Positions 1 through 64,000 of a stretch of 64,000 bases of DNA are shown here, in pieces. Numbering within the stretch: the stretch's first letter is position 1; every line of letters starts with the position of its first letter. The stretch spans positions 39,270 to 103,269 of the forward strand of contig DATIWX010000044.1 of assembly GCA_035519135.1 (NCBI GenBank). The letters run 5' to 3'. This stretch comes from Burkholderiales bacterium. GTDB taxonomy: Bacteria > Pseudomonadota > Gammaproteobacteria > Burkholderiales > SG8-39. A program made the translations under genes and the position numbers. The notes under the pieces are model-generated. The model made no database searches. It was not told the origin of the DNA and saw only the letters and a program-made list of their open reading frames with translations.

Positions 1-362
1 GTGCGAGGGTAGACCCGCAGCTGGTGCTGGCGGTAATCCAGGTCGAGAGCAACTTCCGGAAGTACGCGGTTTCGCCCTCCGGCGCCCGGGGCTACATGCA
101 GGTCATGCCGTTCTGGGTGGGGTTGATCGGCCGGCCGGGCGACAACCTCTTCAGCCTGCGCAACAACCTGCGCTACGGCTGCGTCATCCTCAAGTACTAC
201 ATCGACGCGGAGAAAGGAAACCTGCAGCGCGCGCTGGCGCGCTACAACGGCTCACTGGGCAGGTCCGACTATCCCAACCTGGTGATCGGAGCCTGGCGCA
301 GTACCTGGCACTACCAGGGCAGACTGACCTACCTGCCCGACGCTGCGCGGGGAAGCACGTAG
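1..362 (+). CDS. Lytic transglycosylase (SLT domain), 5'-truncated by window edge
   Basis: Frame open from base 3; SLT motifs VES.F, GARGYMQVMP, ALARYNG. Confidence 0.9.
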   Translation, partial: ARVDPQLVLAVIQVESNFRKYAVSPSGARGYMQVMPFWVGLIGRPGDNLFSLRNNLRYGCVILKYYIDAEKGNLQRALARYNGSLGRSDYPNLVIGAWRSTWHYQGRLTYLPDAARGST

Positions 363-372
363 GGTCCGCCGG

Positions 373-1095
373 TCAGGCGGGAAACACCGTCGCGATCGTC
401 GCCTGAATGGCCTGCGCCGCCGCGCGCGGGTCGGGAGCCTGTCGGATGGGCCTGCCTACGACGATATAGTCGGCTCCGTTGGCGAACGCCTGCGCCACGT
501 CGACCGTGCGCTTCTGATCGTCGCTCAGGCGGTTTTCCACGGGGCGGATTCCCGGCGTCACCACCAGGAGCCGATCGCCCAGCTCTCGCTTCAGTGCCGG
601 GGCTTCCATTCCGGATGAAATCACGCCGTCGCACCCGGCCTCGAGCGCTCGCCGCGCGCGCGACAGCACCAGCTTCTCGATATCGCAGCTGAAGCCCAGA
701 TCGTCCAAGTCGCCCTGGTCCAGGCTGGTCAACGCGGTAACGGCAAGGATCTTCACCTCGCCTTTCGCCTCGCCGGCCGCCCTGAGCATCGCCTGGTTGC
801 CGTGCACGGTCGCGAAAGTGACGCCTCGGTTGCGGAGGCCTCGTACCGCAGCCGCGACGGTCTCGGGGATATCGAAGAATTTCAAGTCGGCGAAGACCTT
901 GTTCCCCCTTTTCGCCAGCCAGTCGATTAACTCGAACACGCCGCCCGCCATGAACAGCTCCAGCCCCACCTTGTAGAAGCGGACGCTGTCCCCCAAACGC
1001 TGCACCAGGGCTTTCCCCTGCTCGGTGTCCCCGACGTCGAGGGCCGCGATCAGGCGCTCCTCCCGGGGGATGCCCTTCGGAGCCCGGGCACTCAA
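373..1095 (-). CDS. pyrF: Orotidine-5'-phosphate decarboxylase
   Basis: ALD, YKVG, DLKFFDIPETV (DxKxxDIxxT), TPGIR, VVGRPI motifs. Confidence 0.97.
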   Translation of the reverse strand: MSARAPKGIPREERLIAALDVGDTEQGKALVQRLGDSVRFYKVGLELFMAGGVFELIDWLAKRGNKVFADLKFFDIPETVAAAVRGLRNRGVTFATVHGNQAMLRAAGEAKGEVKILAVTALTSLDQGDLDDLGFSCDIEKLVLSRARRALEAGCDGVISSGMEAPALKRELGDRLLVVTPGIRPVENRLSDDQKRTVDVAQAFANGADYIVVGRPIRQAPDPRAAAQAIQATIATVFPA

Positions 1096-2306
1096 GCCGT
1101 CTCTCCTTCAAGCAGGCGCCCGAGCGGAAGGCTCAGCGCTTCGTCCCTGCGGGCCGCAAATTGCGTCATGAGGTGGTCCAGGGCTTCGCTCTGCGCCCTG
1201 CCCGGCAACAGCCTGCCCTCCGGCGCGAACTCCCGATACACCTCGGTCAGCAGGAGCCGGTCCTTGTCGCACACCATCGCATACCTCTCTCCGCTCGACC
1301 TCGCGACCCAGCCGTGCGCAGCCATGCGCTCGAGCAGTTGCTCGGCCTGGTCGACCGTGAGCGACGTGCCTCTGGCGATCTTTCTCAGGTCGAGAACCTC
1401 CGGCCCCCGTTGCGCCCGAGCCAGGACCATGAGGGTCGCCAGCGCGTCGCGGAAGCCCGCGCCCGAAGCGCGCTCGGTCGCCTCGCCCAGTACCGCGTAA
1501 TCGGGCGCGAGGGCGGCAATCAGCGCGCCGATCACGATCACCACCCACGAAAGGTATATCCACAACAGAAAGACCGGGATGACCGCGAATGCGCCGTAGA
1601 CCAGCGTGTAGGTCGGGATCTGAGCGACATAAGAGGCGAAGCTCCGTTTCATGATCTCGAATACGAAAGCGGCAACCAGACCTCCAGCCAAGGCGTGGCG
1701 CGCCTTGACCGCGCGGTTCGGCACGACGTGGTAGAGCAGCGTGAACGCCGCCCAGGTCAGCACAAAAGGGACAAACCACAGAATGGCCGTACCCGCGAGG
1801 GGCGTATCACGGGTAAGGCCCAGAGAGGCACCGACCAGATAAGAAGTGAGGGAAAGGCTCGCCCCGATCAGTACCGGACCCAGGGTAAGTGCCGCCCAGT
1901 AGACCAGGATGCGCTGCGCTACGGGTCGCGGGCGCGAAACCCGCCAGATTGAATTGAACGCGTGCTCGATGGTGAACATCATCATGAACGCCGTCACGGC
2001 GAGGAACGCCGTGCCGAATGCGGTCAAGCGCCCGGCCCGGCCCGTGAACTGCTCGATGTACCCGCTCACCACCTTGCCCGCCGTTTCCGGCAGCATGTTG
2101 GCGAGCAGGAACGCGCGGATCTGCTCTCCGAGTCCCGAGAAGACAGGGAACGCGGACAGGAGCGTGAGCATGATGGTGACGAGCGGCACGAGCGCGAGCA
2201 GGGTCGTGAACGTCAGGCTCGACGCGATCTGCAGGCAACGGTCCTGGTTGAAGCGGCGGGACAGGTGCGCGAGAAACCGGCCGAGCTGTCGCAGCTTCGA
2301 GCTCAT
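1092..2306 (-). CDS. YihY/BrkB family inner membrane protein with C-terminal winged-helix-like extension
   Basis: ASSLTFTTLLALVP, AFNSIW, YGAFAVIPVFLLWIYLSW motifs; start 2306 or 2315; stop overlaps pyrF start. Confidence 0.88.
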   Translation of the reverse strand: MSSKLRQLGRFLAHLSRRFNQDRCLQIASSLTFTTLLALVPLVTIMLTLLSAFPVFSGLGEQIRAFLLANMLPETAGKVVSGYIEQFTGRAGRLTAFGTAFLAVTAFMMMFTIEHAFNSIWRVSRPRPVAQRILVYWAALTLGPVLIGASLSLTSYLVGASLGLTRDTPLAGTAILWFVPFVLTWAAFTLLYHVVPNRAVKARHALAGGLVAAFVFEIMKRSFASYVAQIPTYTLVYGAFAVIPVFLLWIYLSWVVIVIGALIAALAPDYAVLGEATERASGAGFRDALATLMVLARAQRGPEVLDLRKIARGTSLTVDQAEQLLERMAAHGWVARSSGERYAMVCDKDRLLLTEVYREFAPEGRLLPGRAQSEALDHLMTQFAARRDEALSLPLGRLLEGETA

Positions 2307-2343
2307 GGGGCGCATTCTACGAGAACGCGCACGCGGATAGGAT

Positions 2344-3879
2344 TCAGCGTTGCGGGTTGATCCTCTGCATCTTGTCCTGAAGCCTGTTCAGGGCGTTGAC
2401 GTAAGCTTTCGCCGACGCCACGACGATATCCGTATCGGACCCCACTCCGTTGACGACCCTCCCGCCCTTCGCGAGCCGCACCGTAACCTCTCCTTGTGAC
2501 TCGGTGCCCTGCGTGACCGCGTTCACCGAGTACAGCTGGAGCTCCGCGCCGCTGGCCGCCAGGCTCTCGATCGCTTTGAAGGTCGCGTCCACCGGACCAT
2601 CCCCTTCGGACGCGGCAGGATGCTCCGATCCCGCCTCGGCCAGAACGACGCTTGCCCGAGGGCGCTTGCTGGTGCCGCTCTCCTGCTGCAGAGATACGAG
2701 CTTCCAGCGCTCCGCTGCCATGGCGTCGGCCTCGTCGGACACCAGCGCCTGGAGGTCTTCGTCGAAAATCTCGTGCTTCTTGTCGGCGAGCTCCTTGAAT
2801 CGCTGAAAGGCCTTGTTATAGGCCTCGTCCGACTCCAGGTCGATACCGAGCTCCTTGAGCCGTTGCTTGAAGGCGCTGCGCCCGGAGTGCTTGCCGAGCA
2901 CCAGCTTGTTCGCCGCCCAGCCCACGTCCTGCGCGCGCATGATCTCGTAGGTTTCCCGGCTCTTTAGCACTCCGTCCTGGTGAATGCCGGCTTCGTGCGC
3001 AAACGCGTTCGCGCCGACGATCGCCTTGTTGGGCTGCACCGGAAAGCCGGTGATCCCCGAGACCAGGCGACTCGCCGGAACGATCTGGGTGCTGTCCAGG
3101 CGCGTGTCGCAGGGGAACACGTCCTGCCGCGTGCGCACGGCCATGACGATTTCCTCGAGGGAGGCGTTGCCGGCCCGCTCGCCGAGGCCGTTCACCGTGC
3201 ACTCGACCTGACGCGCGCCGTTCATGACAGCGGCGAGGGAATTCGCCACCGCCAGCCCGAGATCGTTGTGGCAGTGCACCGACCAGACCGCCTTGTCGGA
3301 GTTCGGGACGCGCTCGCGCAGGCGAGCGATGAGAGACCCGAACTGCTCGGGCATGGTGTATCCCACGGTGTCGGGAATGTTGACGGTCTTCGCGCCCTCG
3401 CGGATCACCGCCTCGAGAATGCGGCACAGAAAATCGAACTCCGAGCGCCCTGCGTCCTCCGGCGAGAACTCGATATCGTCAGTGAACTTGCGCGCGAAGC
3501 GCACCGCGTTGACGGCCTCGGCGAAAACCTGGTCAGGAGTCATGCGCAACTTCTTCTCCATGTGGATCGGCGAGGTCGCTATGAACGTATGGATTCGTCC
3601 CTGCTTCGCCGGCTCGATCGCCTCCGCCGCACGCTTGATGTCGCGGTCATTCGCGCGGGCGAGGGAGCACACCGTGCTGTCCTTGACGATGCCCGCCACG
3701 GCGCGCACCGCCTCGAAGTCCCCGGGGCTGGAGGCTGCAAAGCCGGCTTCGATCACGTCCACTCGCATGCGCTCGAGCTGCCGCGCGATCCGCAATTTCT
3801 CCTCCTTGGTCATGGATGCGCCGGGGCTCTGTTCGCCGTCGCGCATAGTGGTGTCGAATATGATCAATTGTTCCTTCAT
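2344..3879 (-). CDS. leuA: 2-isopropylmalate synthase
   Basis: [36 protein letters not shown] and C-terminal regulatory domain; ATG 3879 with GGAG upstream preferred to TTG 3897. Confidence 0.97.
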
Positions 3880-3978
3880 GGTCGTGCTCCGTGTCAAATA
3901 ACTTGCACTGAGGCTTGCAATGACTTCGCCGCACCTGCGGGTGCTGCGACCGGGTACTGCCGAATGGGATTGGAGTAT

Positions 3979-4059
3979 TTAGCGCGCGAGGCGCAGCAGC
4001 AGGCCCGCAAGAAGCAGGCTGCCGAGGTGAAGCTTCAACGCTGTGCTGGTGTGGTGCAC
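3979..4059 (-). CDS. Putative leuA leader peptide, 26 aa (M)HHTSTALKLHLGSLLLAGLLLRLAR
   Basis: GTG..TAA mini-ORF with 10 Leu codons including two LLL runs, 99 nt upstream of leuA and directly after a sigma70-like promoter. Confidence 0.75.
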   Translation of the reverse strand: MHHTSTALKLHLGSLLLAGLLLRLAR

Positions 4060-4065
4060 GCGCGG

Positions 4066-4094
4066 AATATAGCGGGTTTGATCCCTTACTGCAA
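4066..4094 (-). promoter_or_regulatory. sigma70-type promoter for leader-leuA transcript
   Basis: TTGCAG-N17-TATATT on minus strand, -10 ends 6 nt before the leader GTG. Confidence 0.6.
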
Positions 4095-4859
4095 CTGGGG
4101 GGGCGGCTTGGCGGGCCGGCGCTTCTTCCAGACCCAGTAGACGTAGCCGGACAGGCCATAAGCCACGAACAGCAGAAACAGCACGATCGGGGGATCGAAC
4201 GAAATCAGCACAAAGCCGAGGACGACCAGGAAGATCACGGTGAAAGGCACAGAACGCCGTAGGTTGATGTCCTTGAAGCTGTAGAAGGGGACATTGCTTA
4301 CCATCGTGAGCCCGGCGTACAAGGTAATGAACGCCGCTACCCACGGCAGTCCGTAGTCGTCGACCGGGATCTTGTTGTCGCTCGCGAGCCACAGAAATCC
4401 GGCCACCAGAGCCGCAGCAGCGGGGCTGGGCAGCCCCTGAAAGAAACGCTTGTCCACTACCTCGATATTGGTGTTGAAGCGGGCGAGGCGGAGCGCCGCG
4501 CCGGCGCAGTAGACGAAGGCTGCAATCCACCCGAAGCGCCCCAAGTCCTTGAGGGCCCACTCGTAGATGCACAGAGCCGGAGCTGCGCCGAAGCACACCA
4601 TGTCGGACAACGAGTCGTACTCAGCACCGAAGGCGCTCTGGGTGCGCGTGAGGCGCGCGACGCGACCGTCCAGGGTATCGAGGACCATCGCGACAAAGAT
4701 CGCGACGGCAGCGTTGTCGAATCGTTGGTTCATCGCCATCACGATGGCGTAGAAGCCGGCGAAAAGCGCCGCGGTCGTGAAGATATTGGGCAGCAGGTAG
4801 ATCCCGCGGCGGCGGATCTCGGTGTTCAGCAGGGGCTTGCGGAATTCGGGCTCAACCAT
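4086..4859 (-). CDS. pssA: CDP-diacylglycerol--serine O-phosphatidyltransferase
   Basis: CDP-alcohol phosphotransferase motif DTLDGRVAR...[23 protein letters not shown]; follows psd. Confidence 0.95.
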
Positions 4860-5505
4860 GATTCGACAGCGTGGCAATCACTGAGCTGCTTGCGTAGACC
4901 TTGTCTCCGAGCGCAGCGACCGGCCTCGCGCTCTTGGGCACGTAGATATCGACGCGAGAGCCGAAGCGAATGAAACCGAACCTCTGCCCCCTCGCGAGCG
5001 CGTCGCCTTCGCCGACGTAGCAGAGTATGCGCCTCGCAATCAGGCCCGCGACCTGCACGCAGGTGACGTCGGCACCCGCCTCGGTCCGCAGCCAAAGCGC
5101 ATTGCGCTCGTTCTCCTCCGAGGCCTTGTCGAGGGCGGCATTGACGAACCTTCCGGGGTTGTACCAGCGCTTCTGCACCCGGCCGTCTACCGGCGAGCGG
5201 TTGGAATGGACGTTGAACACGTTCATGAACACGCTGATCTTGATCGCGTCGCGGTCGAGGTACGGATCCCGCGCCTGCCCGACCGCCACGATGCGGCCGT
5301 CCGCAGGCGAGACCACGGTGCGCGCGTCCCCCGGAACCTTTCTCGCGGGATCGCGAAAGAACTGCAGCACGAACAGCGCCGCCGCCCAGAGCGGAGCAGA
5401 CCACCATCCCGCGAACCAAGTCACGACGGCCGCGGCTGCGATCGCCGCCGCCAGAAAGGGCCAACCTTCCCGGGCGATGATGGGGTGAGGGTAGCTCGCG
5501 TTCAT
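4852..5505 (-). CDS. psd: Phosphatidylserine decarboxylase proenzyme
   Basis: [24 protein letters not shown] self-cleavage motif. Confidence 0.95.
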
Positions 5506-5515
5506 TCCACGGAAG

Positions 5516-7065
<1,550 letters not shown>

Positions 7066-7074
7066 CGGTCCCTC

Positions 7075-7141
7075 GCTGAGGCCGAACCCTCGGGTGTTCT
7101 ACACCCTTCAGCGCGGTGCTCGTGGCACCGCCGGGCTCAGC
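7075..7141. repeat. Branched palindromic intergenic element (REP-like)
   Basis: Outer stem GCTGAG/CTCAGC enclosing hairpins GGGTG-ttcta-CACCC and GCGGTGC-tcgtg-GCACCGC. Confidence 0.5.
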
Positions 7142-7192
7142 TCCCTTCAGCTGTTGTTGATCAAACCCGATCGTGCGTCGGGCTCACGACCC

Positions 7193-8899
7193 CTATAGTT
7201 CCTCGGCAAGGATCATTTCCGTCAGGCCTTTGCCGCCCTGCACCATCGGATACACGTTCTCGGTCTGGTCGGTGATGAAATCCAGGAACACCAGCTCGTC
7301 CTTGCGCTTGAACGCATCGCGCAGCGCCGACTCGACGTCGGCGGGGTCCTTGATCTGTACGCCGCGGTGCCCGTAACTCTCGGCGAGCTTCACGAAATCC
7401 GGCAGCGCATCCATGTAGGACTCGGAGTAGCGGTTGCCGTGGAAGAACTGCTGCCACTGCCGCACCATCCCCATGTACTTGTTGTTGAGGTTGACGATCT
7501 TGATGGGCAGACGATATTGCTTGCAGGTGGAAAGCTCCTGTATGCACATCTGGATGCTCGCCTCCCCGGTGACGCAAGCCACGGTCGCGCCCGGATTGGC
7601 GAACTGCACACCCATCGCGGCGGGCAATCCGAATCCCATGGTCCCGAGCCCGCCAGAGTTGATCCAGCGGCGCGGCTTGTCGAACTTGTAGAACTGCGCC
7701 GCCCACATCTGGTGCTGGCCCACGTCGGAGGTCACGAAGGCTTCGCCTTTGGTGACTTCGTAGAGCCTTTCGAGCACGAACTGCGGCTTGATGATCTTGC
7801 TCTTCTTGTCGTATTTCAGGCAGTCCTTGGATTTCCACAGCCCGATCTGGGACCACCACGCGCTGAGCGCCTTCTGGTCCGGCTTGTAGCTCGCCGCCTC
7901 CAGCTGGCGGATCAATTCCTCGATGACGTCGGATACGTTACCGACGATCGGCACATCCACCTTTACCCGCTTCGAGATAGAAGACGGGTCGATGTCGATG
8001 TGGATGATCTTGCGCTGAACCCGGCCGAAGTCCTGCGGGTCGCCGATAACCCGGTCGTCGAAGCGCGCTCCCACGGCGAGGAGCACGTCGCAGTTCTGCA
8101 TCGCCATGTTTGCTTCGTACGTGCCATGCATCCCGAGCATGCCCAGGAACAGAGGGTCCGTCGCGGGGTAGCCGCCCAGCCCCATGAGCGTGTTGGTGCA
8201 CGGAAATCCAAGCATCTTCACGAGCTTGGTCAGCTGCTTGGACGCATCCGAGAGGATCACGCCACCGCCGGTGTAGACCATGGGGCGCTTGGCCTCGGTG
8301 AGCAGCTGCACGGCTTTCTTGATCTGACCCGGATGTCCCTTCACGACCGGATTGTAGGAGCGCATCGTCACGGCTTCCGGGTACTCGAAGTGGAACTTCG
8401 CCGTCGTGACGTCCTTGGGAATGTCGACGAGCACCGGGCCGGGCCTTCCGGTCTTCGCGAGGTAAAACGCCTTCTTGATCGTAACCGCGAGGTCCTTGAC
8501 GTCCTTCACCAGGAAATTGTGCTTCACGCAGGGCCGCGTGATCCCCACCGTATCGCACTCCTGAAACGCGTCCAGTCCTATTGCGTGTGTCGGCACCTGC
8601 CCCGTGATGATCACCATCGGGATCGAATCCATGTACGCGGTGGCAATTCCCGTCACCGCGTTGGTGACGCCGGGTCCTGAAGTCACCAGTGCCACGCCGA
8701 CCTTGTTGCTCGAGCGCGAGTAGCCGTCGGCGGCGTGAGTCGCGCCCTGCTCGTGCCGCACTAGGACATGCTTGACCTTGTCCTGCTTGAATAGCTCGTC
8801 GTAGATGAACAGTACTGCCCCTCCGGGGTAGCCGAAAACGTACTCGACTCCTTCGGCTTGGAGCGACCTGACGACAATCTCCGCACCCGTCAATTCCAT
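7193..8899 (-). CDS. ilvB: Acetolactate synthase large subunit (biosynthetic)
   Basis: FGYPGG, RHEQGA, TSGPG, MLGMHG, DVGQHQMW, MGMVRQWQ; start trimmed to MELTG (8899 or 8905). Confidence 0.97.
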   Translation of the reverse strand: MELTGAEIVVRSLQAEGVEYVFGYPGGAVLFIYDELFKQDKVKHVLVRHEQGATHAADGYSRSSNKVGVALVTSGPGVTNAVTGIATAYMDSIPMVIITGQVPTHAIGLDAFQECDTVGITRPCVKHNFLVKDVKDLAVTIKKAFYLAKTGRPGPVLVDIPKDVTTAKFHFEYPEAVTMRSYNPVVKGHPGQIKKAVQLLTEAKRPMVYTGGGVILSDASKQLTKLVKMLGFPCTNTLMGLGGYPATDPLFLGMLGMHGTYEANMAMQNCDVLLAVGARFDDRVIGDPQDFGRVQRKIIHIDIDPSSISKRVKVDVPIVGNVSDVIEELIRQLEAASYKPDQKALSAWWSQIGLWKSKDCLKYDKKSKIIKPQFVLERLYEVTKGEAFVTSDVGQHQMWAAQFYKFDKPRRWINSGGLGTMGFGLPAAMGVQFANPGATVACVTGEASIQMCIQELSTCKQYRLPIKIVNLNNKYMGMVRQWQQFFHGNRYSESYMDALPDFVKLAESYGHRGVQIKDPADVESALRDAFKRKDELVFLDFITDQTENVYPMVQGGKGLTEMILAEEL

Positions 8900-9044
8900 G
8901 CGCATTCCGAGCCAACTCAGTGAAGGCTTTAGAGCGTAATTGGTGACACTTGATTGGTCAAGTTTTCCCTTATATATCCCGGCTTTTGATACCATCGGGC
9001 AGCCACGGTCCGGTCATCCCGGGACCGACAAAAAAGGAAGCTCC

Positions 9045-9611
9045 CTGGCCTCCTCAAACGAACTTGCCGAGTTTCTCGCGAGCGTGGAACGGCGGGCGTA
9101 CAAGCAGGCGCTGTTCGCCGTCCGGGATTCCGAGAGCGCTCTCGACATCGTGCAGGACGCCATGCTCAAGCTGGCGGAAAAATATGGCGCCAAGCCGGCA
9201 GCGGAGCTGCCCATGCTGTTCCAGCGTATCCTGCAGAACACCATACGCGACTTCTATCGCCGGCAGAAAGTCCGATCGTTGTGGGTTACGCTGTTCTCCT
9301 CCCTTTCCGCGGGAAGGGAGGACGATGACTCCGATCCGCTTGAGACGCTCGCCGTTGCAGACCCCTCCGGATTGGGCGGAGGTCCGGCGGATCGTCTGGA
9401 GCAGTCTCAAGTGGTTGAAATAATTGAGAAAGAGCTGCAAGATCTGCCGGCTCGTCAACGGCAGGCGTTTTTGCTGCGTTACTGGGAGGAGTTGGACGTT
9501 GCCGAGACGGCAGCCGTCATGGGCTGTTCGGAAGGCAGCGTCAAAACCCATTGCTCCCGCGCAGCGCATGCACTGGCAGCAGCCCTGAGAGCAAGGGGGA
9601 TCGAGCTATGA
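9045..9611 (+). CDS. ECF RNA polymerase sigma factor
   Basis: Region 2 (ALDIVQDAMLK) and region 4 (LPARQRQAF...ETAAVMGCSEGSVKTHCSRA); probable CTG start at 9045 after AAGGAAG. Confidence 0.9.
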   Translation: MASSNELAEFLASVERRAYKQALFAVRDSESALDIVQDAMLKLAEKYGAKPAAELPMLFQRILQNTIRDFYRRQKVRSLWVTLFSSLSAGREDDDSDPLETLAVADPSGLGGGPADRLEQSQVVEIIEKELQDLPARQRQAFLLRYWEELDVAETAAVMGCSEGSVKTHCSRAAHALAAALRARGIEL

Positions 9612-9985
9612 ACGAACAGCAGACCGCGCATCGCATCAAGCAGCTCCTTAACCGGGGGCTCGATCTGGACGCCGGCAAGCTCGCCCGCCTGAAGGCGGCA
9701 CGCGAGCAGGCCTTGGCGCGCCGGCGCATCGCCTCGCCGGTATTCGTGCCGGCTTGGGCCGACAGGGCAATCGGTCGGATCGGCGGCCCCTTTTCCCTCG
9801 TTCCGCGGATGCTGCTGCCGATGGCCGTGCTGATCCTCGGGCTGATTGCCATCAACCAGTGGCGGGATTCGCAGACTGCAGCGGAGATCGAGGAAATCGA
9901 CGCCGCGGTTCTGACCGGGGACTTGCCTTTGGACGCCTATCTCGACAAGGGATTCGATGCATGGCTAAAGCGCGCCTCGCACTAG
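9608..9985 (+). CDS. DUF3619-like single-TM protein (putative anti-sigma)
   Basis: ATGA overlap with sigma stop; RLKAAREQAL, one TM, DLPLDAYLDKGFDAWL tail. Confidence 0.8.
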   Translation: MNEQQTAHRIKQLLNRGLDLDAGKLARLKAAREQALARRRIASPVFVPAWADRAIGRIGGPFSLVPRMLLPMAVLILGLIAINQWRDSQTAAEIEEIDAAVLTGDLPLDAYLDKGFDAWLKRASH

Positions 9986-10497
9986 CCCTTTGGCTCTGCC
10001 TCTCCCTCCCTGTTCTCGCCGCCGCACCCAAGAAGCCCCCCACGTGGGCTGAGTTGACGCGGGAGCAGCAGCAGGTGCTTGCGCCCCTCGCGTCCGACTG
10101 GGACAAGCTCGAGCCGGAGCGCAAGACGAAGTGGCTCGGCATCGCCAAGCGATATCCGAAGATGAAGCCCGCCCAGCAGGCGAACGTGCAAAGGCGCATG
10201 CAAGCCTGGATCAAGCTCACGCCGGAGGAGCGGCGAGCGGCGCGCGAGAGCTACAAGAAGATCGAGAAGCTGCCGCAGGCGAAGAAGGACGACCTGAAGC
10301 AGAAATGGGAGGAATACAACCGCCTGCCGGAGCAGGAGCGGCGCAAGTTGGGCAGCGCCCCGCGCAAGCCCCCAGCGGCTCCGGGCGCCCCCAAGTCGCC
10401 CAGCGAGCCTGCATCCTTGCCCACCGCCTCCCCTGCATCGCCCGAGGTCTCTCCCGCGACCGCGCCGGCCCCCGCCACAAGCTCGGCAAGCCAGTAG
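9961..10497 (+). CDS. DUF3106-like exported protein
   Basis: Signal peptide MAKARLALALWL..., repeated W..L.P..(Q/R) helices, Pro/Ala/Ser-rich tail. Confidence 0.8.
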   Translation: MAKARLALALWLCLSLPVLAAAPKKPPTWAELTREQQQVLAPLASDWDKLEPERKTKWLGIAKRYPKMKPAQQANVQRRMQAWIKLTPEERRAARESYKKIEKLPQAKKDDLKQKWEEYNRLPEQERRKLGSAPRKPPAAPGAPKSPSEPASLPTASPASPEVSPATAPAPATSSASQ

Positions 10498-10509
10498 CCG
10501 CCCCAGGCG

Positions 10510-10965
10510 ATGGAGCCGGGCGCTCGTCCCTCTCCGGGCCCAACCTTGCCGGGTATTGGCAGACGATTTCTGTCTATCCTGTACGAGGCCCTGCTTGCAT
10601 TCGCAATCGCATTTCCTGCCGGCATCGCGTTCTATGGCGCAGCCCAGGAACGCCTCGTCGGGGCGACGCGGCTGCTGTTCCAGATCTATCTATTCCTGGT
10701 CCTGGGAATCTATTTCATCGCTTGCTGGAGCCGCGGGGGGCGGACGTTGCCGATGCAGACGTGGGGGATGAAGATCGTGCGGCGCGACGGCGCTCCCGTC
10801 GGGGTGGGTCGCGCGGCCTGCCGCTATGCCCTCGCGTGGTTGTCGCTGCTATTGCTCGGCACCGGCTTCCTCTGGGCCTGGGTCGACCGCGATCGACAGT
10901 TCCTGCACGACAGGCTGGCCGGAACCCGCATCGTCTCGACCGGCGATGCGGGGGTCAAGGGCTAG
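10510..10965 (+). CDS. RDD family membrane protein
   Basis: RRFLSILYE, GRTLPMQTWG, QFLHDRLAGT. Confidence 0.88.
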   Translation: MEPGARPSPGPTLPGIGRRFLSILYEALLAFAIAFPAGIAFYGAAQERLVGATRLLFQIYLFLVLGIYFIACWSRGGRTLPMQTWGMKIVRRDGAPVGVGRAACRYALAWLSLLLLGTGFLWAWVDRDRQFLHDRLAGTRIVSTGDAGVKG

Positions 10966-10975
10966 GCCCTGCGCT

Positions 10976-12049
10976 CTATCGGCGTTCCGCCCACCACATC
11001 ATCAGCATCGCTGCCGTGAGGAAAAGCACGCTGGGCAGAACGGCGGCAAGAAAGGGCTGCCAGTTCTGAAGCAAGCCCAAGTGCGAGAAGAGGCTGTTCA
11101 GGAAGTGGAAGAAGACCCCCAGCATGATCCCGGCGAACACCTTCATCCCCAAGCCTCCCGCACGAACGTGAACGTAGGCAAAGGGCAGCGCGAGAGCCAT
11201 CATGACCAGAGACACGAACGGATACATGAGCTTCTTCCACATCGCGATCTCATAGCGCTCGGCCTTCTGCCTGTTCTCGGTCAAATGACGCGAGTACTGA
11301 TACAGGTTCCAGGCTGACATGCGGTCGGGCACGATGAACAAGACCGCGAGGATGTCCGGAGTGAGAACCGAGCCCCAGTCCATCTCCGCCACGCGCTGGA
11401 CGCTGCTCCCTCCTGAAGTGAAGACGGTGTTGACGATATCGCGCAGGCGCCACACGTTCTTCCCGAGATACTGCCCGTGTTTCGCGAAACTTATCGACTT
11501 CAGGCGATATTGATCGTCGAACTCGAATACCCGAATGTCGGACAAACTCGTGTCCGGCTGCACCTCGCGTACGTTGACGAACCTCCGCTCGTCCTTGACC
11601 CATAGGCCGGTGTGGAATTCGCTCGCCACTATCGAGCTCGTCGCCGAGAGCTTGAGCTGCTTCGCAGCCTTCTCTGAAATGGGGGCGATCAGCTCTCCGA
11701 ATATCAGCGTAGCGACCGCAAATACGACGCCTATGCGAAGCAGAGTGCTCATTGCGCGCAATGGTGCCAGCCCGGAAGTGCGCATCACGGTGTATTCCGA
11801 GTTGGAAGCGAGATGCGAGAGCGTATACAGCGTCCCGATCAGGACCGCCAATGGAAACAGCTCGTAGACATGGCTCGGAACAGTCAGCGCGACGTAGGCA
11901 AGAGCGTGCTGCAGTCGGTATCCGCCCTTGCCGAGATCGGTCAACTCCCCGATCAAGTCGAAAAAGGCGAACAAGGCGAGGAACGCGGCGAATACGAACA
12001 GTGTCGCCGCGTAAATCTCCCGCGCGAGATAGGTCCGCAAGGTATCCAT
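10976..12049 (-). CDS. lptG: LPS export ABC permease LptG
   Basis: YjgP/YjgQ architecture, SEYTVMRTSG; paired with lptF. Confidence 0.93.
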   Translation of the reverse strand: MDTLRTYLAREIYAATLFVFAAFLALFAFFDLIGELTDLGKGGYRLQHALAYVALTVPSHVYELFPLAVLIGTLYTLSHLASNSEYTVMRTSGLAPLRAMSTLLRIGVVFAVATLIFGELIAPISEKAAKQLKLSATSSIVASEFHTGLWVKDERRFVNVREVQPDTSLSDIRVFEFDDQYRLKSISFAKHGQYLGKNVWRLRDIVNTVFTSGGSSVQRVAEMDWGSVLTPDILAVLFIVPDRMSAWNLYQYSRHLTENRQKAERYEIAMWKKLMYPFVSLVMMALALPFAYVHVRAGGLGMKVFAGIMLGVFFHFLNSLFSHLGLLQNWQPFLAAVLPSVLFLTAAMLMMWWAERR

Positions 12050-12050
12050 G

Positions 12051-13130
12051 TCAGCGCCTTCTGCCCAGCAGCGAACCGACTCGGATGCGCCGGTAGAACA
12101 TGACCCCGAGAACCCCCAGCATGCCGGCGTGAACCACCCACCACCCGATGCCGAAGCCGACTCGGCCGGAAGAGACCCATGCCTGGACGATGCTGAGCAC
12201 GTTCGCGTAGACCATGTAAGTGAAAAGCGCGAACAGGAGGTTCACCGAGCGGCCGGCCCTCGGATTGACGAAGGACAGGGGAATCGCGAGCAGGGCCAGT
12301 ATGAGCGCGGAAATCGGCAAACCGACGCGCCAGAGCAATTCGGCCAGACGAGCGTTGGTCGGTGTCAGGATCAGTCCAAATGTCGACATGGCCTTGGTCG
12401 AGGTTTCTTCCGGCTGTGTTTCCCGCGGCTCGACTCTCATGGCGTAGCGCTCGAAATTCATGATCTTGAAATCGAGATTCCCGGGAACGCCTTCATAGTG
12501 ACGCCCGTCCAGGAGGACGACCATGCGATCTCCATTCGTGGCCGACTCCCGGTATCCACGCCTGCTGACAGTGATGCCCAGCTTGCCCTCTTTCATCTGG
12601 GCAATGAAAACGTTCTGCACGTTGGTCTCGTCGCCAGCGACTCCCTCCACGAAGAAGACCCGGTCAACCCCAGGGGCCTCGAGGAAGACTCCGGGTGCAA
12701 CGCGCGAGACTTCGTCTCTCACCTTCATCTGATGTCTGTACTCCTCGGCCTTGCTGATTGCCCAGGGCGACAGGAACAGCGACAGCACGGCAACAAGAGC
12801 GACCAGTGGTGCGGAGAACAAGAGTACCGGGCGTATCCATGAAAGAAGCGAGAGCCCTGAGCTGAACCAGATCACCATCTCCGATTCTCTGTAGCTGCGC
12901 GAGAGAGTCATCAGGATCGTGATAAACAGCGTCAACGAGAGGAGTATCGGCAGATAGTTGAGCGCGGAGAACGCCAACAGCGCGGCCACACCTGCGGAGA
13001 GGATGTTTCCGACAGCCGCCTGGCCAAGCAAACGTATCAGCTGCGTCGTCAGCGTGATGGCGAACAGGGCCGAAAAAACCGCGAGAGCGAGATTCCCGAA
13101 TTCACGCAGCAAGGCGCGCTGAAAAATCAT
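12051..13130 (-). CDS. lptF: LPS export ABC permease LptF
   Basis: RSYRESEMVIWFSSG, NPRAGRS; divergent from pepA. Confidence 0.93.
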   Translation of the reverse strand: MIFQRALLREFGNLALAVFSALFAITLTTQLIRLLGQAAVGNILSAGVAALLAFSALNYLPILLSLTLFITILMTLSRSYRESEMVIWFSSGLSLLSWIRPVLLFSAPLVALVAVLSLFLSPWAISKAEEYRHQMKVRDEVSRVAPGVFLEAPGVDRVFFVEGVAGDETNVQNVFIAQMKEGKLGITVSRRGYRESATNGDRMVVLLDGRHYEGVPGNLDFKIMNFERYAMRVEPRETQPEETSTKAMSTFGLILTPTNARLAELLWRVGLPISALILALLAIPLSFVNPRAGRSVNLLFALFTYMVYANVLSIVQAWVSSGRVGFGIGWWVVHAGMLGVLGVMFYRRIRVGSLLGRRR

Positions 13131-13242
13131 AGTTCCGGGGCGGCGAAGCAGCTCGAAAATGAGCCGAGAGACGGCGCGTCGCTTTGACTTCGGCGAAGCA
13201 AACCGGAGATAATCCTCACACTTTTGCCTGAGTCACGGCCGA

Positions 13243-14730
13243 ATGGAATTTAACACAAAAATCGCGGCACCGGAGAGGCAAGCGACCGCGTGCGTCGTCG
13301 CCGGCGTGTTCGAATCGCGCAAGCTCTCCTCCGCGGCCGCAGCGCTCGACAGGGCCGCGCGCGGCCAGTTGCGCGAGATACTCCGCTCCGGAGACATGGA
13401 CGGCAAAGCGGGGACCACGCGCATGTTGTATCACGTGCCCGGCGTCGCCGCGCAGCGCGTCCTTCTCGTAGGACTCGGCAACGAGAAGGCGTTCGGCGAG
13501 AAACAGTATCGGGACTGCGCGCGCGCCGCGCTCTCGGCGATTCGCGACACCGGGACCAGCGATGTTTGCCTCTATCTTTCCGAGCTGCAGGTGACTGGCC
13601 GCGATTCCGCATGGAAGGCGCGCCAGCTCGTGCTTGCTGCGGCCGACGTAGCCTATCGCTTCGATCAAATGAAGAGCAAGAAGGCGGAAGGGCGCGCGCT
13701 TGCCCGGGTGTCCGTCGCGGCGTCACAGAAGCACGACGCTCCCGCTCTGCAGCGCGGCGTGGCCGAGGGAAGCGCCATCGCAGCCGGGATGTCTCTCACC
13801 CGGGATCTCGGAAACCTTCCCGGGAACGTGTGCACTCCCGCATACCTCGCGGAAAGCGCCGCGAGGCTCGGGCGCGAATGGAAGCTGGCGGTCGAAGTGC
13901 TCGAGAAAAGAGACATGGAAAAGCTCGGCATGGGCTCCCTGCTGTCTGTGACGAAGGGATCGCATCAGCCCCCCAAGTTCGTGATCCTGCGCTACTGGGG
14001 CACGGGCAAGAAGGAGCGACCCGTCGTGCTCGTGGGAAAGGGGATCACGTTCGATACCGGCGGTATTTCCCTGAAGCCGGCAGCCGAAATGGACGAGATG
14101 AAGTTCGACATGTGCGGCGCCGCGAGCGTTCTGGGAACGCTGCGCGCGGTGGCCGAGCTCAGGCTCAAGCTCAACGTGGTCGGGCTGGTGCCGACGTGCG
14201 AGAACATGCCCGGGGGCGCGGCCACCAAGCCGGGGGATGTCGTAACCAGCATGTCGGGCCAGACCGTCGAGATCCTCAACACGGATGCCGAGGGGCGCCT
14301 CATCCTGGCCGACGCGCTGAGCTACGCCGAGCGCTTCGAGCCTCAGGCGGTGGTCGATATCGCCACGCTCACCGGTGCCTGCGTCATCGCGCTCGGTCAT
14401 GTGTGCTCGGGTTTGTTCGCCAACAGAGACAAGCTCGCCCAGGAGCTGCAATCGGCAGGAGCGGAGTCGTGGGACCGCGTATGGCAGCTGCCGCTATGGG
14501 ACGACTACCAGGAGCAGCTCAAGAGCAACTTCGCCGATTTCGCGAACATCGGCGGGCGCCCCGCAGGCAGCGTCACGGCTGCGTGTTTTCTGTCGAAGTT
14601 CACCCGCAAGTACGACTGGGCGCACCTGGACATCGCCGGGACGGCGTGGAGGTCGGGCAAGGAAAAGGGTGCGACGGGCAGACCCGTTCCTCTGCTGACG
14701 ACTTTCCTCATGAAGCGCGCCAAGGGATAA
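13243..14730 (+). CDS. pepA: Leucyl aminopeptidase (M17)
   Basis: [31 protein letters not shown]. Confidence 0.97.
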
Positions 14731-14783
14731 GCTCAGGGAGAAGGCTATATATCCACCGTGTCCCCGGCACCAGCCCATTGCTC

Positions 14784-15212
14784 ATGACGCGCATCGACTT
14801 CTATTCCAACGCGGAATCCAAGCTTCAGGTCGCCTGCCAGGTCGTCGCCAAGGCGGTCCGCGAGCAAATGCCGGTCCTGGTCTACGCGCCTGACCAGAAC
14901 ACGGCTCGCAGCTTCGACAAGCTGCTGTGGACTTATCAGGCGATTGGTTTCGTACCCCATTGTCTCGCCGGCGACGCGCTCGCCGCAGAGACCCCGGTGG
15001 TCATCGCGTTCGATGACTCCGAGGCCGCCCACCACCGAGTCATCCTCAATCTTCACCTGGAGTCGCCGCCGGCCTTCAGCCGTTTCGAAAGGCTGGTCGA
15101 GATCGTCGGCATGGACGACGACGATCGGCAGCGCGCCCGCAGCCGCTTCCGCTTCTACCGCGACCGCGGCTACGAGATACACCATCACGACCTGGCGAAA
15201 TCGACCCCATGA
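14784..15212 (+). CDS. holC: DNA polymerase III chi subunit
   Basis: MTRIDFY, DKLLWT, FVPH, RFERLVEIV, ARSRFRFYRDRGY; real start lies inside the longer ORF 13290-15212. Confidence 0.92.
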   Translation: MTRIDFYSNAESKLQVACQVVAKAVREQMPVLVYAPDQNTARSFDKLLWTYQAIGFVPHCLAGDALAAETPVVIAFDDSEAAHHRVILNLHLESPPAFSRFERLVEIVGMDDDDRQRARSRFRFYRDRGYEIHHHDLAKSTP

Positions 15213-15619
15213 GCGAGCCGGAAGACCTGCTGGGAAAGGCCGATGCGTTCCTCAAGCGCTACCACCCGTCGAGCGCCCCAGGCAGGCACGACGTTCCGGT
15301 TCTCACCGAGGTCATCGAGGAAGGCCGTGAAGCCCCACCGGGTCCGCCTGCGGCGGCAGCCCAGAATGCCGCAACCAGGCCCGATGTTGCAGAGATGGAG
15401 CAAAGACTGAAGCAGAGCATCCTCGATGCCGTCGCGTCGTACGTAACAAAATCGGTCGAGGAGCCCCTCAGGGCGCACCTGGAGGCTCACCTTCAGACCG
15501 CGCTCGCCGCCCTCAGCGCCCAGCTCAAGTCCGATCTGGAAACGCTCATCCGCGAGACCGTCGCCCGCGCCGTCGCCGCAGAGATCACTCGCCTGCGGGG
15601 ACCTTCGCGGGGCAGCTGA
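15209..15619 (+). CDS. Hypothetical helical protein
   Basis: ATGA coupling to holC; VPVLTEVI motif; fills holC-valS gap. Confidence 0.7.
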   Translation: MSEPEDLLGKADAFLKRYHPSSAPGRHDVPVLTEVIEEGREAPPGPPAAAAQNAATRPDVAEMEQRLKQSILDAVASYVTKSVEEPLRAHLEAHLQTALAALSAQLKSDLETLIRETVARAVAAEITRLRGPSRGS

Positions 15620-15636
15620 AGCTATAATCCCTCAGA

Positions 15637-15684
15637 GCGCGTCGAACCGGGCTCCTGCAGTGAGCACCGCTCGGCGCGTTTTTT
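15637..15684 (+). terminator. Hairpin plus U-tract upstream of valS
   Basis: GCGCGTCGA (15637-45) pairs with TCGGCGCGT (15671-79), followed by T-run to 15684. Confidence 0.45.
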
Positions 15685-15698
15685 CGTTCTGACCGCAA

Positions 15699-18482
<2,784 letters not shown>

Positions 18483-18500
18483 GGGCTCGGCCGCTCTCCC

Positions 18501-19751
18501 GTGATCCCCGCGCTGCGAGCCTTTCGCTCCACGAACTTTCGCATCTTCTACGCCGGGCAGGGGCTGGCCCTGCTCGGAAACTGGATGCAGAGCGTGGCGA
18601 TGAGCTGGCTCGTGTATCGCGTGACCGGCTCGGCGCTGCTGCTCGGCGTCACCGCCGGCGCGCAGCAGCTGCCGGTGCTGTTTCTTTCGCCGATCGCAGG
18701 CGTCTGGGCCGACCGCGTCAACCGCCGCCGCCTGCTGGTGATGATCCAGTCGCTCGCCTTCGCGCAGGCCCTGACGCTCGCCGCGCTCACTTTCGCCGAC
18801 GTGGTCCGCGTCCCCTTCTTGATCGGCCTCGCTCTGCTCCTAGGCATCATCACCGCGTTCGAGACGCCAACGAGACAGGCCTTTCTCCTGGAGCTGATCG
18901 ACCACCGGGAAGACCTGCCGAATGCCATCGCGCTCCAGTCGATGCTGTTTCAGGCGGCGCGCTTCGTCGGACCCTCCGTCGCCGGATTGGTGCTAGCCCT
19001 GCTCGGCGAGGCGTGGTGCTTCCTGGCCAACGCTCTCTTCTATCTCGCCATCATCGGAACCTACGCTGCGGTGCGCGTGAAGCCGCGCGAACCGCCCCGG
19101 ACCGGGGTGGAGTGGTGGCGCCAGCTCGCCTCCGGATTCGCCTACGCGTTCGGGTTCACCGGAACCCGGCGCCTGCTCCTGCTGCTCATGATGGTTGGGC
19201 TCTTCTCCGCGCCCTGGCAATCGCTGATGCCGATTTTCGCTGCAGAGACCTTCAGCGGCGACTCGCGGACGTTCGGCTTTCTGATCGGCGCGGTGGGCCT
19301 GGGAGCGGTAACGGGCACCTTCGTGCTTGCGGCGCGCAGCTCGGTGCGGGGCCTTGGCCGGGTTGTCGCTTCGACGACCGTGACGGCCGGTGCGGCGCTG
19401 ATCGGCTTTTCCCTTTCGGAAACGCTATGGTTGTCGCTCGCTTTTCTCGCCCTTTTCGGGGCCGGGCTGGTCGTCACCGCGGCTTCGATCAACACGATCC
19501 TGCAGACGCTCGCGGAAGAGGACAAGCGAGCGAGGATCATCAGCATGTACGTCATGTGCTTCCTCGGGTTCGCGCCCATCGGCAATTTCATCGCGGGCGC
19601 GCTCGCGGAGTCTATCGGGGTCCACTGGACCCTGTTCTCATGCGGCGTCGTCGTCGCCGCGGCCGGGAGCGTATTCGCTCTGCGCTTGAAGAGCTGGGCG
19701 AGCGCCGTAAGGCCGGTCTACCTCAAGCAGGGGATCATCCGCGATCGCTAG
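18501..19751 (+). CDS. MFS transporter
   Basis: About 12 hydrophobic segments; motif A GVWADRVNRRR. Confidence 0.9.
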   Translation: MIPALRAFRSTNFRIFYAGQGLALLGNWMQSVAMSWLVYRVTGSALLLGVTAGAQQLPVLFLSPIAGVWADRVNRRRLLVMIQSLAFAQALTLAALTFADVVRVPFLIGLALLLGIITAFETPTRQAFLLELIDHREDLPNAIALQSMLFQAARFVGPSVAGLVLALLGEAWCFLANALFYLAIIGTYAAVRVKPREPPRTGVEWWRQLASGFAYAFGFTGTRRLLLLLMMVGLFSAPWQSLMPIFAAETFSGDSRTFGFLIGAVGLGAVTGTFVLAARSSVRGLGRVVASTTVTAGAALIGFSLSETLWLSLAFLALFGAGLVVTAASINTILQTLAEEDKRARIISMYVMCFLGFAPIGNFIAGALAESIGVHWTLFSCGVVVAAAGSVFALRLKSWASAVRPVYLKQGIIRDR

Positions 19752-19759
19752 GCGCGAGC

Positions 19760-19990
19760 TCACTTCTTCTTCATGAAGAAGGTGAAGACCTTGTCTGCCT
19801 CGGTATGAGAGAGCAGTTCGTTCCCGGTCTGCTTGGCGAAAGCCTGGAAATCCTTGACCGCCCCGGGATCGGTGGCCAGGACACGCAGCACCTGCCCGCT
19901 CTTGATGTCGGCCAGAGCCTTCTTGGCGCGAAGGATCGGAAGCGGGCAATTGAGTCCTCGTACGTCCAGGTCCTTGTCGAAGGTCGTCAT
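19760..19990 (-). CDS. TusA/SirA family sulfur carrier
   Basis: LDVRGLNCPLP and TDPGA..DF motifs, 76 aa. Confidence 0.93.
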   Translation of the reverse strand: MTTFDKDLDVRGLNCPLPILRAKKALADIKSGQVLRVLATDPGAVKDFQAFAKQTGNELLSHTEADKVFTFFMKKK

Positions 19991-20145
19991 CGTCGTCCGA
20001 TTGCGCTCAAAGGGCGAAGACTATACCAAACCGCCCGCCCGTTGAAGCGGGACCGGCGCTGGGGCGTGCCCCGGACGCGGCCGGGTTGCTGAATCGGATT
20101 TCGGTACTTAAACTGGGACGCCGCCAGCAAGTTACTGGAGCAGCT

Positions 20146-21132
20146 TTGGCCAAAGAAACACCACAACCTGATTCGCAATGGCTGGTCTTTGTCGCCAGCC
20201 TTCCCATGGACGATCCCGCCTCCAGGATGCGGGTACTGCGCACGCTGGAGGCGATGGGTTGCGCGCTGCTGCGCGAGGGCGTGTATCTGCTGCCTGACAA
20301 GCCGGTCAACCGTCAGGGACTGCAGCGATTGTCCGAGCACACCCTTCGCATCAGCGGCTCGGCCCACGTCCTGCATGTGACCAGCGCTGACGCCGAGCAG
20401 GGACGATCATTCAAGTCGCTTTTCGACCGCGCGGCGAAATACGAGGAGCTGATCAAGGTGATCGAAGGGCTGCGAGCAGGGTTCGGCATTTCCGAGCCAA
20501 GCGCGATCGCCCGGGTGCTCAACAAGCAGCGCCGCGAATTCGAGGCTATCAGCGCCTTGGATTTCTTCGATTCACCCTTGAAGGAGCAAGCCGCGCGCGT
20601 GCTGCGAGAGACCGAGGCCGAGGTACGCAAGAGAATGTTCCCCGACGCGGCCAAGTCGGGCGGACGCCTGACCCAGACCGGGCGGTACTATTTCAAGCGG
20701 GTCTGGGCGTCACGCAAGCCTCTTCTGGCCGACCGGCTCGCGTCGGGGTGGCTGATACGGCGGTTCATCGACCCGGAGGCAGTGCTCATGTGGCTGGACA
20801 AGACCCAGCCGTGCCCCTCGACTGCGGTCGGGTTCGGTTTCGAGGGCGCGACCTTTTCCAACAGCAGGGACAAGGTGACGTTTCAGGAGTTGCTTGTGCG
20901 TTTCAGCCTGGACGGCAACGAAACGCTCGCCAGGATCGGCGCGCTGGTGCACTACCTCGACGCCGGGGGCGCCGCGCCCGTCGCCGAGGCGGCGGGCGTC
21001 GAAACTCTGCTCCAGGGCGCGCGCCGCCGCTGCGGCAGCGACGAGGAGCTGTTCACCGAGACAGAAAAGACATTCGACCTGCTGTACGAGGCTTACTTCG
21101 AAGGCCCAGCAAAAGACTCGCCCTCTCGCTAG
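20146..21132 (+). CDS. ChrB-like (chromate resistance protein family) regulator
   Basis: N-terminal WLVFVASLP...RMRVLRTL...LREGVYLLP; C-terminal W.SR....DRLASGWLIRRFIDPEA, EAAG; TTG 20146 after GGAG preferred start. Confidence 0.8.
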   Translation: MAKETPQPDSQWLVFVASLPMDDPASRMRVLRTLEAMGCALLREGVYLLPDKPVNRQGLQRLSEHTLRISGSAHVLHVTSADAEQGRSFKSLFDRAAKYEELIKVIEGLRAGFGISEPSAIARVLNKQRREFEAISALDFFDSPLKEQAARVLRETEAEVRKRMFPDAAKSGGRLTQTGRYYFKRVWASRKPLLADRLASGWLIRRFIDPEAVLMWLDKTQPCPSTAVGFGFEGATFSNSRDKVTFQELLVRFSLDGNETLARIGALVHYLDAGGAAPVAEAAGVETLLQGARRRCGSDEELFTETEKTFDLLYEAYFEGPAKDSPSR

Positions 21133-22556
21133 CGAGCCCTTTTCTCCTCGGCTTGCAGCGAGCGCAGATCCCGCAGACGGGCCTCGACTGCCGACAACTG
21201 GTAGAAGTCGCCGTCGCCGCTCTTTTGAGCGAGCTGGAGCTGCTCGATCGCAGCCGGCAAAGTTCCCTGCAGGATGTAGGTTTCGGCAAGCGCTTGATGG
21301 TGCAACAGGCGCTTGCCCGATGCCGCGTAGGACTTGGCCTGGAGGCCGTATAGCCTGGCGTCGCGCGGATAGCTTTTCACGAGATCGGAAAGCCAGGCGA
21401 GCGCCGCCGCATGCTGGCCCATGCCCTGCAACACGTCGACGTAGGCGTAGTGAAGGGGACGATAGTTGGGAAATCGCGACAGAGCCGCACGAAGCACGTC
21501 CCCTGCTCCAGGCGCATCGCCCGCGCCGAGACGAATGCGCGCCAGCAGCAGAGCCACCATGGGATGGGGCCCCAGAAGCTTTTGCGCGGCTTCGGCCTCG
21601 GTCGCGGCTCGGCGATAGTCCTGCGAGCGCGCCAGGGCATTGGCGAAGCCGTAGTGTGCCGCGGCTTCGTTGGCATAGCGATGCTCGCGCACCTGCTCGT
21701 CGAAGTGCGCCACGGCCTCGCGCGGCGTGCCCTGCCCGGCGACGAGCCTGGCGCGGACAAGGTAGAACTCGACGCTGTCGGGCGACTGCTTGTAGACGGC
21801 ATTCTGGGCGCGGTTTTGCATGTCGGCGATTCGCTCGCTGGTGAGCGGGTGGGTTCTCAGGTAGGCCGGGGCGTTGTTCTCGTACAGCCGCGTCGCCTTC
21901 TGCATGCGTTCGAAGAACGTGCCCATGGCACTGACGTCGAAGCCGGCCTGCTGAAGATACTGAAAGCCGACGCGGTCGGCTTCCCGCTCGAAATCGCGCG
22001 TGTAGTTGATCTGCGATTGCACGCTGGCCGCGCCGGCCCCCGTTATGACCGCCTGGGTTACGTCCGGGCGGGACCGCGCGGCGAGCAGCCCCAGAACAAC
22101 CGCTGCGAGCACGGGGATCGACATCTGTTCCTGCTTTCCCAGCAATCGCGCGAGGTGGTGCTGGGTCACGTGGGCCACCTCGTGGGACAGCACGCTGGCG
22201 AATTCCGATTCGGTTTGCGCGGCGAGCAGCAGTCCCGTGTGCACTCCGACGAATCCTCCCGGCATGGCGAAGGCGTTGATGGTGTTGTCGCGAACCAGAA
22301 AGAACTCGAAGTCCTGCTGTGCGTCGGCTGTCGCCATCACGACGCGCCGCCCGACCTCGTTCACGTACTCAGTGAGCTCGGGATCGTCGAGGTAGGTCGG
22401 ATCGCGGCGAATTTCACGTATCGCCTGCTCTCCGATCTTGCGCTCGATGGCGGGCGAAAGGAGTCCGCCGGACGTGTCACCCAGCTCCGGAAGCGCCTGC
22501 CCGGTCGCTCGAGGGACAAGCAGAATCAGGCTCAGGCAGGTTGCCGCTATTCTCAT
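21129..22556 (-). CDS. M48 metalloprotease with TPRs (BepA/YfgC-like)
   Basis: Signal peptide, INAFAMPGG, HEVAH, EREADR, YLRTHP, TPR C-terminus. Confidence 0.92.
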   Translation of the reverse strand: MRIAATCLSLILLVPRATGQALPELGDTSGGLLSPAIERKIGEQAIREIRRDPTYLDDPELTEYVNEVGRRVVMATADAQQDFEFFLVRDNTINAFAMPGGFVGVHTGLLLAAQTESEFASVLSHEVAHVTQHHLARLLGKQEQMSIPVLAAVVLGLLAARSRPDVTQAVITGAGAASVQSQINYTRDFEREADRVGFQYLQQAGFDVSAMGTFFERMQKATRLYENNAPAYLRTHPLTSERIADMQNRAQNAVYKQSPDSVEFYLVRARLVAGQGTPREAVAHFDEQVREHRYANEAAAHYGFANALARSQDYRRAATEAEAAQKLLGPHPMVALLLARIRLGAGDAPGAGDVLRAALSRFPNYRPLHYAYVDVLQGMGQHAAALAWLSDLVKSYPRDARLYGLQAKSYAASGKRLLHHQALAETYILQGTLPAAIEQLQLAQKSGDGDFYQLSAVEARLRDLRSLQAEEKRAR

Positions 22557-22634
22557 GGATAATATGATACCGCTGCGCGGCAGTGGTTCCCTTGGGGAAC
22601 CGTCCGCTCGGCGCGTGTTTCAAGGGGCAGGAGA

Positions 22635-23123
22635 ATGAGTCGTCCTGGAAAATTCACTCACTTCGACGCGTCGGGCCAGGCCCATATGGTGGATGTGGGA
22701 GGGAAGCCGGAGACGCGACGCGTCGCACGAGCGAGCGGCACGATCGGCATGTCCCTCGAAACTCTGAAGCTCATCCTCGCGGGCGGTGCCAAGAAGGGCG
22801 ACGTTCTCGGCGTCGCACGCGTCGCGGCCATCCAGGGAGCCAAACGAGCTGGCGAATTGATCCCCCTGTGCCATCCGCTCAACCTCACGCGCATCGCCGC
22901 CGAATTCGCCGTGGACAAGCGCGCCTCGACGGTCCGGCTCGTCGTCACGGTGGAAACGCTGGGCCGGACCGGGGTGGAGATGGAAGCGCTGACTGCGGTC
23001 AGCGTGGGCCTGCTGACGATCTACGACATGTGCAAGGCCGTGGACCGCGCGATGACCATCGGGGAGATCAGGCTGCTCGAGAAATCCGGCGGACGGTCTG
23101 GGCACTATCGGCGCATGGACTAG
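22635..23123 (+). CDS. moaC: Cyclic pyranopterin monophosphate synthase
   Basis: [32 protein letters not shown]. Confidence 0.97.
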
Positions 23124-23156
23124 TCAGGCCGGCCTCCCGCCAAGCTACGATCGACT

Positions 23157-24827
23157 TCAGGGCGATGCGGTTCGGGCGCGTTTACCCGGCGCGACGCCAG
23201 CGCTCGAAGATTCCAGGCGCTCGATCTCGTAGTCTGCGCCGTTGAAGCCCAACTCGGATGCCCGCCGGTACTCGGTCATTGCCTCCGGGATCCGGCCGAG
23301 GTGCTCCAGGACGAGCCCCAGCCTGTGGTGCCCAAGCGCGCCTTCGGGCCTCAACTCGACCGCGCGTGACAGATACGGCAGGGCCAACTGGTACTCGCCA
23401 AGCATGAAGTGGATGAAGCCGCGGGCGAAATAGCAGTGCACCGTCCCCGGATATTGTTGCATGCACCTGTCGGCAACCTCGATGGCTTTATCCGGCCTCC
23501 CCCCGTAGGCGTACTCCCTGCCCGCCATATACAGGGTACGCGAGCCCCAGGGAACGGGCTTCGCCGGAAGCTTGAGGTAGGCGTCCTCCCATAGAAGCAC
23601 GGGCCTGGAGAATGTCACTAAACGGTCGTATGCCTGGTACAGGAGTACGGGGATCGCAAGCGCGGCGGCGGCCACCCCTGCCCGCAAGGGAGCCGCACTG
23701 AGGAGCGCCGCGATGGCGATCATCACACCGGGTGCCCAGAGATAGCTCCGATAGAGCACGAACGGCTCTTGAAATCGCACAGTACTGAACTCGACCAGGA
23801 ACAAGATCCACGTGAAGAGCATCCCGAACCCGACCATTCCGATTCGGCCTCTCCGCAGGAGAAGGAGAAAGCCAACCGCGGCAAAAGCGAGGAAGGCGAA
23901 GACCTTGAGAAGGATCCAGCCGGCCGACCAGGTGTCGAAGAAATCGACCCGGACATCGATGGACATCGCACCCGTAGCCGGCCAAAGCCAGAGTGCGAGG
24001 TACTTGAAGAACAGCCCCGCCTGGGTGACCACACTCATCGGCCAGGACAAGTCGGCGATGGCGTGTCCGAAGGTGCCCTCGAGCTGGCTTGCCAGGCCGC
24101 CGAAATCGGGCTCGTACGCCGCGCCGATCAGCCATTTCCTGCCGAACGTCACGAAAATAGCCGCTGGAGCGCAGGCTGCCAGGTAGATTGCGGCGTGACG
24201 AAATGCAAAGCGCCGTTCCCCCACCAGAACTGCAGCGAGTGCCGCCGCGCCGGGCAACAGAACGCTATGCTCCTTGGACAGAACGGCCACCGAGTACATG
24301 AGCGCGGCTGACAGCGCGTCGCTATGCCGGCCACGCGTCAATCCGCGCAAGAACAACACGATCGAGAGGAGCGAGAACAGGGTGGCGAAGACGATCGTCC
24401 GCTGCACCAGATATCCGGCGCCGTAGACCGCGACCGGGTGGATCGCGAACACGGCGGCTCCGACACACGCCCAGAGTGCTGCTGTCGACTCGGTTCGCAA
24501 CCCCGGCCTGTCCGAGGGCGAAACAGCACGCAGCAGGTCGTAGATCAGCTTGCACAGTGCGAGCGCACAGGCAAGGTGGAAGACCAAGCTGACGATGCGG
24601 TGCGCCCGCATGCCGCCCACCTCGATTTCGGTGATGGCAAGCGAGAAATACGGCGGGAGACGCATGTCCAGGCCGAACGGGTGGGTCGCGTAATACGCGA
24701 ACTTATACCCGGAGAAGAATTGCCAGTCGTCGAATACTCTCGGATTGTCCAGGAAAGGCCAGTACAGGCCGCCGGCGAGAGCCACGACCAGAGCGACGCC
24801 CGTCCAGGTGAAAAGAGTTCGGCGCAT
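23157..24827 (-). CDS. TMTC-like (GT-C fold) multi-TM protein with C-terminal TPRs; putative pilin glycosyltransferase
   Basis: First-loop FDD, FAIHP....GYLVQR, LSKE, RSYL motifs, then TPRs; directly downstream of pilin. Confidence 0.7.
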   Translation of the reverse strand: MRRTLFTWTGVALVVALAGGLYWPFLDNPRVFDDWQFFSGYKFAYYATHPFGLDMRLPPYFSLAITEIEVGGMRAHRIVSLVFHLACALALCKLIYDLLRAVSPSDRPGLRTESTAALWACVGAAVFAIHPVAVYGAGYLVQRTIVFATLFSLLSIVLFLRGLTRGRHSDALSAALMYSVAVLSKEHSVLLPGAAALAAVLVGERRFAFRHAAIYLAACAPAAIFVTFGRKWLIGAAYEPDFGGLASQLEGTFGHAIADLSWPMSVVTQAGLFFKYLALWLWPATGAMSIDVRVDFFDTWSAGWILLKVFAFLAFAAVGFLLLLRRGRIGMVGFGMLFTWILFLVEFSTVRFQEPFVLYRSYLWAPGVMIAIAALLSAAPLRAGVAAAALAIPVLLYQAYDRLVTFSRPVLLWEDAYLKLPAKPVPWGSRTLYMAGREYAYGGRPDKAIEVADRCMQQYPGTVHCYFARGFIHFMLGEYQLALPYLSRAVELRPEGALGHHRLGLVLEHLGRIPEAMTEYRRASELGFNGADYEIERLESSSAGVAPGKRARTASP

Positions 24828-24829
24828 GG

Positions 24830-24862
24830 AAAAAAAAAGGTACCCCGAAGGGTACCTTTTTT
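24830..24862 (-). terminator. Intrinsic (bidirectional-type) terminator after pilin
   Basis: Minus strand AAAAAAGGTACCC-TTCG-GGGTACC-T9. Confidence 0.92.
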
Positions 24863-24880
24863 GTCCAGCTTGAGTTGCGA

Positions 24881-25372
24881 CTAGCCGCGGCAGGAACCCG
24901 GCAGGAACTTCGGGTTCAGGTTGGTGCCGTCGATCGTCGAACCGCAGCGCCAGGCGTAGACGGTCGTCCCGCCCACGTCGGCCTTGGTCAACATGGTCGT
25001 CGCGTCCTTCATTGGAGCCAAGGTAACGATCGAGCCATTGATGCCGGCGCTCGCCGCAAAGCCCTGGATCGCGATCTGGACCAGGCCATCCACGGTGGTG
25101 TGGATGCTCGCCACGTACTTCGAGGCTCCGCCCACGGTCGCCGCAGTGACTTCACAGCCCCAGGAGTCGGCCGCCTGCGTAGCGCTGTTGCCGCTTTGGT
25201 AGATCTCGGTCACCGAAGTACGGCACGCGCTGGCCGCCAGAATCACCTCGGAGATCTTCGCCCGGTTGCTGTAGTCCTGGTACGCGGGGAGCGCCACCGC
25301 GGCCAGAATGCCGATGATCGCGACCACGATCATCAACTCGATCAAGGTAAAGCCCTTCTGCAGCGTTCTCAT
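24881..25372 (-). CDS. pilA: Type IVa major pilin
   Basis: Short leader, [29 protein letters not shown]-terminal disulfide loop WRC...PGSC. Confidence 0.95.
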
Positions 25373-25419
25373 GAGTTCTCCTTCCTTGTGACGCCAAATT
25401 GGCGTTGCGTGCTTCTCGG

Positions 25420-25436
25420 AGCAAACCGCGTGCCTG
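25420..25436 (-). promoter_or_regulatory. sigma54 (-24/-12) promoter of pilin
   Basis: Minus strand CAGGCACGCGGTTTGCT with exact GG-N10-GC spacing; AT-rich tract immediately upstream. Confidence 0.85.
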
Positions 25437-25667
25437 CCCCAGGTAAGATCCTATCTTATTGTAATTAATGCACTTTAATGCCTTCCTTAAGCTTCCCGCG
25501 AAGGAATGCACGGTCCGGCTATCCCTCATTAGGGCACAGAGTGACGCTACGCGTCACCCCCTTCGCGACCAGAAAGAAAAGGAGGGAGGCGCGGGCGGAA
25601 ACCTGCTCGACCCCACTGGGGTATTCTTCCTCAGTGGCAAAATCAGGCTCCGATCTCGCGAACGTTG

Positions 25668-25976
25668 ATGCTGTTCTCGTCCAGCAAGTTTGACACCCTG
25701 GTGCAGGGGCTGAGGCAACGGATCAGCGTGCGTTTCCCGCCGGTGATCGCCAACGACCCGGAGCGCGCCGTTTCGCGGACCCGAATCGAGGAAATACTGG
25801 ACGAGATTTTCGCCGAGACTCTGCAACCCGACAGTGAAGGCCAGATCGGGTTCCTGAGCAAAGCGCGGCTGAGAAACGCATTCAAGCGGGAATTGCGGGA
25901 AATTGGGTACGACGAGAAATTCGTCGATTTCGCCACCGACAAGCTCATCGGACGGCTGGTGCGCGCGGCCGGATAG
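25668..25976 (+). CDS. Hypothetical protein, paralogue of 57447-57785
   Basis: Shares RFPP and KA.L.N.FK..LRE.GY...F.D with the second copy. Confidence 0.75.
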   Translation: MLFSSSKFDTLVQGLRQRISVRFPPVIANDPERAVSRTRIEEILDEIFAETLQPDSEGQIGFLSKARLRNAFKRELREIGYDEKFVDFATDKLIGRLVRAAG

Positions 25977-26008
25977 GGACGCGACGCAGGTACCTGTCGA
26001 GGGATAAA

Positions 26009-27664
26009 TCAGGGCGCGAACCCGGGTATCTTGCTCTCGTCGACCTCGTCGATCTGATCCCGGGGGAGAAACTGCTCGGCGTAGCGTAGATACACCTTCT
26101 TGCGAACAAATATGTCGAACAAATCCGGATCGATATGGCCGTTCAGCCTGAAATTGCCGAGAATCCTGAGCGACTCGGAGAGAGTCTTGCCGCGCTTGTA
26201 GGGTCTGTCCTTGGCGGTCAGCGCCTCGAAGATGTCGGCGATCCCCATGACTCTGGCCTGCACGGACATCTGGTCGCGCGTCAGTCCCCGTGGGTAGCCC
26301 TTTCCGTCCATGCGCTCGTGGTGGCCTCCGGCATACTCGGGCACATTGCGCAGATGCCTGGGCCATGGAAGCGCCTCTAGCATCTTGATCGTGGCAACGA
26401 TGTGATGATTGATCGTTTCACGTTCCTCTAGAGTAAGGGTACCTCGAGCGATCGTCAGATTCTTGATCTCATCCGGGGTGAGAAAGTCCGCGGTATTCCC
26501 CGAGACGTCGATCCATTTTCGGCCGGTGCCGATGCGATTCACCCGCTCCCGGGCCTCCGCCTCCATGACCTCGCCTCCGATATTGCAATGACGAAGGAAT
26601 TCCCGCTCGCTATCGAGCTGGCGCCGGCTTTCCGCGCAGTCCCGGTCGATCTGCATGAGTTGCTCGTGCGCGGCACTCTCGCTCAGCCCTGGTTTGCGAA
26701 GGACCTCGAGCTTGCGCTTCAGGCCCTCGATGTCCACGTCGCGTTTCAACACCTCGAAGCGCGTGTCCACCAGATTGATGCGATCGAAGATCGTTTCGAG
26801 CTTGGTTGCCTTGTCCACGACGTGCACCGGGGTCGTCACCTTGCCGCAGTCGTGCAGCAAGCCCGCTATCTTCAGCTCGTAGCGGTCCTTGTCGGTCATC
26901 TTGAATTCCTGAAGCGGGCCGTCGTAGGTCTCGTTGACGGCCTCGGCCAGCATCATCGTGAGTGCCGGAACACGCTGACAGTGGCCGCCGGTATAGGGGG
27001 ACTTCTCGTCGATCGCGGTGTTGATGAGCGCAATGAAAGACTCGAACAGCACTTCCAGCTGGTTGATGAGATGCCGGTTCGTGAGCGCAATCGCGGCTTG
27101 GGACGCGAGCGACTCTGCTAGACGCTGATCCGAAGACGTGAATGGCCCGACCTCGCTTGCTGTATGGGCGGTGCGGTTGATCAACTGGAGCACGCCGATG
27201 ATCTCGCCCTCGTGGTTCTTCATCGGCACGGTGAGAAACGCCTTGGAGCGGTACCCCGTCTTCTTGTCGAAATTGCGCGTGCCCGAGAAGTCGAAGCCCT
27301 CCTCCGAATACGCGTCTGCGATGTTGACCGTCTTGCCGGTCAAGGCGGCGTACGCCGCGACCATCTGGTTGTTCGGCTTGCCGTCCTTGCCGTACAGGTG
27401 CACCGGGTAAAAGGGTATGGGATTGCCGGTGGTACCGCCCATGGCGATGTCCAGCGCCTCGTTGCGCATGATCGCAAACCGGAGCCGGGGGCCTTCATCG
27501 GAGGGTTCCAGCACATACAGGGTGCCCCCGGCCGCGCGCGTGATCGTTTTTGCGGCGAGCAGGATCTTCTCCAGCAGGTGGTCGATATCCCTTTCCTGCG
27601 AGAGCGCGGAGCCTATCTCGTTGAGTTGCTCGAGACGGCGAAACAGATCCTCGTCGGTCTCCAA
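26009..27664 (-). CDS. GAF + HD-GYP phosphodiesterase
   Basis: GAF (DKKTGYRSK..LTVP, QLIN); HDCGK, HHERMDGKGYP, ADIFEALT; TTG start. Confidence 0.92.
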   Translation of the reverse strand: METDEDLFRRLEQLNEIGSALSQERDIDHLLEKILLAAKTITRAAGGTLYVLEPSDEGPRLRFAIMRNEALDIAMGGTTGNPIPFYPVHLYGKDGKPNNQMVAAYAALTGKTVNIADAYSEEGFDFSGTRNFDKKTGYRSKAFLTVPMKNHEGEIIGVLQLINRTAHTASEVGPFTSSDQRLAESLASQAAIALTNRHLINQLEVLFESFIALINTAIDEKSPYTGGHCQRVPALTMMLAEAVNETYDGPLQEFKMTDKDRYELKIAGLLHDCGKVTTPVHVVDKATKLETIFDRINLVDTRFEVLKRDVDIEGLKRKLEVLRKPGLSESAAHEQLMQIDRDCAESRRQLDSEREFLRHCNIGGEVMEAEARERVNRIGTGRKWIDVSGNTADFLTPDEIKNLTIARGTLTLEERETINHHIVATIKMLEALPWPRHLRNVPEYAGGHHERMDGKGYPRGLTRDQMSVQARVMGIADIFEALTAKDRPYKRGKTLSESLRILGNFRLNGHIDPDLFDIFVRKKVYLRYAEQFLPRDQIDEVDESKIPGFAP

Positions 27665-27707
27665 GATCCCCCCGGGGCGGCTGTGGATCAGGCAGCCTGG
27701 CGCCGCC

Positions 27708-30074
27708 TTACTTGATGCAGACCGCGCGGACCTGCGGCATGTCGGTGATACCCTGAAGCACCTTTTCGATCCCGTCCATCTTCAGGGTCCGCATGCCTTC
27801 CTCAAGACTGACGGCCAGGATCTCCGCGACGCGTGCATGCTCCTGGATCAGTTTCTTGATGGGGTCCGACGCGAGCAGCAGCTCATGCAGGCCGACTCGC
27901 CCTTTGTAGCCCGTATTGCCGCAAGTATCGCAGCCCTTGGCCTTGTAGAGAGTAAACTGGCCCTTGTCGTTCGCGTAGCTCTTGGCGAGGTCCCTGTAGA
28001 CGTTCTCGTAGGCGGACTTGGCGTCCTTCTTGAACGGTCCTGTGTTGAGGAGTTCCGAGCAGTACTCCTGGAGAAGGTGCTTCATCTCCTCTCCGCCGGC
28101 AACGTAGGGCTGCTTGCACTTGCTGCATAGCCGCTTGGCGAGCCGTTGCGCGAGGATTCCCAGCAGCGCATCGGCGAAATTGAAGGGATCCATGCCCATA
28201 TCGAGCAGCCGGATGATGGACTCCGGCGCGCTGTTGGTGTGCAGTGTCGCGAAAACCAAGTGGCCGGTGAGGGACGCCTCGATACCCGTGCCGGTGGTCT
28301 CCTTGTCGCGCATTTCGCCGACCATGATGATGTCCGGGTCGGCGCGGAGGAATGATTTCATCACGGCCGCGAAGTCGAGTCCCGCCTTCTTGTTGACCTG
28401 AACCTGGCGCAGGCCCTTCTGCGTAATCTCAACCGGGTCCTCGGCGGTCCAGATCTTGGTATCCGAGGTATTGAGGAAACCCAGGACTGAGTGCAGCGTG
28501 GTGGTCTTCCCGGAACCGGTCGGGCCGCAGACGAAGAAAAGCCCGTAGGGCTTGCTTACGGTGTCCTTGAGCTTGGGCAGGTTCGAGGGCGACAGCCCGA
28601 GCTTGTCGAGCGGGATCGGCTCCCCTGCCGCAAGGATACGCATGACCACGTCCTCGACGCCACCCTGGGAGGGGATCGTCGCCACCCGCAGCTCGATGTC
28701 GAGCGGACCGAATTTCTTGAACTTGATCTTGCCGTCCTGCGGTTTGCGCTTTTCGGAAATATCGAGGTCGCACATGATCTTGATGCGCGCGACGATCGCA
28801 TTCCGGTAAGCGCCCGGAACTTCGATGTAAGGGAACAGCGAGCCGTCTTTCCTGAACCGGATCTCGGTTTTCGCCTTGCCCGGATAGGGTTCGATGTGAA
28901 TATCCGAGGCCCCCTGGTTGTAGGCGTCGATGATGATCTTGTTGACCAGCTTGACCAGCTCGTTGTCCGCCGCCGCGGAAACATCGTCATCCCCACCGGC
29001 CTCTACCGGCCCTTCGTCATCCTCGAGGCCAGAGAGCATGTCTCCGATGTCGCCGCTGTCGACCGCCTCCGCCCCGTAGAAGGCCTTGAGCGTGTCCTTG
29101 AACTCCTTGAGGGTGGTGACGCGATACACGAGCTTACGGCCCGGAAAGACATTCTGGACGATACGTGAACTCTTTATCCTCTCCGGATCGAGACAGAGGA
29201 TCACCAGACCTTCCTTCGAGTCCTCGATGGGAACCCATTGATTGGATTCCACGTACTCGCGCTTGAGGTTCTTCAGCAGATCCATCGGCTTGATGCGATC
29301 CGGCTTGAATGGCTCGTAGGGCGTTCCGAAGAATTTCGCCAGCGCTGCACCGATGGCAGGAAGCTTGACCTGGAACTCCTCGGCCAGCACGTTCTCGACA
29401 TCGACGGCCTTCTTGCGCGCGGAGCGCGCAGCCAGCTCGAACTCCGCCGCGGAGATCACAGCGTCGCTGACGAGAAAGTCATATTTCGTCTTGAGAACCT
29501 GCGGCTTCTGACGCTGCTTGAGAGCGATGGCGAGCGTCTGGCAGAGCTCGGTTACGCCCTCCTCGGCCAGCTGGCCGAAGGGCACGCCGGCCTTGTTGTT
29601 GATCAGCTGGACTACGCCGACCAGCTCACCCCCAAGCTCTGCAACCGGCGCAACCAGCATCTGCTTGGTCCGGTAACCGGTGCGCTTGTCCACCTCCTGC
29701 AGGAAACGCAGGTTAGGGTTATGGGTCCTCAGCTCGCTCTCGTCGTAGACATCCTTCAGGTTGAGCATTTTCTTGGACAGGCCGACGAAGCCTGCGATCG
29801 AGTGCTCGGCGATCGGAAGTTTCAGGTCCTTGAACGAGTTCAGCCCGGTCTTGACCTTGGAGACGATGGTCTGCTTGTCCTCGCCGACGGTGTAGATCGT
29901 GAGCCGGTCGGCGTTGAACAGGGTGCAGATGTCCGCGCTGACCTCCAGCATGATCTCGTCCACGTTGCTCGTGGCGTGGATCTTGTTGGTGACCGTCTGG
30001 AGGTTCTTCTGGAAATTCAACCGGCTGTTGACGTCGCCGGCCGCGCCCACGTGCGTCTGTAGTACCGCGCTCAT
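27708..30074 (-). CDS. GAF-domain PilB/GspE-family assembly ATPase
   Basis: N-terminal GAF; ASDIHIEP, Walker A GPTGSGKT, EDPVE, Walker B IIMVGE, His box LTGH..TLH, CSKC/CDTC. Confidence 0.93.
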   Translation of the reverse strand: MSAVLQTHVGAAGDVNSRLNFQKNLQTVTNKIHATSNVDEIMLEVSADICTLFNADRLTIYTVGEDKQTIVSKVKTGLNSFKDLKLPIAEHSIAGFVGLSKKMLNLKDVYDESELRTHNPNLRFLQEVDKRTGYRTKQMLVAPVAELGGELVGVVQLINNKAGVPFGQLAEEGVTELCQTLAIALKQRQKPQVLKTKYDFLVSDAVISAAEFELAARSARKKAVDVENVLAEEFQVKLPAIGAALAKFFGTPYEPFKPDRIKPMDLLKNLKREYVESNQWVPIEDSKEGLVILCLDPERIKSSRIVQNVFPGRKLVYRVTTLKEFKDTLKAFYGAEAVDSGDIGDMLSGLEDDEGPVEAGGDDDVSAAADNELVKLVNKIIIDAYNQGASDIHIEPYPGKAKTEIRFRKDGSLFPYIEVPGAYRNAIVARIKIMCDLDISEKRKPQDGKIKFKKFGPLDIELRVATIPSQGGVEDVVMRILAAGEPIPLDKLGLSPSNLPKLKDTVSKPYGLFFVCGPTGSGKTTTLHSVLGFLNTSDTKIWTAEDPVEITQKGLRQVQVNKKAGLDFAAVMKSFLRADPDIIMVGEMRDKETTGTGIEASLTGHLVFATLHTNSAPESIIRLLDMGMDPFNFADALLGILAQRLAKRLCSKCKQPYVAGGEEMKHLLQEYCSELLNTGPFKKDAKSAYENVYRDLAKSYANDKGQFTLYKAKGCDTCGNTGYKGRVGLHELLLASDPIKKLIQEHARVAEILAVSLEEGMRTLKMDGIEKVLQGITDMPQVRAVCIK

Positions 30075-30196
30075 TGGCAATCCACCCTAGTATCCAGCAC
30101 CCGAAATAGCCTCAGAATCAATTACTTTACCACCGTTCAGTCCCCTGTGGCTCGACCGTCCCCGCAACCCTGACAAGCGAAAATCACACCCGCCCG

Positions 30197-31267
30197 TCAC
30201 CGGCGCTTCGCATCTCCCCAGAGGCCGCCGGCGAGCACGAACGCCCGGTACCCGCGTTGCGCAAGGAGAAACGCCCCCGCGGCGCTGCGACGCTCGCTCT
30301 GGCAGTAGAGCACGTACTCCTTTCCCTTGTCCAGGGCACCGAACGCATTGCGGATTTCCGACAATGGAATGTTGATGGCCCCCGGAAGTTTGTCGTACTG
30401 GTACTCCGACGGGTAGCGTACGTCGATCCATTGAGCTCCGCTCGCCACCTTCGCGCGCGCCTCTTCGGCGGACACTCTGTGCAGCAGCGGCTCCCTCAGC
30501 AGCTCGACGAAATCCTTCTTTGCAAGCCTGAGCAGGGCACCGTCGCTCTTCATGGTCACGGTGGCGTTGCGTTTGACCTCCGACACCAGCGCTTCCTCGC
30601 CGAACGCATCCCCGCTCTTCAAGTCGGCGAGCAGCATGGACACGCCCCCGACCATTCGCTCTACCTTGCACCGCCCGCTCTCGATCACGAAATAGAAGTC
30701 GCCTTCCGCCCCCTCGCGGATCACGACGTCGCCTTTCTTGACTTCGATGCGCTCGAACCGGCGCAGCAACTCGTCGATATGCGCAGGGGGCAGGTGCGAG
30801 AAAGCCCCGTACTTCAGGCTGCTGGCGCTGAACATCCCGGACATGACGGCCCAGCTGGCAGATGAACGGCCCTTTTCGGTATTGTTCCTCGCTGGGACTT
30901 CTGCAGACGCAACCTGATCCCACGTAGCCATGACATCCAGCAGGTCGTCGTCAATACGCAGCAACTCCACGTCGGTGATCGCCTTGGCGCTGGTGAAGAC
31001 TTCGCCTCGATGAGCGAGGGGATACCGCGATCGGTCTGACCCTCCCACCAGTACCTTCGACGAACCGTCCGGATACGTCAGCACCAGCTCTCCCCGAAGC
31101 AGAAAAACCGCCTGACCGGCCATGTTGCGTACCAGGAACGGATCCGAGTTCTTTCCGACCGGCTCCACCTGGCAAAGACCTGCGAGCTCGTTGAGCCTGG
31201 TATCGGGTAAGGACCCGAGCGGCTCGAAATTTCTCAGCACCTCGACGCTTACCCTAGCCGCGCACAT
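30197..31267 (-). CDS. cNMP-binding + rhodanese domain protein
   Basis: FGEEAL....RNATV phosphate-binding cassette; IDVR..EY...LPGAINIP, YCQSERRS. Confidence 0.88.
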   Translation of the reverse strand: MCAARVSVEVLRNFEPLGSLPDTRLNELAGLCQVEPVGKNSDPFLVRNMAGQAVFLLRGELVLTYPDGSSKVLVGGSDRSRYPLAHRGEVFTSAKAITDVELLRIDDDLLDVMATWDQVASAEVPARNNTEKGRSSASWAVMSGMFSASSLKYGAFSHLPPAHIDELLRRFERIEVKKGDVVIREGAEGDFYFVIESGRCKVERMVGGVSMLLADLKSGDAFGEEALVSEVKRNATVTMKSDGALLRLAKKDFVELLREPLLHRVSAEEARAKVASGAQWIDVRYPSEYQYDKLPGAINIPLSEIRNAFGALDKGKEYVLYCQSERRSAAGAFLLAQRGYRAFVLAGGLWGDAKRR

Positions 31268-31312
31268 CGCCCGTTCCCCGCTCTCGGACAGTGCATCGCC
31301 CCGATCTCTTTC

Positions 31313-32080
31313 TCAAAACTCGAACACCTGATTGTTCTGCAGCATCCGCGGCCGGTACTGGCCGGCGTCCTCCTCGATCTCCTGCATCGTCAGCTCGATT
31401 TCTCCGGGTTTGAGGTGCGTGATGTAGATTTCCGCGCTGCGTTCGAGTTTCGCCAGCTCCTCGGCAAGCATGCTCGGGCACAAGTGCTTTGAAATGACCG
31501 CCAGCTCCCTTTCGCGGTTGCAAAACGCTGTCTCGATGATCAGGTACCTGAGGTTGGAAATCCTGTTGACGACCGACCAGAGGGGATCGTTCGTCGTCGT
31601 GTCGCCGGTAAACACCAGGCTGCCCTTTCCCGAGTCCAGGTGGTACCCGACCGCCGGCACGACGTGATTGGCCGGAAGCGCCGTGACTTTGCGCTTCTTC
31701 AACTCCACCGTGTCGCCGACCTGGATCTCCCGGTAGCGCAGAAAGGGTTTGTCCGGGCTCGGGATCTGGGAAAAATCGGGCCAGATGCTCCAATTGAAGA
31801 TGTGGTTACGAAGAATCTCCAGCGTCGCCGGAACAGCCCAGAGCGTCAGAGGCTGGTCGCGCATGCCCCCGACCGTATCCACCATGAAAGGAATGCTGGC
31901 GACATGGTCGAGATGCGAGTGCGTGAGGAAAACATGATCGATCAGGGAAAGCTCCGTGAGCGAGAGGTCCGCCACACCTGTCCCGGCGTCGACGAGAATG
32001 TCGTTGTCGAGAAGCATTGAGGTCGTGCGCAGATGCCGGCCCCCGATTCCACCGCTGCAGCCCAGAATCCGGAGCTTCAT
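31313..32080 (-). CDS. Class II (MBL-fold) 3',5'-cyclic nucleotide phosphodiesterase
   Basis: LGCSGG, DAGTG, THSHLDH, HIFN..IWPDF, TGDT, HL.P, HLKP. Confidence 0.87.
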   Translation of the reverse strand: MKLRILGCSGGIGGRHLRTTSMLLDNDILVDAGTGVADLSLTELSLIDHVFLTHSHLDHVASIPFMVDTVGGMRDQPLTLWAVPATLEILRNHIFNWSIWPDFSQIPSPDKPFLRYREIQVGDTVELKKRKVTALPANHVVPAVGYHLDSGKGSLVFTGDTTTNDPLWSVVNRISNLRYLIIETAFCNRERELAVISKHLCPSMLAEELAKLERSAEIYITHLKPGEIELTMQEIEEDAGQYRPRMLQNNQVFEF

Positions 32081-32096
32081 GGCTCGGCGTCCATCG

Positions 32097-34358
32097 CTAT
32101 TTCTCGTCGAACACCGTGACCCCGTCCCAGTCGGGTGGCGGGGGATTGCGACGCTTCACCGCCACCTCGCTTGCGTACATTTTGTAGAGGGCGCAATCGG
32201 GGTTCACGCGCTGGAGGTTCAGCAGGCCGACTTCGACTTGGTCCCACTGCCGGGCGCGGTACTGGCGGAGCGTCTGGTGCCATAGCTTGAGCTCGTCGAG
32301 CACCTTCTTTTCGACGTGGGTTTCCATCCCGATCGGCTCGTAGATCGTGATCGCCTCATCCTTGCCCTTGACCTTGATCTTGTCGATCTCCTTGAAAACC
32401 ACATCCTGGACGAGCTTGCGGCTCGCTTCTCCGACCAATATGCCGACCCCGTAGTGCTTGGTCCTTCCTTCCAGCCGGGAGGCGACGTTCACGGCATCGC
32501 CCATGGCAGTGTACGCCTTGCGCTGCTTGGACCCCATGTCGCCTACCCGGACGCTTCCGGAGTTGACCCCGATGCCGATCTTCAGGGTCGGCCAGCCCCG
32601 CGCGGTGAACTTCTGATTCAAGATGTCGCACTGGCGCAGCATCTCCATGGCCGCGAGAATGCCGTTGCGCGGGTGGGTGTTGTCTTCCACGGGGGCATTC
32701 CAGAAGGCCATGATCGCGTCCCCGATGTACTTGTCGAGCGTGCCCCGATACTTGCCCCGGATGATGTCGCTCATGTCGGTCAGATACTCGTTGATGTATT
32801 CGCGCAGGTGCTCGGGGCTCAACGCCTCGGAGATACTGGTGAAGCCACGCACATCGGAAAACAGAATGGTGAGCTCGGCATTGCGCGGCTCCATCGTATA
32901 CTGCTCCGGGTCCTCCGCCATCTTGTCCACGAGCTCGGGCGGGACATACTGCCCAAAGAGCTCGGTGAATTGCCGCTTGGAGCGTGCTTCCACGAAGTAT
33001 CCATAGGCCATGTTGACCGTGTATAGCGTTGCTGTCATGAGGATCGAAGCCGCAAGCGGCAGCACCAGGCCCGAGTACGACCACAACGCCACGTCCAGCA
33101 GGGTAATCAGCACCACCCCCGCTAGGGCCGCGGCCGAAGCCCACAGCGGTGCAAGCAGCGGAATCAGGAACGTCAGCGCGATGCCGCCGATGACAAGCAA
33201 TATCACTTCCGCCCCCAGCATGTAGGGCGGTTTTTGCTTGAGCTTGCCGTCGAGCATGCCCGCGATCAGGTTGGCGTGGATCTCCACGCCGGGATACACG
33301 TTGTCGACCGGCGCCGAGCGAAGATCGAACAGGCCCGGGGCGGTCGCCCCGATCACCGCGATCTTCCCCCGAAGCTTCTCCGGCGCCACCCTGTCTGCCC
33401 AGATGTCGGAGAACGAGATATAGGGGAAACTGCTCCTTGGACCCCGATAGGGAACCAGCGACGCAAGTTCCTCGTCCACAGGGATCTTGAGCGGGCCGAC
33501 CTCGAGCCACTCTACGCCCGTGTATCCCCGGGTGACAAAACGGTCGGGGATGGCATTGATGGTGACACCGGGCAGCTTGATCGTCGCGGTCTTGTTTCGC
33601 GCGGCTTCCTGGATGCCCAGGTACATCCGCACGATCGCCAGGGAAAAGGACTCGTAGTACTTTCCCTTGTATTCGGCGAGCATCGGCACGCGTCGCGACA
33701 CCCCGTCGTCGTCCACGCGCGGATTGAAGTGCCCGGCACTGACCGAAGATTGGAATTCGGGCAGGTTTCCCGTATATCCGCGCCAATCCAGGACCGTGAT
33801 CCTCCTCGCGCTGAACGTCTCGGCGGGAAGGACGGGCTCCGGAAGGGCGCCGCTCTCGACGGCGTTCTTGTCGCTGTTGAAGTAGTAGCCGAGAACCACC
33901 GGCCGCCCACGGATGAAATTCGCGAACTTCGTGTCGTAGTCGAGCTCGGGGCGCAGTTGAGCGAGAGCCGACTGGAAAGCGCCGATGTCCTTGAGCCGCG
34001 TCTTGCCGAGCCTCTCGAGCGCCGGGAGACCGGAGCTCTCGTCCGGCTCCGAGAATACGACATCGTAGGCGACTATGAGGACGCCGTACTTATCGAACAG
34101 CTTCTCAAGGAGAGCGGTCTGCTTGTCTCGGCTCCAGGGCCAGCGGCCCAGTGCGCGCGGGTCCAGGCTGCGCTCGTCGATGTCCAGGATGACGACCCTG
34201 TCATCGACCGTGCCCGGCATGGTCAGCCGGAGACGGTAGTCGTAGATGATATTGTCGAGCTGGGTAACGAACCTTATCTGGTAGAGCTTTGCCGCGTGTC
34301 CCAGAAACACCAGCGTAACGAGGAGACCAAGCGCAATCCGGACGATGTGCTGCTTCAG
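32097..34358 (-). CDS. CHASE2 class III adenylate cyclase
   Basis: CHASE2 (DIDERSL..GRWPWSR, PGVEIHA), 3 TMs, FSDVRGFT, DKYIGDAIMAFW, YTAMGDAVNVASRLE; probable CTG start 34358. Confidence 0.92.
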   Translation of the reverse strand: MKQHIVRIALGLLVTLVFLGHAAKLYQIRFVTQLDNIIYDYRLRLTMPGTVDDRVVILDIDERSLDPRALGRWPWSRDKQTALLEKLFDKYGVLIVAYDVVFSEPDESSGLPALERLGKTRLKDIGAFQSALAQLRPELDYDTKFANFIRGRPVVLGYYFNSDKNAVESGALPEPVLPAETFSARRITVLDWRGYTGNLPEFQSSVSAGHFNPRVDDDGVSRRVPMLAEYKGKYYESFSLAIVRMYLGIQEAARNKTATIKLPGVTINAIPDRFVTRGYTGVEWLEVGPLKIPVDEELASLVPYRGPRSSFPYISFSDIWADRVAPEKLRGKIAVIGATAPGLFDLRSAPVDNVYPGVEIHANLIAGMLDGKLKQKPPYMLGAEVILLVIGGIALTFLIPLLAPLWASAAALAGVVLITLLDVALWSYSGLVLPLAASILMTATLYTVNMAYGYFVEARSKRQFTELFGQYVPPELVDKMAEDPEQYTMEPRNAELTILFSDVRGFTSISEALSPEHLREYINEYLTDMSDIIRGKYRGTLDKYIGDAIMAFWNAPVEDNTHPRNGILAAMEMLRQCDILNQKFTARGWPTLKIGIGVNSGSVRVGDMGSKQRKAYTAMGDAVNVASRLEGRTKHYGVGILVGEASRKLVQDVVFKEIDKIKVKGKDEAITIYEPIGMETHVEKKVLDELKLWHQTLRQYRARQWDQVEVGLLNLQRVNPDCALYKMYASEVAVKRRNPPPPDWDGVTVFDEK

Positions 34359-34392
34359 GCTTCCTCCCTGCGGCAGGTCCCGGAGCCCGGGC

Positions 34393-35172
34393 TCAGGCCT
34401 TGATGAAGAATTCCATCTTGACCCCGGCGAGCTCGATCACGTCGTGGTCGTTCAACGCGTGAGCCTGGGCATCGAGCGGCTTGCCGTTCACCACGGGGAA
34501 GCTCGCCCCCTCGACGTGGGTGATGAAGAAACCCTGAGGCCTGCGCGTGATGACGGCCACCTGCACCCCGGGCTTGCCGAGCGTCGTAAGGGGCTTGGTG
34601 AGATCAAGCTCCTTGCCGGCGTTGGCCCCTGAAAGAAGCTGCAGAGCCGCGGATTTTTGCGAGGCAGCTGCCGGCTTGGCCGATACCGGAGGCATGGTCG
34701 TAGCGGGCCCCGGCCCTCCGACGGTGTCCCCCATGGCCTTCGCGACGGCGGGCGCCGGTGCGGGTGCCGCCGCGGGAGCGGCGTGCGCAGGAGCGGGTGC
34801 AGCGGGGGCCGGAGCGGGCTTGATCGCACCCGGCCGGAGCACCATCGTCTTTTCGAAATCGGCCGCCTTGGCGACTCCGGCGGGCGTCTCGTTCACATAC
34901 TTGAGCTTGTACTTGCCCAGTTCGATGATGTCGTTGTTCTGAAGAAAATGCTTCTTGATCGACTGACCGTTCACGACCGTCCCGTTCGTGCTTCCCAGGT
35001 CCTCGAGAAACGAGTCTTGCAGGATAGTTACGATGACGGCGTGTTCCCCGCTTACCGCGAGGTTGTCGATCTGGATGTCGTTATGCGGTTTGCGGCCGAT
35101 GGTGGTACGTTCCTTGGTCAGGTTGATTTCCTTGAGAACCAGGCCGTCCATGCTCAGTATCAGCTTCGCCAT
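34393..35172 (-). CDS. FHA domain protein (FHA, Pro/Ala linker, degenerate FHA)
   Basis: IGRKPHND...VSGEHA...DLGSTNGT; second domain has LGKPG without the conserved Arg. Confidence 0.9.
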   Translation of the reverse strand: MAKLILSMDGLVLKEINLTKERTTIGRKPHNDIQIDNLAVSGEHAVIVTILQDSFLEDLGSTNGTVVNGQSIKKHFLQNNDIIELGKYKLKYVNETPAGVAKAADFEKTMVLRPGAIKPAPAPAAPAPAHAAPAAAPAPAPAVAKAMGDTVGGPGPATTMPPVSAKPAAASQKSAALQLLSGANAGKELDLTKPLTTLGKPGVQVAVITRRPQGFFITHVEGASFPVVNGKPLDAQAHALNDHDVIELAGVKMEFFIKA

Positions 35173-35192
35173 AGCAGTATCCCTCTGCTCAA

Positions 35193-36017
35193 CTATCTAA
35201 ACCAGCTCATCATCTTGCCCATGATGCTGCGCGGTGCGGGGAATTCCCGCAGCACCCGAACGAGTATTACCGAAATATTGTCCCGGCCCCCGTTGTCATT
35301 TGCTGTCTGCACCAGATGCTGGGCGCACAGCTTCAGGTTGGAGCTCAGCGTCTGCAACGCCAGGCCGATATCTTCGTCGCCCACCATATCACAAAGGCCG
35401 TCCGAGCAGAGCAGATAGATGTCTCCCGGCTGGGTGTCGTGATCGTGTATTTCGGGCTCGACCGTGGGGTCGATGCCGAGCGCGCGCGTGACGAGGTTTT
35501 TGTTCTGCGACTGCTTGGCCTGCTGTGGCGTGATCACGCCGCTGTCGATCTGCTCCTGGAGGAGCGAGTGATCCTTGGTGATCTGCTTTAGCTCGTCGCC
35601 CCGCATCCGGTACAGGCGCGAATCGCCGATGTGCGCCACGGTCATCTTGTTGTCGTAGAACAAGGCCACCACCAGCGTCGTCCCCATGCCGGCATACTGC
35701 GGTTGGCTCTGCGCCGCCTGATAGATCGAGGTGTTCGCCTTGGCTATCTGATCGTGCAACAACTGGTGCGCGATCAGCTGTCCGCTGGATGCGTCGGTTT
35801 CGTACGGGGTTCTTTTCTCCAGCAGCTGTTGCAGTTCGGTAATGATCACCGTCGTCGCCATGCCGCTTGCCACCTCGCCTGCGTTGTACCCCCCCATGCC
35901 GTCCGCCAGCACGACAAGACCCTTTTCCCCGTCGGAGGCGATCGAATCCTCGTTGTGGGCGCGCACCATCCCCGGATCGGTGCAACTCGCGATCTCTAGC
36001 GCCCCCGACAATGTCAT
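35193..36017 (-). CDS. PP2C-family Ser/Thr phosphatase (Stp1-like)
   Basis: RAHNED, ADGMGG, GMGTT, HIGDSR, TKDHS, CSDGL, GGRDN. Confidence 0.94.
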   Translation of the reverse strand: MTLSGALEIASCTDPGMVRAHNEDSIASDGEKGLVVLADGMGGYNAGEVASGMATTVIITELQQLLEKRTPYETDASSGQLIAHQLLHDQIAKANTSIYQAAQSQPQYAGMGTTLVVALFYDNKMTVAHIGDSRLYRMRGDELKQITKDHSLLQEQIDSGVITPQQAKQSQNKNLVTRALGIDPTVEPEIHDHDTQPGDIYLLCSDGLCDMVGDEDIGLALQTLSSNLKLCAQHLVQTANDNGGRDNISVILVRVLREFPAPRSIMGKMMSWFR

Positions 36018-36034
36018 GGTCCCCAATTCGGATC

Positions 36035-38608
36035 TCAGAGGCTGATGTCGACCCCGGTGCCGGTCGCAGGCGCGCCGGCACCGCCAAAGGCGGCCCGCAA
36101 TTCGAAAGCGAATTCCTCCCCTGTCTGGTGCCGCTGGTCGGCATCCTTCGACATGGCCCTGTCGAGAAAGGCAACGAATCTCGGGGGGAGAGAGGGGTTG
36201 TACTGCAGGATGTCCGGCGCGTTCTCGTTGGCGATCTTGTACATGAGCTGCGCCATCGAGTCGCCTTCGAAGGGGAGCCTCCCGCAGGAGAGCTGGTACA
36301 GGCTCACGGCCAGGGAGAACAGGTCGCTGCGGCCGTCGATCTTCTTTCCTTGCAGCTGCTCGGGCGACATGTAGGACGGCGTCCCGAGCACCATGCCTGT
36401 CTTGGTCTTGGAGGAGTCGGTGATCCTGGCAATGCCGAAGTCGGTCACTTTGACCACGTCGCTTTCCGGCTCGTACATGATGTTCGCGGGCTTGACGTCG
36501 CGGTGCACGACGTTTTGCTTGTGCGCATACCCGAGCGCGTCGGCCACGCGGGCAATGATCGACACCACCTTGTCGATCGGGAGCAGGTTGCCCGGCTTGG
36601 TGAACGGCACGAGATCCTTGCCCTTCAGGAGCTCCATGGCGATATAGCACAGGTCGTGCTCCTCGCCCGCATCGTAGATGGTCACGATGTTGGTGTGGCT
36701 CAGGCGCCCCGCCGTCTCGGCCTCGCGGAAGAACCGCTCCTTGACCTCGGCCAGCTCGTCCGCTTCGAATTCCTGCGAAAGGGCCATGGTCTTGATCGCA
36801 ACCACCCGGCTGATCTTGGGGTCCCTGCCCTGGTACACGACGCCCATTGCACCCTTGCCGAGCTCCTTCTCCACCTGATAGCGCCCGAGCATCGGCTTCT
36901 CGGTCCCGCCGCCGAGCGCCAGCGTTCCGCCCGGATGGCTCTGCGTCCCGCCGAGAATGACCGTCTCCGACATCTGCTTGGCGCGCGAGAGCCTCGCCTC
37001 GAGATCCCGGAACTTCGGGTTGTGGCCGGCCATATAGCCGAACACCGCCTCGGCCTTGTTGAACTGGCGCTTGCGCTCGAAATCCAGGGCGAGGTTGTAG
37101 AGGTTGTCCATGACGGTGTCGTCGAGCGGCACCTTGCGGAAGTAGTCGAAGGCCATGTCGAGCTGGCCCTGGCCCTGGAACGCCAGGCCGAGCATGCGGG
37201 CGTTCGCGGCGGATTGCGCGTCCGAGACTTCCTTGCCGCGCTCCGTGACCATGAAGCGCTTCGTGACGAGAAGCACGTGCCCCACGACCAGAAGGGTCAG
37301 CGGCAACATGAACTGCAGCCACATCCCCTGGCCCGTCATCAGCACGAAGTGGGCGGCGAGCAGCACTGCCACGATGCCGGCGGTAACGCCCGCACCCAGC
37401 CCCGCCGAGAGACGCGGCAGCAGCGCAATCAGATAGGCCGCGACCAGCAGAAAGACCAGCCTTTCGACGATCCATCCCCAGGTCGGTACGACGAAGAAAT
37501 GCCCCTGCAGGAGCGAGGAGACCGTGTGCGCCAGAAGCTCGACGGATGCCGTGGCCGGACTCACCGGCGTGACGAAGATGCTGCCGACGCCGGCCGCGGT
37601 CGGGCCGATGAGCACGATCTTGTCGCGGTATTTCTCCGCGGGAATCTTGCCGCTGGCGACGTCGTAGAACGAGTCCTCCTGGATCGCCGGCTTGCCGTCG
37701 CGGTCCTTGTAGAAGTAGGTGAACATCTGCATCGTGGGATCGGCGCTCACCCTGAAATTGCCGATCTGCAGCGCTTCACCCGGACGGATCTGGATGTCCT
37801 TGGCGCTCAGGTTGAGGCTCTTCGCGACTAGCATTGCCGCCACGGACGGGTAGAACTCGTCGTAGTACGTGACCGCCAGCGCTTCGGTCCGGATCGCTCC
37901 GTCCACGTCGGGCACCGCATTGAGATGCCCCACGGCCGCCGCCGCCGCGCCTAGGCTGTCGACGACCGGGATTTCCACCCCGCTGGTCGATAGCGGCCTG
38001 TCGTCGCCGATCCCCTGGATTGCAAGCGCATTCTTGCGCACGAAGTCAGGAAGGGGTTTGTCGGGCTTGCCGCGCGGCTCGCCGAAAGTGAACAGCATCG
38101 GCAACACGACGTTGCCTGCCTTGGCGAAGCTGTCCGCCAGTTTCCGGTCGGTGTTCAGGGCTGCCTCCGCTTCCTGCAAGGTCGCACCCATTTCAACGAC
38201 GTCCGGTGACACCCCTCGGGGCGGCGAACTCGCGTCTGTGCCTGCCGGGACGATCCGGTGGTAGGTGTCCAGGAGGCGGTTGATGTAAGTCAGCCCCGGA
38301 TCGAGTTGCGGTTCGGAAAAAAACACCGTGTAGCCGATGACCTTTGCTTTCGCGCTCGCCAAACGCTCGATCATCTTCGCGTGAATCTCGCGCGACCAGG
38401 GCCAGCGGCCGATATTGTCGATGCTCTGCTTGTCGATCGCGATGATCGCGACCTTGTCGGACGGCGTTCGCGAGGAGGCCTTGACGCCCCAGTCGTAGGC
38501 GGCGCGCTCCAGGCCCTGAATCAGCTGGCCCCCCCCTACGAACAAGAGCACGAGCGACACCACCAGACCGAGAAACCAGTCTTTTTTCCAGAAGCCCGCT
38601 TTGGTCAT
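36035..38608 (-). CDS. CHASE2 membrane Hanks-type Ser/Thr kinase
   Basis: CHASE2 (AIDKQS..IGRWPWSR), TMs, GKGAMGVV, VAIK, HRDVKPAN, DFG, GTPSYMSPE. Confidence 0.94.
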   Translation of the reverse strand: MTKAGFWKKDWFLGLVVSLVLLFVGGGQLIQGLERAAYDWGVKASSRTPSDKVAIIAIDKQSIDNIGRWPWSREIHAKMIERLASAKAKVIGYTVFFSEPQLDPGLTYINRLLDTYHRIVPAGTDASSPPRGVSPDVVEMGATLQEAEAALNTDRKLADSFAKAGNVVLPMLFTFGEPRGKPDKPLPDFVRKNALAIQGIGDDRPLSTSGVEIPVVDSLGAAAAAVGHLNAVPDVDGAIRTEALAVTYYDEFYPSVAAMLVAKSLNLSAKDIQIRPGEALQIGNFRVSADPTMQMFTYFYKDRDGKPAIQEDSFYDVASGKIPAEKYRDKIVLIGPTAAGVGSIFVTPVSPATASVELLAHTVSSLLQGHFFVVPTWGWIVERLVFLLVAAYLIALLPRLSAGLGAGVTAGIVAVLLAAHFVLMTGQGMWLQFMLPLTLLVVGHVLLVTKRFMVTERGKEVSDAQSAANARMLGLAFQGQGQLDMAFDYFRKVPLDDTVMDNLYNLALDFERKRQFNKAEAVFGYMAGHNPKFRDLEARLSRAKQMSETVILGGTQSHPGGTLALGGGTEKPMLGRYQVEKELGKGAMGVVYQGRDPKISRVVAIKTMALSQEFEADELAEVKERFFREAETAGRLSHTNIVTIYDAGEEHDLCYIAMELLKGKDLVPFTKPGNLLPIDKVVSIIARVADALGYAHKQNVVHRDVKPANIMYEPESDVVKVTDFGIARITDSSKTKTGMVLGTPSYMSPEQLQGKKIDGRSDLFSLAVSLYQLSCGRLPFEGDSMAQLMYKIANENAPDILQYNPSLPPRFVAFLDRAMSKDADQRHQTGEEFAFELRAAFGGAGAPATGTGVDISL

Positions 38609-38897
38609 CGCTTCTCCCGCTTGTTCTTATTGTTGTTAAGCGAGGGATCTGCCCCCGTATTGCATTCGCATTTTACGCCACCCTCTTCTCTGCTTCGGAC
38701 GGACCTCGACCACGGGGTTCGGCGCCAGCGTCCTCCCAGAATCCGGTAAGTTGCTGAATAAACAGAACCCTGGGCGGCATTCTTACAGTGAATGTTGGAC
38801 CCGTCAAATCCAGTTAAGGGCCGTCTGGGAATCGATACCGCCTTCGATCCGGAGACGGACCGAGGGGGGCGCAGTGCGACGGGTGAACCCGGCTAGG

Positions 38898-39830
38898 CTA
38901 GCTGCCTAGCAGGGTACCTACGGCAAGGCTGTTCTGGGCTACGAATTCCGCAGAGGAGACCTTCTTGCCTTCTTCATGCTTGGCCTTGAGCACCTCGATC
39001 CGCCCTCCCTGGGCGGTCACGAAGAAGCTGTGCGGGCCGACCTCCGAAATCTCGCCGATCTTGCCCTTGACCGCGCCGAAAGTGCGGATCAAGTGCTTGC
39101 GGCTGTCGAAAATCTGCACCTTCTTGCCGTTCAGCGTTGTCCAGGCCCCGGGAGCCGGGTTGCAGCCGCGTATCACGTTGTAGACGAAATCGACGTGGTT
39201 CGCCCAGTTGATCTTCGCCTCGGCGGCGCGGCACCAGCCTTCGTAGCTCGCCTGGCTCTCGTCCTGCACGGTTTCGCGATGCTTGCCCGCCACCACCAGG
39301 TCGGCCGCTTCCAGCATGGCCTTCACCCCCATCGGGAAGAGCCGGTCGAAATAGACGCTCCCGAGCGTGTCGTCGGCGCTGATCGGCGTCTCCTTTTGCA
39401 GGATTACCGGGCCTTCGTCGAGCCCGTCGTTCGGCCGGAAGATGGTCAGCCCGGTCTTGGTGTCGCCGCGGATGATGGGCCAGTTGATCGAGCTCGGACC
39501 CCGGTACTTGGGCAGCAGCGACGGATGGTACTGGATGGTGCCCTTCTTCGGGATCTTGACGAATTCCTGAGGGGCGAATTGCAGCACGAAAGCCATGATG
39601 CCTATTTCGGCATTGAGACCCCGCATCGCTGCTGCGGCTTCGGCGCTTTTCAGTGACGGAAACTGGAAGATCTTGACACCCTTCTCCTGGGCCGCGGTTT
39701 TCAACACATCGGCCTTCGCGCCTTCCTTCTCCGGCGCGCAGAAGACGCCCGCAACTTCGTCGCCGCGCGCGAGGAAGGCTTCGAGGACGGCTTTGCCGAA
39801 ATCCTGCTGTCCGATGATCGCGATCTTCAT
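38898..39830 (-). CDS. Formyltransferase-fold protein resembling the N-terminal domain of 10-formylTHF dehydrogenase
   Basis: MKIAIIGQQDFG, YHPSLLPKYRG, DGLDEGPVILQK, Fmt-like C domain; ATG 2 nt after frc stop. Confidence 0.85.
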   Translation of the reverse strand: MKIAIIGQQDFGKAVLEAFLARGDEVAGVFCAPEKEGAKADVLKTAAQEKGVKIFQFPSLKSAEAAAAMRGLNAEIGIMAFVLQFAPQEFVKIPKKGTIQYHPSLLPKYRGPSSINWPIIRGDTKTGLTIFRPNDGLDEGPVILQKETPISADDTLGSVYFDRLFPMGVKAMLEAADLVVAGKHRETVQDESQASYEGWCRAAEAKINWANHVDFVYNVIRGCNPAPGAWTTLNGKKVQIFDSRKHLIRTFGAVKGKIGEISEVGPHSFFVTAQGGRIEVLKAKHEEGKKVSSAEFVAQNSLAVGTLLGS

Positions 39831-39832
39831 GG

Positions 39833-41104
39833 TCACGCCGCTTTTTTCGGAGGGATCGAGAACGCGCCAGCTTGCTTGAGGCTCGCAACTTTCGCGTCGT
39901 CGTAGCCGAGAACCTGTCGCAAGACCTCGTCGGTGTGCTCGCCGAGCGTCGGCGAGCGCTTGATCACCGCGGGCGAAGCCGAAAGCTTGATAGGCATGCC
40001 GACGTTCCACCACTTGCCGCGCTGAGGGTGGTCGAGCTCGACCCACATGTCGCGGCCACGCACGTGCTCGTCGGTCGCCAGGTCCTCGGTGGACATGATC
40101 GGGCCGCAGGGAACGTCCAGGGGATTGAGGATCGCCATCAGCTCGCGCTTGGTGTACTTCTCGGCGAACTTGTTGATCAGCGTCCACATCAGGTTCTGGT
40201 TCTTGCGTCGGTCGCCGATCTTCGCGAAGCGCGGATCGGTCGCCATGTCGGGCATGCCGACGTCGGCTCCGATGCGCTTGGCGAGGTCTTCCCACACTGC
40301 CTCCTGCACCACGACATAGAGCCAGTCGTTGGCACCGTGGGGCTTGCAGTGGATGGCATTGCCGAGCTGGCCGCCGCCGGAATCGTTGCCGGCGCGCGGC
40401 ACATCGCCCATTCCCTTGTACGTAGGGACCGAATATTCGGAGAGATCGCCGCGCGCCAGGCGCTGATGGTCGCGGAACTTGACGCGGCAAAGGTTCATCA
40501 CGCCGTCCATCATGGCCACCTCGACGTATTGCCCCTGTCCGGTCTTCTCCGCATGGCGCAGCGCCGCGAGCAGGCCGATGGCCAGGTGCAGGCCGGTGCC
40601 CGAATCGCCGATCTGCGCGCCGGTGACGAACGGCGGGCCGTCAGGCACGCCCGTCGTGCTCATCGCGCCACCCATCGCCTGCGCCACGTTCTCGTAGGCC
40701 TTGAAATCGGAGTACGGCCCGCTCGAGCCGAAGCCCTTGATCGAGCCCATCACGATCTTCGGGTTGAGCTCGTGGATCTTCTCCCAGGTGAAGCCGAAGC
40801 GGTCGAGCACGCCGGGGCCGAAGTTCTCCATGATGATGTCGCACTTCTTCAGCAGGTCGACGAACACCTGCTTGCCCTCGGCCGACTTCATGTTCACGGT
40901 GATCGAGCGCTTGTTGCAGTTGAGCATCGTGAAATACAGCGAGTCGGCGTTCGGCACGTCGCGCAGCTGGCCGCGCGTCGCGTCGCCCTGCGGGTTCTCG
41001 AACTTGATCACGTCCGCGCCCATCCAGGCGAGCAGCTGCGAGCAGGTTGGACCTGCCTGGACGTGTGTCATGTCGAGAATTCGGACTCCTTTGAGCGCTT
41101 CCAT
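39833..41104 (-). CDS. frc: Formyl-CoA:oxalate CoA-transferase
   Basis: [43 protein letters not shown] glycine loop; follows oxc. Confidence 0.95.
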
Positions 41105-41113
41105 GGTCGAATC

Positions 41114-42865
41114 TTATTTCTTTTTCGCGGTGGGGTTCAGGCTCGTGATACGGCCGCTCTCGGTGCCGGCGGTCTCGTCGATCACGGCGTTGATGAGCGT
41201 CGGTTTCTTCGAGCGGATCGCGTCTTCGATCGCTTTCTTCAGCTCGGCCGGAGTGGTCGCGTTTACGCCCACGCCGCCGAAGGCCTCGATCAGCTTGTCG
41301 TAGCGCGCGCCCTTGACGAACACGGTGGGCGCCACGTCCGGGCCCCCGGTCGGATTGACGTCGGTGCCCTTGTAGACGCCGTTGTTGTTCATGACCACGA
41401 TGCACACCGGCAGGTTGTAGCGGCAGATGGTCTCGACTTCCATGCCCGAGAACCCGAAGGCGCTGTCGCCCTCGACCGCGATCACCTGCTGCTTGGTCAC
41501 CACCGCGGCGGCGACACAATAGCCCATGCCGATTCCCATGATGCCCCAGGTGCCAACGTCGATCCGCTTCCTCGGCTTGTACATGTCGACAATGCTGCGC
41601 GTGAAGTCGAGCGCGTTGGCGCCCTCGTTGACGAACATCGCATCCGGGTTGGCCTTGACGATGTCGCGCACCGCGTTCAGCGCGCTGTGGAAACTCATCG
41701 GCGAAGGGTTCTTCGCCAGCGTCTCGGCCATCTTGGCGACGTTCTTGGTCTTGCGCTCGTCGATGGCGTTCAGCCAGTCGGCGGATGGCTTGGGCCAGCT
41801 CGAGCCGATGCCGGACAGCAGCGCCGACACGCACGAGCCGATATCGCCCACCACCGGCGCGTCGATGCGCACGTTGCTGTCCGCCTCCTGCGGCGAGATG
41901 TCGACCTGGATGAACCTCTGGCCGCCCCAGTCCTTATGTCCCTTGCCGCCCCAGGTCTTGCCCTTGCCGTGCGACAGCAGCCAGTTCAGGCGCGCGCCGA
42001 TCAGCATCACCACGTCCGCCTCGGGGAGCACGAAGGAGCGGGCTGCCGACGCGCACTGCTCGTGCGTATCGGGCAGCAGGCCCTTCGCCATCGACATCGG
42101 CAGATAGGGAATTCCCGTCTTTTCAACCAGAGATCTGATTTCCGCGTCGGCCTGGGCATACGCCGCACCCTTGCCGAGAATGATCAGGGGCTTCTTCGCG
42201 CCTTTCAGCAGTTCGAGCGCGCGCTTCACGGCTTCCGGAGCCGGAATCTGGCGCGGCGCAGGGTCCACGACCTTGATCAGCGAATTCTTCCCGGCGGCGG
42301 CGTCGATGCTCTGTGCAAAAAGCTTGGCCGGCAGGTCAAGGTACACGCCGCCCGGACGACCCGACACGGCGGCGCGGATGGCGCGCGCGAGGCCCACGCC
42401 GATGTCCTCGGCGTGCAGCACGCGATAGGCGGCCTTGGCGACCGGCTTGGCGATCGCGAGCTGGTCCATCTCCTCGTAGTCGCCCTGCTGCAGGTCGACG
42501 ATCTCGCGCTCGCGCGAGCCGCTGATCAGGATCATCGGGAAGCAGTTGACCGTCGCGTGCGCGAGCGCGTTGAGGCCGTTGAGGAAGCCGGGCGCGGACA
42601 CGGTCAGGCAGATGCCGGGCTTCTGCGTCAGGAATCCGGCGATCGAGGCGGCATAACCCGCGCTCTGCTCGTGGCGGAAGGAAAGCACGCGCAGGCCCGC
42701 GGCCTGTGCGCGGCGGGTGAGGTCGGTGATCGGAATGCCGGGCAGGCCGTAGATGGTATCGAGGCCGTTCAGCTTGAGGGCATCGATGACCAGCTGAAAG
42801 CCGTCGGTCACTTGCTGTGCTTGCGCATCGGGACCGGACGCGACTTGCGGCTCGACTGTTCCCAT
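41114..42865 (-). CDS. oxc: Oxalyl-CoA decarboxylase
   Basis: [51 protein letters not shown] 42865 after AAGGAG. Confidence 0.96.
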
Positions 42866-42953
42866 GATGGTCTCCTTACGTGCAGTGCCCGGCCAGATAG
42901 GCGCCGGGGATCGAATTGGACCCAAAGTCTAGGATTGTTAAGGCCTTTCCACC

Positions 42954-42967
42954 TTGACTGTAGTCAA
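42954..42967. promoter_or_regulatory. Crp/Fnr-type box upstream of oxc and the regulator
   Basis: TTGAC-TGTA-GTCAA; minus-strand TAGACT at 42931-42926. Confidence 0.8.
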
Positions 42968-43000
42968 TAAATCCCGCCTAATTGCCCGCTCACCCACCGC

Positions 43001-43621
43001 ATGCCGTCCTTGCCCGTGTCGGCCATCCTCAATCACCCGCAGCGCAACACGATCCGCCTGCAGCTCAAGCAGAACCTGATCCTGCGCGAAATGCCGGTGC
43101 CCGCCTGGGACGACCTCGAGCCGCAGCTGGAGGTCGCCGAGTACCGCAAGGGTGAGCCTCTGGTGAGGCAGGGCAGCACGAGCATGGAGCAGTTCTTCAT
43201 CCTGGACGGGATCCTCAAGCGCGTCGTCAGCAATCCCCAGGGCAAGGAGATGATCCTGCGCTTCGCGGCCGAAACCGACATGGACACGTCCTATGCCGCA
43301 TGGCGCATGAAGACCCCCATCCCCTACAGCATCGCGGCAGTCACGAAGGTGCGTGTTGCGCGCCTGTCCATGCCCCACTGGGTCGAGTTCCTCGAGCGCC
43401 ACGACGAAGTGAAACTCCGCTTCGAATACGAGGTGATGCGGCTCATGTCCGAAGTCATGGCGCACACCATCACGCTGCATCTGCTCGACGCCCCCGGGCG
43501 GCTCGCGCGCTTCATGCGCAAGCACCAGGACCTGCTCGGCCGCATTCCCAAGAAGGAACTGGCGTCCTATCTCAATCTCACGCCGGAGACCCTGTCGCGC
43601 CTACGGCAGCGCGTCGCTTAA
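43001..43621 (+). CDS. Crp/Fnr family transcriptional regulator
   Basis: cNMP-like beta-barrel; HTH ELASYLNLTPETLSR; no Cys residues, so no FNR-type Fe-S ligands. Confidence 0.92.
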   Translation: MPSLPVSAILNHPQRNTIRLQLKQNLILREMPVPAWDDLEPQLEVAEYRKGEPLVRQGSTSMEQFFILDGILKRVVSNPQGKEMILRFAAETDMDTSYAAWRMKTPIPYSIAAVTKVRVARLSMPHWVEFLERHDEVKLRFEYEVMRLMSEVMAHTITLHLLDAPGRLARFMRKHQDLLGRIPKKELASYLNLTPETLSRLRQRVA

Positions 43622-45135
43622 GCCGTCCGCTTCCCCTGCAGCGTGCGCAGCAGCGTCCTGATCAGAGGCCAGAAAAGCAGGAGCAGCGCGAGCGCGGTCA
43701 GGCCTCCAACGAGGCCGTTCGAGAAGAACACCATGAGATCGCCCTGCGAGCCCTTGATGGCGTTGCGGAAGTTCTCTTCCGCCCTGTCGCCCAGGACGAG
43801 CGCCAGCACCATGGGCGCCAGCGGATAGCCGAGCTTCTTGAAGGCGTAGCCGATCACGCCGAAGACGACCATCAGATAGACGTCGAACATCGAGTTGTGC
43901 ACGGTGTACGCGCCGATCGCGCAGATCACGATGATGACCGGCGCGATGATCGAAAACGGAATGCGCAGGATGGCGGCGAACAGCGGGACGCAGGTGAGCA
44001 CGACGATCAGCCCGGCAATATTCCCCAGATACATGCTGGCGATCAGGCCCCACACGAAATCCGGCTTCTCCACGAACAGCAGCGGCCCGGGCTGCAGGCC
44101 CCAGATGAGGAGGCCGCCGAGCAGCACCGCGGCGGTGGGCGAACCCGGCACGCCGAGCGTGATCATCGGCAGCAGCGCCGACGTCCCGGCGGCGTGCGCG
44201 GCAGTCTCCGGCGCCACCACGCCCTCGACCTTGCCGTTGCCGAAATCCCGCCCGTCCTTGGAGAGGCGCCGCGCGAGGCCGTAGCTCATGAACGACGCAG
44301 GCGTCGCCCCGCCCGGCACGATCCCCATGAAGCACCCTACCGCGGAGCTGCGCAAGGAAGTCGCCCAGTAACGCGGCAATTCTTTCCAGGTTTCCAATAC
44401 GACTTTCATGTTGATCTTGGCGTTCGCTCCCTTGAACGCCAGGCCTTCTTCCAGTGTCTCCAGAATCTCGCCGATGCCGAACAGGCCGATGACCGCGATC
44501 AGGAAATCGAACCCCTTGAGCAGCGAAGTAAAGCCGAAGGTGAGGCGCAACGTTCCGGTGACGCTGTCCAGGCCGACCGCCGCGAGGGCGAACCCTATCA
44601 TCATCGACGCGACGGTCTTCGCCGCGTTGCCGCCGCTCATCCCGACGAAGGCGCAGAAGGTGAGCAGATAGACCGCGAAGAACTCCGGCGGACCGAATTT
44701 CAGGGCGAATCCCGCAACGACTGGCGAGAGGAAGGTGATCATGATCACCGCGATCAGCGCCCCGACGAATGAGGAAGTGAACGCCGCGGTCAGGGCGCTG
44801 CCCGCTCGCCCCTGCTGGGCGAGCGGATGCCCGTCGAACGTGGTTGCCACCGACCAGGGCTCACCGGGGATATTGAAGAGAATCGAGGTGATGGCCCCGC
44901 CGAAAAGCGCACCCCAGTAGATGCAGGAGAGCAGGATGATCGCCGAGGTAGTGCCTCCGGGCTGCTGAGCCATCGAGAAAGTGAGCGGCAGCAGGATGGC
45001 AACACCGTTTGCGCCGCCCAGCCCGGGAAGCACGCCGATGATGATTCCCAGGATCACTCCGACGAACATCAGCACCAGGTTCAGCGGCGACAAAGCGACG
45101 CCGAACCCCCCCAGCAATGCATTGATTTCTTCCAC
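43618..45135 (-). CDS. Tripartite tricarboxylate transporter large permease (TctA family)
   Basis: GVLPGLG, ILFNIPGE, GVVAPETA, LGVPGS, WGLQPGP. Confidence 0.93.
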   Translation of the reverse strand: MEEINALLGGFGVALSPLNLVLMFVGVILGIIIGVLPGLGGANGVAILLPLTFSMAQQPGGTTSAIILLSCIYWGALFGGAITSILFNIPGEPWSVATTFDGHPLAQQGRAGSALTAAFTSSFVGALIAVIMITFLSPVVAGFALKFGPPEFFAVYLLTFCAFVGMSGGNAAKTVASMMIGFALAAVGLDSVTGTLRLTFGFTSLLKGFDFLIAVIGLFGIGEILETLEEGLAFKGANAKINMKVVLETWKELPRYWATSLRSSAVGCFMGIVPGGATPASFMSYGLARRLSKDGRDFGNGKVEGVVAPETAAHAAGTSALLPMITLGVPGSPTAAVLLGGLLIWGLQPGPLLFVEKPDFVWGLIASMYLGNIAGLIVVLTCVPLFAAILRIPFSIIAPVIIVICAIGAYTVHNSMFDVYLMVVFGVIGYAFKKLGYPLAPMVLALVLGDRAEENFRNAIKGSQGDLMVFFSNGLVGGLTALALLLLFWPLIRTLLRTLQGKRTA

Positions 45136-45181
45136 CCGATCTCCTATGCGCGGCGCGGCCCGCCCGCTCGCCCGTTCGCGT

Positions 45182-45685
45182 TCAACCCAAGCCCAGGGCT
45201 GCCTCCAGCGGCCCCTTGGGCAGGGGCACCTGGAACCACACCTCGAAGATCAGAAAGAAAACGACGCTCACGCCCACCGCGACCGGGACGATCTTGACCC
45301 AGGGGTACTTGCCCAGCTGCCACATGAAGTAGGCGATATACAGGGTCGACGCCAGGTAGAAGCCCAGATAGGCGATCAGGGAGACGTAGACGACGGTCGG
45401 AACGAGAACCGTGAGGATCTTTTTCAGCTCCTCGCGCGACACAAACGACTCGTCCGAAAGCGCCGCATTGCGCCAGCCGCGCAGCAGGATAGTCACGGCC
45501 GAAGCGCAGATCAGCAGTCCCACATACAAGGGAAAATAGCCGGGCTGGGGTCCGTCGTCCCCCCACCTCGCACCCAGCCGGTAGCTGTCGATCACCACCA
45601 CCAGGCCGAAAAGGAGAATGGCGGCGGCAACACCGATTTCCACGGCGCGTACCGACGCCGCCGAACGATCCGTCCCGTTATCCAC
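45182..45685 (-). CDS. Tripartite tricarboxylate transporter small permease (TctB family)
   Basis: GPQPGYFP, hydrophobic segments, VPLPKG; GTG 45685 after GAGGAGG. Confidence 0.88.
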   Translation of the reverse strand: MDNGTDRSAASVRAVEIGVAAAILLFGLVVVIDSYRLGARWGDDGPQPGYFPLYVGLLICASAVTILLRGWRNAALSDESFVSREELKKILTVLVPTVVYVSLIAYLGFYLASTLYIAYFMWQLGKYPWVKIVPVAVGVSVVFFLIFEVWFQVPLPKGPLEAALGLG

Positions 45686-45720
45686 GCCACCCGCCTCCTC
45701 GATCCGCCCGCCGGGCCCTC

Positions 45721-45746
45721 GGCGCGCGGGGAGTGCCCCGCGCGCC
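45721..45746. other. GC-rich hairpin after the TctC-like gene (likely mRNA stabiliser)
   Basis: GGCGCGCGGGG-AGTG-CCCCGCGCGCC perfect 11-bp stem, no U-tract. Confidence 0.55.
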
Positions 45747-45755
45747 CGCAAAAGC

Positions 45756-46769
45756 TCACCTCGCGAGGAATCCTGCCTCTTTCATGAGCAGGATGTGCCG
45801 CGCTTCCTCGCGCGCAACCCACGCTTCGTATTCCTTGCCGTTCAGGGTCGTCTGGTTGAACGCGCCCTGCTCGAGAAAATCCTTCCACTCGGGCGTATCC
45901 CGCACCTTCTTCAGAAGGTCCACGAAGTACTGCACCTGTTCAGGGGTCACGCCGCCCGGCATGAAGATTCCGCGCAGCATGACGTACTCGACGTCGAGCC
46001 CCGTCTCCTTGCAGGTCGGGATGTCGTACCAGGACATCGTCTTCGTGACCTTGGTCTTGTAGGGCATGCGCTTGGAATCGAACACGCACAGCGGCCGCAG
46101 GGTCCCCGCCCTCCACTGCGCCACCGCCTCGATCGGATTGTTCACCGTGGAGTCGATGTGCTTGCCGACGAGCTGCACCGCCACCTCGCCGCCGCCCCGG
46201 TAGGAGATATAGGTGAACTTGGCGCCGGTCTGCCGCTCGATCGCGACCGTGATGATCTGGTCCTCCTGCTTGGAGCCGGTGCCGCCCATCTTGAACTTGC
46301 CGCCCCCTGCCGTGACCGCGGCCACGTACTCCTTCGGGGTCTTGTAGGGCGTCTCCGCGTTCACCCAGAGGACGAAATTGTCGAGCGCCATCATCTGCAC
46401 CGGCGTCAGGTCGCGCCAATTGAAAGGCGTGTGCGTCGCGAGCGGCGTGGTGAACAGGTTCGACAGGGTGATGATCAGCTTGTGCGGGTCGCCTTTCGAC
46501 TCCTTGACGTCGAGGAAACCCTCGGCGCCCGCGCCGCCGGCCTTGTTGATGACGACCATGGGTTGCTTCATCAGCTTGTGCTTGGCAACGATGCCCTGGA
46601 TGAAGCGCGCCATCTGGTCGGCGCCGCCTCCGGTCCCCGCGGGAATGATGAATTCCACGGTCTTGCTCGGCTCCCAGGCCGCGAGGGCCGATTGCGGAGA
46701 GCCGACGGCCGCAAAAACGGCCAGGAATGGGGTGCTCCAACGCGAAAACTGCTTGATGTCGAACCGCAT
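45756..46769 (-). CDS. Tripartite tricarboxylate transporter substrate-binding protein (TctC/Bug family)
   Basis: Signal peptide, IPAGTGGGAD..AR, NKAGGAG, YRGGG, PTCKE.G. Confidence 0.92.
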   Translation of the reverse strand: MRFDIKQFSRWSTPFLAVFAAVGSPQSALAAWEPSKTVEFIIPAGTGGGADQMARFIQGIVAKHKLMKQPMVVINKAGGAGAEGFLDVKESKGDPHKLIITLSNLFTTPLATHTPFNWRDLTPVQMMALDNFVLWVNAETPYKTPKEYVAAVTAGGGKFKMGGTGSKQEDQIITVAIERQTGAKFTYISYRGGGEVAVQLVGKHIDSTVNNPIEAVAQWRAGTLRPLCVFDSKRMPYKTKVTKTMSWYDIPTCKETGLDVEYVMLRGIFMPGGVTPEQVQYFVDLLKKVRDTPEWKDFLEQGAFNQTTLNGKEYEAWVAREEARHILLMKEAGFLAR

Positions 46770-46852
46770 GTCTTTTCCTCCTTTAGGACGACCTCGTGCT
46801 CCCCGACCTCCGTACCGCGCCGCCTATTATATTGCGCGGACCTGTTTGGACC

Positions 46853-46866
46853 TTGACTGGAATCAA
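46853..46866. promoter_or_regulatory. Crp/Fnr-type box upstream of TctC-like gene
   Basis: TTGAC-TGGA-ATCAA; minus-strand TATAAT at 46831-46826. Confidence 0.8.
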
Positions 46867-46889
46867 GCGAGTTTCCCTCGTCGACCCGT

Positions 46890-47588
46890 CTAGTCCTCCT
46901 TCTTTTCGGGCTTGGAGCGCCCGGCAAGCCATTTCCCAACGACGACCACCAGCGCCGCGCCTACCGCGGGCGCAACATAGTAGCTCTCCAGCCACGGCAG
47001 GTTCGCGTTGACCCAGGCTGAAATCGCCGGATCCGTCACCGCCATCTCTCCCGCGGTCCAGCCGAGAATGGCGGCGCCGAGCGTAATGATAACCGGCCAG
47101 CGCTCCATAAGCTTCATCAGCATGGTCGCGCCGTAGACGACGAGCGGAATGCTGATGATGAGGCCGAGCACGAGCAGCGTGATGCTGCCCTTGGCCGCCG
47201 CGGCAACGGCGATGACGTTGTCGGTGCTCATGACCAGGTCCGCGATCAGGATGGTCTTGATCGCACCGATGAGGTGCGAGCTCGATTGCACCTCGCCGTC
47301 CCCGTCTTCCTCGGGTATCAGCAGCTTCACCGCGATCCACAGCAGCGCCGCCCCTCCCGCGAGCTTGAGGTATGGGAACTCGAGCAGCTTCACCGCGACG
47401 ACCGTGAGGACGATGCGCAGCACCACCGCGGCCCCGGCGCCCCAGAATATCGCCTGCTTTTGCTGCCTCGGCGGCAGCGAGCGCGCCGCGAGGGCGATCA
47501 CCACGGCATTGTCGCCCGACAGGATGATGTTCACCCAGATGATCGTCCCCAGCCCCAGCCAGAACTGGGTCGTCAGCAGCTGCTCCAT
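46890..47588 (-). CDS. TerC/YjbE family membrane protein
   Basis: LSGDNAVVIALA, ADLVMSTDNVIAVA. Confidence 0.92.
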   Translation of the reverse strand: MEQLLTTQFWLGLGTIIWVNIILSGDNAVVIALAARSLPPRQQKQAIFWGAGAAVVLRIVLTVVAVKLLEFPYLKLAGGAALLWIAVKLLIPEEDGDGEVQSSSHLIGAIKTILIADLVMSTDNVIAVAAAAKGSITLLVLGLIISIPLVVYGATMLMKLMERWPVIITLGAAILGWTAGEMAVTDPAISAWVNANLPWLESYYVAPAVGAALVVVVGKWLAGRSKPEKKED

Positions 47589-47616
47589 TCAGGTCCCCCC
47601 TCTCGCCGGCGCGAAA

Positions 47617-49287
47617 TCAGAACAGGCCGACGACTTTTCCTTCCACCAGGTCGATCTTCACCGCCGAAGGCACCTTGGGCAGGCCGGGCATGGTCATGAT
47701 GTCGCCGCAGATCATCACGATGAACTCGGCGCCCGCCGCGAGGCGCACCTCGCGGACGTTGATCACGTGATCCACCGGGGCGGCCCGCAATTGAGGATCG
47801 GTCGAGAACGAGTACTGGGTCTTTGCGACGCACACCGGGTAGTGTCCGTAGCCCTCCTCTTGCAGCTTCTTGATCTGGTTGCGCACCTTGGCGTCCGCGG
47901 TGACTTCGGAGGCGCGGTAAATGCGCTGCGCGATCGCGCTGATCTTCTCCCATAGCGAATCGTTTTCGCCGTACACGAAATGGAAACTGTTCTTGGTTTC
48001 GCACAACCCCACGACGATACGCGCGAGCTCCGCCGCACCCTTGCCGCCGTCGCTCCAGTGGGTGGCAATCACCGCCGGGACGCCGAGCTTCGCCATTCTC
48101 GCCTTGATGAAGTCGTGCTCACGCGGCGTATCGTAGGTGAACCGGTTGATCGACACGACGCAGGGGATGCCGTAGTGCTTGCTCACGTTCTCCACGTGCC
48201 GCTCGAGGTTGACGATGCCCCGCTCCAGCGCGGCTATGTTCTCCTGATTCACCGTCTTCAGGTCCGCGCCTCCATGGTATTTCAGCGCCCGCACCGTGCC
48301 GACAATGACCGCCGCGCTCGGCTGCAGTCCGGATTTGCGGCACTTGATGTCGACGAACTTCTCGGCACCGAGGTCGGCGCCGAAGCCCGCTTCGGTCACC
48401 ACATAGTCGACGAGTTTCATCGCGGACTTCGTGGCGATCACGGAATTGCAGCCGTGCGCGATGTTGGCGAACGGACCGCCGTGAATGAAAGCCGGGTTGT
48501 TCTCGAGCGTCTGCACAAGATTCGGCTTGATCGCGTCCTTGAGCAGCACCGTCATGGCGCCGTGAGCCTGCAGGTCCCGCGCGAGCACCGGCTTCTGGTC
48601 GCGCGTGTAGGCGACGACGATCTTGCCGAGGCGTTCCTTCAGGTCCTCGAGCGAGTTCGACAGGCAGAAGATCGCCATGACTTCGGAGGCGACGACGATG
48701 TCGAATCCGTCCTGGCGCGGATAGCCGTTCCCCGGCCCGCCGAGGCTCACGGTGATGTCGCGCAGGGCGCGATCGTTCATGTCGACGACGCGCCTCCAGG
48801 CGATGCGGCGCACGTCGATCCCCAGCTCGTTTCCGTGATGGATGTGGTTGTCGAGCATCGCCGCGAGCAGGTTGTTCGCGAGCGCGATGGCGTTGAAGTC
48901 GCCGGTGAAATGCAGGTTGATGTCTTCCATCGGCACCACCTGGGCGTAGCCGCCCCCGGCAGCGCCCCCCTTCATGCCGAACACCGGCCCGAGCGAGGGT
49001 TCGCGCAGGCAGATCATCGCTTTCTTGCCGATGTGGTTGAGCGCGTCGCCAAGACCGACGGTCGTCGTGGTCTTGCCCTCGCCCGCCGGCGTGGGCGTCA
49101 TTGCCGTGACGAGAATGAGCTTTGCGTTCGGCCGTTGCTTCAGGCCGTCGAGATATTCGAGCGCCACCTTCGCCTTGTAGTGGCCGTAGGGCTCTAGGTG
49201 CTCCTCGGGAATGCCGAGCTTCGCCAGCGCGATCTTGGAGATGCGTTCGAGTCTGGCTTTCTGCGCGATTTCGATGTCGGAGGGCAT
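47617..49287 (-). CDS. fhs: Formate--tetrahydrofolate ligase
   Basis: [47 protein letters not shown]. Confidence 0.98.
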
Positions 49288-49363
49288 CTGCTGCTCCTTT
49301 GGGCTTTCCGAAGCGTCTCTTATTGCGGACGAGCACTATACGGTGTGTGCATTTGCCCGGACA

Positions 49364-49377
49364 TTGACGGAGGTCAA
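49364..49377. promoter_or_regulatory. Crp/Fnr-type box upstream of fhs
   Basis: TTGAC-GGAG-GTCAA; minus-strand TATAGT at 49340-49335. Confidence 0.8.
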
Positions 49378-49390
49378 GAGCGGATACGTG

Positions 49391-50764
49391 TCACTGCTGT
49401 AGCCGGACCTCCCGGTCCCACTCGAGCGCCTTGAGATTGAAGCGCGCCTTTCCGTAGCCCGGCCGCAGAATCAGCGCGGAACGGTACTCATTCTCCGCAT
49501 CGTCGACTCGCCCGGCAAGATAGTACGCATATCCCAGATTGTTGCGCGCGCGGGCGTTCCACGGAGCCTCGTGCACGCTCGACTCCCACAGCGCGATTTC
49601 GCTGGCGTAGTCGAGCTGCCGCGCGACGCAGGACAACAGGCACAATCCGAGCAGCACTCCGAGCGCGGCGCGCACTGCGGCAGCCCGCGGCCGCGAGGAC
49701 GAGACCTGTGCGCTCAATCCGAGGAACAGTCCCCAGCCGGAGAGGTAGAGCTGGCGGTCATTGGCGACGTCCAGGCGCGGCACGATCGAATTGGTCGGCG
49801 CGAGCTGCAGGAAGAACCACAGTATGCCGAACGCAAGCCAGGGACGCGACCGCAAGCTGGCGACACCGAGCGCGAGCAGGGCCGCGAGCAGCGCCGCCTG
49901 CACGCCAAGCTGCACGTTCCATTCGGCAAGCGGCATCAGCGCGGGATCGATGTTGTAGCCGCGCAGCCCAATCAGCCGCGAAACCAGGTAGGCAATGCCG
50001 CCCACCTGGGTGAGCAGGTTCCCGCCGGCGTCCCGCTGCGTGAATCCGTAGCTGAGCAGCTCGAAATAGCGCGGGTGAAGCAGCGCCACGGCCGTGCCCG
50101 CGACCAGCACCGCCCAGTGCGCCCATTGCCGTCGCAGTACTTCCTTCCAGAACGGCTTCCAGCCGCGCCGGTCTCCTCTGCAGAGCTCGCACAGGAGCAG
50201 CGCCGCGGGCAGAGTCGCCGCGGTCTCGCGCGTCGCCAGCGCGAGCACGAACAGCAGCGTCGAGACCGCCCAGTGCCCGCGCCTGAGATACACGAGCAGC
50301 GCGCCGAGATAGAAGCTCGCCATCAGCGACGACGAGCGCCCGCTGATGTACGTCACTGCTTCCGTCTGCGCCGGGTGCAGCGCGAACAGCAGCGCGGCGA
50401 TCAGCGCCACGCCGCGCGACCGGTCCGATTCCCCTTCGCCGAACCAGCGCGCGCACAGTCTCGACCCGATGGCGTACAGCAGCACCGCGTTGAGCGCATG
50501 CGCCGCAATGTTGAACAGGTGAAAGCCGAATTCTCCCGGGCCGAGCGTCCAGTTGAGGACGTAGCTGGCCTTGAGCAGCGGCCGCACGCCTCCGCCGGCG
50601 CGATCGAGCAGCGCCTGCCAGGAATGCACCGTCGGATAGTTGACGATGACGTTGTAGTCGTCGAACTGGAACACGCCCGCGAACGACGGCAGATACGCGA
50701 TGAACGCGACGATCGCCAGCAACCATCCGTCGCGCCGGGCGCGGTCCGGCATTCCCGGAGTCAT
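49391..50764 (-). CDS. Second TMTC-like (GT-C) multi-TM protein with C-terminal TPR
   Basis: FQFDD...IV.Y, RPL, FHLFN, FALHPAQTEAVTYISGR, DRQLY, LWES, RARNNLG; ATGA-coupled to upstream peptidase. Confidence 0.78.
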   Translation of the reverse strand: MTPGMPDRARRDGWLLAIVAFIAYLPSFAGVFQFDDYNVIVNYPTVHSWQALLDRAGGGVRPLLKASYVLNWTLGPGEFGFHLFNIAAHALNAVLLYAIGSRLCARWFGEGESDRSRGVALIAALLFALHPAQTEAVTYISGRSSSLMASFYLGALLVYLRRGHWAVSTLLFVLALATRETAATLPAALLLCELCRGDRRGWKPFWKEVLRRQWAHWAVLVAGTAVALLHPRYFELLSYGFTQRDAGGNLLTQVGGIAYLVSRLIGLRGYNIDPALMPLAEWNVQLGVQAALLAALLALGVASLRSRPWLAFGILWFFLQLAPTNSIVPRLDVANDRQLYLSGWGLFLGLSAQVSSSRPRAAAVRAALGVLLGLCLLSCVARQLDYASEIALWESSVHEAPWNARARNNLGYAYYLAGRVDDAENEYRSALILRPGYGKARFNLKALEWDREVRLQQ

Positions 50765-51552
50765 TGCGCCCGGGCCGCGAATGCGCGATCGAGCAGGCCC
50801 ACCGCGTGCCACCAGCGGTTGCGGGCGTTGAGCATCACCACCAGCACGCGCACGCCGTCCCGCTCGGCGAGCGCAACCAGGCAGTTTCCGGCGAGGTCGG
50901 TGTGTCCGGTCTTCAGCCCGATCGCGCCGGGATAGCGACCGATGAGCGCATTGGTATTGTCGAATTCGAAGGAGCGCTTGCCGTCGGCGCTGCTCACCGC
51001 CGCGCGCGCCTTCTCCGCGAGCCGGAGGTACTCCGGATGCCGCATGACCTCTTCGGCCAGCCGCGCGAGATCGTGCGCGCTGGAGTACTGCAGCTTGTGG
51101 TCATGCCCGCAGGGATCGGCGAAGCGCGTATCCCGGAGGTCGAGCGCCAAGGCGCGACGGTTCATCAGCTCGACAAAATGCTGCGTGGTCCGCCCGAGGT
51201 CGTCTGCGAGCGCGCGGCAGGCGTCGTTCGCAGAGCGGATCACGGTCGCGGCGAGCAGGTCCCGGACGCGCCACTTTTCGCCGGGCCTGATCCCGAGGCG
51301 CGTTCCGGTCTCGGATGCGACGCCGTCGCTCACCGCGATCACGCGTTCGGGCTCTCCGCGTTCGAGCACCAGCAGGGCGGTCATCATCTTGGCGAGGCTC
51401 GCGGGCGGCAGGCGCTCGCCGGCCCTGCCCGCCCACAGCAGGCGCCCGTCGCGCTTGACCAGGTAGGCGTCCGCGACCTGCGGGTAGCGGTCTTCCTCGG
51501 CGTGCGCGCAGCCCGCCGCAAGCAGCGCGACGAGCGCGAGGCGACGCAGCAC
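50761..51552 (-). CDS. D-alanyl-D-alanine carboxypeptidase (S11)
   Basis: Signal peptide; SLAK (SxxK), SAN (SxN), KTG. Confidence 0.92.
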   Translation of the reverse strand: MLRRLALVALLAAGCAHAEEDRYPQVADAYLVKRDGRLLWAGRAGERLPPASLAKMMTALLVLERGEPERVIAVSDGVASETGTRLGIRPGEKWRVRDLLAATVIRSANDACRALADDLGRTTQHFVELMNRRALALDLRDTRFADPCGHDHKLQYSSAHDLARLAEEVMRHPEYLRLAEKARAAVSSADGKRSFEFDNTNALIGRYPGAIGLKTGHTDLAGNCLVALAERDGVRVLVVMLNARNRWWHAVGLLDRAFAARAQ

Positions 51553-51558
51553 GCCGGC

Positions 51559-52659
51559 TTATCTCCCGAACAGGCCCTTCAGCTTGTTGATGCCCTGATC
51601 GACGCCCTGCTGGACGGCGTCGCCGGCGGGTGATTTCTTCTTCTCCTGTGCCGAGGCGCCAGGGGCAGTCTTCGCACCGCGCGCTTCGTCCGTATCCAGG
51701 TTGGCAAGGTAGCTCGTGCACAGCACCGCGTATTTGCCGCCTTCCTTCGACGTGTAGTCGCGGCCGGTGCAGTGCTTCTGCGCCAGCGGCTTGGCCTCGT
51801 TGGGGCAATAGCGGCCGAGGAAATCGAGCGATTCGGTCTTGAGTGCCCCCGGGCATAGCGACGCCTTGACCCTGTCCGCCGACAGGCCGCACGCCTCAGC
51901 CACGTTCTTGTCGCCACCGGCCTTCGCGAACCCCTCCTGCGTCTGGTAGCGCTTGCAGAATTCGGCGGTCTTCGCGGTGCACGCCGACTGCACCTCCGGG
52001 TAGGTCTTGGCATAGCTGCTCATGACGCTCTTGCAGGTATCGTCGCTCTTGCGGTAGCAGCGCCCGTACATCCCGAGCTTTCCGAAGTCCATGGTCTCGA
52101 CCGCCTTGCCGCATTCCGCGATCTGCGCCTCGTTGTTTCGCTTCATGGCTTGCTCGCCCTGCGCCCGCGCAGCATCGGCCTGCGCCTTCATGGCGGCGAT
52201 CTGCCCTTCGCGCTCGCTCCTCGCCTGCTCCCGTTCGCTCCTCGCCTTCTGCGCGTCGCAGGTGCCGACCTTCCTGCCGCTCATGTTCATGAGCATTTCC
52301 TGGCCGCCGTCCTTCATGCGCATCGTGCCCTTGTATTCCGTGCGGGACGGGTTGAAGACGTATTCCATGACCGCCGACCGGTTCTTGGGGCAGCTCATTG
52401 TTATGGTCAGCTTGTTTGCGGATTCCTTGTAGTCCGTCACCTTGCATCCCTCCGCGTCCTTGCGCTGGGTGACGTTCTTGCGCATGTCCTTTTCGTAGCA
52501 CTGCTGCTGGGTGTTGCTCCCCATGCCGGCGGGCATCCCGGGCACGTTCATCTGCGTGGTGATTTCCCACAGGTCGTCCGCGCCGGCGGCGGGCGCGGCA
52601 AACGAAAGAGACAGCGCGCCGGCGAGCGCGAGCGAGGTCATGACTCCGGTAATTTTCAT
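51559..52659 (-). CDS. Exported DUF3617-like protein with Cys-rich C-terminal extension
   Basis: Signal peptide, LWEITTQM...GRKVGTC domain, coiled-coil, 14 Cys in total. Confidence 0.7.
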   Translation of the reverse strand: MKITGVMTSLALAGALSLSFAAPAAGADDLWEITTQMNVPGMPAGMGSNTQQQCYEKDMRKNVTQRKDAEGCKVTDYKESANKLTITMSCPKNRSAVMEYVFNPSRTEYKGTMRMKDGGQEMLMNMSGRKVGTCDAQKARSEREQARSEREGQIAAMKAQADAARAQGEQAMKRNNEAQIAECGKAVETMDFGKLGMYGRCYRKSDDTCKSVMSSYAKTYPEVQSACTAKTAEFCKRYQTQEGFAKAGGDKNVAEACGLSADRVKASLCPGALKTESLDFLGRYCPNEAKPLAQKHCTGRDYTSKEGGKYAVLCTSYLANLDTDEARGAKTAPGASAQEKKKSPAGDAVQQGVDQGINKLKGLFGR

Positions 52660-52755
52660 GCTTACCCTCCCAGGGCGGCGCGGCCCGGCGGAGGCGCCAG
52701 GCCGACGATGCGAGTCTACCGCAACGTTCCGCCGAACGAGCGGATAGGGATCAGA

Positions 52756-55563
52756 TCAGCGCCGGAGCTCCGCCAGCGCCTGTCCGCCCCCGAAGCTCGA
52801 GTGCACCGGCGTCGGACCGCCCTTGGTGACTTTCACCGCGCAATATTTGAACTCCGGGATCTTGCCGAACGGGTCGAGCTTCGGGTTGGTGAGCATGTTC
52901 GCCGCCGCCTCGTAGTAGCAGAACGGGATGAACAGGGCGCCGACCGGCGTGCCTTCGTCCGCGCGCGCGTATAGCGCGATTTTCCCGCGGCGCGATTCGA
53001 CGGTGACGATCTCGCCCGCTTTCACCCCGAACCTGGCGAGGTCGGCCGGATGGAGCGACGCGACCGGCTCGGGCTCGATGTGATCGAGCACGGTGGCGCG
53101 GCGCGTCATCGAGCCGGTGTGCCAATGCTCGAGCTGGCGGCCGGTGATGAGCACCATCGGGTATTCGTCGTCCGGCCGTTCATCGGCCGAGATCAGGTCT
53201 GCGGGAACGAACTTGCCGCGGCCGGTGGTCGTCGGGAAGTGCGTCGTGAATACCACGGGCTCGCCGGGGTCGCCTTCTTTCTCGCACGGGTAGGTCACCG
53301 AGGAATCGCGCTCGAGGCGCTCCCAGGTGATGCCCGCGATCGAGTCCATGCACTGGCGCATCTCGTTGAACACGTCGCGCGGGTGCGCGTAGTTCCAGGA
53401 AAGACCGATGCGCCTGGCCAGCTCGTTGAGGAGCCAGAAGTCTTCCTTCGCCTCCCCCGGGGGCTCGATTGCCTTTCTTCCGAGCTGCACCATGCGATCG
53501 GTGTTGGTCACCGTGCCGACCTTCTCCGGCCAGGCGGTCGCGGGCAGCACCACGTCGGCGAGATACGCCGTTTCCGTGAGGAAGATGTCCTGCACCACCA
53601 TGTGATCGAGGGAAGCGAGCGCCTCGCGCGCGTGGTCGACGTCGGGGTCGGACATCGCCGGGTTCTCGCCCATGATGTACATGCCGCGGATCTCGCGCTT
53701 CTTCGCCGCGTTGATGGTCTCGACCACGGTGAGTCCGGGCTTGGGGTCGAGCTCCATGCCCCAGAGCTTCTCGAAGCGCGCCTTGGCCTCGGGCGTGGCG
53801 ACTCGCTGGTAGTCGGGATAGAACATCGGGATCAGGCCTGAGTCGGAGGCGCCCTGCACGTTGTTCTGGCCGCGCAGGGGATGCAGGCCCGAGCCGGGCT
53901 TGCCGATCTGGCCGGTCGAGAGCGCCAGTGCGATCAGGCAGCGCGCGTTGTCTGTGCCGTGCACGTGCTGCGAGATGCCCATGCCCCACATGATCATCGA
54001 GCCCTTGGAGGTCGCGTACAGGCGCGCGACTTCGCGGATGGTCTTCGCGTCGATGCCGCAGATGGGCGCCATTGCCTCGGGGGAGAACTTCTTCACGTTC
54101 TCGGCCAGGGCCTCGTAACCCGAGGTGCGGTCGCGGATGAAGGCCTCGTTCACGAGCCCTTCCTCGACGATGGTGTGCAGCATCGCGTTCAGCAGAGCGA
54201 CGTCCGTGTCGGCCTTGAACTGCAGGCAGTAGGTCGCGTGGCGCGCGAGCTCGCCGCGGCGCGGGTCGGCGACGATCAGCTTCACGCCGGCCTTGGCGGC
54301 GTTCTTCATCCAGGTCGCCGCGACGGGGTGGTTCACCGTGGGGTTGGCCCCGATCAGGAAGATCACCTCCGCCTTCATCACGTCGCGCACCTGGTTCGAC
54401 ACCGCGCCCGAGTTGATGCCTTCCATCAGCGCCGCGACCGACGAGGCGTGGCACAGGCGCGTGCAGTGATCGACGTTGTTCGACCCGAAGCCGGTGCGCA
54501 CCAGCTTCTGGAAGAGATAGGCTTCCTCGTTCGTGCCCTTCGCCGAGCCGAATCCGGCCAGCGCCTTCTTCCCGTGGGTGTCGCGGATGTCGCGAAGGCC
54601 CTTGGCGGCGAAGTCGAGCGCCTCTTCCCAGCTCGCCTCGCGGAAAACCTGCGACCAGTTGTCCGGGTCGACGACGAAGTTCTTGTGCTTTTTCACGCCC
54701 GGCTTGCGGATGAGCGGCCGGGTGAGCCGGTGCCTGTGCTGCACGTAGTCGAAGCCGTAGCGTCCCTTCACGCACAGGCGGCTGGAGTTGGCGGGGCCTT
54801 CCCTGCCCTGGACCCACAGAATCTTGTTGCCCTTGACGTTGTAGGTGAGCAGGCAGCCCACGCCGCAGTAGGGGCACACCGAGTCCACGGTCTTGTCGGC
54901 CTGCACCTTGCCGACGTCCCGGGCCGGCATCAGGGCGCCCGTCGGGCAGGCCTGCACGCATTCGCCGCACGCGACGCAGGTCGAGTTGCCCATGGGGTCG
55001 TCGAGGTCGAAGACGATCTTGGAGTGCTCGCCGCGGAAAGCGTAGCCGATGACGTCGTTCACCTGTTCCTCGCGGCAGGCCCTGAGGCAGCGCGTGCACT
55101 GTATGCACGCATCCAGGTTGACCGCGATCGCCGAGTGCGACAGGTCGGGCTTCGGCTGATGCCGCGACTCGAAGCGCGGCTTGCCGACTTTCAGCTCCTT
55201 CGCCCAGTGATCGAGCTCGGAATCGAGCGTGTAGGACTTCTCCGGAATATCCGCGAGCAGGAGCTCGAGCACCATTTTCTGGCTGGTGAGGGCTCGCGCG
55301 CTGTCGGTGGTGACCTCCATCCCGTCCTTGGGGGTGCGGCAGCACGAGGGGGCGAGCACGCGCTCGCCCTTGATCTCGACCACGCAGGCGCGGCAGTTGC
55401 CGTCCGGCCGCATGCCTTCCTTGTAGCAAAGGTGAGGAATCTCGATGCCGTAGTGCTTGGCGGTCTCGATGATGGTTTCGTCCGAGCGGCCGACCACCGC
55501 TTTGCCGTTGAGCTTGAACTCAACCGGCATCGTCGCCGCCTGCGCGGTGCTTATACGATCCAT
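52756..55563 (-). CDS. Formate dehydrogenase alpha subunit (Mo/W-bisPGD, Cys ligand)
   Basis: N-terminal 2Fe-2S/4Fe-4S motifs, CPYCGVGC, CTRLCH, LRGQNNVQG, GKIPEFK. Confidence 0.95.
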   Translation of the reverse strand: MDRISTAQAATMPVEFKLNGKAVVGRSDETIIETAKHYGIEIPHLCYKEGMRPDGNCRACVVEIKGERVLAPSCCRTPKDGMEVTTDSARALTSQKMVLELLLADIPEKSYTLDSELDHWAKELKVGKPRFESRHQPKPDLSHSAIAVNLDACIQCTRCLRACREEQVNDVIGYAFRGEHSKIVFDLDDPMGNSTCVACGECVQACPTGALMPARDVGKVQADKTVDSVCPYCGVGCLLTYNVKGNKILWVQGREGPANSSRLCVKGRYGFDYVQHRHRLTRPLIRKPGVKKHKNFVVDPDNWSQVFREASWEEALDFAAKGLRDIRDTHGKKALAGFGSAKGTNEEAYLFQKLVRTGFGSNNVDHCTRLCHASSVAALMEGINSGAVSNQVRDVMKAEVIFLIGANPTVNHPVAATWMKNAAKAGVKLIVADPRRGELARHATYCLQFKADTDVALLNAMLHTIVEEGLVNEAFIRDRTSGYEALAENVKKFSPEAMAPICGIDAKTIREVARLYATSKGSMIMWGMGISQHVHGTDNARCLIALALSTGQIGKPGSGLHPLRGQNNVQGASDSGLIPMFYPDYQRVATPEAKARFEKLWGMELDPKPGLTVVETINAAKKREIRGMYIMGENPAMSDPDVDHAREALASLDHMVVQDIFLTETAYLADVVLPATAWPEKVGTVTNTDRMVQLGRKAIEPPGEAKEDFWLLNELARRIGLSWNYAHPRDVFNEMRQCMDSIAGITWERLERDSSVTYPCEKEGDPGEPVVFTTHFPTTTGRGKFVPADLISADERPDDEYPMVLITGRQLEHWHTGSMTRRATVLDHIEPEPVASLHPADLARFGVKAGEIVTVESRRGKIALYARADEGTPVGALFIPFCYYEAAANMLTNPKLDPFGKIPEFKYCAVKVTKGGPTPVHSSFGGGQALAELRR

Positions 55564-55578
55564 TGTTCACCTCGCTCC

Positions 55579-55676
55579 AAAACCGGGGACAGACCACCAT
55601 TTTCCGGCTCGACCGGGGGCTCGACCGGGCGCTGGTGCCCGTCAGCAGAAGAAAATGGTGGTCTGTCCCCGGTTTT
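55579..55676. repeat. Perfect 26-bp inverted repeat (REP/MITE-like) between FDH subunit genes
   Basis: AAAACCGGGGACAGACCACCATTTTC (55579-604) and exact reverse complement (55651-676); spacer holds 2x GGCTCGACCGGG. Confidence 0.9.
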
Positions 55677-57382
55677 CATTCGATCTCGTTCGGGAAATAT
55701 TTCATCACGGAAAGCACGGGGTTGGGTGCCGCCTGACCCAAGCCGCATATGGATGCGTCCATCATCGCCTGGGAAAGTTCCTTCAGCAGCGGCTGGTCCC
55801 ACTTCTTCCCGTCGATCAGCTTGAGCGTCTTCGCCGTGCCCACGCGGCAGGGCGTGCACTGGCCGCAGGACTCCTCGGAGAAAAATCTCGTCAGGTTGCG
55901 CGCCGCGGCAGTCGCGCGGTCCTTGTCCGAAAGGATCACCACCGCGGCCGAGCCGATGAAGCAGCCGTACTGGTTGAGCGTGTCGAAATCGAGCGGGATG
56001 TCCGACATCGAGGCGGGCAGGATGCCGCCCGAGGCGCCGCCGGGCAGGTAGCCGTAGAAAGCGTGGCCGTCCTGCATCCCGCCGCAGTACTCGGCGATCA
56101 GCTCCTTCACCGTGATCCCGGCGGGCGCGAGATGCACACCGGGCTTCTTGACGCGGCCGCTCACCGAGAACGAGCGCAGCCCCTTGCGGCCGTTGCGCCC
56201 CTGGGACGCGAACCAGTCGGCGCCGCGCTCGAGGATCTCGCGCACCCAATGCAGCGTTTCCATGTTGTGCTCGAGCGTCGGCCGGCCGAACAGGCCCACC
56301 TGGGCGACGTAGGGCGGGCGCAGGCGCGGCATGCCGCGCCTGCCTTCGATCGACTCGATCATCGCCGATTCCTCGCCGCAGATGTAGGCGCCCGCTCCGC
56401 GCCGCAGGTAGATGGGCGGCAGCTTGCACGGCGGATCGGCCTGCAGCGCCGCGATCTCCTTCTCGAGGATCGCACGGCAGCCGTGGTATTCGTCGCGCAG
56501 GTAGATGTAGATTTCGCCTATCCCGACCGCCCAGGCGGCGATCAGTGCGCCCTCGATGAAGCGGTGCGGGTCGCGCTCCAGGTACCAGCGGTCCTTGAAG
56601 GTACCCGGCTCGCCTTCGTCGATGTTGATCGCCATCAGCCGGGGCGCGTGCTCGGCGGCGACGGACTTCCATTTGCGCCCCGCCGGGAATCCCGCGCCTC
56701 CCAGGCCGCGCAGGCCCGAGTTCTCCATCACGGCGATCACGTCTTCGCGCTTCTTCTCGCCCTCGGCGCAGGCCTTCGCGAGCGCGTAGCCGCCTTTGGC
56801 GCGGTAGCCTGCGTAGTCGATGTAGGCTTGCGCAGGATGCTTCACCGCCCTGGCCTTCACCAGCGCGGCGATCTTCTCGGCGCTCGCGTGCATGACAGGA
56901 TTCTGCCCGACGACCGCGGCGGGCGCCGTCTCGCAGCGGCCGATGCAGGGCGCGTGCAGGACGCGGACGTCCTTGCCCAGAATCCCCGGGAGCCTCGCGA
57001 GCAGCTCCTGCGACCCCGCCATCTCGCAGGCGATCGAGTCGCACACCCTGACCGTGATCGCGGGCGGCGCCGCGTCACCCTCTTTCACCACGTCGAAGTG
57101 GTGATAGAAAGTCGCGACCTCGTAGACCTCGGTCATCGCAACCTTCATCTCGTCGGCAAGGGCGACCAAGTGCGCCGCCGACAGGTGGCCGTGGCGATCC
57201 TGGATGCGGTGCAGATACTCGATCAGCAGGTCGCGCCGGCGCGCGCTTTCTCCAAAATGCTCCTGCAGCAGCGCGCGGACTTCCTCGCGCGCCTTGGGAT
57301 CGACCCCGCGGCCCTTGGGCGTGCCGCGCACCCGCGCGCGTTCTGGATCCTGCTGCGGTTTCGTCGGTGCCGGGCCGTTCAT
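55676..57382 (-). CDS. NAD-linked formate dehydrogenase beta subunit (NuoE-NuoF fusion)
   Basis: EVATFY, CDSIAC, CIGRC; GLRGLGGAGFP, DEGEPGTFKDR, YICGEE, SCGQCTPCR, ICGLG. Confidence 0.93.
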   Translation of the reverse strand: MNGPAPTKPQQDPERARVRGTPKGRGVDPKAREEVRALLQEHFGESARRRDLLIEYLHRIQDRHGHLSAAHLVALADEMKVAMTEVYEVATFYHHFDVVKEGDAAPPAITVRVCDSIACEMAGSQELLARLPGILGKDVRVLHAPCIGRCETAPAAVVGQNPVMHASAEKIAALVKARAVKHPAQAYIDYAGYRAKGGYALAKACAEGEKKREDVIAVMENSGLRGLGGAGFPAGRKWKSVAAEHAPRLMAINIDEGEPGTFKDRWYLERDPHRFIEGALIAAWAVGIGEIYIYLRDEYHGCRAILEKEIAALQADPPCKLPPIYLRRGAGAYICGEESAMIESIEGRRGMPRLRPPYVAQVGLFGRPTLEHNMETLHWVREILERGADWFASQGRNGRKGLRSFSVSGRVKKPGVHLAPAGITVKELIAEYCGGMQDGHAFYGYLPGGASGGILPASMSDIPLDFDTLNQYGCFIGSAAVVILSDKDRATAAARNLTRFFSEESCGQCTPCRVGTAKTLKLIDGKKWDQPLLKELSQAMMDASICGLGQAAPNPVLSVMKYFPNEIE

Positions 57383-57417
57383 GCGCTCATTTTACGTCCG
57401 CGCGCGAGCGCAAAAGC

Positions 57418-57431
57418 TTGACACGAGTCAA
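57418..57431. promoter_or_regulatory. Crp/Fnr-type box upstream of FDH operon
   Basis: TTGAC-ACGA-GTCAA; minus-strand TAAAAT at 57394-57389. Confidence 0.8.
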
Positions 57432-57446
57432 TTGTTTGGCCCGCGG

Positions 57447-57785
57447 TCAGGCCTTCAGATTCTTGCGCGCCCCCGACGCCAGCGTCGCCAGCGTGACGAA
57501 CTCGGAGCTCAGCGCGTCGGCAAACGCGCCGGGATACCCGGCTTCCCGGAGCGACCACTTGAAGCGGTTGCCCAGGTGCGCCTTCTTGTACAGGTTGAGG
57601 CGCCGGGACCGGGCGAACGCATCGACGCGGTTGAACGCGGCGTTGTGCACGCCCTTGAGGCGCTTGGCCGCCTTTTCCGCGGGCATGTCTTCCAGGCCGC
57701 CCGGGGGAAACCGCTTCACGAGGTCGGCCACGATCGAGTCGACCAGCTCGTCGATTTCCCTGCAGTTGAACCAGTCACCGAACAT
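57447..57785 (-). CDS. Hypothetical 112-aa protein, paralogue of 25668-25976
   Basis: ATG 57785 overlaps end of the GT41 gene; MFGDWFN...KRFPP...KAHLGNRFKWSLREAGY. Confidence 0.78.
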   Translation of the reverse strand: MFGDWFNCREIDELVDSIVADLVKRFPPGGLEDMPAEKAAKRLKGVHNAAFNRVDAFARSRRLNLYKKAHLGNRFKWSLREAGYPGAFADALSSEFVTLATLASGARKNLKA

Positions 57786-59661
57786 GGGGGCCCCGCTCGT
57801 CGCGGCCTTCGCACCATGCGCGCCACATCGTCCGATAGGCGCTTTCGAGGTCGCGCACGAATGCCGTCTCGTCCATGATAGGCGATAGCCGCATCTTTTG
57901 GCGCAGCGAGCCGCGCAACCCCTCCAGCCGTGCCGGGTCGCGCGCGGATCCGGCGGCCAGCCGGACGTAGTCCCCGGGCGTGGCCGCGATCCAGTCGGCG
58001 AGTCCCACGGTGCAAAGAATGCTGGCGGCGCTTCGCGATATCGAGCGCGAGCCCTGCAGGGCGACCACGGGCACTCCCATCCAAAGGGCGTCGCAGGTCG
58101 TGGTTCCACCGCTGTAGGGAGTCGTATCCAGCGCGATATCCACGCCGCCGACCGAGCGGAGGTAGTCGTCCAGCGCCGCGTACGGCAACGTCGCGATTCT
58201 CGCCGCCGATATCCCGCCGCGTTCCAGATCGGCGAGCAATCCGTCCCTGGCCGGTCCGTCCGGAACGCCGGCGAGCAGCAGCCGCGAATCCGGCACGCGC
58301 CCGAGAACATCGGCCCAAAGGCTGCGGATGCCCGGGGAGAGCTTCGAGACGTGATTGAACGAGCCGAACGTGACGAAGCCGTTCTTCTTCGAGGGCAGAT
58401 CCGTGACGGGGATATCCGCGATGAACGGGCGGTAGCACCATTGGCTGTGCGGGAGCCTGACCAGAGCCTCGGTGTGGAACGCGTCGGCGACGCCCTCGGG
58501 ATCGGAATGGGCGTCGCAAATCCGGTAGTGAACGCGGGTCATCCCGGTCGTATTCAGATAGCCCAGCCAGGTCGCCTGCACCGGCGCCGGCTGCCGCGCG
58601 AGAACGCCGAGACGGAAGACGCCGGAATGCCCCGAGAGGTCCACCAGGATGTCGACGCCGTCCTGGTGGATCGCCTCGGCGAGCTCGTCGTCGGACATCG
58701 CCTGCGCATCGCGAAAGACATCCGCTCCTTCCGCAATCGCCCGCGTGACCTCGTCCGCGATCCCTCCGGTCGAGTAGCAGAAGACCTCGTGCGTGTGTCT
58801 CTCGATCACCGGAAGCGCGAACAGGGCCACCGGATGCCGCCAGAAATCGCCCGAGAGGTAGCCGATGCGCAGGCGCCGCTCCGGGACCTTGGCGTTGCTG
58901 AACTGGAACCTTCGCGGAACCGCCTTCTCGAGGCGCTCGCCGAACGCCTTGTGCCGGGCGAAGAGCGCTTCGCCCGAAATACTCTCCGAGCAATTGAGCG
59001 TGAACAGCTCCGCGGATTCCAGCTCGAACTTTTCCGGCGCGAGTTTCCGGGCGGCTGCGAAGCACTCGAGAGCCTCCGCTATCTTCGATTGGCCGCGGAG
59101 CACGCCGCCCAGGGCCTCGTATGCCGGCAGGAATCGCGGATCGGCCTCGATTGCGTGGCGCAATGCAGCCTCCGCCTCGGGTAGCCTTCCCAGCTTTCTC
59201 AGAACCGTGCCGTAGTTGTGCAGCGCTCCCGCGTAGCCGGGTTTCAGCCGGAGCGCCGCCTCGAGCGCGGCCGCGGCGGGCTGGAGGTTTCCGCGCGCGT
59301 CGTGGACGTTCGACAGCGCGATCAGCGCCTCGGGGAAATCGGGCCTGTTCCGCAGGGCGTTGCCGAGCAGGACCTCGGCACCGTCCAGGTCCCCGCGCTT
59401 GAACAGCAGATTGCCGAGGTTGTAGTTCGCGAAAGGGTTCGCCGGCTCCAGCGCCAGGGCCGCTTCGAAGGACTCGATCGCGCCGCCGGCGTCGCCCGTG
59501 GCCTCGAGCCCGATGCCCAGATTGAGATGCGCCCTGGCGTAGCCCGGAGCGGCGGCGACGGCCTTGCGGTAGCGCTCGCACGCTTCGCTCAGCCTGCCCG
59601 AATCCTCCGCCCTGTTGCCCTCGGCGATCAGCGCATCGGCGAGGTCGTTCGGGCTGGCCAC
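57775..59661 (-). CDS. TPR + GT41 (SPINDLY/OGT-like) glycosyltransferase
   Basis: N-terminal TPRs; RIGYLSGDF..HPV, DILVDLSGH, APVQ.TWLGY..TTG, FGSFN...K, LDT.PY.GGTTTCDALWMGVPV. Confidence 0.9.
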   Translation of the reverse strand: MASPNDLADALIAEGNRAEDSGRLSEACERYRKAVAAAPGYARAHLNLGIGLEATGDAGGAIESFEAALALEPANPFANYNLGNLLFKRGDLDGAEVLLGNALRNRPDFPEALIALSNVHDARGNLQPAAAALEAALRLKPGYAGALHNYGTVLRKLGRLPEAEAALRHAIEADPRFLPAYEALGGVLRGQSKIAEALECFAAARKLAPEKFELESAELFTLNCSESISGEALFARHKAFGERLEKAVPRRFQFSNAKVPERRLRIGYLSGDFWRHPVALFALPVIERHTHEVFCYSTGGIADEVTRAIAEGADVFRDAQAMSDDELAEAIHQDGVDILVDLSGHSGVFRLGVLARQPAPVQATWLGYLNTTGMTRVHYRICDAHSDPEGVADAFHTEALVRLPHSQWCYRPFIADIPVTDLPSKKNGFVTFGSFNHVSKLSPGIRSLWADVLGRVPDSRLLLAGVPDGPARDGLLADLERGGISAARIATLPYAALDDYLRSVGGVDIALDTTPYSGGTTTCDALWMGVPVVALQGSRSISRSAASILCTVGLADWIAATPGDYVRLAAGSARDPARLEGLRGSLRQKMRLSPIMDETAFVRDLESAYRTMWRAWCEGRDERGPHVR

Positions 59662-59676
59662 GTCTCCTGGCGCCCG

Positions 59677-61724
<2,048 letters not shown>

Positions 61725-61779
61725 CGCTTGCGTCCCTGATAGTAGCCGCAATCATCGCCGCGCGCAGCGCGAACGCTCA

Positions 61780-61793
61780 TTGACCCGCGTCAA
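61780..61793. promoter_or_regulatory. Crp/Fnr-type box upstream of sucC
   Basis: TTGAC-CCGC-GTCAA; only a weak -10 candidate (GATGAT) at equivalent spacing. Confidence 0.7.
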
Positions 61794-61828
61794 GCGGCCG
61801 CCATCCCGCGCGTCTTCCGCTCCAGCCC

Positions 61829-62455
61829 CTATGCGAGCTTCATCACGATCATGCCGAGGACGTTGGCGGCGAAGTCGGCCCGGTCCGACATGTTCGAGAT
61901 GTGCCGGTAGACCTCGCGTCGGTAGAACAGCCCGGGAAGCCGTCCCGGCTCCGTGGCGCGCGCGAACAGATCCTTGATCGCCGCTCGGTAGAGGCGTTCG
62001 ACCTCGCGTTCCATCTGATGCACGTCGTGCGCATGATCGCCGGCGACCCGCGGATTTCCGGCCAGCCTCTGAATCGCCAGCTCCAGCTGCTGCGCTTCCT
62101 GGCGGACGAAATCCACCATCCTGCGGATGTAGTCGTCGGCCTCCACCTTGAGGATGTTCATCTCCTCCATGGTCGTGAGCGCGTACGTCACCATGTCCTC
62201 GTAGCAATGCGACAGGTTGAAGATGTCCTCGCGGTCGAGCGGGGTGATGAACGTCTTGTGCAGCTCGTCGATGAGAACGCTGCGCAGCTCGCTTGCATCG
62301 TCCGCGAGCTGCCGCAGCGTATCGATTCTGCCGGAATCGGCCTGACCGAGCATGCTCTCGAGGTAGCGCACCCCTTCGACCGACTTGGCGGCCTGGGCGA
62401 CCAGCATGGTGATGAATTTGTTGTTCTCCTTCACACGTCCGTCGAACCATCCCAT
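61829..62455 (-). CDS. DUF47 (PhoU-like) Pit accessory protein
   Basis: LHKTFITPLDREDI motif; downstream of Pit. Confidence 0.9.
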   Translation of the reverse strand: MGWFDGRVKENNKFITMLVAQAAKSVEGVRYLESMLGQADSGRIDTLRQLADDASELRSVLIDELHKTFITPLDREDIFNLSHCYEDMVTYALTTMEEMNILKVEADDYIRRMVDFVRQEAQQLELAIQRLAGNPRVAGDHAHDVHQMEREVERLYRAAIKDLFARATEPGRLPGLFYRREVYRHISNMSDRADFAANVLGMIVMKLA

Positions 62456-62456
62456 C

Positions 62457-63458
62457 TCAGCCTCCGTGCGCGAGCATCGCCTGGACGAGGTAGTGCAGCG
62501 GTACGGCCAGCAGCACCGCCGCGGGCAGCGTCAGTATCCACGCGATGGCGATTTCGCCGAGGACCGACCACCGCACCTGCGACTTGCGCTCCGCCGCCCC
62601 GGCGCCGACGATCGCGAGGCTCGTCACCTGCGTCGTGCTCACCGGTGCTCCCGCAAGCGAAGCCGCGAGAATCACCGCCGCCGACGCCGACTGCGCGGTG
62701 AAGCTGTGAATCGGACGGATCCGGTAGAAGTTCAGTCCCAGAGTGCGGATGATGCGCCAGCCCCCGACCGCCGTCCCCAGCGCGATCGCCGACGCGCTCA
62801 GCGCGACGGCCCACCACGGCACGACGAACGCCGGCGTCAATCCCAGGGTCACCAGTCCCAGCGAGATCATGCCCACCGTCTTCTGCGCGTCGTTGGCGCC
62901 GTGACTCATGGCAAGCGCCGCGGCGGTGAGCACCTGCGCCCGGGACAGCGCGGTATTGGCCTTCGGTGTCGCGTTGCGCAACAGCCAGCGCAGCGCCCGC
63001 ATGATCGCGAGCGCCGCGGCGAAGCCGAGCGCCGGCGAGGCGAACAAGACAAGCGCCACTTTCCACAGCCCCTGCGCCTGGATCGCGGCGGGGCCGGAAC
63101 CGGCGGCCGCAGCTCCGACCATCCCCCCGATCAGCGCGTGCGTCGAGCTCACCGGAATGCCGAAGTACCAGGTCACCGCGTTGCAAAGTCCTGCCGCGAG
63201 CAGCGCGGCAAGCACCACGGAGATCGTGATCGACTGCGGCAGCACCACCCCCGCGCCGACCGTTTCGGCGACCGCTATACCGAGCAGGAACGGGCCCGCC
63301 AGGCTCGCCACCGCCGCCAGGGTGAGCGCGCCGCGTGCGCTCATCGCGCGCGAGGCGATGATGGTCGCGACGGCATCGGCGCTGTCGTGCACGCCGTTGA
63401 GGAAATCGAACAGGAACGCGACCGCGAGCAATACGAATAGGAGCGTCAGCGCGGACAT
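62457..63458 (-). CDS. Inorganic phosphate transporter (PiT family)
   Basis: NGVHDSA, PVSSTHALIGG, HGANDAQK, PVSTTQ. Confidence 0.93.
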   Translation of the reverse strand: MSALTLLFVLLAVAFLFDFLNGVHDSADAVATIIASRAMSARGALTLAAVASLAGPFLLGIAVAETVGAGVVLPQSITISVVLAALLAAGLCNAVTWYFGIPVSSTHALIGGMVGAAAAGSGPAAIQAQGLWKVALVLFASPALGFAAALAIMRALRWLLRNATPKANTALSRAQVLTAAALAMSHGANDAQKTVGMISLGLVTLGLTPAFVVPWWAVALSASAIALGTAVGGWRIIRTLGLNFYRIRPIHSFTAQSASAAVILAASLAGAPVSTTQVTSLAIVGAGAAERKSQVRWSVLGEIAIAWILTLPAAVLLAVPLHYLVQAMLAHGG

Positions 63459-63598
63459 GATTCAGGACGACCCCTCCCGACGCAGCTGCTCCAGATCAGG
63501 AGGGGCGAAGCGTCGAATACTAGCACAGCGGCGCATCCGCACTCGCCGCAGCGGAGTAGCGCGAAACCGGGCATCATTCAGCCGGAGAAGGGCGAACA

Positions 63599-64000
63599 AT
63601 GTTCCGACGCATCTTGGTGCCCGTCGACGGCAGCGGGCCTTCCACCGCAGGCCTGCGCATCGCGCTGTTGCTCGCACGCGATCGCAAGGCGCGCCTGCGG
63701 CTGGTACATCTTTCGCACGACCTCGCCCTCGCGCCGGCGCGCAACCGGGAGCTGCCCGTCGGCGACCTGTACGCGCGGGTGGAAAAGCGCGGTGAGCAGC
63801 TTCTCCGTCGCCACGAGCGCCGGTGCCGGCAGCGGGGGATCGCGCCCGAGACCGCGCTCTACGTCGCCATTGCCGGGCGCGCCGCCGATGTCATCGTGAA
63901 GGAGGCGAAGAAGTGGCGCGCCGACCTCATCGTCATGGGCACGCACGGCCGCCGCGGGGTCACGCGGCTCGCCCTCGGAAGCGACGCCGAGCAGGTGGTG
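63599..64000 (+). CDS. Universal stress protein, 3'-truncated (absent from ORF track)
   Basis: MFRRILVPVDGS...ADLIVMGTHGRRGVTRLALGSDAEQVV; GGAG upstream. Confidence 0.92.
   Translation, partial: MFRRILVPVDGSGPSTAGLRIALLLARDRKARLRLVHLSHDLALAPARNRELPVGDLYARVEKRGEQLLRRHERRCRQRGIAPETALYVAIAGRAADVIVKEAKKWRADLIVMGTHGRRGVTRLALGSDAEQVV

Follow-up and report, generated by a model that had tools for sequence, protein, structure and literature searches.

The GAF-domain ATPase encoded at positions 27708..30074 (minus strand, 788 aa) is likely the type IVa pilus extension motor that stands in for a missing PilB, because many Betaproteobacteria that carry its gene cluster, the source genome included, lack both PilB and PilZ. 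The predicted ligand of its GAF domain is cAMP, which would gate extension directly. We put the probability of this reading as a whole at roughly 55%.

A conserved signalling cassette

The PilB-like ATPase is the centre of a conserved signalling cassette. Eight ORFs, all on the minus strand and without internal stops, occupy 26009..38608 of the window (the whole stretch of 64,000 nucleotides that was analysed), and after start corrections they are separated by 17, 20, 34, 16, 45, 122 and 43 nt. The start of the PP2C gene was corrected to ATG 36017. The cyclase most likely starts at CTG 34358, which has a GGAGG site upstream and is also reached by homologues; the ORF caller had chosen GTG 34310, from which cyclase residues are numbered here. 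Catalytic residues are intact in every gene and domain searches agree with the enzymes that the first-pass annotation had assigned to all eight, so that its description of a co-oriented, closely spaced set with these domains holds. The sole RNA run contains short contigs of relatives only, and the gaps within the cluster are 16-122 nt.

Three of the genes encode a phosphorylation system. The membrane Ser/Thr kinase (36035..38608, minus strand, 857 aa) has the layout TM-CHASE2-3TM-TPR-like-Hanks kinase; its residues K606, H702, R703 and D723 are each found in 50/50 homologues, and the juxtamembrane T549 and the Leu at +3 from it (L552) in 48/50 and 49/50. It is followed by a PP2C/Stp1-type phosphatase (35193..36017, minus strand, 274 aa), which scores 255.8 bits for NF033484 against a cut-off of 230, and by an FHA adaptor (34393..35172, minus strand, 259 aa) with a canonical FHA domain, an Ala/Pro linker carrying T109 and a degenerate yet conserved FHA-like C-terminal domain. 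G26, S41, H44, N63 and T109 of the adaptor are each conserved in 79/79 homologues, with Leu or Ile at 112 in 77/79.

The CHASE2 class III adenylate cyclase (32097..34358, minus strand, about 753 aa) has the two metal Asp residues, the Lys and Asp/Thr purine pair and the Asn/Arg transition-state pair of such enzymes. At the specificity positions, K527 and T601 match Pseudomonas aeruginosa CyaB (3R5G, E 4.5e-31), whereas 2W01, a guanylate cyclase, has Glu and Gly there. D486, T601, N608 and R612 are each present in 75/75 homologues and K527 in at least 97%, in agreement with the ATP specificity proposed earlier. Next to it lies a putative metallo-beta-lactamase-fold, class II-like cyclic nucleotide phosphodiesterase (PDE; 31313..32080, minus strand, 255 aa). 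PF02112 reaches 51.1 bits over a partial match (cut-off 23.7), the best PDB match, 4OJV, is a cyclic nucleotide PDE, and the seven metal ligands are each found in 109/109 homologues. An accessory protein with cNMP-binding and rhodanese domain matches (30197..31267, minus strand, 356 aa) keeps R233 of the phosphate cassette and the rhodanese C322 in 39/39 homologues each.

The last gene encodes a GAF-HD-GYP phosphodiesterase (26009..27664, minus strand, 551 aa), predicted to be a binuclear c-di-GMP hydrolase. It has the metal ligands, the GYP motif and the RxxK specificity pair (for the rule see 10.1101/2021.11.05.467447, in extract), and its HD domain is interrupted by about 115 inserted residues. 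PmGH, CyaB2 and PDE-type proteins are the best sequence matches of both GAF domains of the cluster and of the HD-GYP domain. Unlike PmGH, this protein has the long insertion, a GAF pocket without Arg, and a Tyr (Y224) at the position of the third-metal Glu, presumably E185; the trinuclear PmGH-type site is thus missing and pGpG is the predicted product. The cluster only degrades c-di-GMP and does not make it.

The order of the genes is kept across Betaproteobacteria and recurs in dozens of genomes, so it is not due to chance, and the expected conservation as a unit is borne out by gene neighbourhoods. Nevertheless, the members differ in constancy. Among 32 order-wide loci with full flanks, the PDE is the most constant neighbour of the ATPase (30/32), and the GAF-HD-GYP gene is present in 26, the CHASE2 kinase and the CHASE2 cyclase in 17 each, and the cNMP-rhodanese gene in only five. 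Distant homologues of the GAF-ATPase in another class have no adjoining PDE, kinase, PP2C or FHA gene. In addition, we searched genome-wide 21 GAF-ATPase genomes, picked for the absence of kinase or cyclase from their loci: 12 of them yielded no orthologue of the CHASE2 cyclase, and in 16 the kinase of the cluster was not found.

These counts bear on two other readings of the cluster. The first-pass annotation had seen a self-contained circuit with two CHASE2 sensors, and in its strict form this would be an indivisible set of eight genes, both sensors required, independent of Pil-Chp. It is true that kinase and cyclase co-vary (both present in 16 and both absent in 14 of the 32 loci), that the short gaps are compatible with a single transcript, and that CyaB was not found in the source genome, where the sole MASE2 domain is fused to GGDEF. 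However, all eight genes occur together in only 5/32 order-wide and 11/43 close loci, and the source genome encodes PilG/H/I/J/ChpA-like genes, so that the cluster coexists with Pil-Chp. "Self-contained" is for these reasons overstated and, with the kinase not found in most of the selected genomes, we regard the strict form as very improbable. It is hardly credible that the genes adjoin by chance, or that a T6SS phosphorylation trio was left behind among unrelated genes. T6SS loci do contain such kinase/PP2C/FHA trios (PMC5995506, in extract), the cluster resembles the PpkA/PppA/Fha pathway in its adjacent membrane kinase, PP2C and FHA genes, and the FHA protein matches TagH weakly. On the other hand, this match (37.2) is far below the cut-off of 120.25, the kinase carries CHASE2 and TPR, and no TssC/VipB was found in the whole source genome (89.9% complete), which extends the earlier remark that T6SS genes are absent from the window. 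The conservation counts already contradict this explanation, since PP2C and FHA genes lie beside the ATPase in 28/32 loci, across many families.

An extension-type ATPase in genomes without PilB

The ATPase consists of a GAF domain (12-190), a degenerate MshEN domain (about 197-335) and a motor (369-788) with four Zn cysteines. It shows the features of extension-type (PilB/GspE/MshE) ATPases, namely an N-terminal MshEN/N1D, Walker A and B, a tetracysteine Zn site and a motor fold that matches PilF/PilB/GspE; K523, E587, C650, C653, C715 and C718 are each found in 122/122 homologues. The GAF-MshEN-T2SSE architecture was listed in 2016 for gamma- and delta-proteobacteria (Glov_1971; PMC5013675, Supplementary Table 4), in a table that is silent on ligand, function, operon and occurrence in Betaproteobacteria.

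The protein scores 481.5 bits for PilB (TIGR02538, cut-off 675.65) and falls outside the PilB clade, 399.7 for TfpB (NF053534, 850), which forms a separate clade, and 441.6 for GspE (TIGR02533, 630.25), for which the source genome has a protein on contig C77 at 714.6. In quick trees that carry a long-branch warning, the family is a clade of its own (support 100) and only weakly sister to PilB (SH-aLRT 91 and 87). Like MshE, it has a second-messenger sensor fused ahead of an extension ATPase, but its MshEN domain lacks the signature of c-di-GMP receptors: the tandem RLG-type 24-residue motif (PMC5013675) is replaced, with K197 in 116/122, Tyr or Phe at 198 in 122/122 and D199 in 105/122 homologues, and the predicted ligand is instead cAMP, via the GAF domain. 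With PilB (Geobacter 5TSH/5ZFR, Thermus PilF 5OIU) it shares the motor fold, the Walker residues, the Zn cysteines and 40-44% identity in the motor, and it would fill the functional gap left by pilB; it differs in the extra N-terminal GAF domain, in a gene that is not beside pilC except in one genus, and in that its occurrence does not follow that of PilZ. Acinetobacter baylyi likewise has a second extension motor, TfpB, which is phylogenetically separate and whose gene is apart from pilC; it occurs alongside PilB and in some species may work on its own (PMC8213720, in extract). Unlike the GAF-ATPase, TfpB has neither a GAF domain nor a signalling operon.

The argument for a pilus motor comes from a survey of 100 near-complete genomes of the order Burkholderiales, most of them MAGs, whose counts are not independent, since the genomes are kin. 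PilB exceeds its cut-off in 58 genomes, leaving 42 without canonical PilB, and the GAF-ATPase is found in 44 plus one fragment. Among the 42, pilM occurs in 24/25 genomes with the GAF-ATPase versus 0/17 without it. PilZ is present in 18/18 tested genomes with both motors, in 2/25 with the GAF-ATPase only (both of the hybrid genus described below) and in 0/17 with neither, and none was found in the source genome; PilZ binds the N1D of PilB (PMC11656802, in extract). The source genome has pilMNOPQ, pilC, pilD and pilT/U.

The pilC locus gives the same picture. In the 20 of 58 PilB loci that were fetched, pilB is always directly upstream of pilC, and 14 of them have hlyC ahead of pilB. Where the GAF-ATPase is present without PilB (25 genomes), the upstream neighbour of pilC is hlyC (18), another non-ATPase gene (3), a 163-aa pilB relic (1) or a GAF-family motor (2), one locus being not covered. 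That is, pilB is cleanly missing from hlyC-pilB-pilC-pilD, also in the source genome, where pilC-pilD lies on contig C38 behind an hlyC-like gene. The motor directly upstream of pilC is confined to one genus, in which a hybrid gene sits in the pilB slot. Its N-terminal domain is that of PilB (47-60% identity), whereas its motor is up to 80% identical to GAF-ATPases and 41-42% to PilB; its DNA is only 80% identical to the GAF gene of the same genome (G035). The survey and the PilZ counts tie the ATPase to the type IVa pilus machine and not to a secretion system, which narrows the pilus or secretion motor suggested earlier as the output, and it very probably drives the PilC/PilM machine.

The cluster also has a major type IVa pilin (24881..25372, minus strand, 163 aa; PF00114 and PF07963) 636 nt downstream, of which a second copy, 96% identical, lies on contig C95. 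Between them is an opposite-strand ORF of 103 aa (25665..25976, plus strand) without a Pfam or NCBIfam match, which has homologues in 16/80 loci. A separate promoter for the pilin is suggested by a sigma-54-like site (25420..25436, minus strand) that lies 48 nt upstream of it; no other match occurs in the window, but as chance alone predicts 5.8, the site is suggestive by its position only. Downstream of the pilin, and not among the eight genes, a multi-TM PMT-like and TPR protein (23157..24827, minus strand; PMT_2 below and TPR above cut-off) is, we infer, a candidate pilin glycosyltransferase.

The GAF domain and its predicted ligand

The best PDB sequence match of the GAF domain is the cAMP-binding GAF of CyaB2 (E 5.9e-28 with the single sequence, 1.5e-39 with a profile). 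The pocket residues R291, T293 and D356 of CyaB2 (PMC4411481, in extract) correspond to R57 (121/122 homologues), T59 (119/122) and D129 (122/122), and Val/Ile74 to I308. R57 and D129 are also invariant when six distant homologues of about 41% identity are aligned. The equivalent of N359 is Thr, as in PDE2 and PDE10. The NKFDE motif is partly kept: Asn, Phe and Glu are there (N159 and F166 in 122/122, an acidic residue at 172 in 116/122), Lys is displaced by one residue and Asp is replaced. In this, and in being a single GAF on a motor, the domain is unlike the CyaB2 and PDE-type cNMP-binding GAFs. The ligand is probably cAMP, which the CHASE2 cyclase would make and the neighbouring PDE remove.

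Two alternatives have to be weighed here. The ATPase could be the pilus motor while its GAF domain binds something else, such as cGMP, a metabolite or a partner protein, or has no ligand at all, with cyclase and PDE acting via CRP-type regulators or the cNMP-rhodanese protein. The genome has 24 cNMP-binding matches. Fold comparison does not discriminate the ligand, as the PtsP GAFs come first (Z 21.6 and 20.9), 1YKD is 23rd (Z 16.7) and cNMP-binding GAFs are not singled out; the unliganded PmGH GAF has the same Arg and Asp/Thr pattern, isolated CyaB2 GAFb takes both cAMP and cGMP (PMC4411481, in extract), NKFDE is incomplete and the CHASE2 cyclase is often absent. We consider this unlikely, given that few positions of the domain are invariant and those of the pocket belong to them, that the PDE is so much more constant than the cNMP-rhodanese gene, and that all 12 genomes without the CHASE2 cyclase have other class III cyclases. 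Still less probable is that the ATPase has a helper or signalling role, with TfpB, MshE or GspE extending the pili of PilB-less genomes, or with pili lost from them. The separate clade, the 19 genomes with both PilB and GAF-ATPase and the 14/25 GAF-only genomes in which TfpB exceeds its cut-off would fit this, as would the four other extension-type ATPases of the source genome, among them a true TfpB (920.8 against 850 bits) which might suffice for extension, as has been proposed in P. fluorescens A506 (PMC8213720, in extract). But the GspE, MshE and contig C49 ATPases each adjoin a platform gene of their own, 10 pilM-positive genomes have neither PilB nor a TfpB over its cut-off, every pilM-positive PilB-less genome carries the GAF-ATPase (24/24), and in one genus a GAF-family motor occupies the pilB slot.

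A proposed cAMP-gated pilus motor and its implications

If the ATPase is a cAMP-gated extension motor, cAMP from the CHASE2 cyclase would act on the GAF domain and gate extension directly until removed by the PDE and, by analogy with CyaB2, would activate rather than inhibit the motor. Less certainly, the CHASE2 kinase and PP2C may toggle the FHA adaptor via the invariant T109 and the kinase T549, as a second, optional input. Least certain of all, the HD-GYP protein would lower c-di-GMP in step, damping the separate MshE-type motor of the source genome, which keeps an intact c-di-GMP motif. The Pil-Chp/CyaB/Vfr system of P. aeruginosa also couples cAMP to type IVa pili by way of a class III cyclase that has this Lys/Thr pair; there, however, cAMP works through transcription, and where a second messenger is known to control the motor, it is c-di-GMP (PMC11656802, in extract). 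In the cluster, the cyclase carries CHASE2 in place of MASE2, and the motor would itself be the receptor.

More tentatively, with odds slightly short of even, the GAF-ATPase may represent a third class of motor for type IVa pilus extension, widespread, gated directly by cAMP via the fused GAF domain and adjusted by threonine phosphorylation, which displaced PilB and the PilZ arm in about a quarter of the sampled betaproteobacterial genomes, Nitrosomonas and Gallionellaceae included, with the relic and the hybrid catching the takeover in progress. To our knowledge, PilB is regarded as the near-universal extension motor, TfpB being the known exception. If our reading is true, it would account for genomes with a full pilus machine yet no pilB, the natural PilB/GAF hybrid would show which part of the motor needs PilZ, and many environmental bacteria, such as nitrifiers and iron oxidisers, would build their pili with a different motor that senses cAMP itself.

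Gene content and conservation of the cluster

Eight open reading frames (ORFs) run without interruption from 38608 to 26009 on the minus strand of the window, with gaps of 16-122 nt once the starts of the phosphatase (36017) and the cyclase (CTG, 34358) are corrected, and with a GC content (60-64%) similar to that of the flanks. The domains which the first-pass annotation had assigned to them (CHASE2 kinase, PP2C, FHA, CHASE2 cyclase, PDE, cNMP-rhodanese, GAF-ATPase and GAF-HD-GYP) were borne out by domain searches. The catalytic residues are kept in alignments of homologues, taken from 80 best-matching and 43 order-wide loci, which are related sets with a slight overlap. The Lys/Thr pair behind the proposed ATP use of the cyclase is indeed present, and the nearest relative of the cyclase domain is P. 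aeruginosa CyaB. The HD-GYP protein keeps the RxxK pair and has a Tyr at the position of the Glu of trinuclear enzymes; the accessible part of 10.1101/2021.11.05.467447 describes the RxxK pair as a mark of c-di-GMP specificity and the Glu as a feature of trinuclear HD-GYP enzymes. The predicted product from c-di-GMP is pGpG. Its HD-GYP domain (window 26009-27664) is interrupted at about residues 291-406 by an insertion of about 115 residues, well conserved in part.

We found no match for the cluster on plasmids, and the scans for promoters (4 sites, 3.0 expected) and terminators (13 sites, 12.0 expected) were uninformative. One soil metatranscriptome (n = 1, word share 0.06) yielded short contigs of relatives only, with no sufficient two-gene bridge among the listed pieces. 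The window had been said to hold no T6SS genes; the sheath gene was not found in the whole genome (89.9% complete) either, and a T6SS link was rejected.

Conservation of the cluster as a unit was supported: across the Burkholderiales (in the GTDB sense) the genes are found again in the order kinase-PP2C-FHA-cyclase-PDE-(cNMP-rhodanese)-ATPase-HD-GYP. The content is modular: among the 32 of 43 order-wide loci that have full flanks, only 5 carry all eight genes. Beside the GAF-ATPase we find the PDE in 30, PP2C and FHA in 28 each, HD-GYP in 26, the kinase and the cyclase in 17 each (concordant in 30 of the 32 loci) and the cNMP-rhodanese in 5. A pilin lies within the fetched flank in 11/34 loci by a strict rule and in 20/43 if any match is counted. 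In 21 GAF-ATPase genomes, selected since their locus lacked kinase or cyclase, a genome-wide search found a kinase orthologue in 5 (one truncated) and a cyclase orthologue in 9; all 12 GAF-ATPase genomes without the CHASE2 cyclase orthologue carry other class III cyclases. Six GAF genomes without it (loci L273-L277 and L279) have in common another cyclase, 430-520 aa long, which scores strongly and in which no sensor domain was recognised; it may be their source of cAMP instead. The cluster kinase is split across several frames in genome G009 (L150:15508-17368) and truncated in G035 (L151:9707-10282). Six loci (L032, L035, L045, L063, L067 and L069; Noviherbaspirillum and Telluria among them) hold a rearranged, divergent module: cyclase, HD-GYP and/or PDE face away from the ATPase, and the PDE itself has diverged (29-44% identity).

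In a phylum sample, 27 of 301 genomes gave a match. At 17 fetched loci of another class the ATPase is about 41% identical; nine of these loci have the same HD-GYP next to it and four have the cyclase, and kinase, PP2C, FHA and PDE were found beside none of them. The GAF-ATPase is therefore the hub of the cluster. Two genomes from another order (L239, L240) have distant GAF-ATPases with no cluster gene close by.

The GAF-ATPase and the absence of PilB

The GAF-ATPase (window 27708..30074, minus strand, 788 aa) combines a GAF domain (residues 12-190), an MshEN-like region and a motor of the extension type, whose four Zn cysteines are invariant. The c-di-GMP motif is missing from the MshEN-like region, and c-di-GMP binding by this protein was rejected on that account. 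It scores under the PilB, GspE and TfpB cut-offs and forms a separate clade in two quick trees (the second thinned to 53 rows, with five long rows removed), in which a sister relation to PilB is weakly supported. The genome has pilC-pilD, pilMNOPQ and pilT/U, and a genome search gave no PilB match over the cut-off. Its four other extension-type ATPases are GspE, TfpB (described in the accessible part of PMC8213720), an MshE-type protein whose tandem motif is intact, and a fourth that has a platform gene of its own.

To count both motors we drew 100 genomes evenly from the order, each with a completeness of 95% or more. PilB occurs in 58 and the GAF-ATPase in 44, plus one GAF-only fragment; 19 genomes have both, 25 only the GAF-ATPase, 39 only PilB (one with the GAF fragment) and 17 neither. 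Where PilB is missing (42 genomes), 24 of 25 GAF-positive genomes carry pilM, versus none of 17 GAF-negative ones. Fisher tests give p ~1e-10 for such counts, a value that is overstated because the genomes are kin and that we do not use as evidence; the counts are correlations among related genomes, mostly MAGs, in which some, not all, of the other extension-type ATPases were identified. TfpB accounts for at most 14 of the 25 GAF-only genomes. Among 50 of the genomes behind the 80 named loci, 26 have PilB; it is missing from 5/5 Nitrosomonas and from all Gallionella, Sideroxydans and Gallionellaceae genomes tested (completeness not given), and pilM is present in 5/5 genomes checked. Nitrosomonas strain Nm51 is one that carries pilM but no canonical PilB, and Noviherbaspirillum sp. 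Root189 carries both motors. The accessible part of PMC3770913 describes Gallionellaceae pilus genes and leaves pilB unmentioned, and for Ramlibacter that of PMC3164672 speaks of three paralogues of PilB, with no detail.

Potentially, pilB could be missing through an assembly gap. It lies directly before pilC in 20/20 fetched loci, 14 of which show the full order hlyC-pilB-pilC-pilD, which is ancestral. In our genome pilC is located mid-contig directly behind an hlyC-like gene, and hlyC abuts pilC in 18 of the 25 GAF-only genomes, so that a gap can be ruled out. Among the remainder, pilC has other neighbours in three genomes and a pilB relic before it in one, and one was not covered; the upstream pilC flank of G044 was left out. 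The relic, in G097 (L143:4140-4631, plus strand), is a 163-aa C-terminal remnant between hlyC and pilC, 71% identical to PilB of a sister genome; G053, of the same family, has an intact pilB. In G035 the pilB slot is taken by a 610-aa hybrid (L132:2172-4100, minus strand) that joins a PilB N-domain to a GAF-family motor; in G082, of the same genus, the same motor end precedes pilC at the edge of a contig. An artefact of assembly is unlikely here: the hybrid shares only 80% DNA identity with the genome's own GAF gene, the second genome has the matching end piece, and among GAF-only genomes PilZ is kept in this genus alone. PilZ was searched for in our genome, where none was found, and in sampled genomes with both motors, with the GAF-ATPase alone or with neither; it occurs in 18/18 both-motor genomes tested, 2/25 GAF-only genomes (the two of the hybrid genus) and 0/17 with neither. 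In the tested groups it thus tracks exactly the PilB N-domain, its binding partner according to the accessible part of PMC11656802. The comparative evidence that the GAF-ATPase substitutes for PilB is strong.

Candidate signals and neighbouring genes

The closest sequence match of the GAF domain, well ahead of all others, is the cAMP-binding GAF of CyaB2, and nearly all strong matches in sequence searches are cNMP-binding GAFs. Three named cAMP contacts, with residue roles in CyaB2 taken from the accessible part of PMC4411481, are identical and nearly invariant in the homologue alignment. Against cAMP stand an incomplete NKFDE motif, the resemblance of the unliganded PmGH GAF to the GAF of the ATPase, and a fold search with the confident GAF model (pLDDT 91.6), which has PtsP GAFs as best matches and did not discriminate between ligands. 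With support from the adjacent PDE and cyclase, cAMP is our best guess, at about three chances in five, and there is moderate evidence that it might gate the GAF-ATPase directly.

In the FHA protein, Thr109 is invariant and followed at +3 by Leu/Ile, although the rest of the linker around it varies. Thr549 of the kinase is similar; this spacing would fit FHA docking sites, as well as a self-closing FHA switch of the GarA/OdhI kind. A second domain of the FHA protein is conserved, FHA-like and degenerate.

The circuit had been proposed to be distinct from Pil-Chp/CyaB/Vfr. The genome carries PilG/H/I-like and PilJ/ChpA-like genes (named from sequence and order), and a genome search found no CyaB; the CHASE2 cyclase could therefore be fed by Pil-Chp or stand apart from it. 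Elsewhere in the genome, a second CHASE2-type cyclase (G000:C125:131765-133606, minus strand) has as neighbours a peptidase-like gene and one for an SH3-like protein.

An opposite-strand ORF of 103 aa (window 25665-25976, plus strand) separates the cluster from the pilin; it has no family match and occurs near the cluster end in 16/80 loci. The pilin, predicted to be transcribed separately, is preceded at the expected position by a sigma-54-like site that is not statistically significant. After the pilin there is a PMT-like/TPR membrane protein (window 23157-24827, minus strand), a candidate pilin glycosyltransferase that a few relatives likewise have close to the cluster. A second major pilin (G000:C95:22295-22783), 96% identical to that of the window, lies about 3.5 kb from tfpB on a contig that also carries mshE. 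Upstream (window 38898-43621) are formyltransferase, CoA-transferase III and TPP-enzyme genes, likely for oxalate catabolism, with a CRP/FNR-type regulator on the opposite strand; these neighbours were not seen within the conserved cluster unit.

The GAF-MshEN-T2SSE architecture is listed without a function in Supplementary Table 4 of PMC5013675, as far as accessible, and the term GAF is absent from the accessible part of a 2024 review of PilB control (PMC11656802). Our literature search, mostly without subscription papers, found no published study of the cluster or its motor. The cassette is real, conserved and apparently unstudied, and its GAF-ATPase is a variant within the extension-ATPase kind.

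Follow-up and report, generated by a model that had tools for sequence, protein, structure and literature searches.

PilB is usually treated as the near-universal extension motor of type IVa pili (T4aP), and several related ATPases provide a framework against which variants of it can be placed. In Vibrio cholerae MshE and Myxococcus xanthus PilB, a second messenger is sensed at the N terminus of the extension ATPase, c-di-GMP gating being exerted through the MshEN domain (described in the review PMC11656802); in the accessible text of that review, cAMP control of pili appears only by way of Vfr-dependent transcription, and the word GAF does not occur. TfpB of Acinetobacter baylyi (NF053534), an orphan and phylogenetically distinct PilB homologue, is a proven motor of the same T4aP machine and is found alongside PilB in 15 of 16 species (PMC8213720). 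Finally, a GAF-MshEN-T2SSE architecture, exemplified by Geobacter lovleyi Glov_1971, is listed for gamma- and deltaproteobacteria in Supplementary Table 4 of Wang et al. 2016 (PMC5013675), where the entry as accessible carries no reference, function, ligand, operon or distribution relative to PilB.

The gene studied here, within a window of 64,000 nucleotides (the whole stretch of DNA analyzed), encodes a protein of the same domain order as Glov_1971, to which it is likened by domain order alone and which we call GAF-PilB (Table 1). The fusion architecture itself was thus catalogued in 2016, and what is new here is evidence on the job of GAF-PilB, drawn from 251 genomes.

Table 1. GAF-PilB, its parts and its neighbors in the window; fractions give occurrence among 80 GAF-PilB loci, some of them incomplete, which bears on the cyclase count
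Feature	Position	Strand	Remarks
Membrane protein with TPRs, directly after pilin	23157..24827	-	PMT_2 22.8 bits, below cut-off 26.1
Type IVa major pilin	24881..25372	-	Pilin and N_methyl matches; pilin match in 46/80 loci (fetched flank)
Sigma-54-like -24/-12 site, ~50 bp upstream of pilin	25421..25435	-	position suggestive only
GAF-HD-GYP protein, likely c-di-GMP phosphodiesterase	26009..27664	-	71/80 loci
GAF-PilB (P0001), putative extension ATPase of the PilB/GspE family, 788 aa	27708..30074	-	single ORF
ATPase core N2D+CTD, aa 369-782	27729..28970	-	Walker A/B, Asp and His boxes, four-Cys zinc site
Acidic linker, aa 337-368	28971..29066	-	crossover of natural PilB chimeras maps to linker start
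MshEN-fold N-domain, aa 195-336	29067..29492	-	four-helix bundle and alpha/beta N1 subdomain, no c-di-GMP motif
GAF domain, CyaB2/PDE type, aa 15-192	29499..30032	-	sequence and fold matches, pLDDT 90
GAF pocket residues			R57, T59, V74, D129, T132, Y134, T136, Q156
cNMP-binding and rhodanese protein	30197..31267	-	34/80 loci
Metallo-beta-lactamase-fold, class II-like cAMP phosphodiesterase (predicted)	31313..32080	-	HxHxDH kept; 73/80 loci
CHASE2 and class III cyclase	32097..34310	-	56/80 loci
FHA-domain protein	34393..35172	-	54/80 loci
PP2C Ser/Thr phosphatase	35193..35993	-	50/80 loci
CHASE2 and Ser/Thr kinase	36035..38608	-	37/80 loci

Pfam recognizes a GAF domain at residues 38-185 (E 3.5e-8), MshEN (PF05157) at 249-336 (32.4 bits against a cut-off of 23.1) and T2SSE at 369-782 (E 1e-114). 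The Walker A, Asp, Walker B and His boxes are matched in 80/80 family sequences and the zinc-site cysteines C650, C653, C715 and C718 are invariant in 76/76, so that catalytic boxes, zinc site and N1 domain together place the protein in the PilB/GspE class (PF00437 with PF05157). Just 1 of the 80 sequences has an RLGxxL-like motif within its first 350 residues, and the family is therefore not of the MshE receptor type. The first-pass annotation was right that the ATPase motifs are intact and that RLGxxL repeats are lacking; its proposal that the GAF stands instead of MshEN has to be given up, as both parts of that fold, the four-helix bundle (about 199-249) and the alpha/beta subdomain, are retained behind the GAF and the c-di-GMP motif alone is missing.

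Canonical PilB (TIGR02538; X. citri PilB-PilZ, PMC8389850; Geobacter PilB, 5TSG/5TSH), as described in these sources, shares with GAF-PilB the N-domain fold, N2D and CTD, the catalytic motifs and the zinc site, with a core identity of 40-44%. The c-di-GMP motif is absent from both, as it is from Xanthomonas and Pseudomonas PilB according to PMC8389850. GAF-PilB differs in its additional N-terminal GAF, in a longer segment between the Cys pairs, in lying outside pilBCD, in occurring without PilZ and in its sub-cut-off scores, namely 481.5 for TIGR02538 PilB (cut-off 675.65), 441.6 for TIGR02533 GspE (630.25) and 399.7 for NF053534 TfpB (850). In a quick tree, GAF-PilB and TfpB form separate clades, and the GAF-PilB core joins canonical PilB with weak support (SH-aLRT 83), the join being flagged for its long branches. 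The best full-length fold match is GspE-GspL (4PHT); N2D (435-484) is of low confidence in the full-length model (pTM 0.42), and interdomain contacts were consequently left unread. A metatranscriptome search returned one dataset in which 0.06 of words matched, which counts as no evidence of transcription.

An indication of function comes from distribution. Among 251 genomes of the order Burkholderiales, in each of which about five ATPase candidates were scored, canonical PilB and GAF-PilB occur together in 50 (PilM in 50), canonical PilB only in 90 (PilM in 83), GAF-PilB only in 70 (PilM in 68) and neither in 41 (PilM in 1), the genomes being related to one another so that these counts overstate independence. 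GAF-PilB is present in 68/69 genomes that have PilM and lack canonical PilB, and in 0/40 of the genomes with neither motor that also lack PilM plus partner; of its 120 carriers, 118 have PilM and 2 do not. A class-wide TIGR02538 survey held only two genomes of the order besides G000, and no claim is built on it. PilZ follows canonical PilB, being found in 136/140 genomes with it, 9/70 with GAF-PilB only and 0/41 with neither, and the nine exceptions comprise seven chimera genomes (see below), one with a pilB relic and one in 680 contigs. All eight GAF-only genomes assembled in 1-6 contigs have an intact pilC-pilD, and no ATPase match lies within the 1.5 kb upstream of it, whereas pilB lies directly upstream of pilC in 5/5 canonical genomes of the comparison set; G445 retains, just upstream of pilC, the remains of a pilB that has undergone an internal deletion and a frameshift. 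Mere incompleteness as the reason for pilB absence is contradicted by single-contig genomes without pilB in which all candidates were scored, by the co-loss of PilZ and by the unrelated gene found upstream of pilC.

As GAF-PilB is present in nearly all surveyed genomes with a T4aP machine but without standard PilB, it is likely to be a replacement extension motor. The retention of canonical PilB in 50 of its genomes implies that it is not simply redundant. The alternative extension motor of the first-pass annotation is thereby strengthened, the distribution, PilZ co-loss and pilC locus speaking for replacement of canonical PilB in many lineages and not just for an extra copy. Judged from sequence, GAF-PilB is probably a T4aP extension motor, and likely represents a third clade of such motors, often the main one; named carriers include Nitrosomonas, Gallionella, Sideroxydans, Propionivibrio and Noviherbaspirillum.

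What might control such a motor is suggested by its GAF domain and its neighbors. By sequence, the best PDB match is the cAMP-binding GAF of CyaB2 (1YKD, E 4.8e-28), and the motifs that the first-pass annotation quoted for an N-terminal PDE-type GAF are present. The structure prediction it had proposed was run on the domain and, by Foldseek, resembles first 4MCW (the GAF of the HD-GYP protein PmGH) and second 1YKD, which makes the nearest solved relatives of cNMP type by sequence and, in second place, by fold. We know of no ligand for the PmGH GAF. At the positions of CyaB2 R291, T293, I308, D356 and N359, GAF-PilB keeps the ligand-contact residues, with R57 in 80/80 sequences, T59 in 78/80, V74 (V/I/L) in 80/80, D129 in 80/80 and T132 in 80/80. 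R57, T59 and D129 align with R291, T293 and D356, which contact cAMP in CyaB2 according to PMC4411481, and T132 stands in place of N359, where CyaB2 GAFa also has Thr. Anabaena CyaB2 (1YKD), PDE10A GAF-B (2ZMF) and Leptospira Lcd1 (5W10) are all like the GAF-PilB domain in fold and ligand-pocket residues; unlike them, GAF-PilB has a single GAF, on a predicted hexameric motor, and has lost the K and D of NKFDE.

The surrounding genes are in keeping with a cyclic nucleotide. An adenylyl-type cyclase, a phosphodiesterase and a cNMP-binding protein lie in the same gene cluster, and cyclase residues D486, K527, D531, T601, N608 and R612, which we take to be the adenylyl-type catalytic-site residues, are invariant in 54/54 sequences. 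The membrane protein following the pilin is possibly a pilin glycosyltransferase, and the sigma-54-like site is the sole one-mismatch match in the window, where about four would be expected by chance. Matches to pilC, pilD and pilT are absent from all 80 loci, extending the earlier remark that pilC and pilD are not adjacent; the GAF-PilB gene is in a pilB-pilC-pilD position in 0/80, only its core occurring there, in chimeras. On pocket residues and gene company, cAMP is the ligand we would expect on balance, and the first-pass proposal of gating by cAMP from the adjoining cyclase has indirect support.

A rather unlikely alternative is that GAF-PilB is a T4aP motor whose GAF does not bind cAMP or takes another ligand, such as cGMP, with control exerted by another input, for example the kinase/PP2C/FHA trio or GAF-mediated oligomerization. 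It draws on the NKFDE signature, which the first-pass annotation had recognized in part correctly: N159 and F166 are invariant (80/80), while the K position, residue 160, is N55/S10/T7/H6 and the D position, residue 170, is A34/V11/M10/T6, K and D being outside the four commonest residues at their respective sites. The "NK" of that reading used K161, one residue off. The motif is thus reduced to N159, F166 and E171 and is incomplete in the Burkholderiales clade, whereas distant homologues keep D in 18/18 and K in 17/18, with L or M at the E position. CyaB2 variants with the NKFDE Asp changed to Ala reportedly retain their cAMP response. Ala at K or D abolishes or weakens cGMP binding in PDE2, PDE5 and PDE11, but the NKFDE residues make no contact with the ligand (PMC11977230). 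The alternative would also fit the HD-GYP GAF as top Foldseek match, the binding of cGMP by isolated CyaB2 GAFb (PMC4411481), the presence of a cyclase near only 56/80 genes, and five Nitrosomonas loci (L070, L073, L080, L082, L084) that show only the phosphodiesterase beside GAF-PilB; yet a class III cyclase was found somewhere in 4/4 genomes checked, three of them of family f220. Further against it, R57, T59, D129 and Q156 are among just 13 invariant columns of 178 in 64 sequences with identity down to 30%, most of the domain being variable, and the GAF of the HD-GYP neighbor lacks the Arg equivalent to R57 in 70/70 cases, having G or A there, so that this Arg is dispensable for the fold.

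A second, quite improbable, possibility is that GAF-PilB acts as an accessory motor, or as a regulator of the motor, and only primes or tunes the machine, extension itself being left to TfpB or an MshE-like ATPase in genomes that lack canonical PilB. The source genome does encode TfpB as another gene (920.8 bits against a cut-off of 850), as do 6/6 sampled relatives of its family, and a claim of GAF-PilB as sole motor is not supported there; the two may share extension work. TfpB is also present in 45/70 GAF-only genomes, GAF-PilB coexists with canonical PilB in 50, and the two motors of A. baylyi differ in role, TfpB alone giving pili (PMC8213720). Against this, TfpB occurs in only 44/69 PilM-positive genomes without canonical PilB, and 23 PilM-positive genomes with GAF-PilB have no canonical PilB, chimera or TfpB, so that TfpB cannot account for the distribution pattern. 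In the single-contig genomes G316 and G490, the one other extension-type ATPase adjoins its own platform gene, and the GAF-PilB core has been recruited into pilB itself. TfpB remains the best functional precedent, from which GAF-PilB differs in forming a separate clade, in occurring without canonical PilB in 70/120 genomes and in bearing a sensor domain.

It is very improbable that GAF-PilB serves type II secretion or an MSH-type system, or is a stand-alone signaling ATPase unrelated to T4aP: the platform gene is adjacent in 0/80 loci, the top fold match is to GspE and the grouping with canonical PilB is weak, but the gene lies outside the gsp cluster, the type II system and both MSH-like loci of the source genome have their own ATPases, GAF-PilB tracks PilM and fills the PilB gap, pilins lie nearby and the chimeras are located at pilBCD.

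In these chimeras, which occur in two families, recombination at the pilBCD locus has given pilB a GAF-clade core behind its canonical N-domain; they lie directly upstream of pilC-pilD in G339, G467 and G474. Assembly artifacts were rejected for these three, since each carries a pair of distinct GAF-clade cores that are 79-83% identical in DNA; in G540, the HD-GYP gene and pilin follow the chimera, and an artifact is possible there. In the best trees, the chimeric cores of f243 group with GAF copies from f243 and the core of G474 with those from f252, suggesting two independent origins, although an AU test that set 5 chimeras against 39 rows, with 6 partial ones removed, did not reject a single chimera clade (p 0.263). 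As the chimeras retain the canonical N-domain, they show compatibility of the core only, not docking of the GAF-type N-domain on PilM.

Taken together, it appears fairly probable that GAF-PilB is a distinct PilB-clade T4aP extension motor that replaces PilB and PilZ in many lineages and is switched by cAMP through its GAF. Ordinary extension through PilC, PilMNOPQ and PilA would then be driven by a hexamer docking on PilC via its core and on PilM via the N1 subdomain; a complex prediction of the N-domain (aa 190-345) with PilM of the source genome (score 0.03, mark 0.32) was used neither way. The CHASE2 cyclase would raise cAMP and the class II phosphodiesterase remove it, and cAMP may close the GAF pocket and shift the helix that leads into the N-domain, a movement that might license docking or stability of the hexamer. 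Sensing of a second messenger at the N terminus would resemble that of MshE and M. xanthus PilB as described in PMC11656802, with cAMP on a separate GAF in place of c-di-GMP on MshEN.

More tentatively, and somewhat short of an even call, about a quarter of the surveyed Burkholderiales (61/251) may run T4aP on a directly cAMP-gated motor, after dropping PilB and PilZ on what look like several occasions, with motor cores swapped between two PilB clades by linker recombination, possibly to escape N2-binding PilB inhibitors. The natural chimeras separate the docking N-domain from linker plus core and offer a ready test of what sets machine specificity. If this reading is correct, GAF-PilB would be the first motor of any pilus or secretion system to be controlled allosterically by cAMP; genomes scored as "pilB missing" would have complete pili, and many environmental Betaproteobacteria would assemble theirs using another motor that answers directly to cAMP.

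The PilB/GspE-family ATPase of the window, here called GAF-PilB, falls under the cut-offs of the TIGR02538 PilB (481.5 versus 675.65), GspE (441.6 versus 630.25) and TfpB (399.7 versus 850) models, and by membership tests its clade consists of PilB-family motors that are none of canonical PilB, TfpB, GspE or MshE. Relatives are widespread, with at least 614 encoded among the 621 pattern-matched stretches listed from GTDB genomes and, with residues 15-340 as protein query, 6524 matches among 7998 candidates scored. The 80 relative loci retained from the GTDB matches listed are nearly all labelled Betaproteobacteria/Burkholderiales; L018, L062 and L063, titled as Bordetella parapertussis, Mycobacteriaceae and Lysobacter MAGs, are odd among betaproteobacterial carriers and possibly mislabelled bins. 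The 80-sequence family alignment comprises the query and 79 of these loci, the incomplete L095 being left out. As the first-pass annotation had stated, the ATPase motifs are intact (Walker A, Asp box, Walker B and His box, 80/80) and RLGxxL repeats are missing, with one RLGxxL-like motif in the 80 sequences. That annotation also had a GAF instead of a canonical c-di-GMP MshEN motif; the motif is indeed absent, but the MshEN fold is kept. Because four helices (about residues 199-249) and an alpha/beta subdomain, which align with the canonical PilB N-domain, lie behind the GAF in the predicted structure, the GAF is an addition. The c-di-GMP motif is likewise missing from canonical PilB of Xanthomonas and Pseudomonas (PMC8389850).

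Coordinates of GAF-PilB and other features
Feature	Location	Strand	Remarks
GAF-PilB ORF, an extension-type ATPase of G000	window 27708-30074	(-)	single ORF, 788 aa
GAF domain	aa 38-185 of GAF-PilB		Pfam
MshEN/T2SSE_N	aa 249-336 of GAF-PilB		Pfam
T2SSE	aa 369-782 of GAF-PilB		Pfam
GspE, extension-type ATPase of G000	inside gsp cluster
Two MshE-like extension-type ATPases of G000	each adjoining own platform gene
TfpB, extension-type ATPase of G000	G000:C95:16960-18792 (L003)		orphan; 920.8, cut-off 850 (NCBIfam)
Pilin gene	window 24881-25372
Pilin gene	G000:C95:22292-22951
Class III cyclase with C-terminal PilZ domain	G000:C117:2836-3933
103-aa ORF	window 25665-25976	(+)	no Pfam/NCBIfam match
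ChrB-family protein	window 20086-21132	(+)	ChrB_N + ChrB_C
Canonical pilB pseudogene of G445	L239:2900-3391

Related cores also occur behind other N-termini. A sister clade of ATPases of 790-900 residues (L226-L233, from G404, G340, G366, G315, G367, G277, G534 and G424), with cores 58-66% identical to that of GAF-PilB, begins with an unannotated stretch of about 130-200 residues followed by repeated MshEN-like helical units. These units carry RIG/KLG-type motifs, and therefore the same core type is probably also joined to c-di-GMP input. Two further related ATPases of about 800 residues, L160 (G457) and L165 (G378), have a different N-terminal extension again; the L160 gene sits some 5 kb upstream of pilM. 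The GAF-PilB architecture appears in Supplementary Table 4 of PMC5013675 as an entry without a reference. We found no study of the family in the literature searched, which held few subscription papers and, among supplements, that of PMC5013675 only; the fused-domain names and Glov_1971 yielded no papers there, 'GAF' is absent from the main text of a 2024 PilB review, and PMC3164672 and PMC8557921, in the parts available, only mention unexplained PilB paralogues.

The distribution of these motors was surveyed in 251 genomes of the order, a set made up of the genome of the window (G000) and others with a completeness of 92% or more, which served for all markers. Canonical PilB (above the TIGR02538 cut-off) occurs in 140 of the 251, GAF-PilB (residues 1-338 as query, E 1e-40) in 120, PilM in 202, T4P PilZ in 145 and the TfpB N-terminus in 125, counts that include kin and are not independent. 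The range of TfpB here reaches far past the Gammaproteobacteria set of the original TfpB paper. All 50 genomes with both motors have PilM and PilZ; the 90 with canonical PilB only have PilM in 83 and PilZ in 86, the 70 with GAF-PilB only have PilM in 68 and PilZ in nine, and the 41 with neither have PilM in one and PilZ in none. The completeness of this one genome, G364, is 92%, and GAF-PilB is carried by both of the other members of its family that were sampled. Among the 69 PilM-positive genomes without canonical PilB, GAF-PilB is present in 68 and TfpB in 44. Without seven genomes that hold chimeras, 63 GAF-only genomes in 18 families remain, 61 with PilM, 23 of which have no TfpB.

Since six of these 18 families also have members with canonical PilB, the distribution suggests that canonical PilB was lost repeatedly. 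The search for it scored about five candidates per genome; in 10 PilB-less genomes with every candidate scored, none passed the cut-off. The extension-type ATPases of the single-contig genomes G316 and G490 are GAF-PilB and one other, which has its own platform gene. The 1.5 kb upstream of pilC-pilD held no ATPase match in eight of eight GAF-only genomes of 1-6 contigs, versus a match upstream in five of five canonical genomes. In G445, which still has PilZ, a pilB relic of 163 codons, disrupted by a frameshift and by a large deletion within the gene, lies directly upstream of intact pilC-pilD.

Seven of the nine PilZ-positive GAF-only genomes, six of family f243 and one of f252, hold a second GAF-clade core. 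In G339, G467 and G474 the gene lies directly upstream of pilC-pilD and joins an N-domain of canonical PilB type (50-53% to the PilB of G331) to a core with 74-77% identity to GAF-PilB and 41% to canonical PilB. A GAF-clade core with its N-terminus missing precedes pilC in G504, the fusions of G389 and G430 stand at contig ends, and that of G540, which is followed by an HD-GYP gene, may be a misjoin. Compared in windows of 40 residues, the G474 chimera shows 18-20 matches to canonical PilB versus 3-8 to its own GAF copy up to residue 160, and 2-26 versus 19-38 past it; the profile of G339 is similar, and the crossover is at the start of the linker. The linker acts jointly with a patch on N2D that is bound by the phage inhibitor Aqs1 (PMC13436744), a cooperation that fits the transfer of both as a single unit, and it could be speculated that escape from such inhibitors drives core swapping. 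Chimeric and native cores of the same genome share 79-91% DNA identity with identical runs of 48-141 bp (six comparable pairs), and the chimeric cores are nested within the GAF clade (SH-aLRT 99; quick tree, 81 rows). Two origins are suggested, a single origin not being rejected (p-AU 0.263). That a GAF-clade core can work with a T4aP PilC is indicated most directly by these chimeras.

G000 itself, 89.9% complete, encodes five extension-type ATPases. The first-pass annotation had proposed a search for a canonical pilB-pilC-pilD locus; pilC-pilD is present on contig C38, but no pilB adjoins it. The genome has pilMNOPQ and pilT/U, and pilG, pilH and chpA by motif search only, and PilZ was found neither by genome search nor between holB and tatD. 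TfpB is the known motor whose working GAF-PilB probably most resembles, and it may share the job in G000, by analogy with Acinetobacter baylyi, where PilB and TfpB share it (PMC8213720). The two pilin genes of the table, on different contigs, agree over about their first 60 residues, through duplication or an assembly repeat, and a third major-type pilin lies at the end of C18. The cyclase fused to PilZ on C117 is a possible c-di-GMP-to-cAMP link.

Among solved structures, the GAF domain is closest in sequence to the GAF pair of CyaB2, 1YKD (E 4.8e-28 with a single sequence, 1.1e-37 with a profile), and its model (pLDDT 90) matches the fold of 4MCW first, then 1YKD, PDE5 and PDE10, with the cAMP-bound bacterial Lcd1 GAF also among the matches. 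The CyaB2 cAMP contacts R291, T293, I308, D356 and N359 (PMC4411481) correspond in the 1YKD alignment, numbered by hand from L270, to R57, T59, V74, D129 and T132, kept in 80, 78, 80 (as V/I/L), 80 and 80 of the 80 family sequences. Among 64 GAF sequences, including 16 distant homologues of 30-36% identity, 13 of 178 columns are invariant, R57, T59, D129 and Q156 among them; with three of the five named contacts invariant, the hypergeometric p is 0.003, a guide only as the sequences are related. The Arg position is G/A in the neighbouring HD-GYP GAF (70/70). The NKFDE signature read in the first pass speaks against cAMP binding, as only part of it is present: N159 and F166 do not vary in the family, but the K position (160) is mostly N/S/T/H and the D position (170) mostly A/V/M/T. 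Distant homologues, found in 25 of 151 genomes searched from other classes of the phylum (a count including G000), keep K in 17 of 18 and D in 18 of 18, the wrong-strand row L281 being left out. NKFDE residues make no ligand contact, but in PDE2, PDE5 and PDE11 their replacement by Ala weakens or abolishes binding (PMC11977230). On balance, we lean towards predicting that this GAF binds cAMP. In G604:C249 and G676:C89, from other classes, the GAF plus N-domain query matches twice in tandem, one of the two matches falling in a shorter ORF of 465-498 residues beside the ATPase.

The gene belongs to a run on one strand: CHASE2 kinase, PP2C, FHA, CHASE2 cyclase, class II-like PDE, cNMP-rhodanese, GAF-PilB, GAF-HD-GYP, pilin and TPR membrane protein. 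Contig ends interrupt many of the 80 loci, so that neighbour counts are floors: PDE at least 73, HD-GYP 71, cyclase 56, FHA 54, PP2C 50, pilin 46, kinase 37 and cNMP protein 34. PilC, PilD and PilT had no match in these loci, many ending at contig ends, in line with the earlier remark that no pilC/pilD is adjacent. In 54 of 54 sequences the CHASE2 cyclase keeps six catalytic-site residues, which we take to be the signature of an active adenylyl cyclase. The 103-residue ORF, which separates the HD-GYP gene from the pilin and runs on the strand opposite to both, has homologues in 16 of the 80 loci; the ChrB-family gene has an MFS gene on one side and a BepA-like M48 peptidase on the other.

It can be hypothesized that a GAF-PilB hexamer would use its core to engage PilC and N1 to engage PilM, and would extend PilA pili without PilZ. 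The cAMP pool read by the GAF would be controlled by the adjoining cyclase and PDE, the last helix of the GAF would relay the signal to the N-domain, and the HD-GYP and kinase/PP2C/FHA genes would couple this switch to c-di-GMP and phospho-Thr signals. Direct cAMP sensing is what the GAF-PilB clade is predicted, and likely, to add.

Follow-up and report, generated by a model that had tools for sequence, protein, structure and literature searches.

A stand-alone ALDH1L1-like formyltransferase encoded with an oxalyl-CoA decarboxylase and a formyl-CoA transferase: a candidate link between folate- and CoA-bound formyl groups

The oxc-frc-FT locus and its genomic surroundings

The window analysed here is a stretch of 64,000 nucleotides from a Burkholderiales bacterium (GCA_035519135.1, contig DATIWX010000044.1, positions 39,270 to 103,269). 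Its minus strand carries a trio of genes for oxalyl-CoA decarboxylase (Oxc), formyl-CoA transferase (Frc) and a formyltransferase that we refer to as FT; the intergenic gaps are 9 nt and then 2 nt, exactly the spacing from which the original prediction had started. The features of the locus are as follows (positions are those of the window).

38898..39830, minus strand: FT, stand-alone ALDH1L-N-like formyltransferase of 310 aa (profile, PDB sequence, alignment and tree)
39833..41104, minus strand: frc, formyl-CoA transferase (TIGR03253, 569.3 against a cut-off of 504.2)
41114..42865, minus strand: oxc, oxalyl-CoA decarboxylase (TIGR03254, 975.7 against a cut-off of 739.4)
42954..42967, no strand: Crp/Fnr-type palindrome TTGAC-N4-GTCAA between oxc and the divergent regulator gene (intergenic comparison with relatives)
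43001..43621, plus strand: divergent Crp/Fnr-family regulator (cNMP-binding domain and weak HTH match)
43618..46769, minus strand: tctCBA, tripartite tricarboxylate transporter (PF03401, PF07331, PF01970)
46853..46866, no strand: palindromic box, 83 nt before tctC
46890..47588, minus strand: TerC/YjbE-family membrane protein (TIGR03717)
47617..49287, minus strand: fhs, formate-tetrahydrofolate ligase (NF010030, 903 bits against a cut-off of 652)
49364..49377, no strand: palindromic box, 76 nt before fhs
52756..57382, minus strand: alpha and beta subunits of an NAD-linked formate dehydrogenase (identity to Fdh subunits, Pfam domains of homologues)
57418..57431, no strand: palindromic box, 35 nt before the formate dehydrogenase beta gene
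59677..61724, minus strand: sucCD, succinyl-CoA synthetase
61780..61793, no strand: palindromic box, 55 nt before sucC

The fhs gene lies 4.7 kb upstream of oxc within the same cluster and was detected as a single copy in the assembly; the sucC gene of the cluster is likewise the sole one detected. The formate dehydrogenase subunits share 70-71% identity with Fdh subunits from another oxalate cluster, and tctCBA may serve as the oxalate uptake system. The same palindromic box precedes oxc, tctC, fhs, the formate dehydrogenase beta gene and sucC. Among relatives, TTGAC-N4-GTCAA is present in 41 of 41 matching oxc/regulator intergenic regions (shuffle mean 0.12), and a Crp/Fnr-type regulator was matched in 50 of 80 related loci. 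A promoter and terminator scan returned matches at chance level, and in the RNA runs at most 0.11 of the words were present, which gives no evidence of expression.

A formyltransferase family separate from Met-tRNA formyltransferase

FT begins with MKIAIIGQQDFG and carries the motifs QYHPSLLP (residues 100-107) and DGLD (135-138), both noted before. It consists of two Pfam domains alone, including the Fmt C-terminal domain, and, as had been anticipated, databases label it methionyl-tRNA formyltransferase. With the Fmt profile TIGR00460 it scores 160.7 bits, below the cut-off of 201.5; a true Fmt, scoring 291.4 bits, is encoded in a def-fmt locus elsewhere in the genome, a locus whose existence the original prediction had wished to see confirmed. 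The scores with the profiles for PurU (TIGR00655, 22 bits against 286), PurN (TIGR00639, 47.2 bits against 150) and ArnA (NF005998, 121.8 bits against 777) also lie under their cut-offs, and PurN is encoded by a separate gene. In a sequence search of the PDB, the top six entries were all ALDH1L1/FDH N-domains (197-206 bits), with Fmt at 129 bits.

Alignments bear out the motif differences given in the original prediction: Fmt rows show GTPxF and N-x-H, while FDH rows show MKIAVIGQSLFG and IIYHPSLLP. At the Fmt motif sites FT has GQQDF instead of GTPxF, Q-Y-H instead of Asn-x-His, and APEKEGAKAD instead of the PDRPxGRG loop, which has a tRNA role in Fmt. The N-domain of ALDH1L1/2 (PDB 1s3i, 2bw0, 4qpd; 30-38% identity), which provides the top sequence and Foldseek matches, likewise lacks the Asn before the His and has six active-site residues in common with FT: F85, H102, S104, R110, D138 and Y196 of FT are F89, H106, S108, R114, D142 and Y200 of FDH. 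The catalytic His and Ser are present in 62 of 62 aligned rows and the Asp in 61 of 62. Passages of PMC4388273 name these six residues of FDH and describe how a thiol, either 4'-phosphopantetheine or mercaptoethanol, attacks the formyl group. The natural acceptor of the ALDH1L1/2 N-domain is a pantetheine thiol. FT differs from these proteins in being stand-alone, bacterial and tied to frc and fhs, and its 310 residues contain neither the fused carrier nor the aldehyde dehydrogenase domain. Since the short ORFs of 191 loci held no carrier-protein motif (searched with a simple pattern that divergent carriers could escape), free CoA would be the pantetheine thiol at hand.

Phylogeny points the same way. 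A tree of 27 rows (LG+G4) unites FT with the ALDH1L N-domain (support 100/99), and the AU test rejects a grouping of FT with Fmt (p-AU 0.002). A wider quick-form tree of 78 rows, with 13 redundant or apparently frameshifted rows left out, recovers FT (97), ALDH1L (100) and Fmt plus ArnA (99) on an unsettled backbone; other stand-alone relatives stand nearer to ALDH1L than FT does, and a nesting of ALDH1L within FT finds no support there. With the predicted structure, a confident model (pLDDT 95.8), Foldseek leaves FDH and Fmt unseparated (TM 0.84-0.87 and 0.87-0.93, respectively); the fold is common to Fmt, ArnA and FDH. Fmt resembles FT in its two-domain fold, His/Asp pair and folate site (28-34% identity), but differs in motifs, phylogeny and gene context. 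Judged by these sequence comparisons, FT is a separate bacterial family, distinct from Met-tRNA formyltransferase and sister to the ALDH1L1 N-domain; the original prediction had described it as ALDH1L1-like.

Association of FT with Frc and Fhs

In a 401-genome sample of the phylum, all ten FT-positive genomes fall among the 31 that encode Frc and none among the other 370, a linkage far beyond chance even though kin genomes are not independent. The suggested check for co-occurrence was thus borne out, also at the level of gene order: frc adjoins FT in 76 of the 80 close loci and in 71 of the 80 that are distant. Where the frc-FT pair is apart from oxc, FT stays beside frc; oxc was located elsewhere in five of the five genomes checked, which removed the candidates for a frc-FT-fhs genome devoid of a formyl-CoA producer that would have fixed the direction of transfer. 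Eight of 42 FT genomes lack a TIGR03254 match; five of them have another ThDP enzyme next to frc or FT, one has a split oxc, and two are unaccounted for. Apparent Frc-FT fusions of 550-770 aa were discounted, as P0124 and the similar P0122 and P0141 show frameshift-like N-termini. In a single record, from the protist Namystynia, FT and an Oxc-like enzyme (587 bits with NF006721, cut-off 557) form one fused protein.

Fhs is encoded in 36 of the 42 FT genomes, and fhs lies directly downstream of FT in 55 of 80 distant loci. Moreover, FT-Fhs fusions make up 36 protein clusters (out of 37, P0123 being left out as a read-through) of 878-898 aa with Pro/Lys/Ala/Ser linkers; in one family the fused reading frame is unbroken in 8 of 81 genomes. 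Gene order and fusion suggest a serial partnership of FT with Fhs. The shared cluster, shared box, adjacency and fusion tell against one part of the original prediction, namely that FT would bypass Fhs, as far as the organism's own genome is concerned; such a bypass is plausible in four complete FT genomes without Fhs. The other part, a transfer of formyl groups between formyl-CoA and THF, gains from the ties of FT to formyl-CoA metabolism and is probable.

Proposed role and direction of formyl transfer

The active-site residues and gene associations make it quite probable that FT has CoA/folate formyl transferase activity. Given such an activity, we slightly prefer a net flow from folate to CoA, which the original prediction had mentioned as the reverse option. 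That FT is a reversible 10-formyl-THF:CoA formyltransferase which shares a serial route with Fhs and Frc and most probably replenishes the pool of formyl-CoA and oxalyl-CoA during oxalate breakdown has in our estimate not quite an even chance. According to this scheme, Fhs would form 10-formyl-THF from formate, THF and ATP; His102, Ser104 and Asp138 of FT would serve to transfer formyl to the thiol of CoA; and Frc would pass the CoA to oxalate and release formate, the roles of Fhs and Frc following from their family assignments. The sum would be oxalate + CoA + ATP -> oxalyl-CoA + ADP + Pi, at one ATP per oxalate activated, with folate and formate acting catalytically. The route would thereby prime the Frc/Oxc cycle and make good the thioester lost through formyl-CoA hydrolysis and through oxalyl-CoA reduction for biosynthesis. 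Moving formyl from the folate amide to a thioester is uphill by roughly 10-15 kJ/mol for the FT step alone, which counts against this direction.

The chemistry in itself is already known. LctF, a stand-alone Fmt-like protein encoded in the lactacystin cluster (2025), makes formyl-CoA from 10-formyl-THF and CoA in vitro according to passages of PMC11730586, the very reaction proposed for FT; we liken the two by their described features, and in Streptomyces LctF, unlike FT, provides for a PKS/NRPS starter unit. HypX transfers formyl from 10-formyl-THF to CoA internally, as stated in parts of PMC6802093 and PMC12134894. Its N-terminal domain (PDB 6j0p, 6j1f) has a related fold but is distant from FT (E about 3e-8, 18-20% identity); its CoA is enzyme-bound, and a second domain decarbonylates formyl-CoA, whereas Pfam and PDB sequence searches detected no HypX-like C-terminal enoyl-CoA-hydratase-like domain in FT. 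Both precedents run from folate to CoA. For the Frc/Oxc cycle, sections of PMC3720670 describe priming enzymes and a formyl-CoA half-life of 1.9 h in quenched mixtures. YfdE/UctC-type acetyl-CoA:oxalate CoA-transferase and oxalate-CoA ligase (AAE3/Oxs type) fill the priming role proposed for Fhs plus FT, but are unrelated, folate-free, one-step enzymes. Genomes with FT seldom have a dedicated oxalate activator, a contrast that rests on three genera: a cluster-linked ADP-forming ligase occurs in 2 of 42 FT genomes versus 9 of 21 Frc-positive genomes without FT, and a stand-alone oxalate-CoA ligase in none of 42 (one 43% match in a 909-aa frame) versus 4 of 21. Neither activator was found in 8 of these 21 FT-less genomes, and one genome (G238) has FT and an ADP-forming ligase together in one cluster.

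The same enzyme could carry the opposite net flow, a rather doubtful alternative that was the main reading of the original prediction: formyl-CoA from Oxc would feed purine and serine one-carbon metabolism via THF without Fhs, or yield ATP through reverse Fhs where the two are coupled, while oxalate draws its CoA from succinyl-CoA or glyoxylate oxidation delivers the CoA ester at no cost. The step from thioester to amide is downhill, and the four complete Fhs-less FT genomes, the Namystynia fusion to a formyl-CoA producer and a plasmid cluster in which oxc-frc-FT-fhs lies next to glyA, hprA and ppc fit such a flow. SucC turned up in 29 of the 80 distant loci and sucCD carries the common box, so that priming of the cycle could fall to succinyl-CoA; a table in PMC8085960 indicates that Frc can use succinate. 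Of the 42 FT genomes, 32 carry PanE2-like genes, and a working route in C. necator from glyoxylate via oxalyl-CoA to formyl-CoA, with thioester in surplus, is described in part of PMC7486775. However, with each formyl-CoA sent to folate Frc would lose the thioester required for the next oxalate, so that by stoichiometry no ATP would be saved on oxalate; fusion and adjacency with Fhs contradict a bypass; reverse Fhs stands at +5 kJ/mol, and ATP synthesis thereby is reported from one clostridium only. The assayed homologues run from folate to thiol, and in the organism's own 90%-complete assembly neither ppc nor malyl-CoA lyase was matched and no serine cycle was found.

We consider it unlikely that FT is instead a hydrolase which frees formate and recycles the carrier, be it as a 10-formyl-THF deformylase of the PurU kind or as a formyl-CoA thioesterase. 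The isolated FDH N-domain does hydrolyse 10-formyl-THF (passages of PMC4388273), and in five clusters without FT the gene after frc belongs to the FAA-hydrolase family; yet a deformylase fused to Fhs would amount to an ATP-burning futile cycle, and nothing would explain its place behind frc. None of the 36 FT genomes with Fhs yielded PurU, nor did the organism's own, but it is missing as well in 5 of 7 FT-less Fhs genomes, and the four complete Fhs-less FT genomes retain it; its absence hence tracks Fhs rather than FT and was rejected as a sign of replacement. More improbable still is another formyl acceptor, be it initiator Met-tRNA (which would make FT a second Fmt), a small amine or some carrier protein whose gene lies elsewhere. 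The retained Fmt C-terminal domain, a model that matches Fmt structures as well as FDH and the database label speak for it, but the sub-threshold Fmt score, the loss of all three Fmt motifs, the true Fmt at 291 bits, the AU test and the 191 loci in which the simple motif pattern, which could overlook divergent carriers, picked up none argue against it.

Returning to the preferred flow from folate to CoA, we tentatively propose, at somewhat less than even probability, a wider reading. Together, FT and Fhs, two separate proteins here but a single chain in Hyphomicrobiaceae, would constitute a folate-catalysed formate-CoA ligase of the ADP-forming kind. This natural and dedicated pathway would turn formate into formyl-CoA for one ATP, would determine how much thioester the oxalate cycle holds and could be reversed to make ATP. 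The family would stand as bacterial sister group to the ALDH1L1 N-domain and would operate within an undescribed Crp/Fnr-type regulon together with oxc, frc, formate dehydrogenase and sucCD. Our literature search, which covered a minority of subscription journals, found no paper on the FT family, the FT-Fhs fusion or the palindromic box. Published routes from formate to formyl-CoA spend ATP to AMP and PPi, according to part of PMC10170137; for engineering, Fhs plus FT would cost one ATP, and the natural fusions offer a one-protein test case. If true, thousands of genes annotated as fmt would need correcting, and FT would supply a step missing so far from the oxalate and one-carbon metabolism of bacteria, connecting folate-bound with CoA-bound activated formyl in groups that abound in soils, fresh waters and the sea. 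The family also points to the origin of the ALDH1L1 N-domain.

A formyltransferase distinct from Fmt

The stand-alone, ALDH1L-N-like formyltransferase of the oxalate cluster (FT, 310 aa) is real and distinct from Fmt. Its gene follows oxc and frc with gaps of 9 and 2 nt, and the coordinates thereby bear out the tight spacing noticed originally:

42865-41114, minus strand: oxc, oxalyl-CoA decarboxylase, passes the NCBIfam cut-off
41104-39833, minus strand: frc, formyl-CoA transferase, passes the NCBIfam cut-off
39830-38898, minus strand: FT, domains Formyl_trans_N and Formyl_trans_C

Against the NCBIfam model of Fmt, FT scores 160.7, below the cut-off of 201.5. The own assembly, which is 89.9% complete, contains three PF00551 genes, namely purN, the fmt of a def-fmt pair (291 bits) and FT, so that the separate def-fmt locus for which the original prediction had called is present; no PurU was found in this assembly. 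In a PDB sequence search, the N-terminal domains of ALDH1L1/FDH came out on top (197-206 bits), with Fmt behind (129). The suspected kinship with ALDH1L is upheld by a 27-row tree with long branches for ArnA and PurN, in which FT (98/96) and ALDH1L (100/100) are sisters with a support of 100/99; a grouping of FT with Fmt is rejected by the AU test (p 0.002). FT and ALDH1L have the motifs GQxxF, YHPSLLP, Y..LFP.G and IRG..P.PGAW in common, and the Fmt motifs GTPxF and Asn-x-His are missing from FT in the alignment. Residues F85, H102, S104, R110, D138 and Y196 are the counterparts of the six residues that the accessible text of PMC4388273 places in the FDH active site. The AlphaFold model of FT (confidence 95.8) is not diagnostic, since its fold is also that of Fmt.

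The FT family is large: at least 8000 candidates, which may include Fmt, pass an E-value of 0.001. As anticipated, automatic annotation assigns it to Fmt; among the best 120 homologues (85-96% identical), those that bear a name are called Fmt. Stand-alone relatives of 283-345 aa (clusters P0294, P0298 and P0349) lie nearer to ALDH1L (99) than FT does. Another cluster (P0174; 688 aa, 8 members), placed within the Hyphomicrobiaceae-type FT rows, carries FT C-terminal to a membrane/hexapeptide-like region.

Frc and Fhs as neighbors of FT

Among 401 genomes of the phylum, FT was found in 10 and Frc in 31, and all 10 FT genomes were among these 31, in line with the expected co-occurrence. Immediately upstream of FT stands frc in 76 of 80 close loci (two of the rest are too short, two have another arrangement) and in 71 of 80 loci of a distant clade, for which the seed was a homologue with 42% identity to FT (7 were too short); in the sampled family f75, frc lies within 600 nt of FT in 20/20 fetched loci. 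FT keeps to frc, whereas Oxc relocates or gives way to other ThDP enzymes in some loci. These occupants of the slot before frc, PRK05858/2-hydroxyacyl-CoA-lyase-like proteins of two kinds (L066:4931-6640, L070, L151:12203-13924, L315, L320-L323), are likely, as judged from sequence, non-orthologous oxalyl-CoA decarboxylases.

In the window, the formate-tetrahydrofolate ligase gene fhs is found 4.7 kb upstream of oxc, and it comes directly after FT in 55 of 80 distant loci; an annotated plasmid operon reads oxc-frc-'fmt_2'-fhs. Fhs was found in 36/42 FT genomes vs 7/21 genomes with Frc and without FT, 32 of the 42 having been picked from the query's close loci, with their completeness not given. 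A search of longer proteins yielded 37 full-length FT-Fhs fusion records (878-898 aa), one of which was dropped as a read-through, leaving 36; they stem from many assemblies, some labeled Hyphomicrobiaceae, and have varying Pro/Lys/Ala/Ser linkers. In family f75 (81 genomes), FT occurs in 46 genomes and an unbroken fusion in 8; the seven fusions fetched all lie within oxc-frc-[FT::fhs] operons. Fhs is thus likely a partner of FT, with FT likely acting in series with it. The protist Namystynia karyoxenos (EukProt) has a 920-aa fusion of FT with an oxalyl-CoA-decarboxylase-like ThDP enzyme (P0173), transcript-derived and from a single transcript cluster.

Several other features were seen in these clusters. 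In one genome (G188, L149:9401-12618), from a family where FT is common, fhs directly follows frc with no FT between, and FT was possibly lost recently. FT-less Burkholderiales clusters have an FAA-hydrolase-family gene near or directly after frc (L135, L136, L138, L139, L140). Beyond FT, positions 27708-38608 of the window encode a CHASE2 Ser/Thr kinase, a PP2C-like phosphatase, an FHA protein, a CHASE2 cyclase-like protein and a pilus-type ATPase; the kinase, matched in 52/80 close FT loci, probably recurs through inherited synteny. An ADP-forming acyl-CoA ligase of ~710 aa inside oxc-frc clusters (L152:14050-16191, L143-L146), 79-80% identical across three genera and to our knowledge uncharacterized, is a candidate oxalate-CoA ligase. 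In five genomes of one genus (L268-L272), an oxalate-CoA-ligase-like domain (47-48%) lies within open frames of 1089-2169 aa. A family annotated as ketopantoate reductase (L103:20532-21581), with no NCBIfam match, occurs in 22/80 distant FT loci and has two homologues (54-55%) in the own genome (C28, C14); it is possibly an alternative oxalyl-CoA reductase.

A candidate oxalate/formate regulon

A Crp/Fnr-type palindrome, TTGAY-N4-RTCAA, occurs five times in the window, each time 35-88 nt upstream of a gene:

42954: before oxc
46853: before tctC
49364: before fhs
57418: before the formate dehydrogenase beta gene fdhB
61780: before sucC

All 41 of 41 spacers between regulator and oxc/frc in relatives contain the box (shuffle mean 0.12). 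In another 20 regions, a box sits no more than 300 nt from fhs in 12/20 cases, from fdhB in 9/12 and from sucC in 5/11, the overall rate being 0.029 per 300 nt; seven of the eight fhs genes without a box of their own sit behind a boxed fdh or suc unit. The five boxes, conserved in relatives, mark a candidate oxalate/formate regulon. Since the whole genome has 59 such sites, a global Fnr-type protein, rather than the adjacent Crp/Fnr-family regulator divergent from oxc, may be the reader.

Predicted activity and net direction

ALDH1L1 passes the formyl group from folate to a phosphopantetheine thiol, as extracts of PMC8748788 and PMC4388273 describe; a motif scan detected a carrier protein near FT in 0/191 loci, and the neighbors of FT are makers or users of formyl-CoA and 10-formyl-THF. 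In vitro, 10-formyl-THF and CoA are converted to formyl-CoA by LctF (PMC11730586, in part); in HypX, the same transfer takes place inside the enzyme (PMC6802093, PMC12134894, in part). Taken together, these points make a CoA/folate formyltransferase the simplest reading of FT, and we regard this predicted activity as probable. Were FT instead a hydrolase, its fusion to Fhs would burn ATP to no other effect.

As to net flow, the Frc/Oxc cycle requires priming and topping up because its thioester is conserved (PMC3720670, in excerpt). The FT reaction would serve this need, as Fhs, FT and Frc would sum to an ADP-forming oxalate-CoA ligase; computed on figures from the accessible part of PMC8085960, this sum is favorable by about 11 +/- 7 kJ/mol. 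Dedicated activators are rarer alongside FT: a cluster-linked ADP-forming ligase occurs in 2/42 FT genomes vs 9/21 with Frc and without FT (three further 35-37% matches with stops being left out) and a stand-alone oxalate-CoA ligase in 0/42 vs 4/21, both contrasts coming from three genera. By itself, the FT step is uphill from folate to CoA, which counts against priming. So do the box before sucCD, the joining of FT to a formyl-CoA producer in the protist fusion, and four complete FT genomes in which Fhs is missing and PurU is retained. PanE2-like genes, present in 32/42 FT genomes, also speak against it and allow a glyoxylate route yielding surplus formyl-CoA (PMC7486775, in extract). The energy saving originally envisaged for transfer from formyl-CoA to THF fails on oxalate by stoichiometry, because the diverted thioester has to be replaced. 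On balance, we tentatively suggest, at a little under even chances, that during oxalate breakdown FT primes the cycle with Fhs and Frc, from folate to CoA; a net flow from formyl-CoA to folate seems less likely. One reversible enzyme may serve both modes.

Our literature search retrieved no paper on the FT family, the FT-Fhs fusion or the box. The folate-CoA formyl step goes unmentioned in the accessible text of a 2024 review of oxalotrophy (PMC13409138), and formyl-CoA energetics are treated in parts of PMC11961710 and PMC10170137. The reaction type itself, formyl transfer between 10-formyl-THF and CoA, is already known; what is new is that FT represents a central-metabolic family with new partners.
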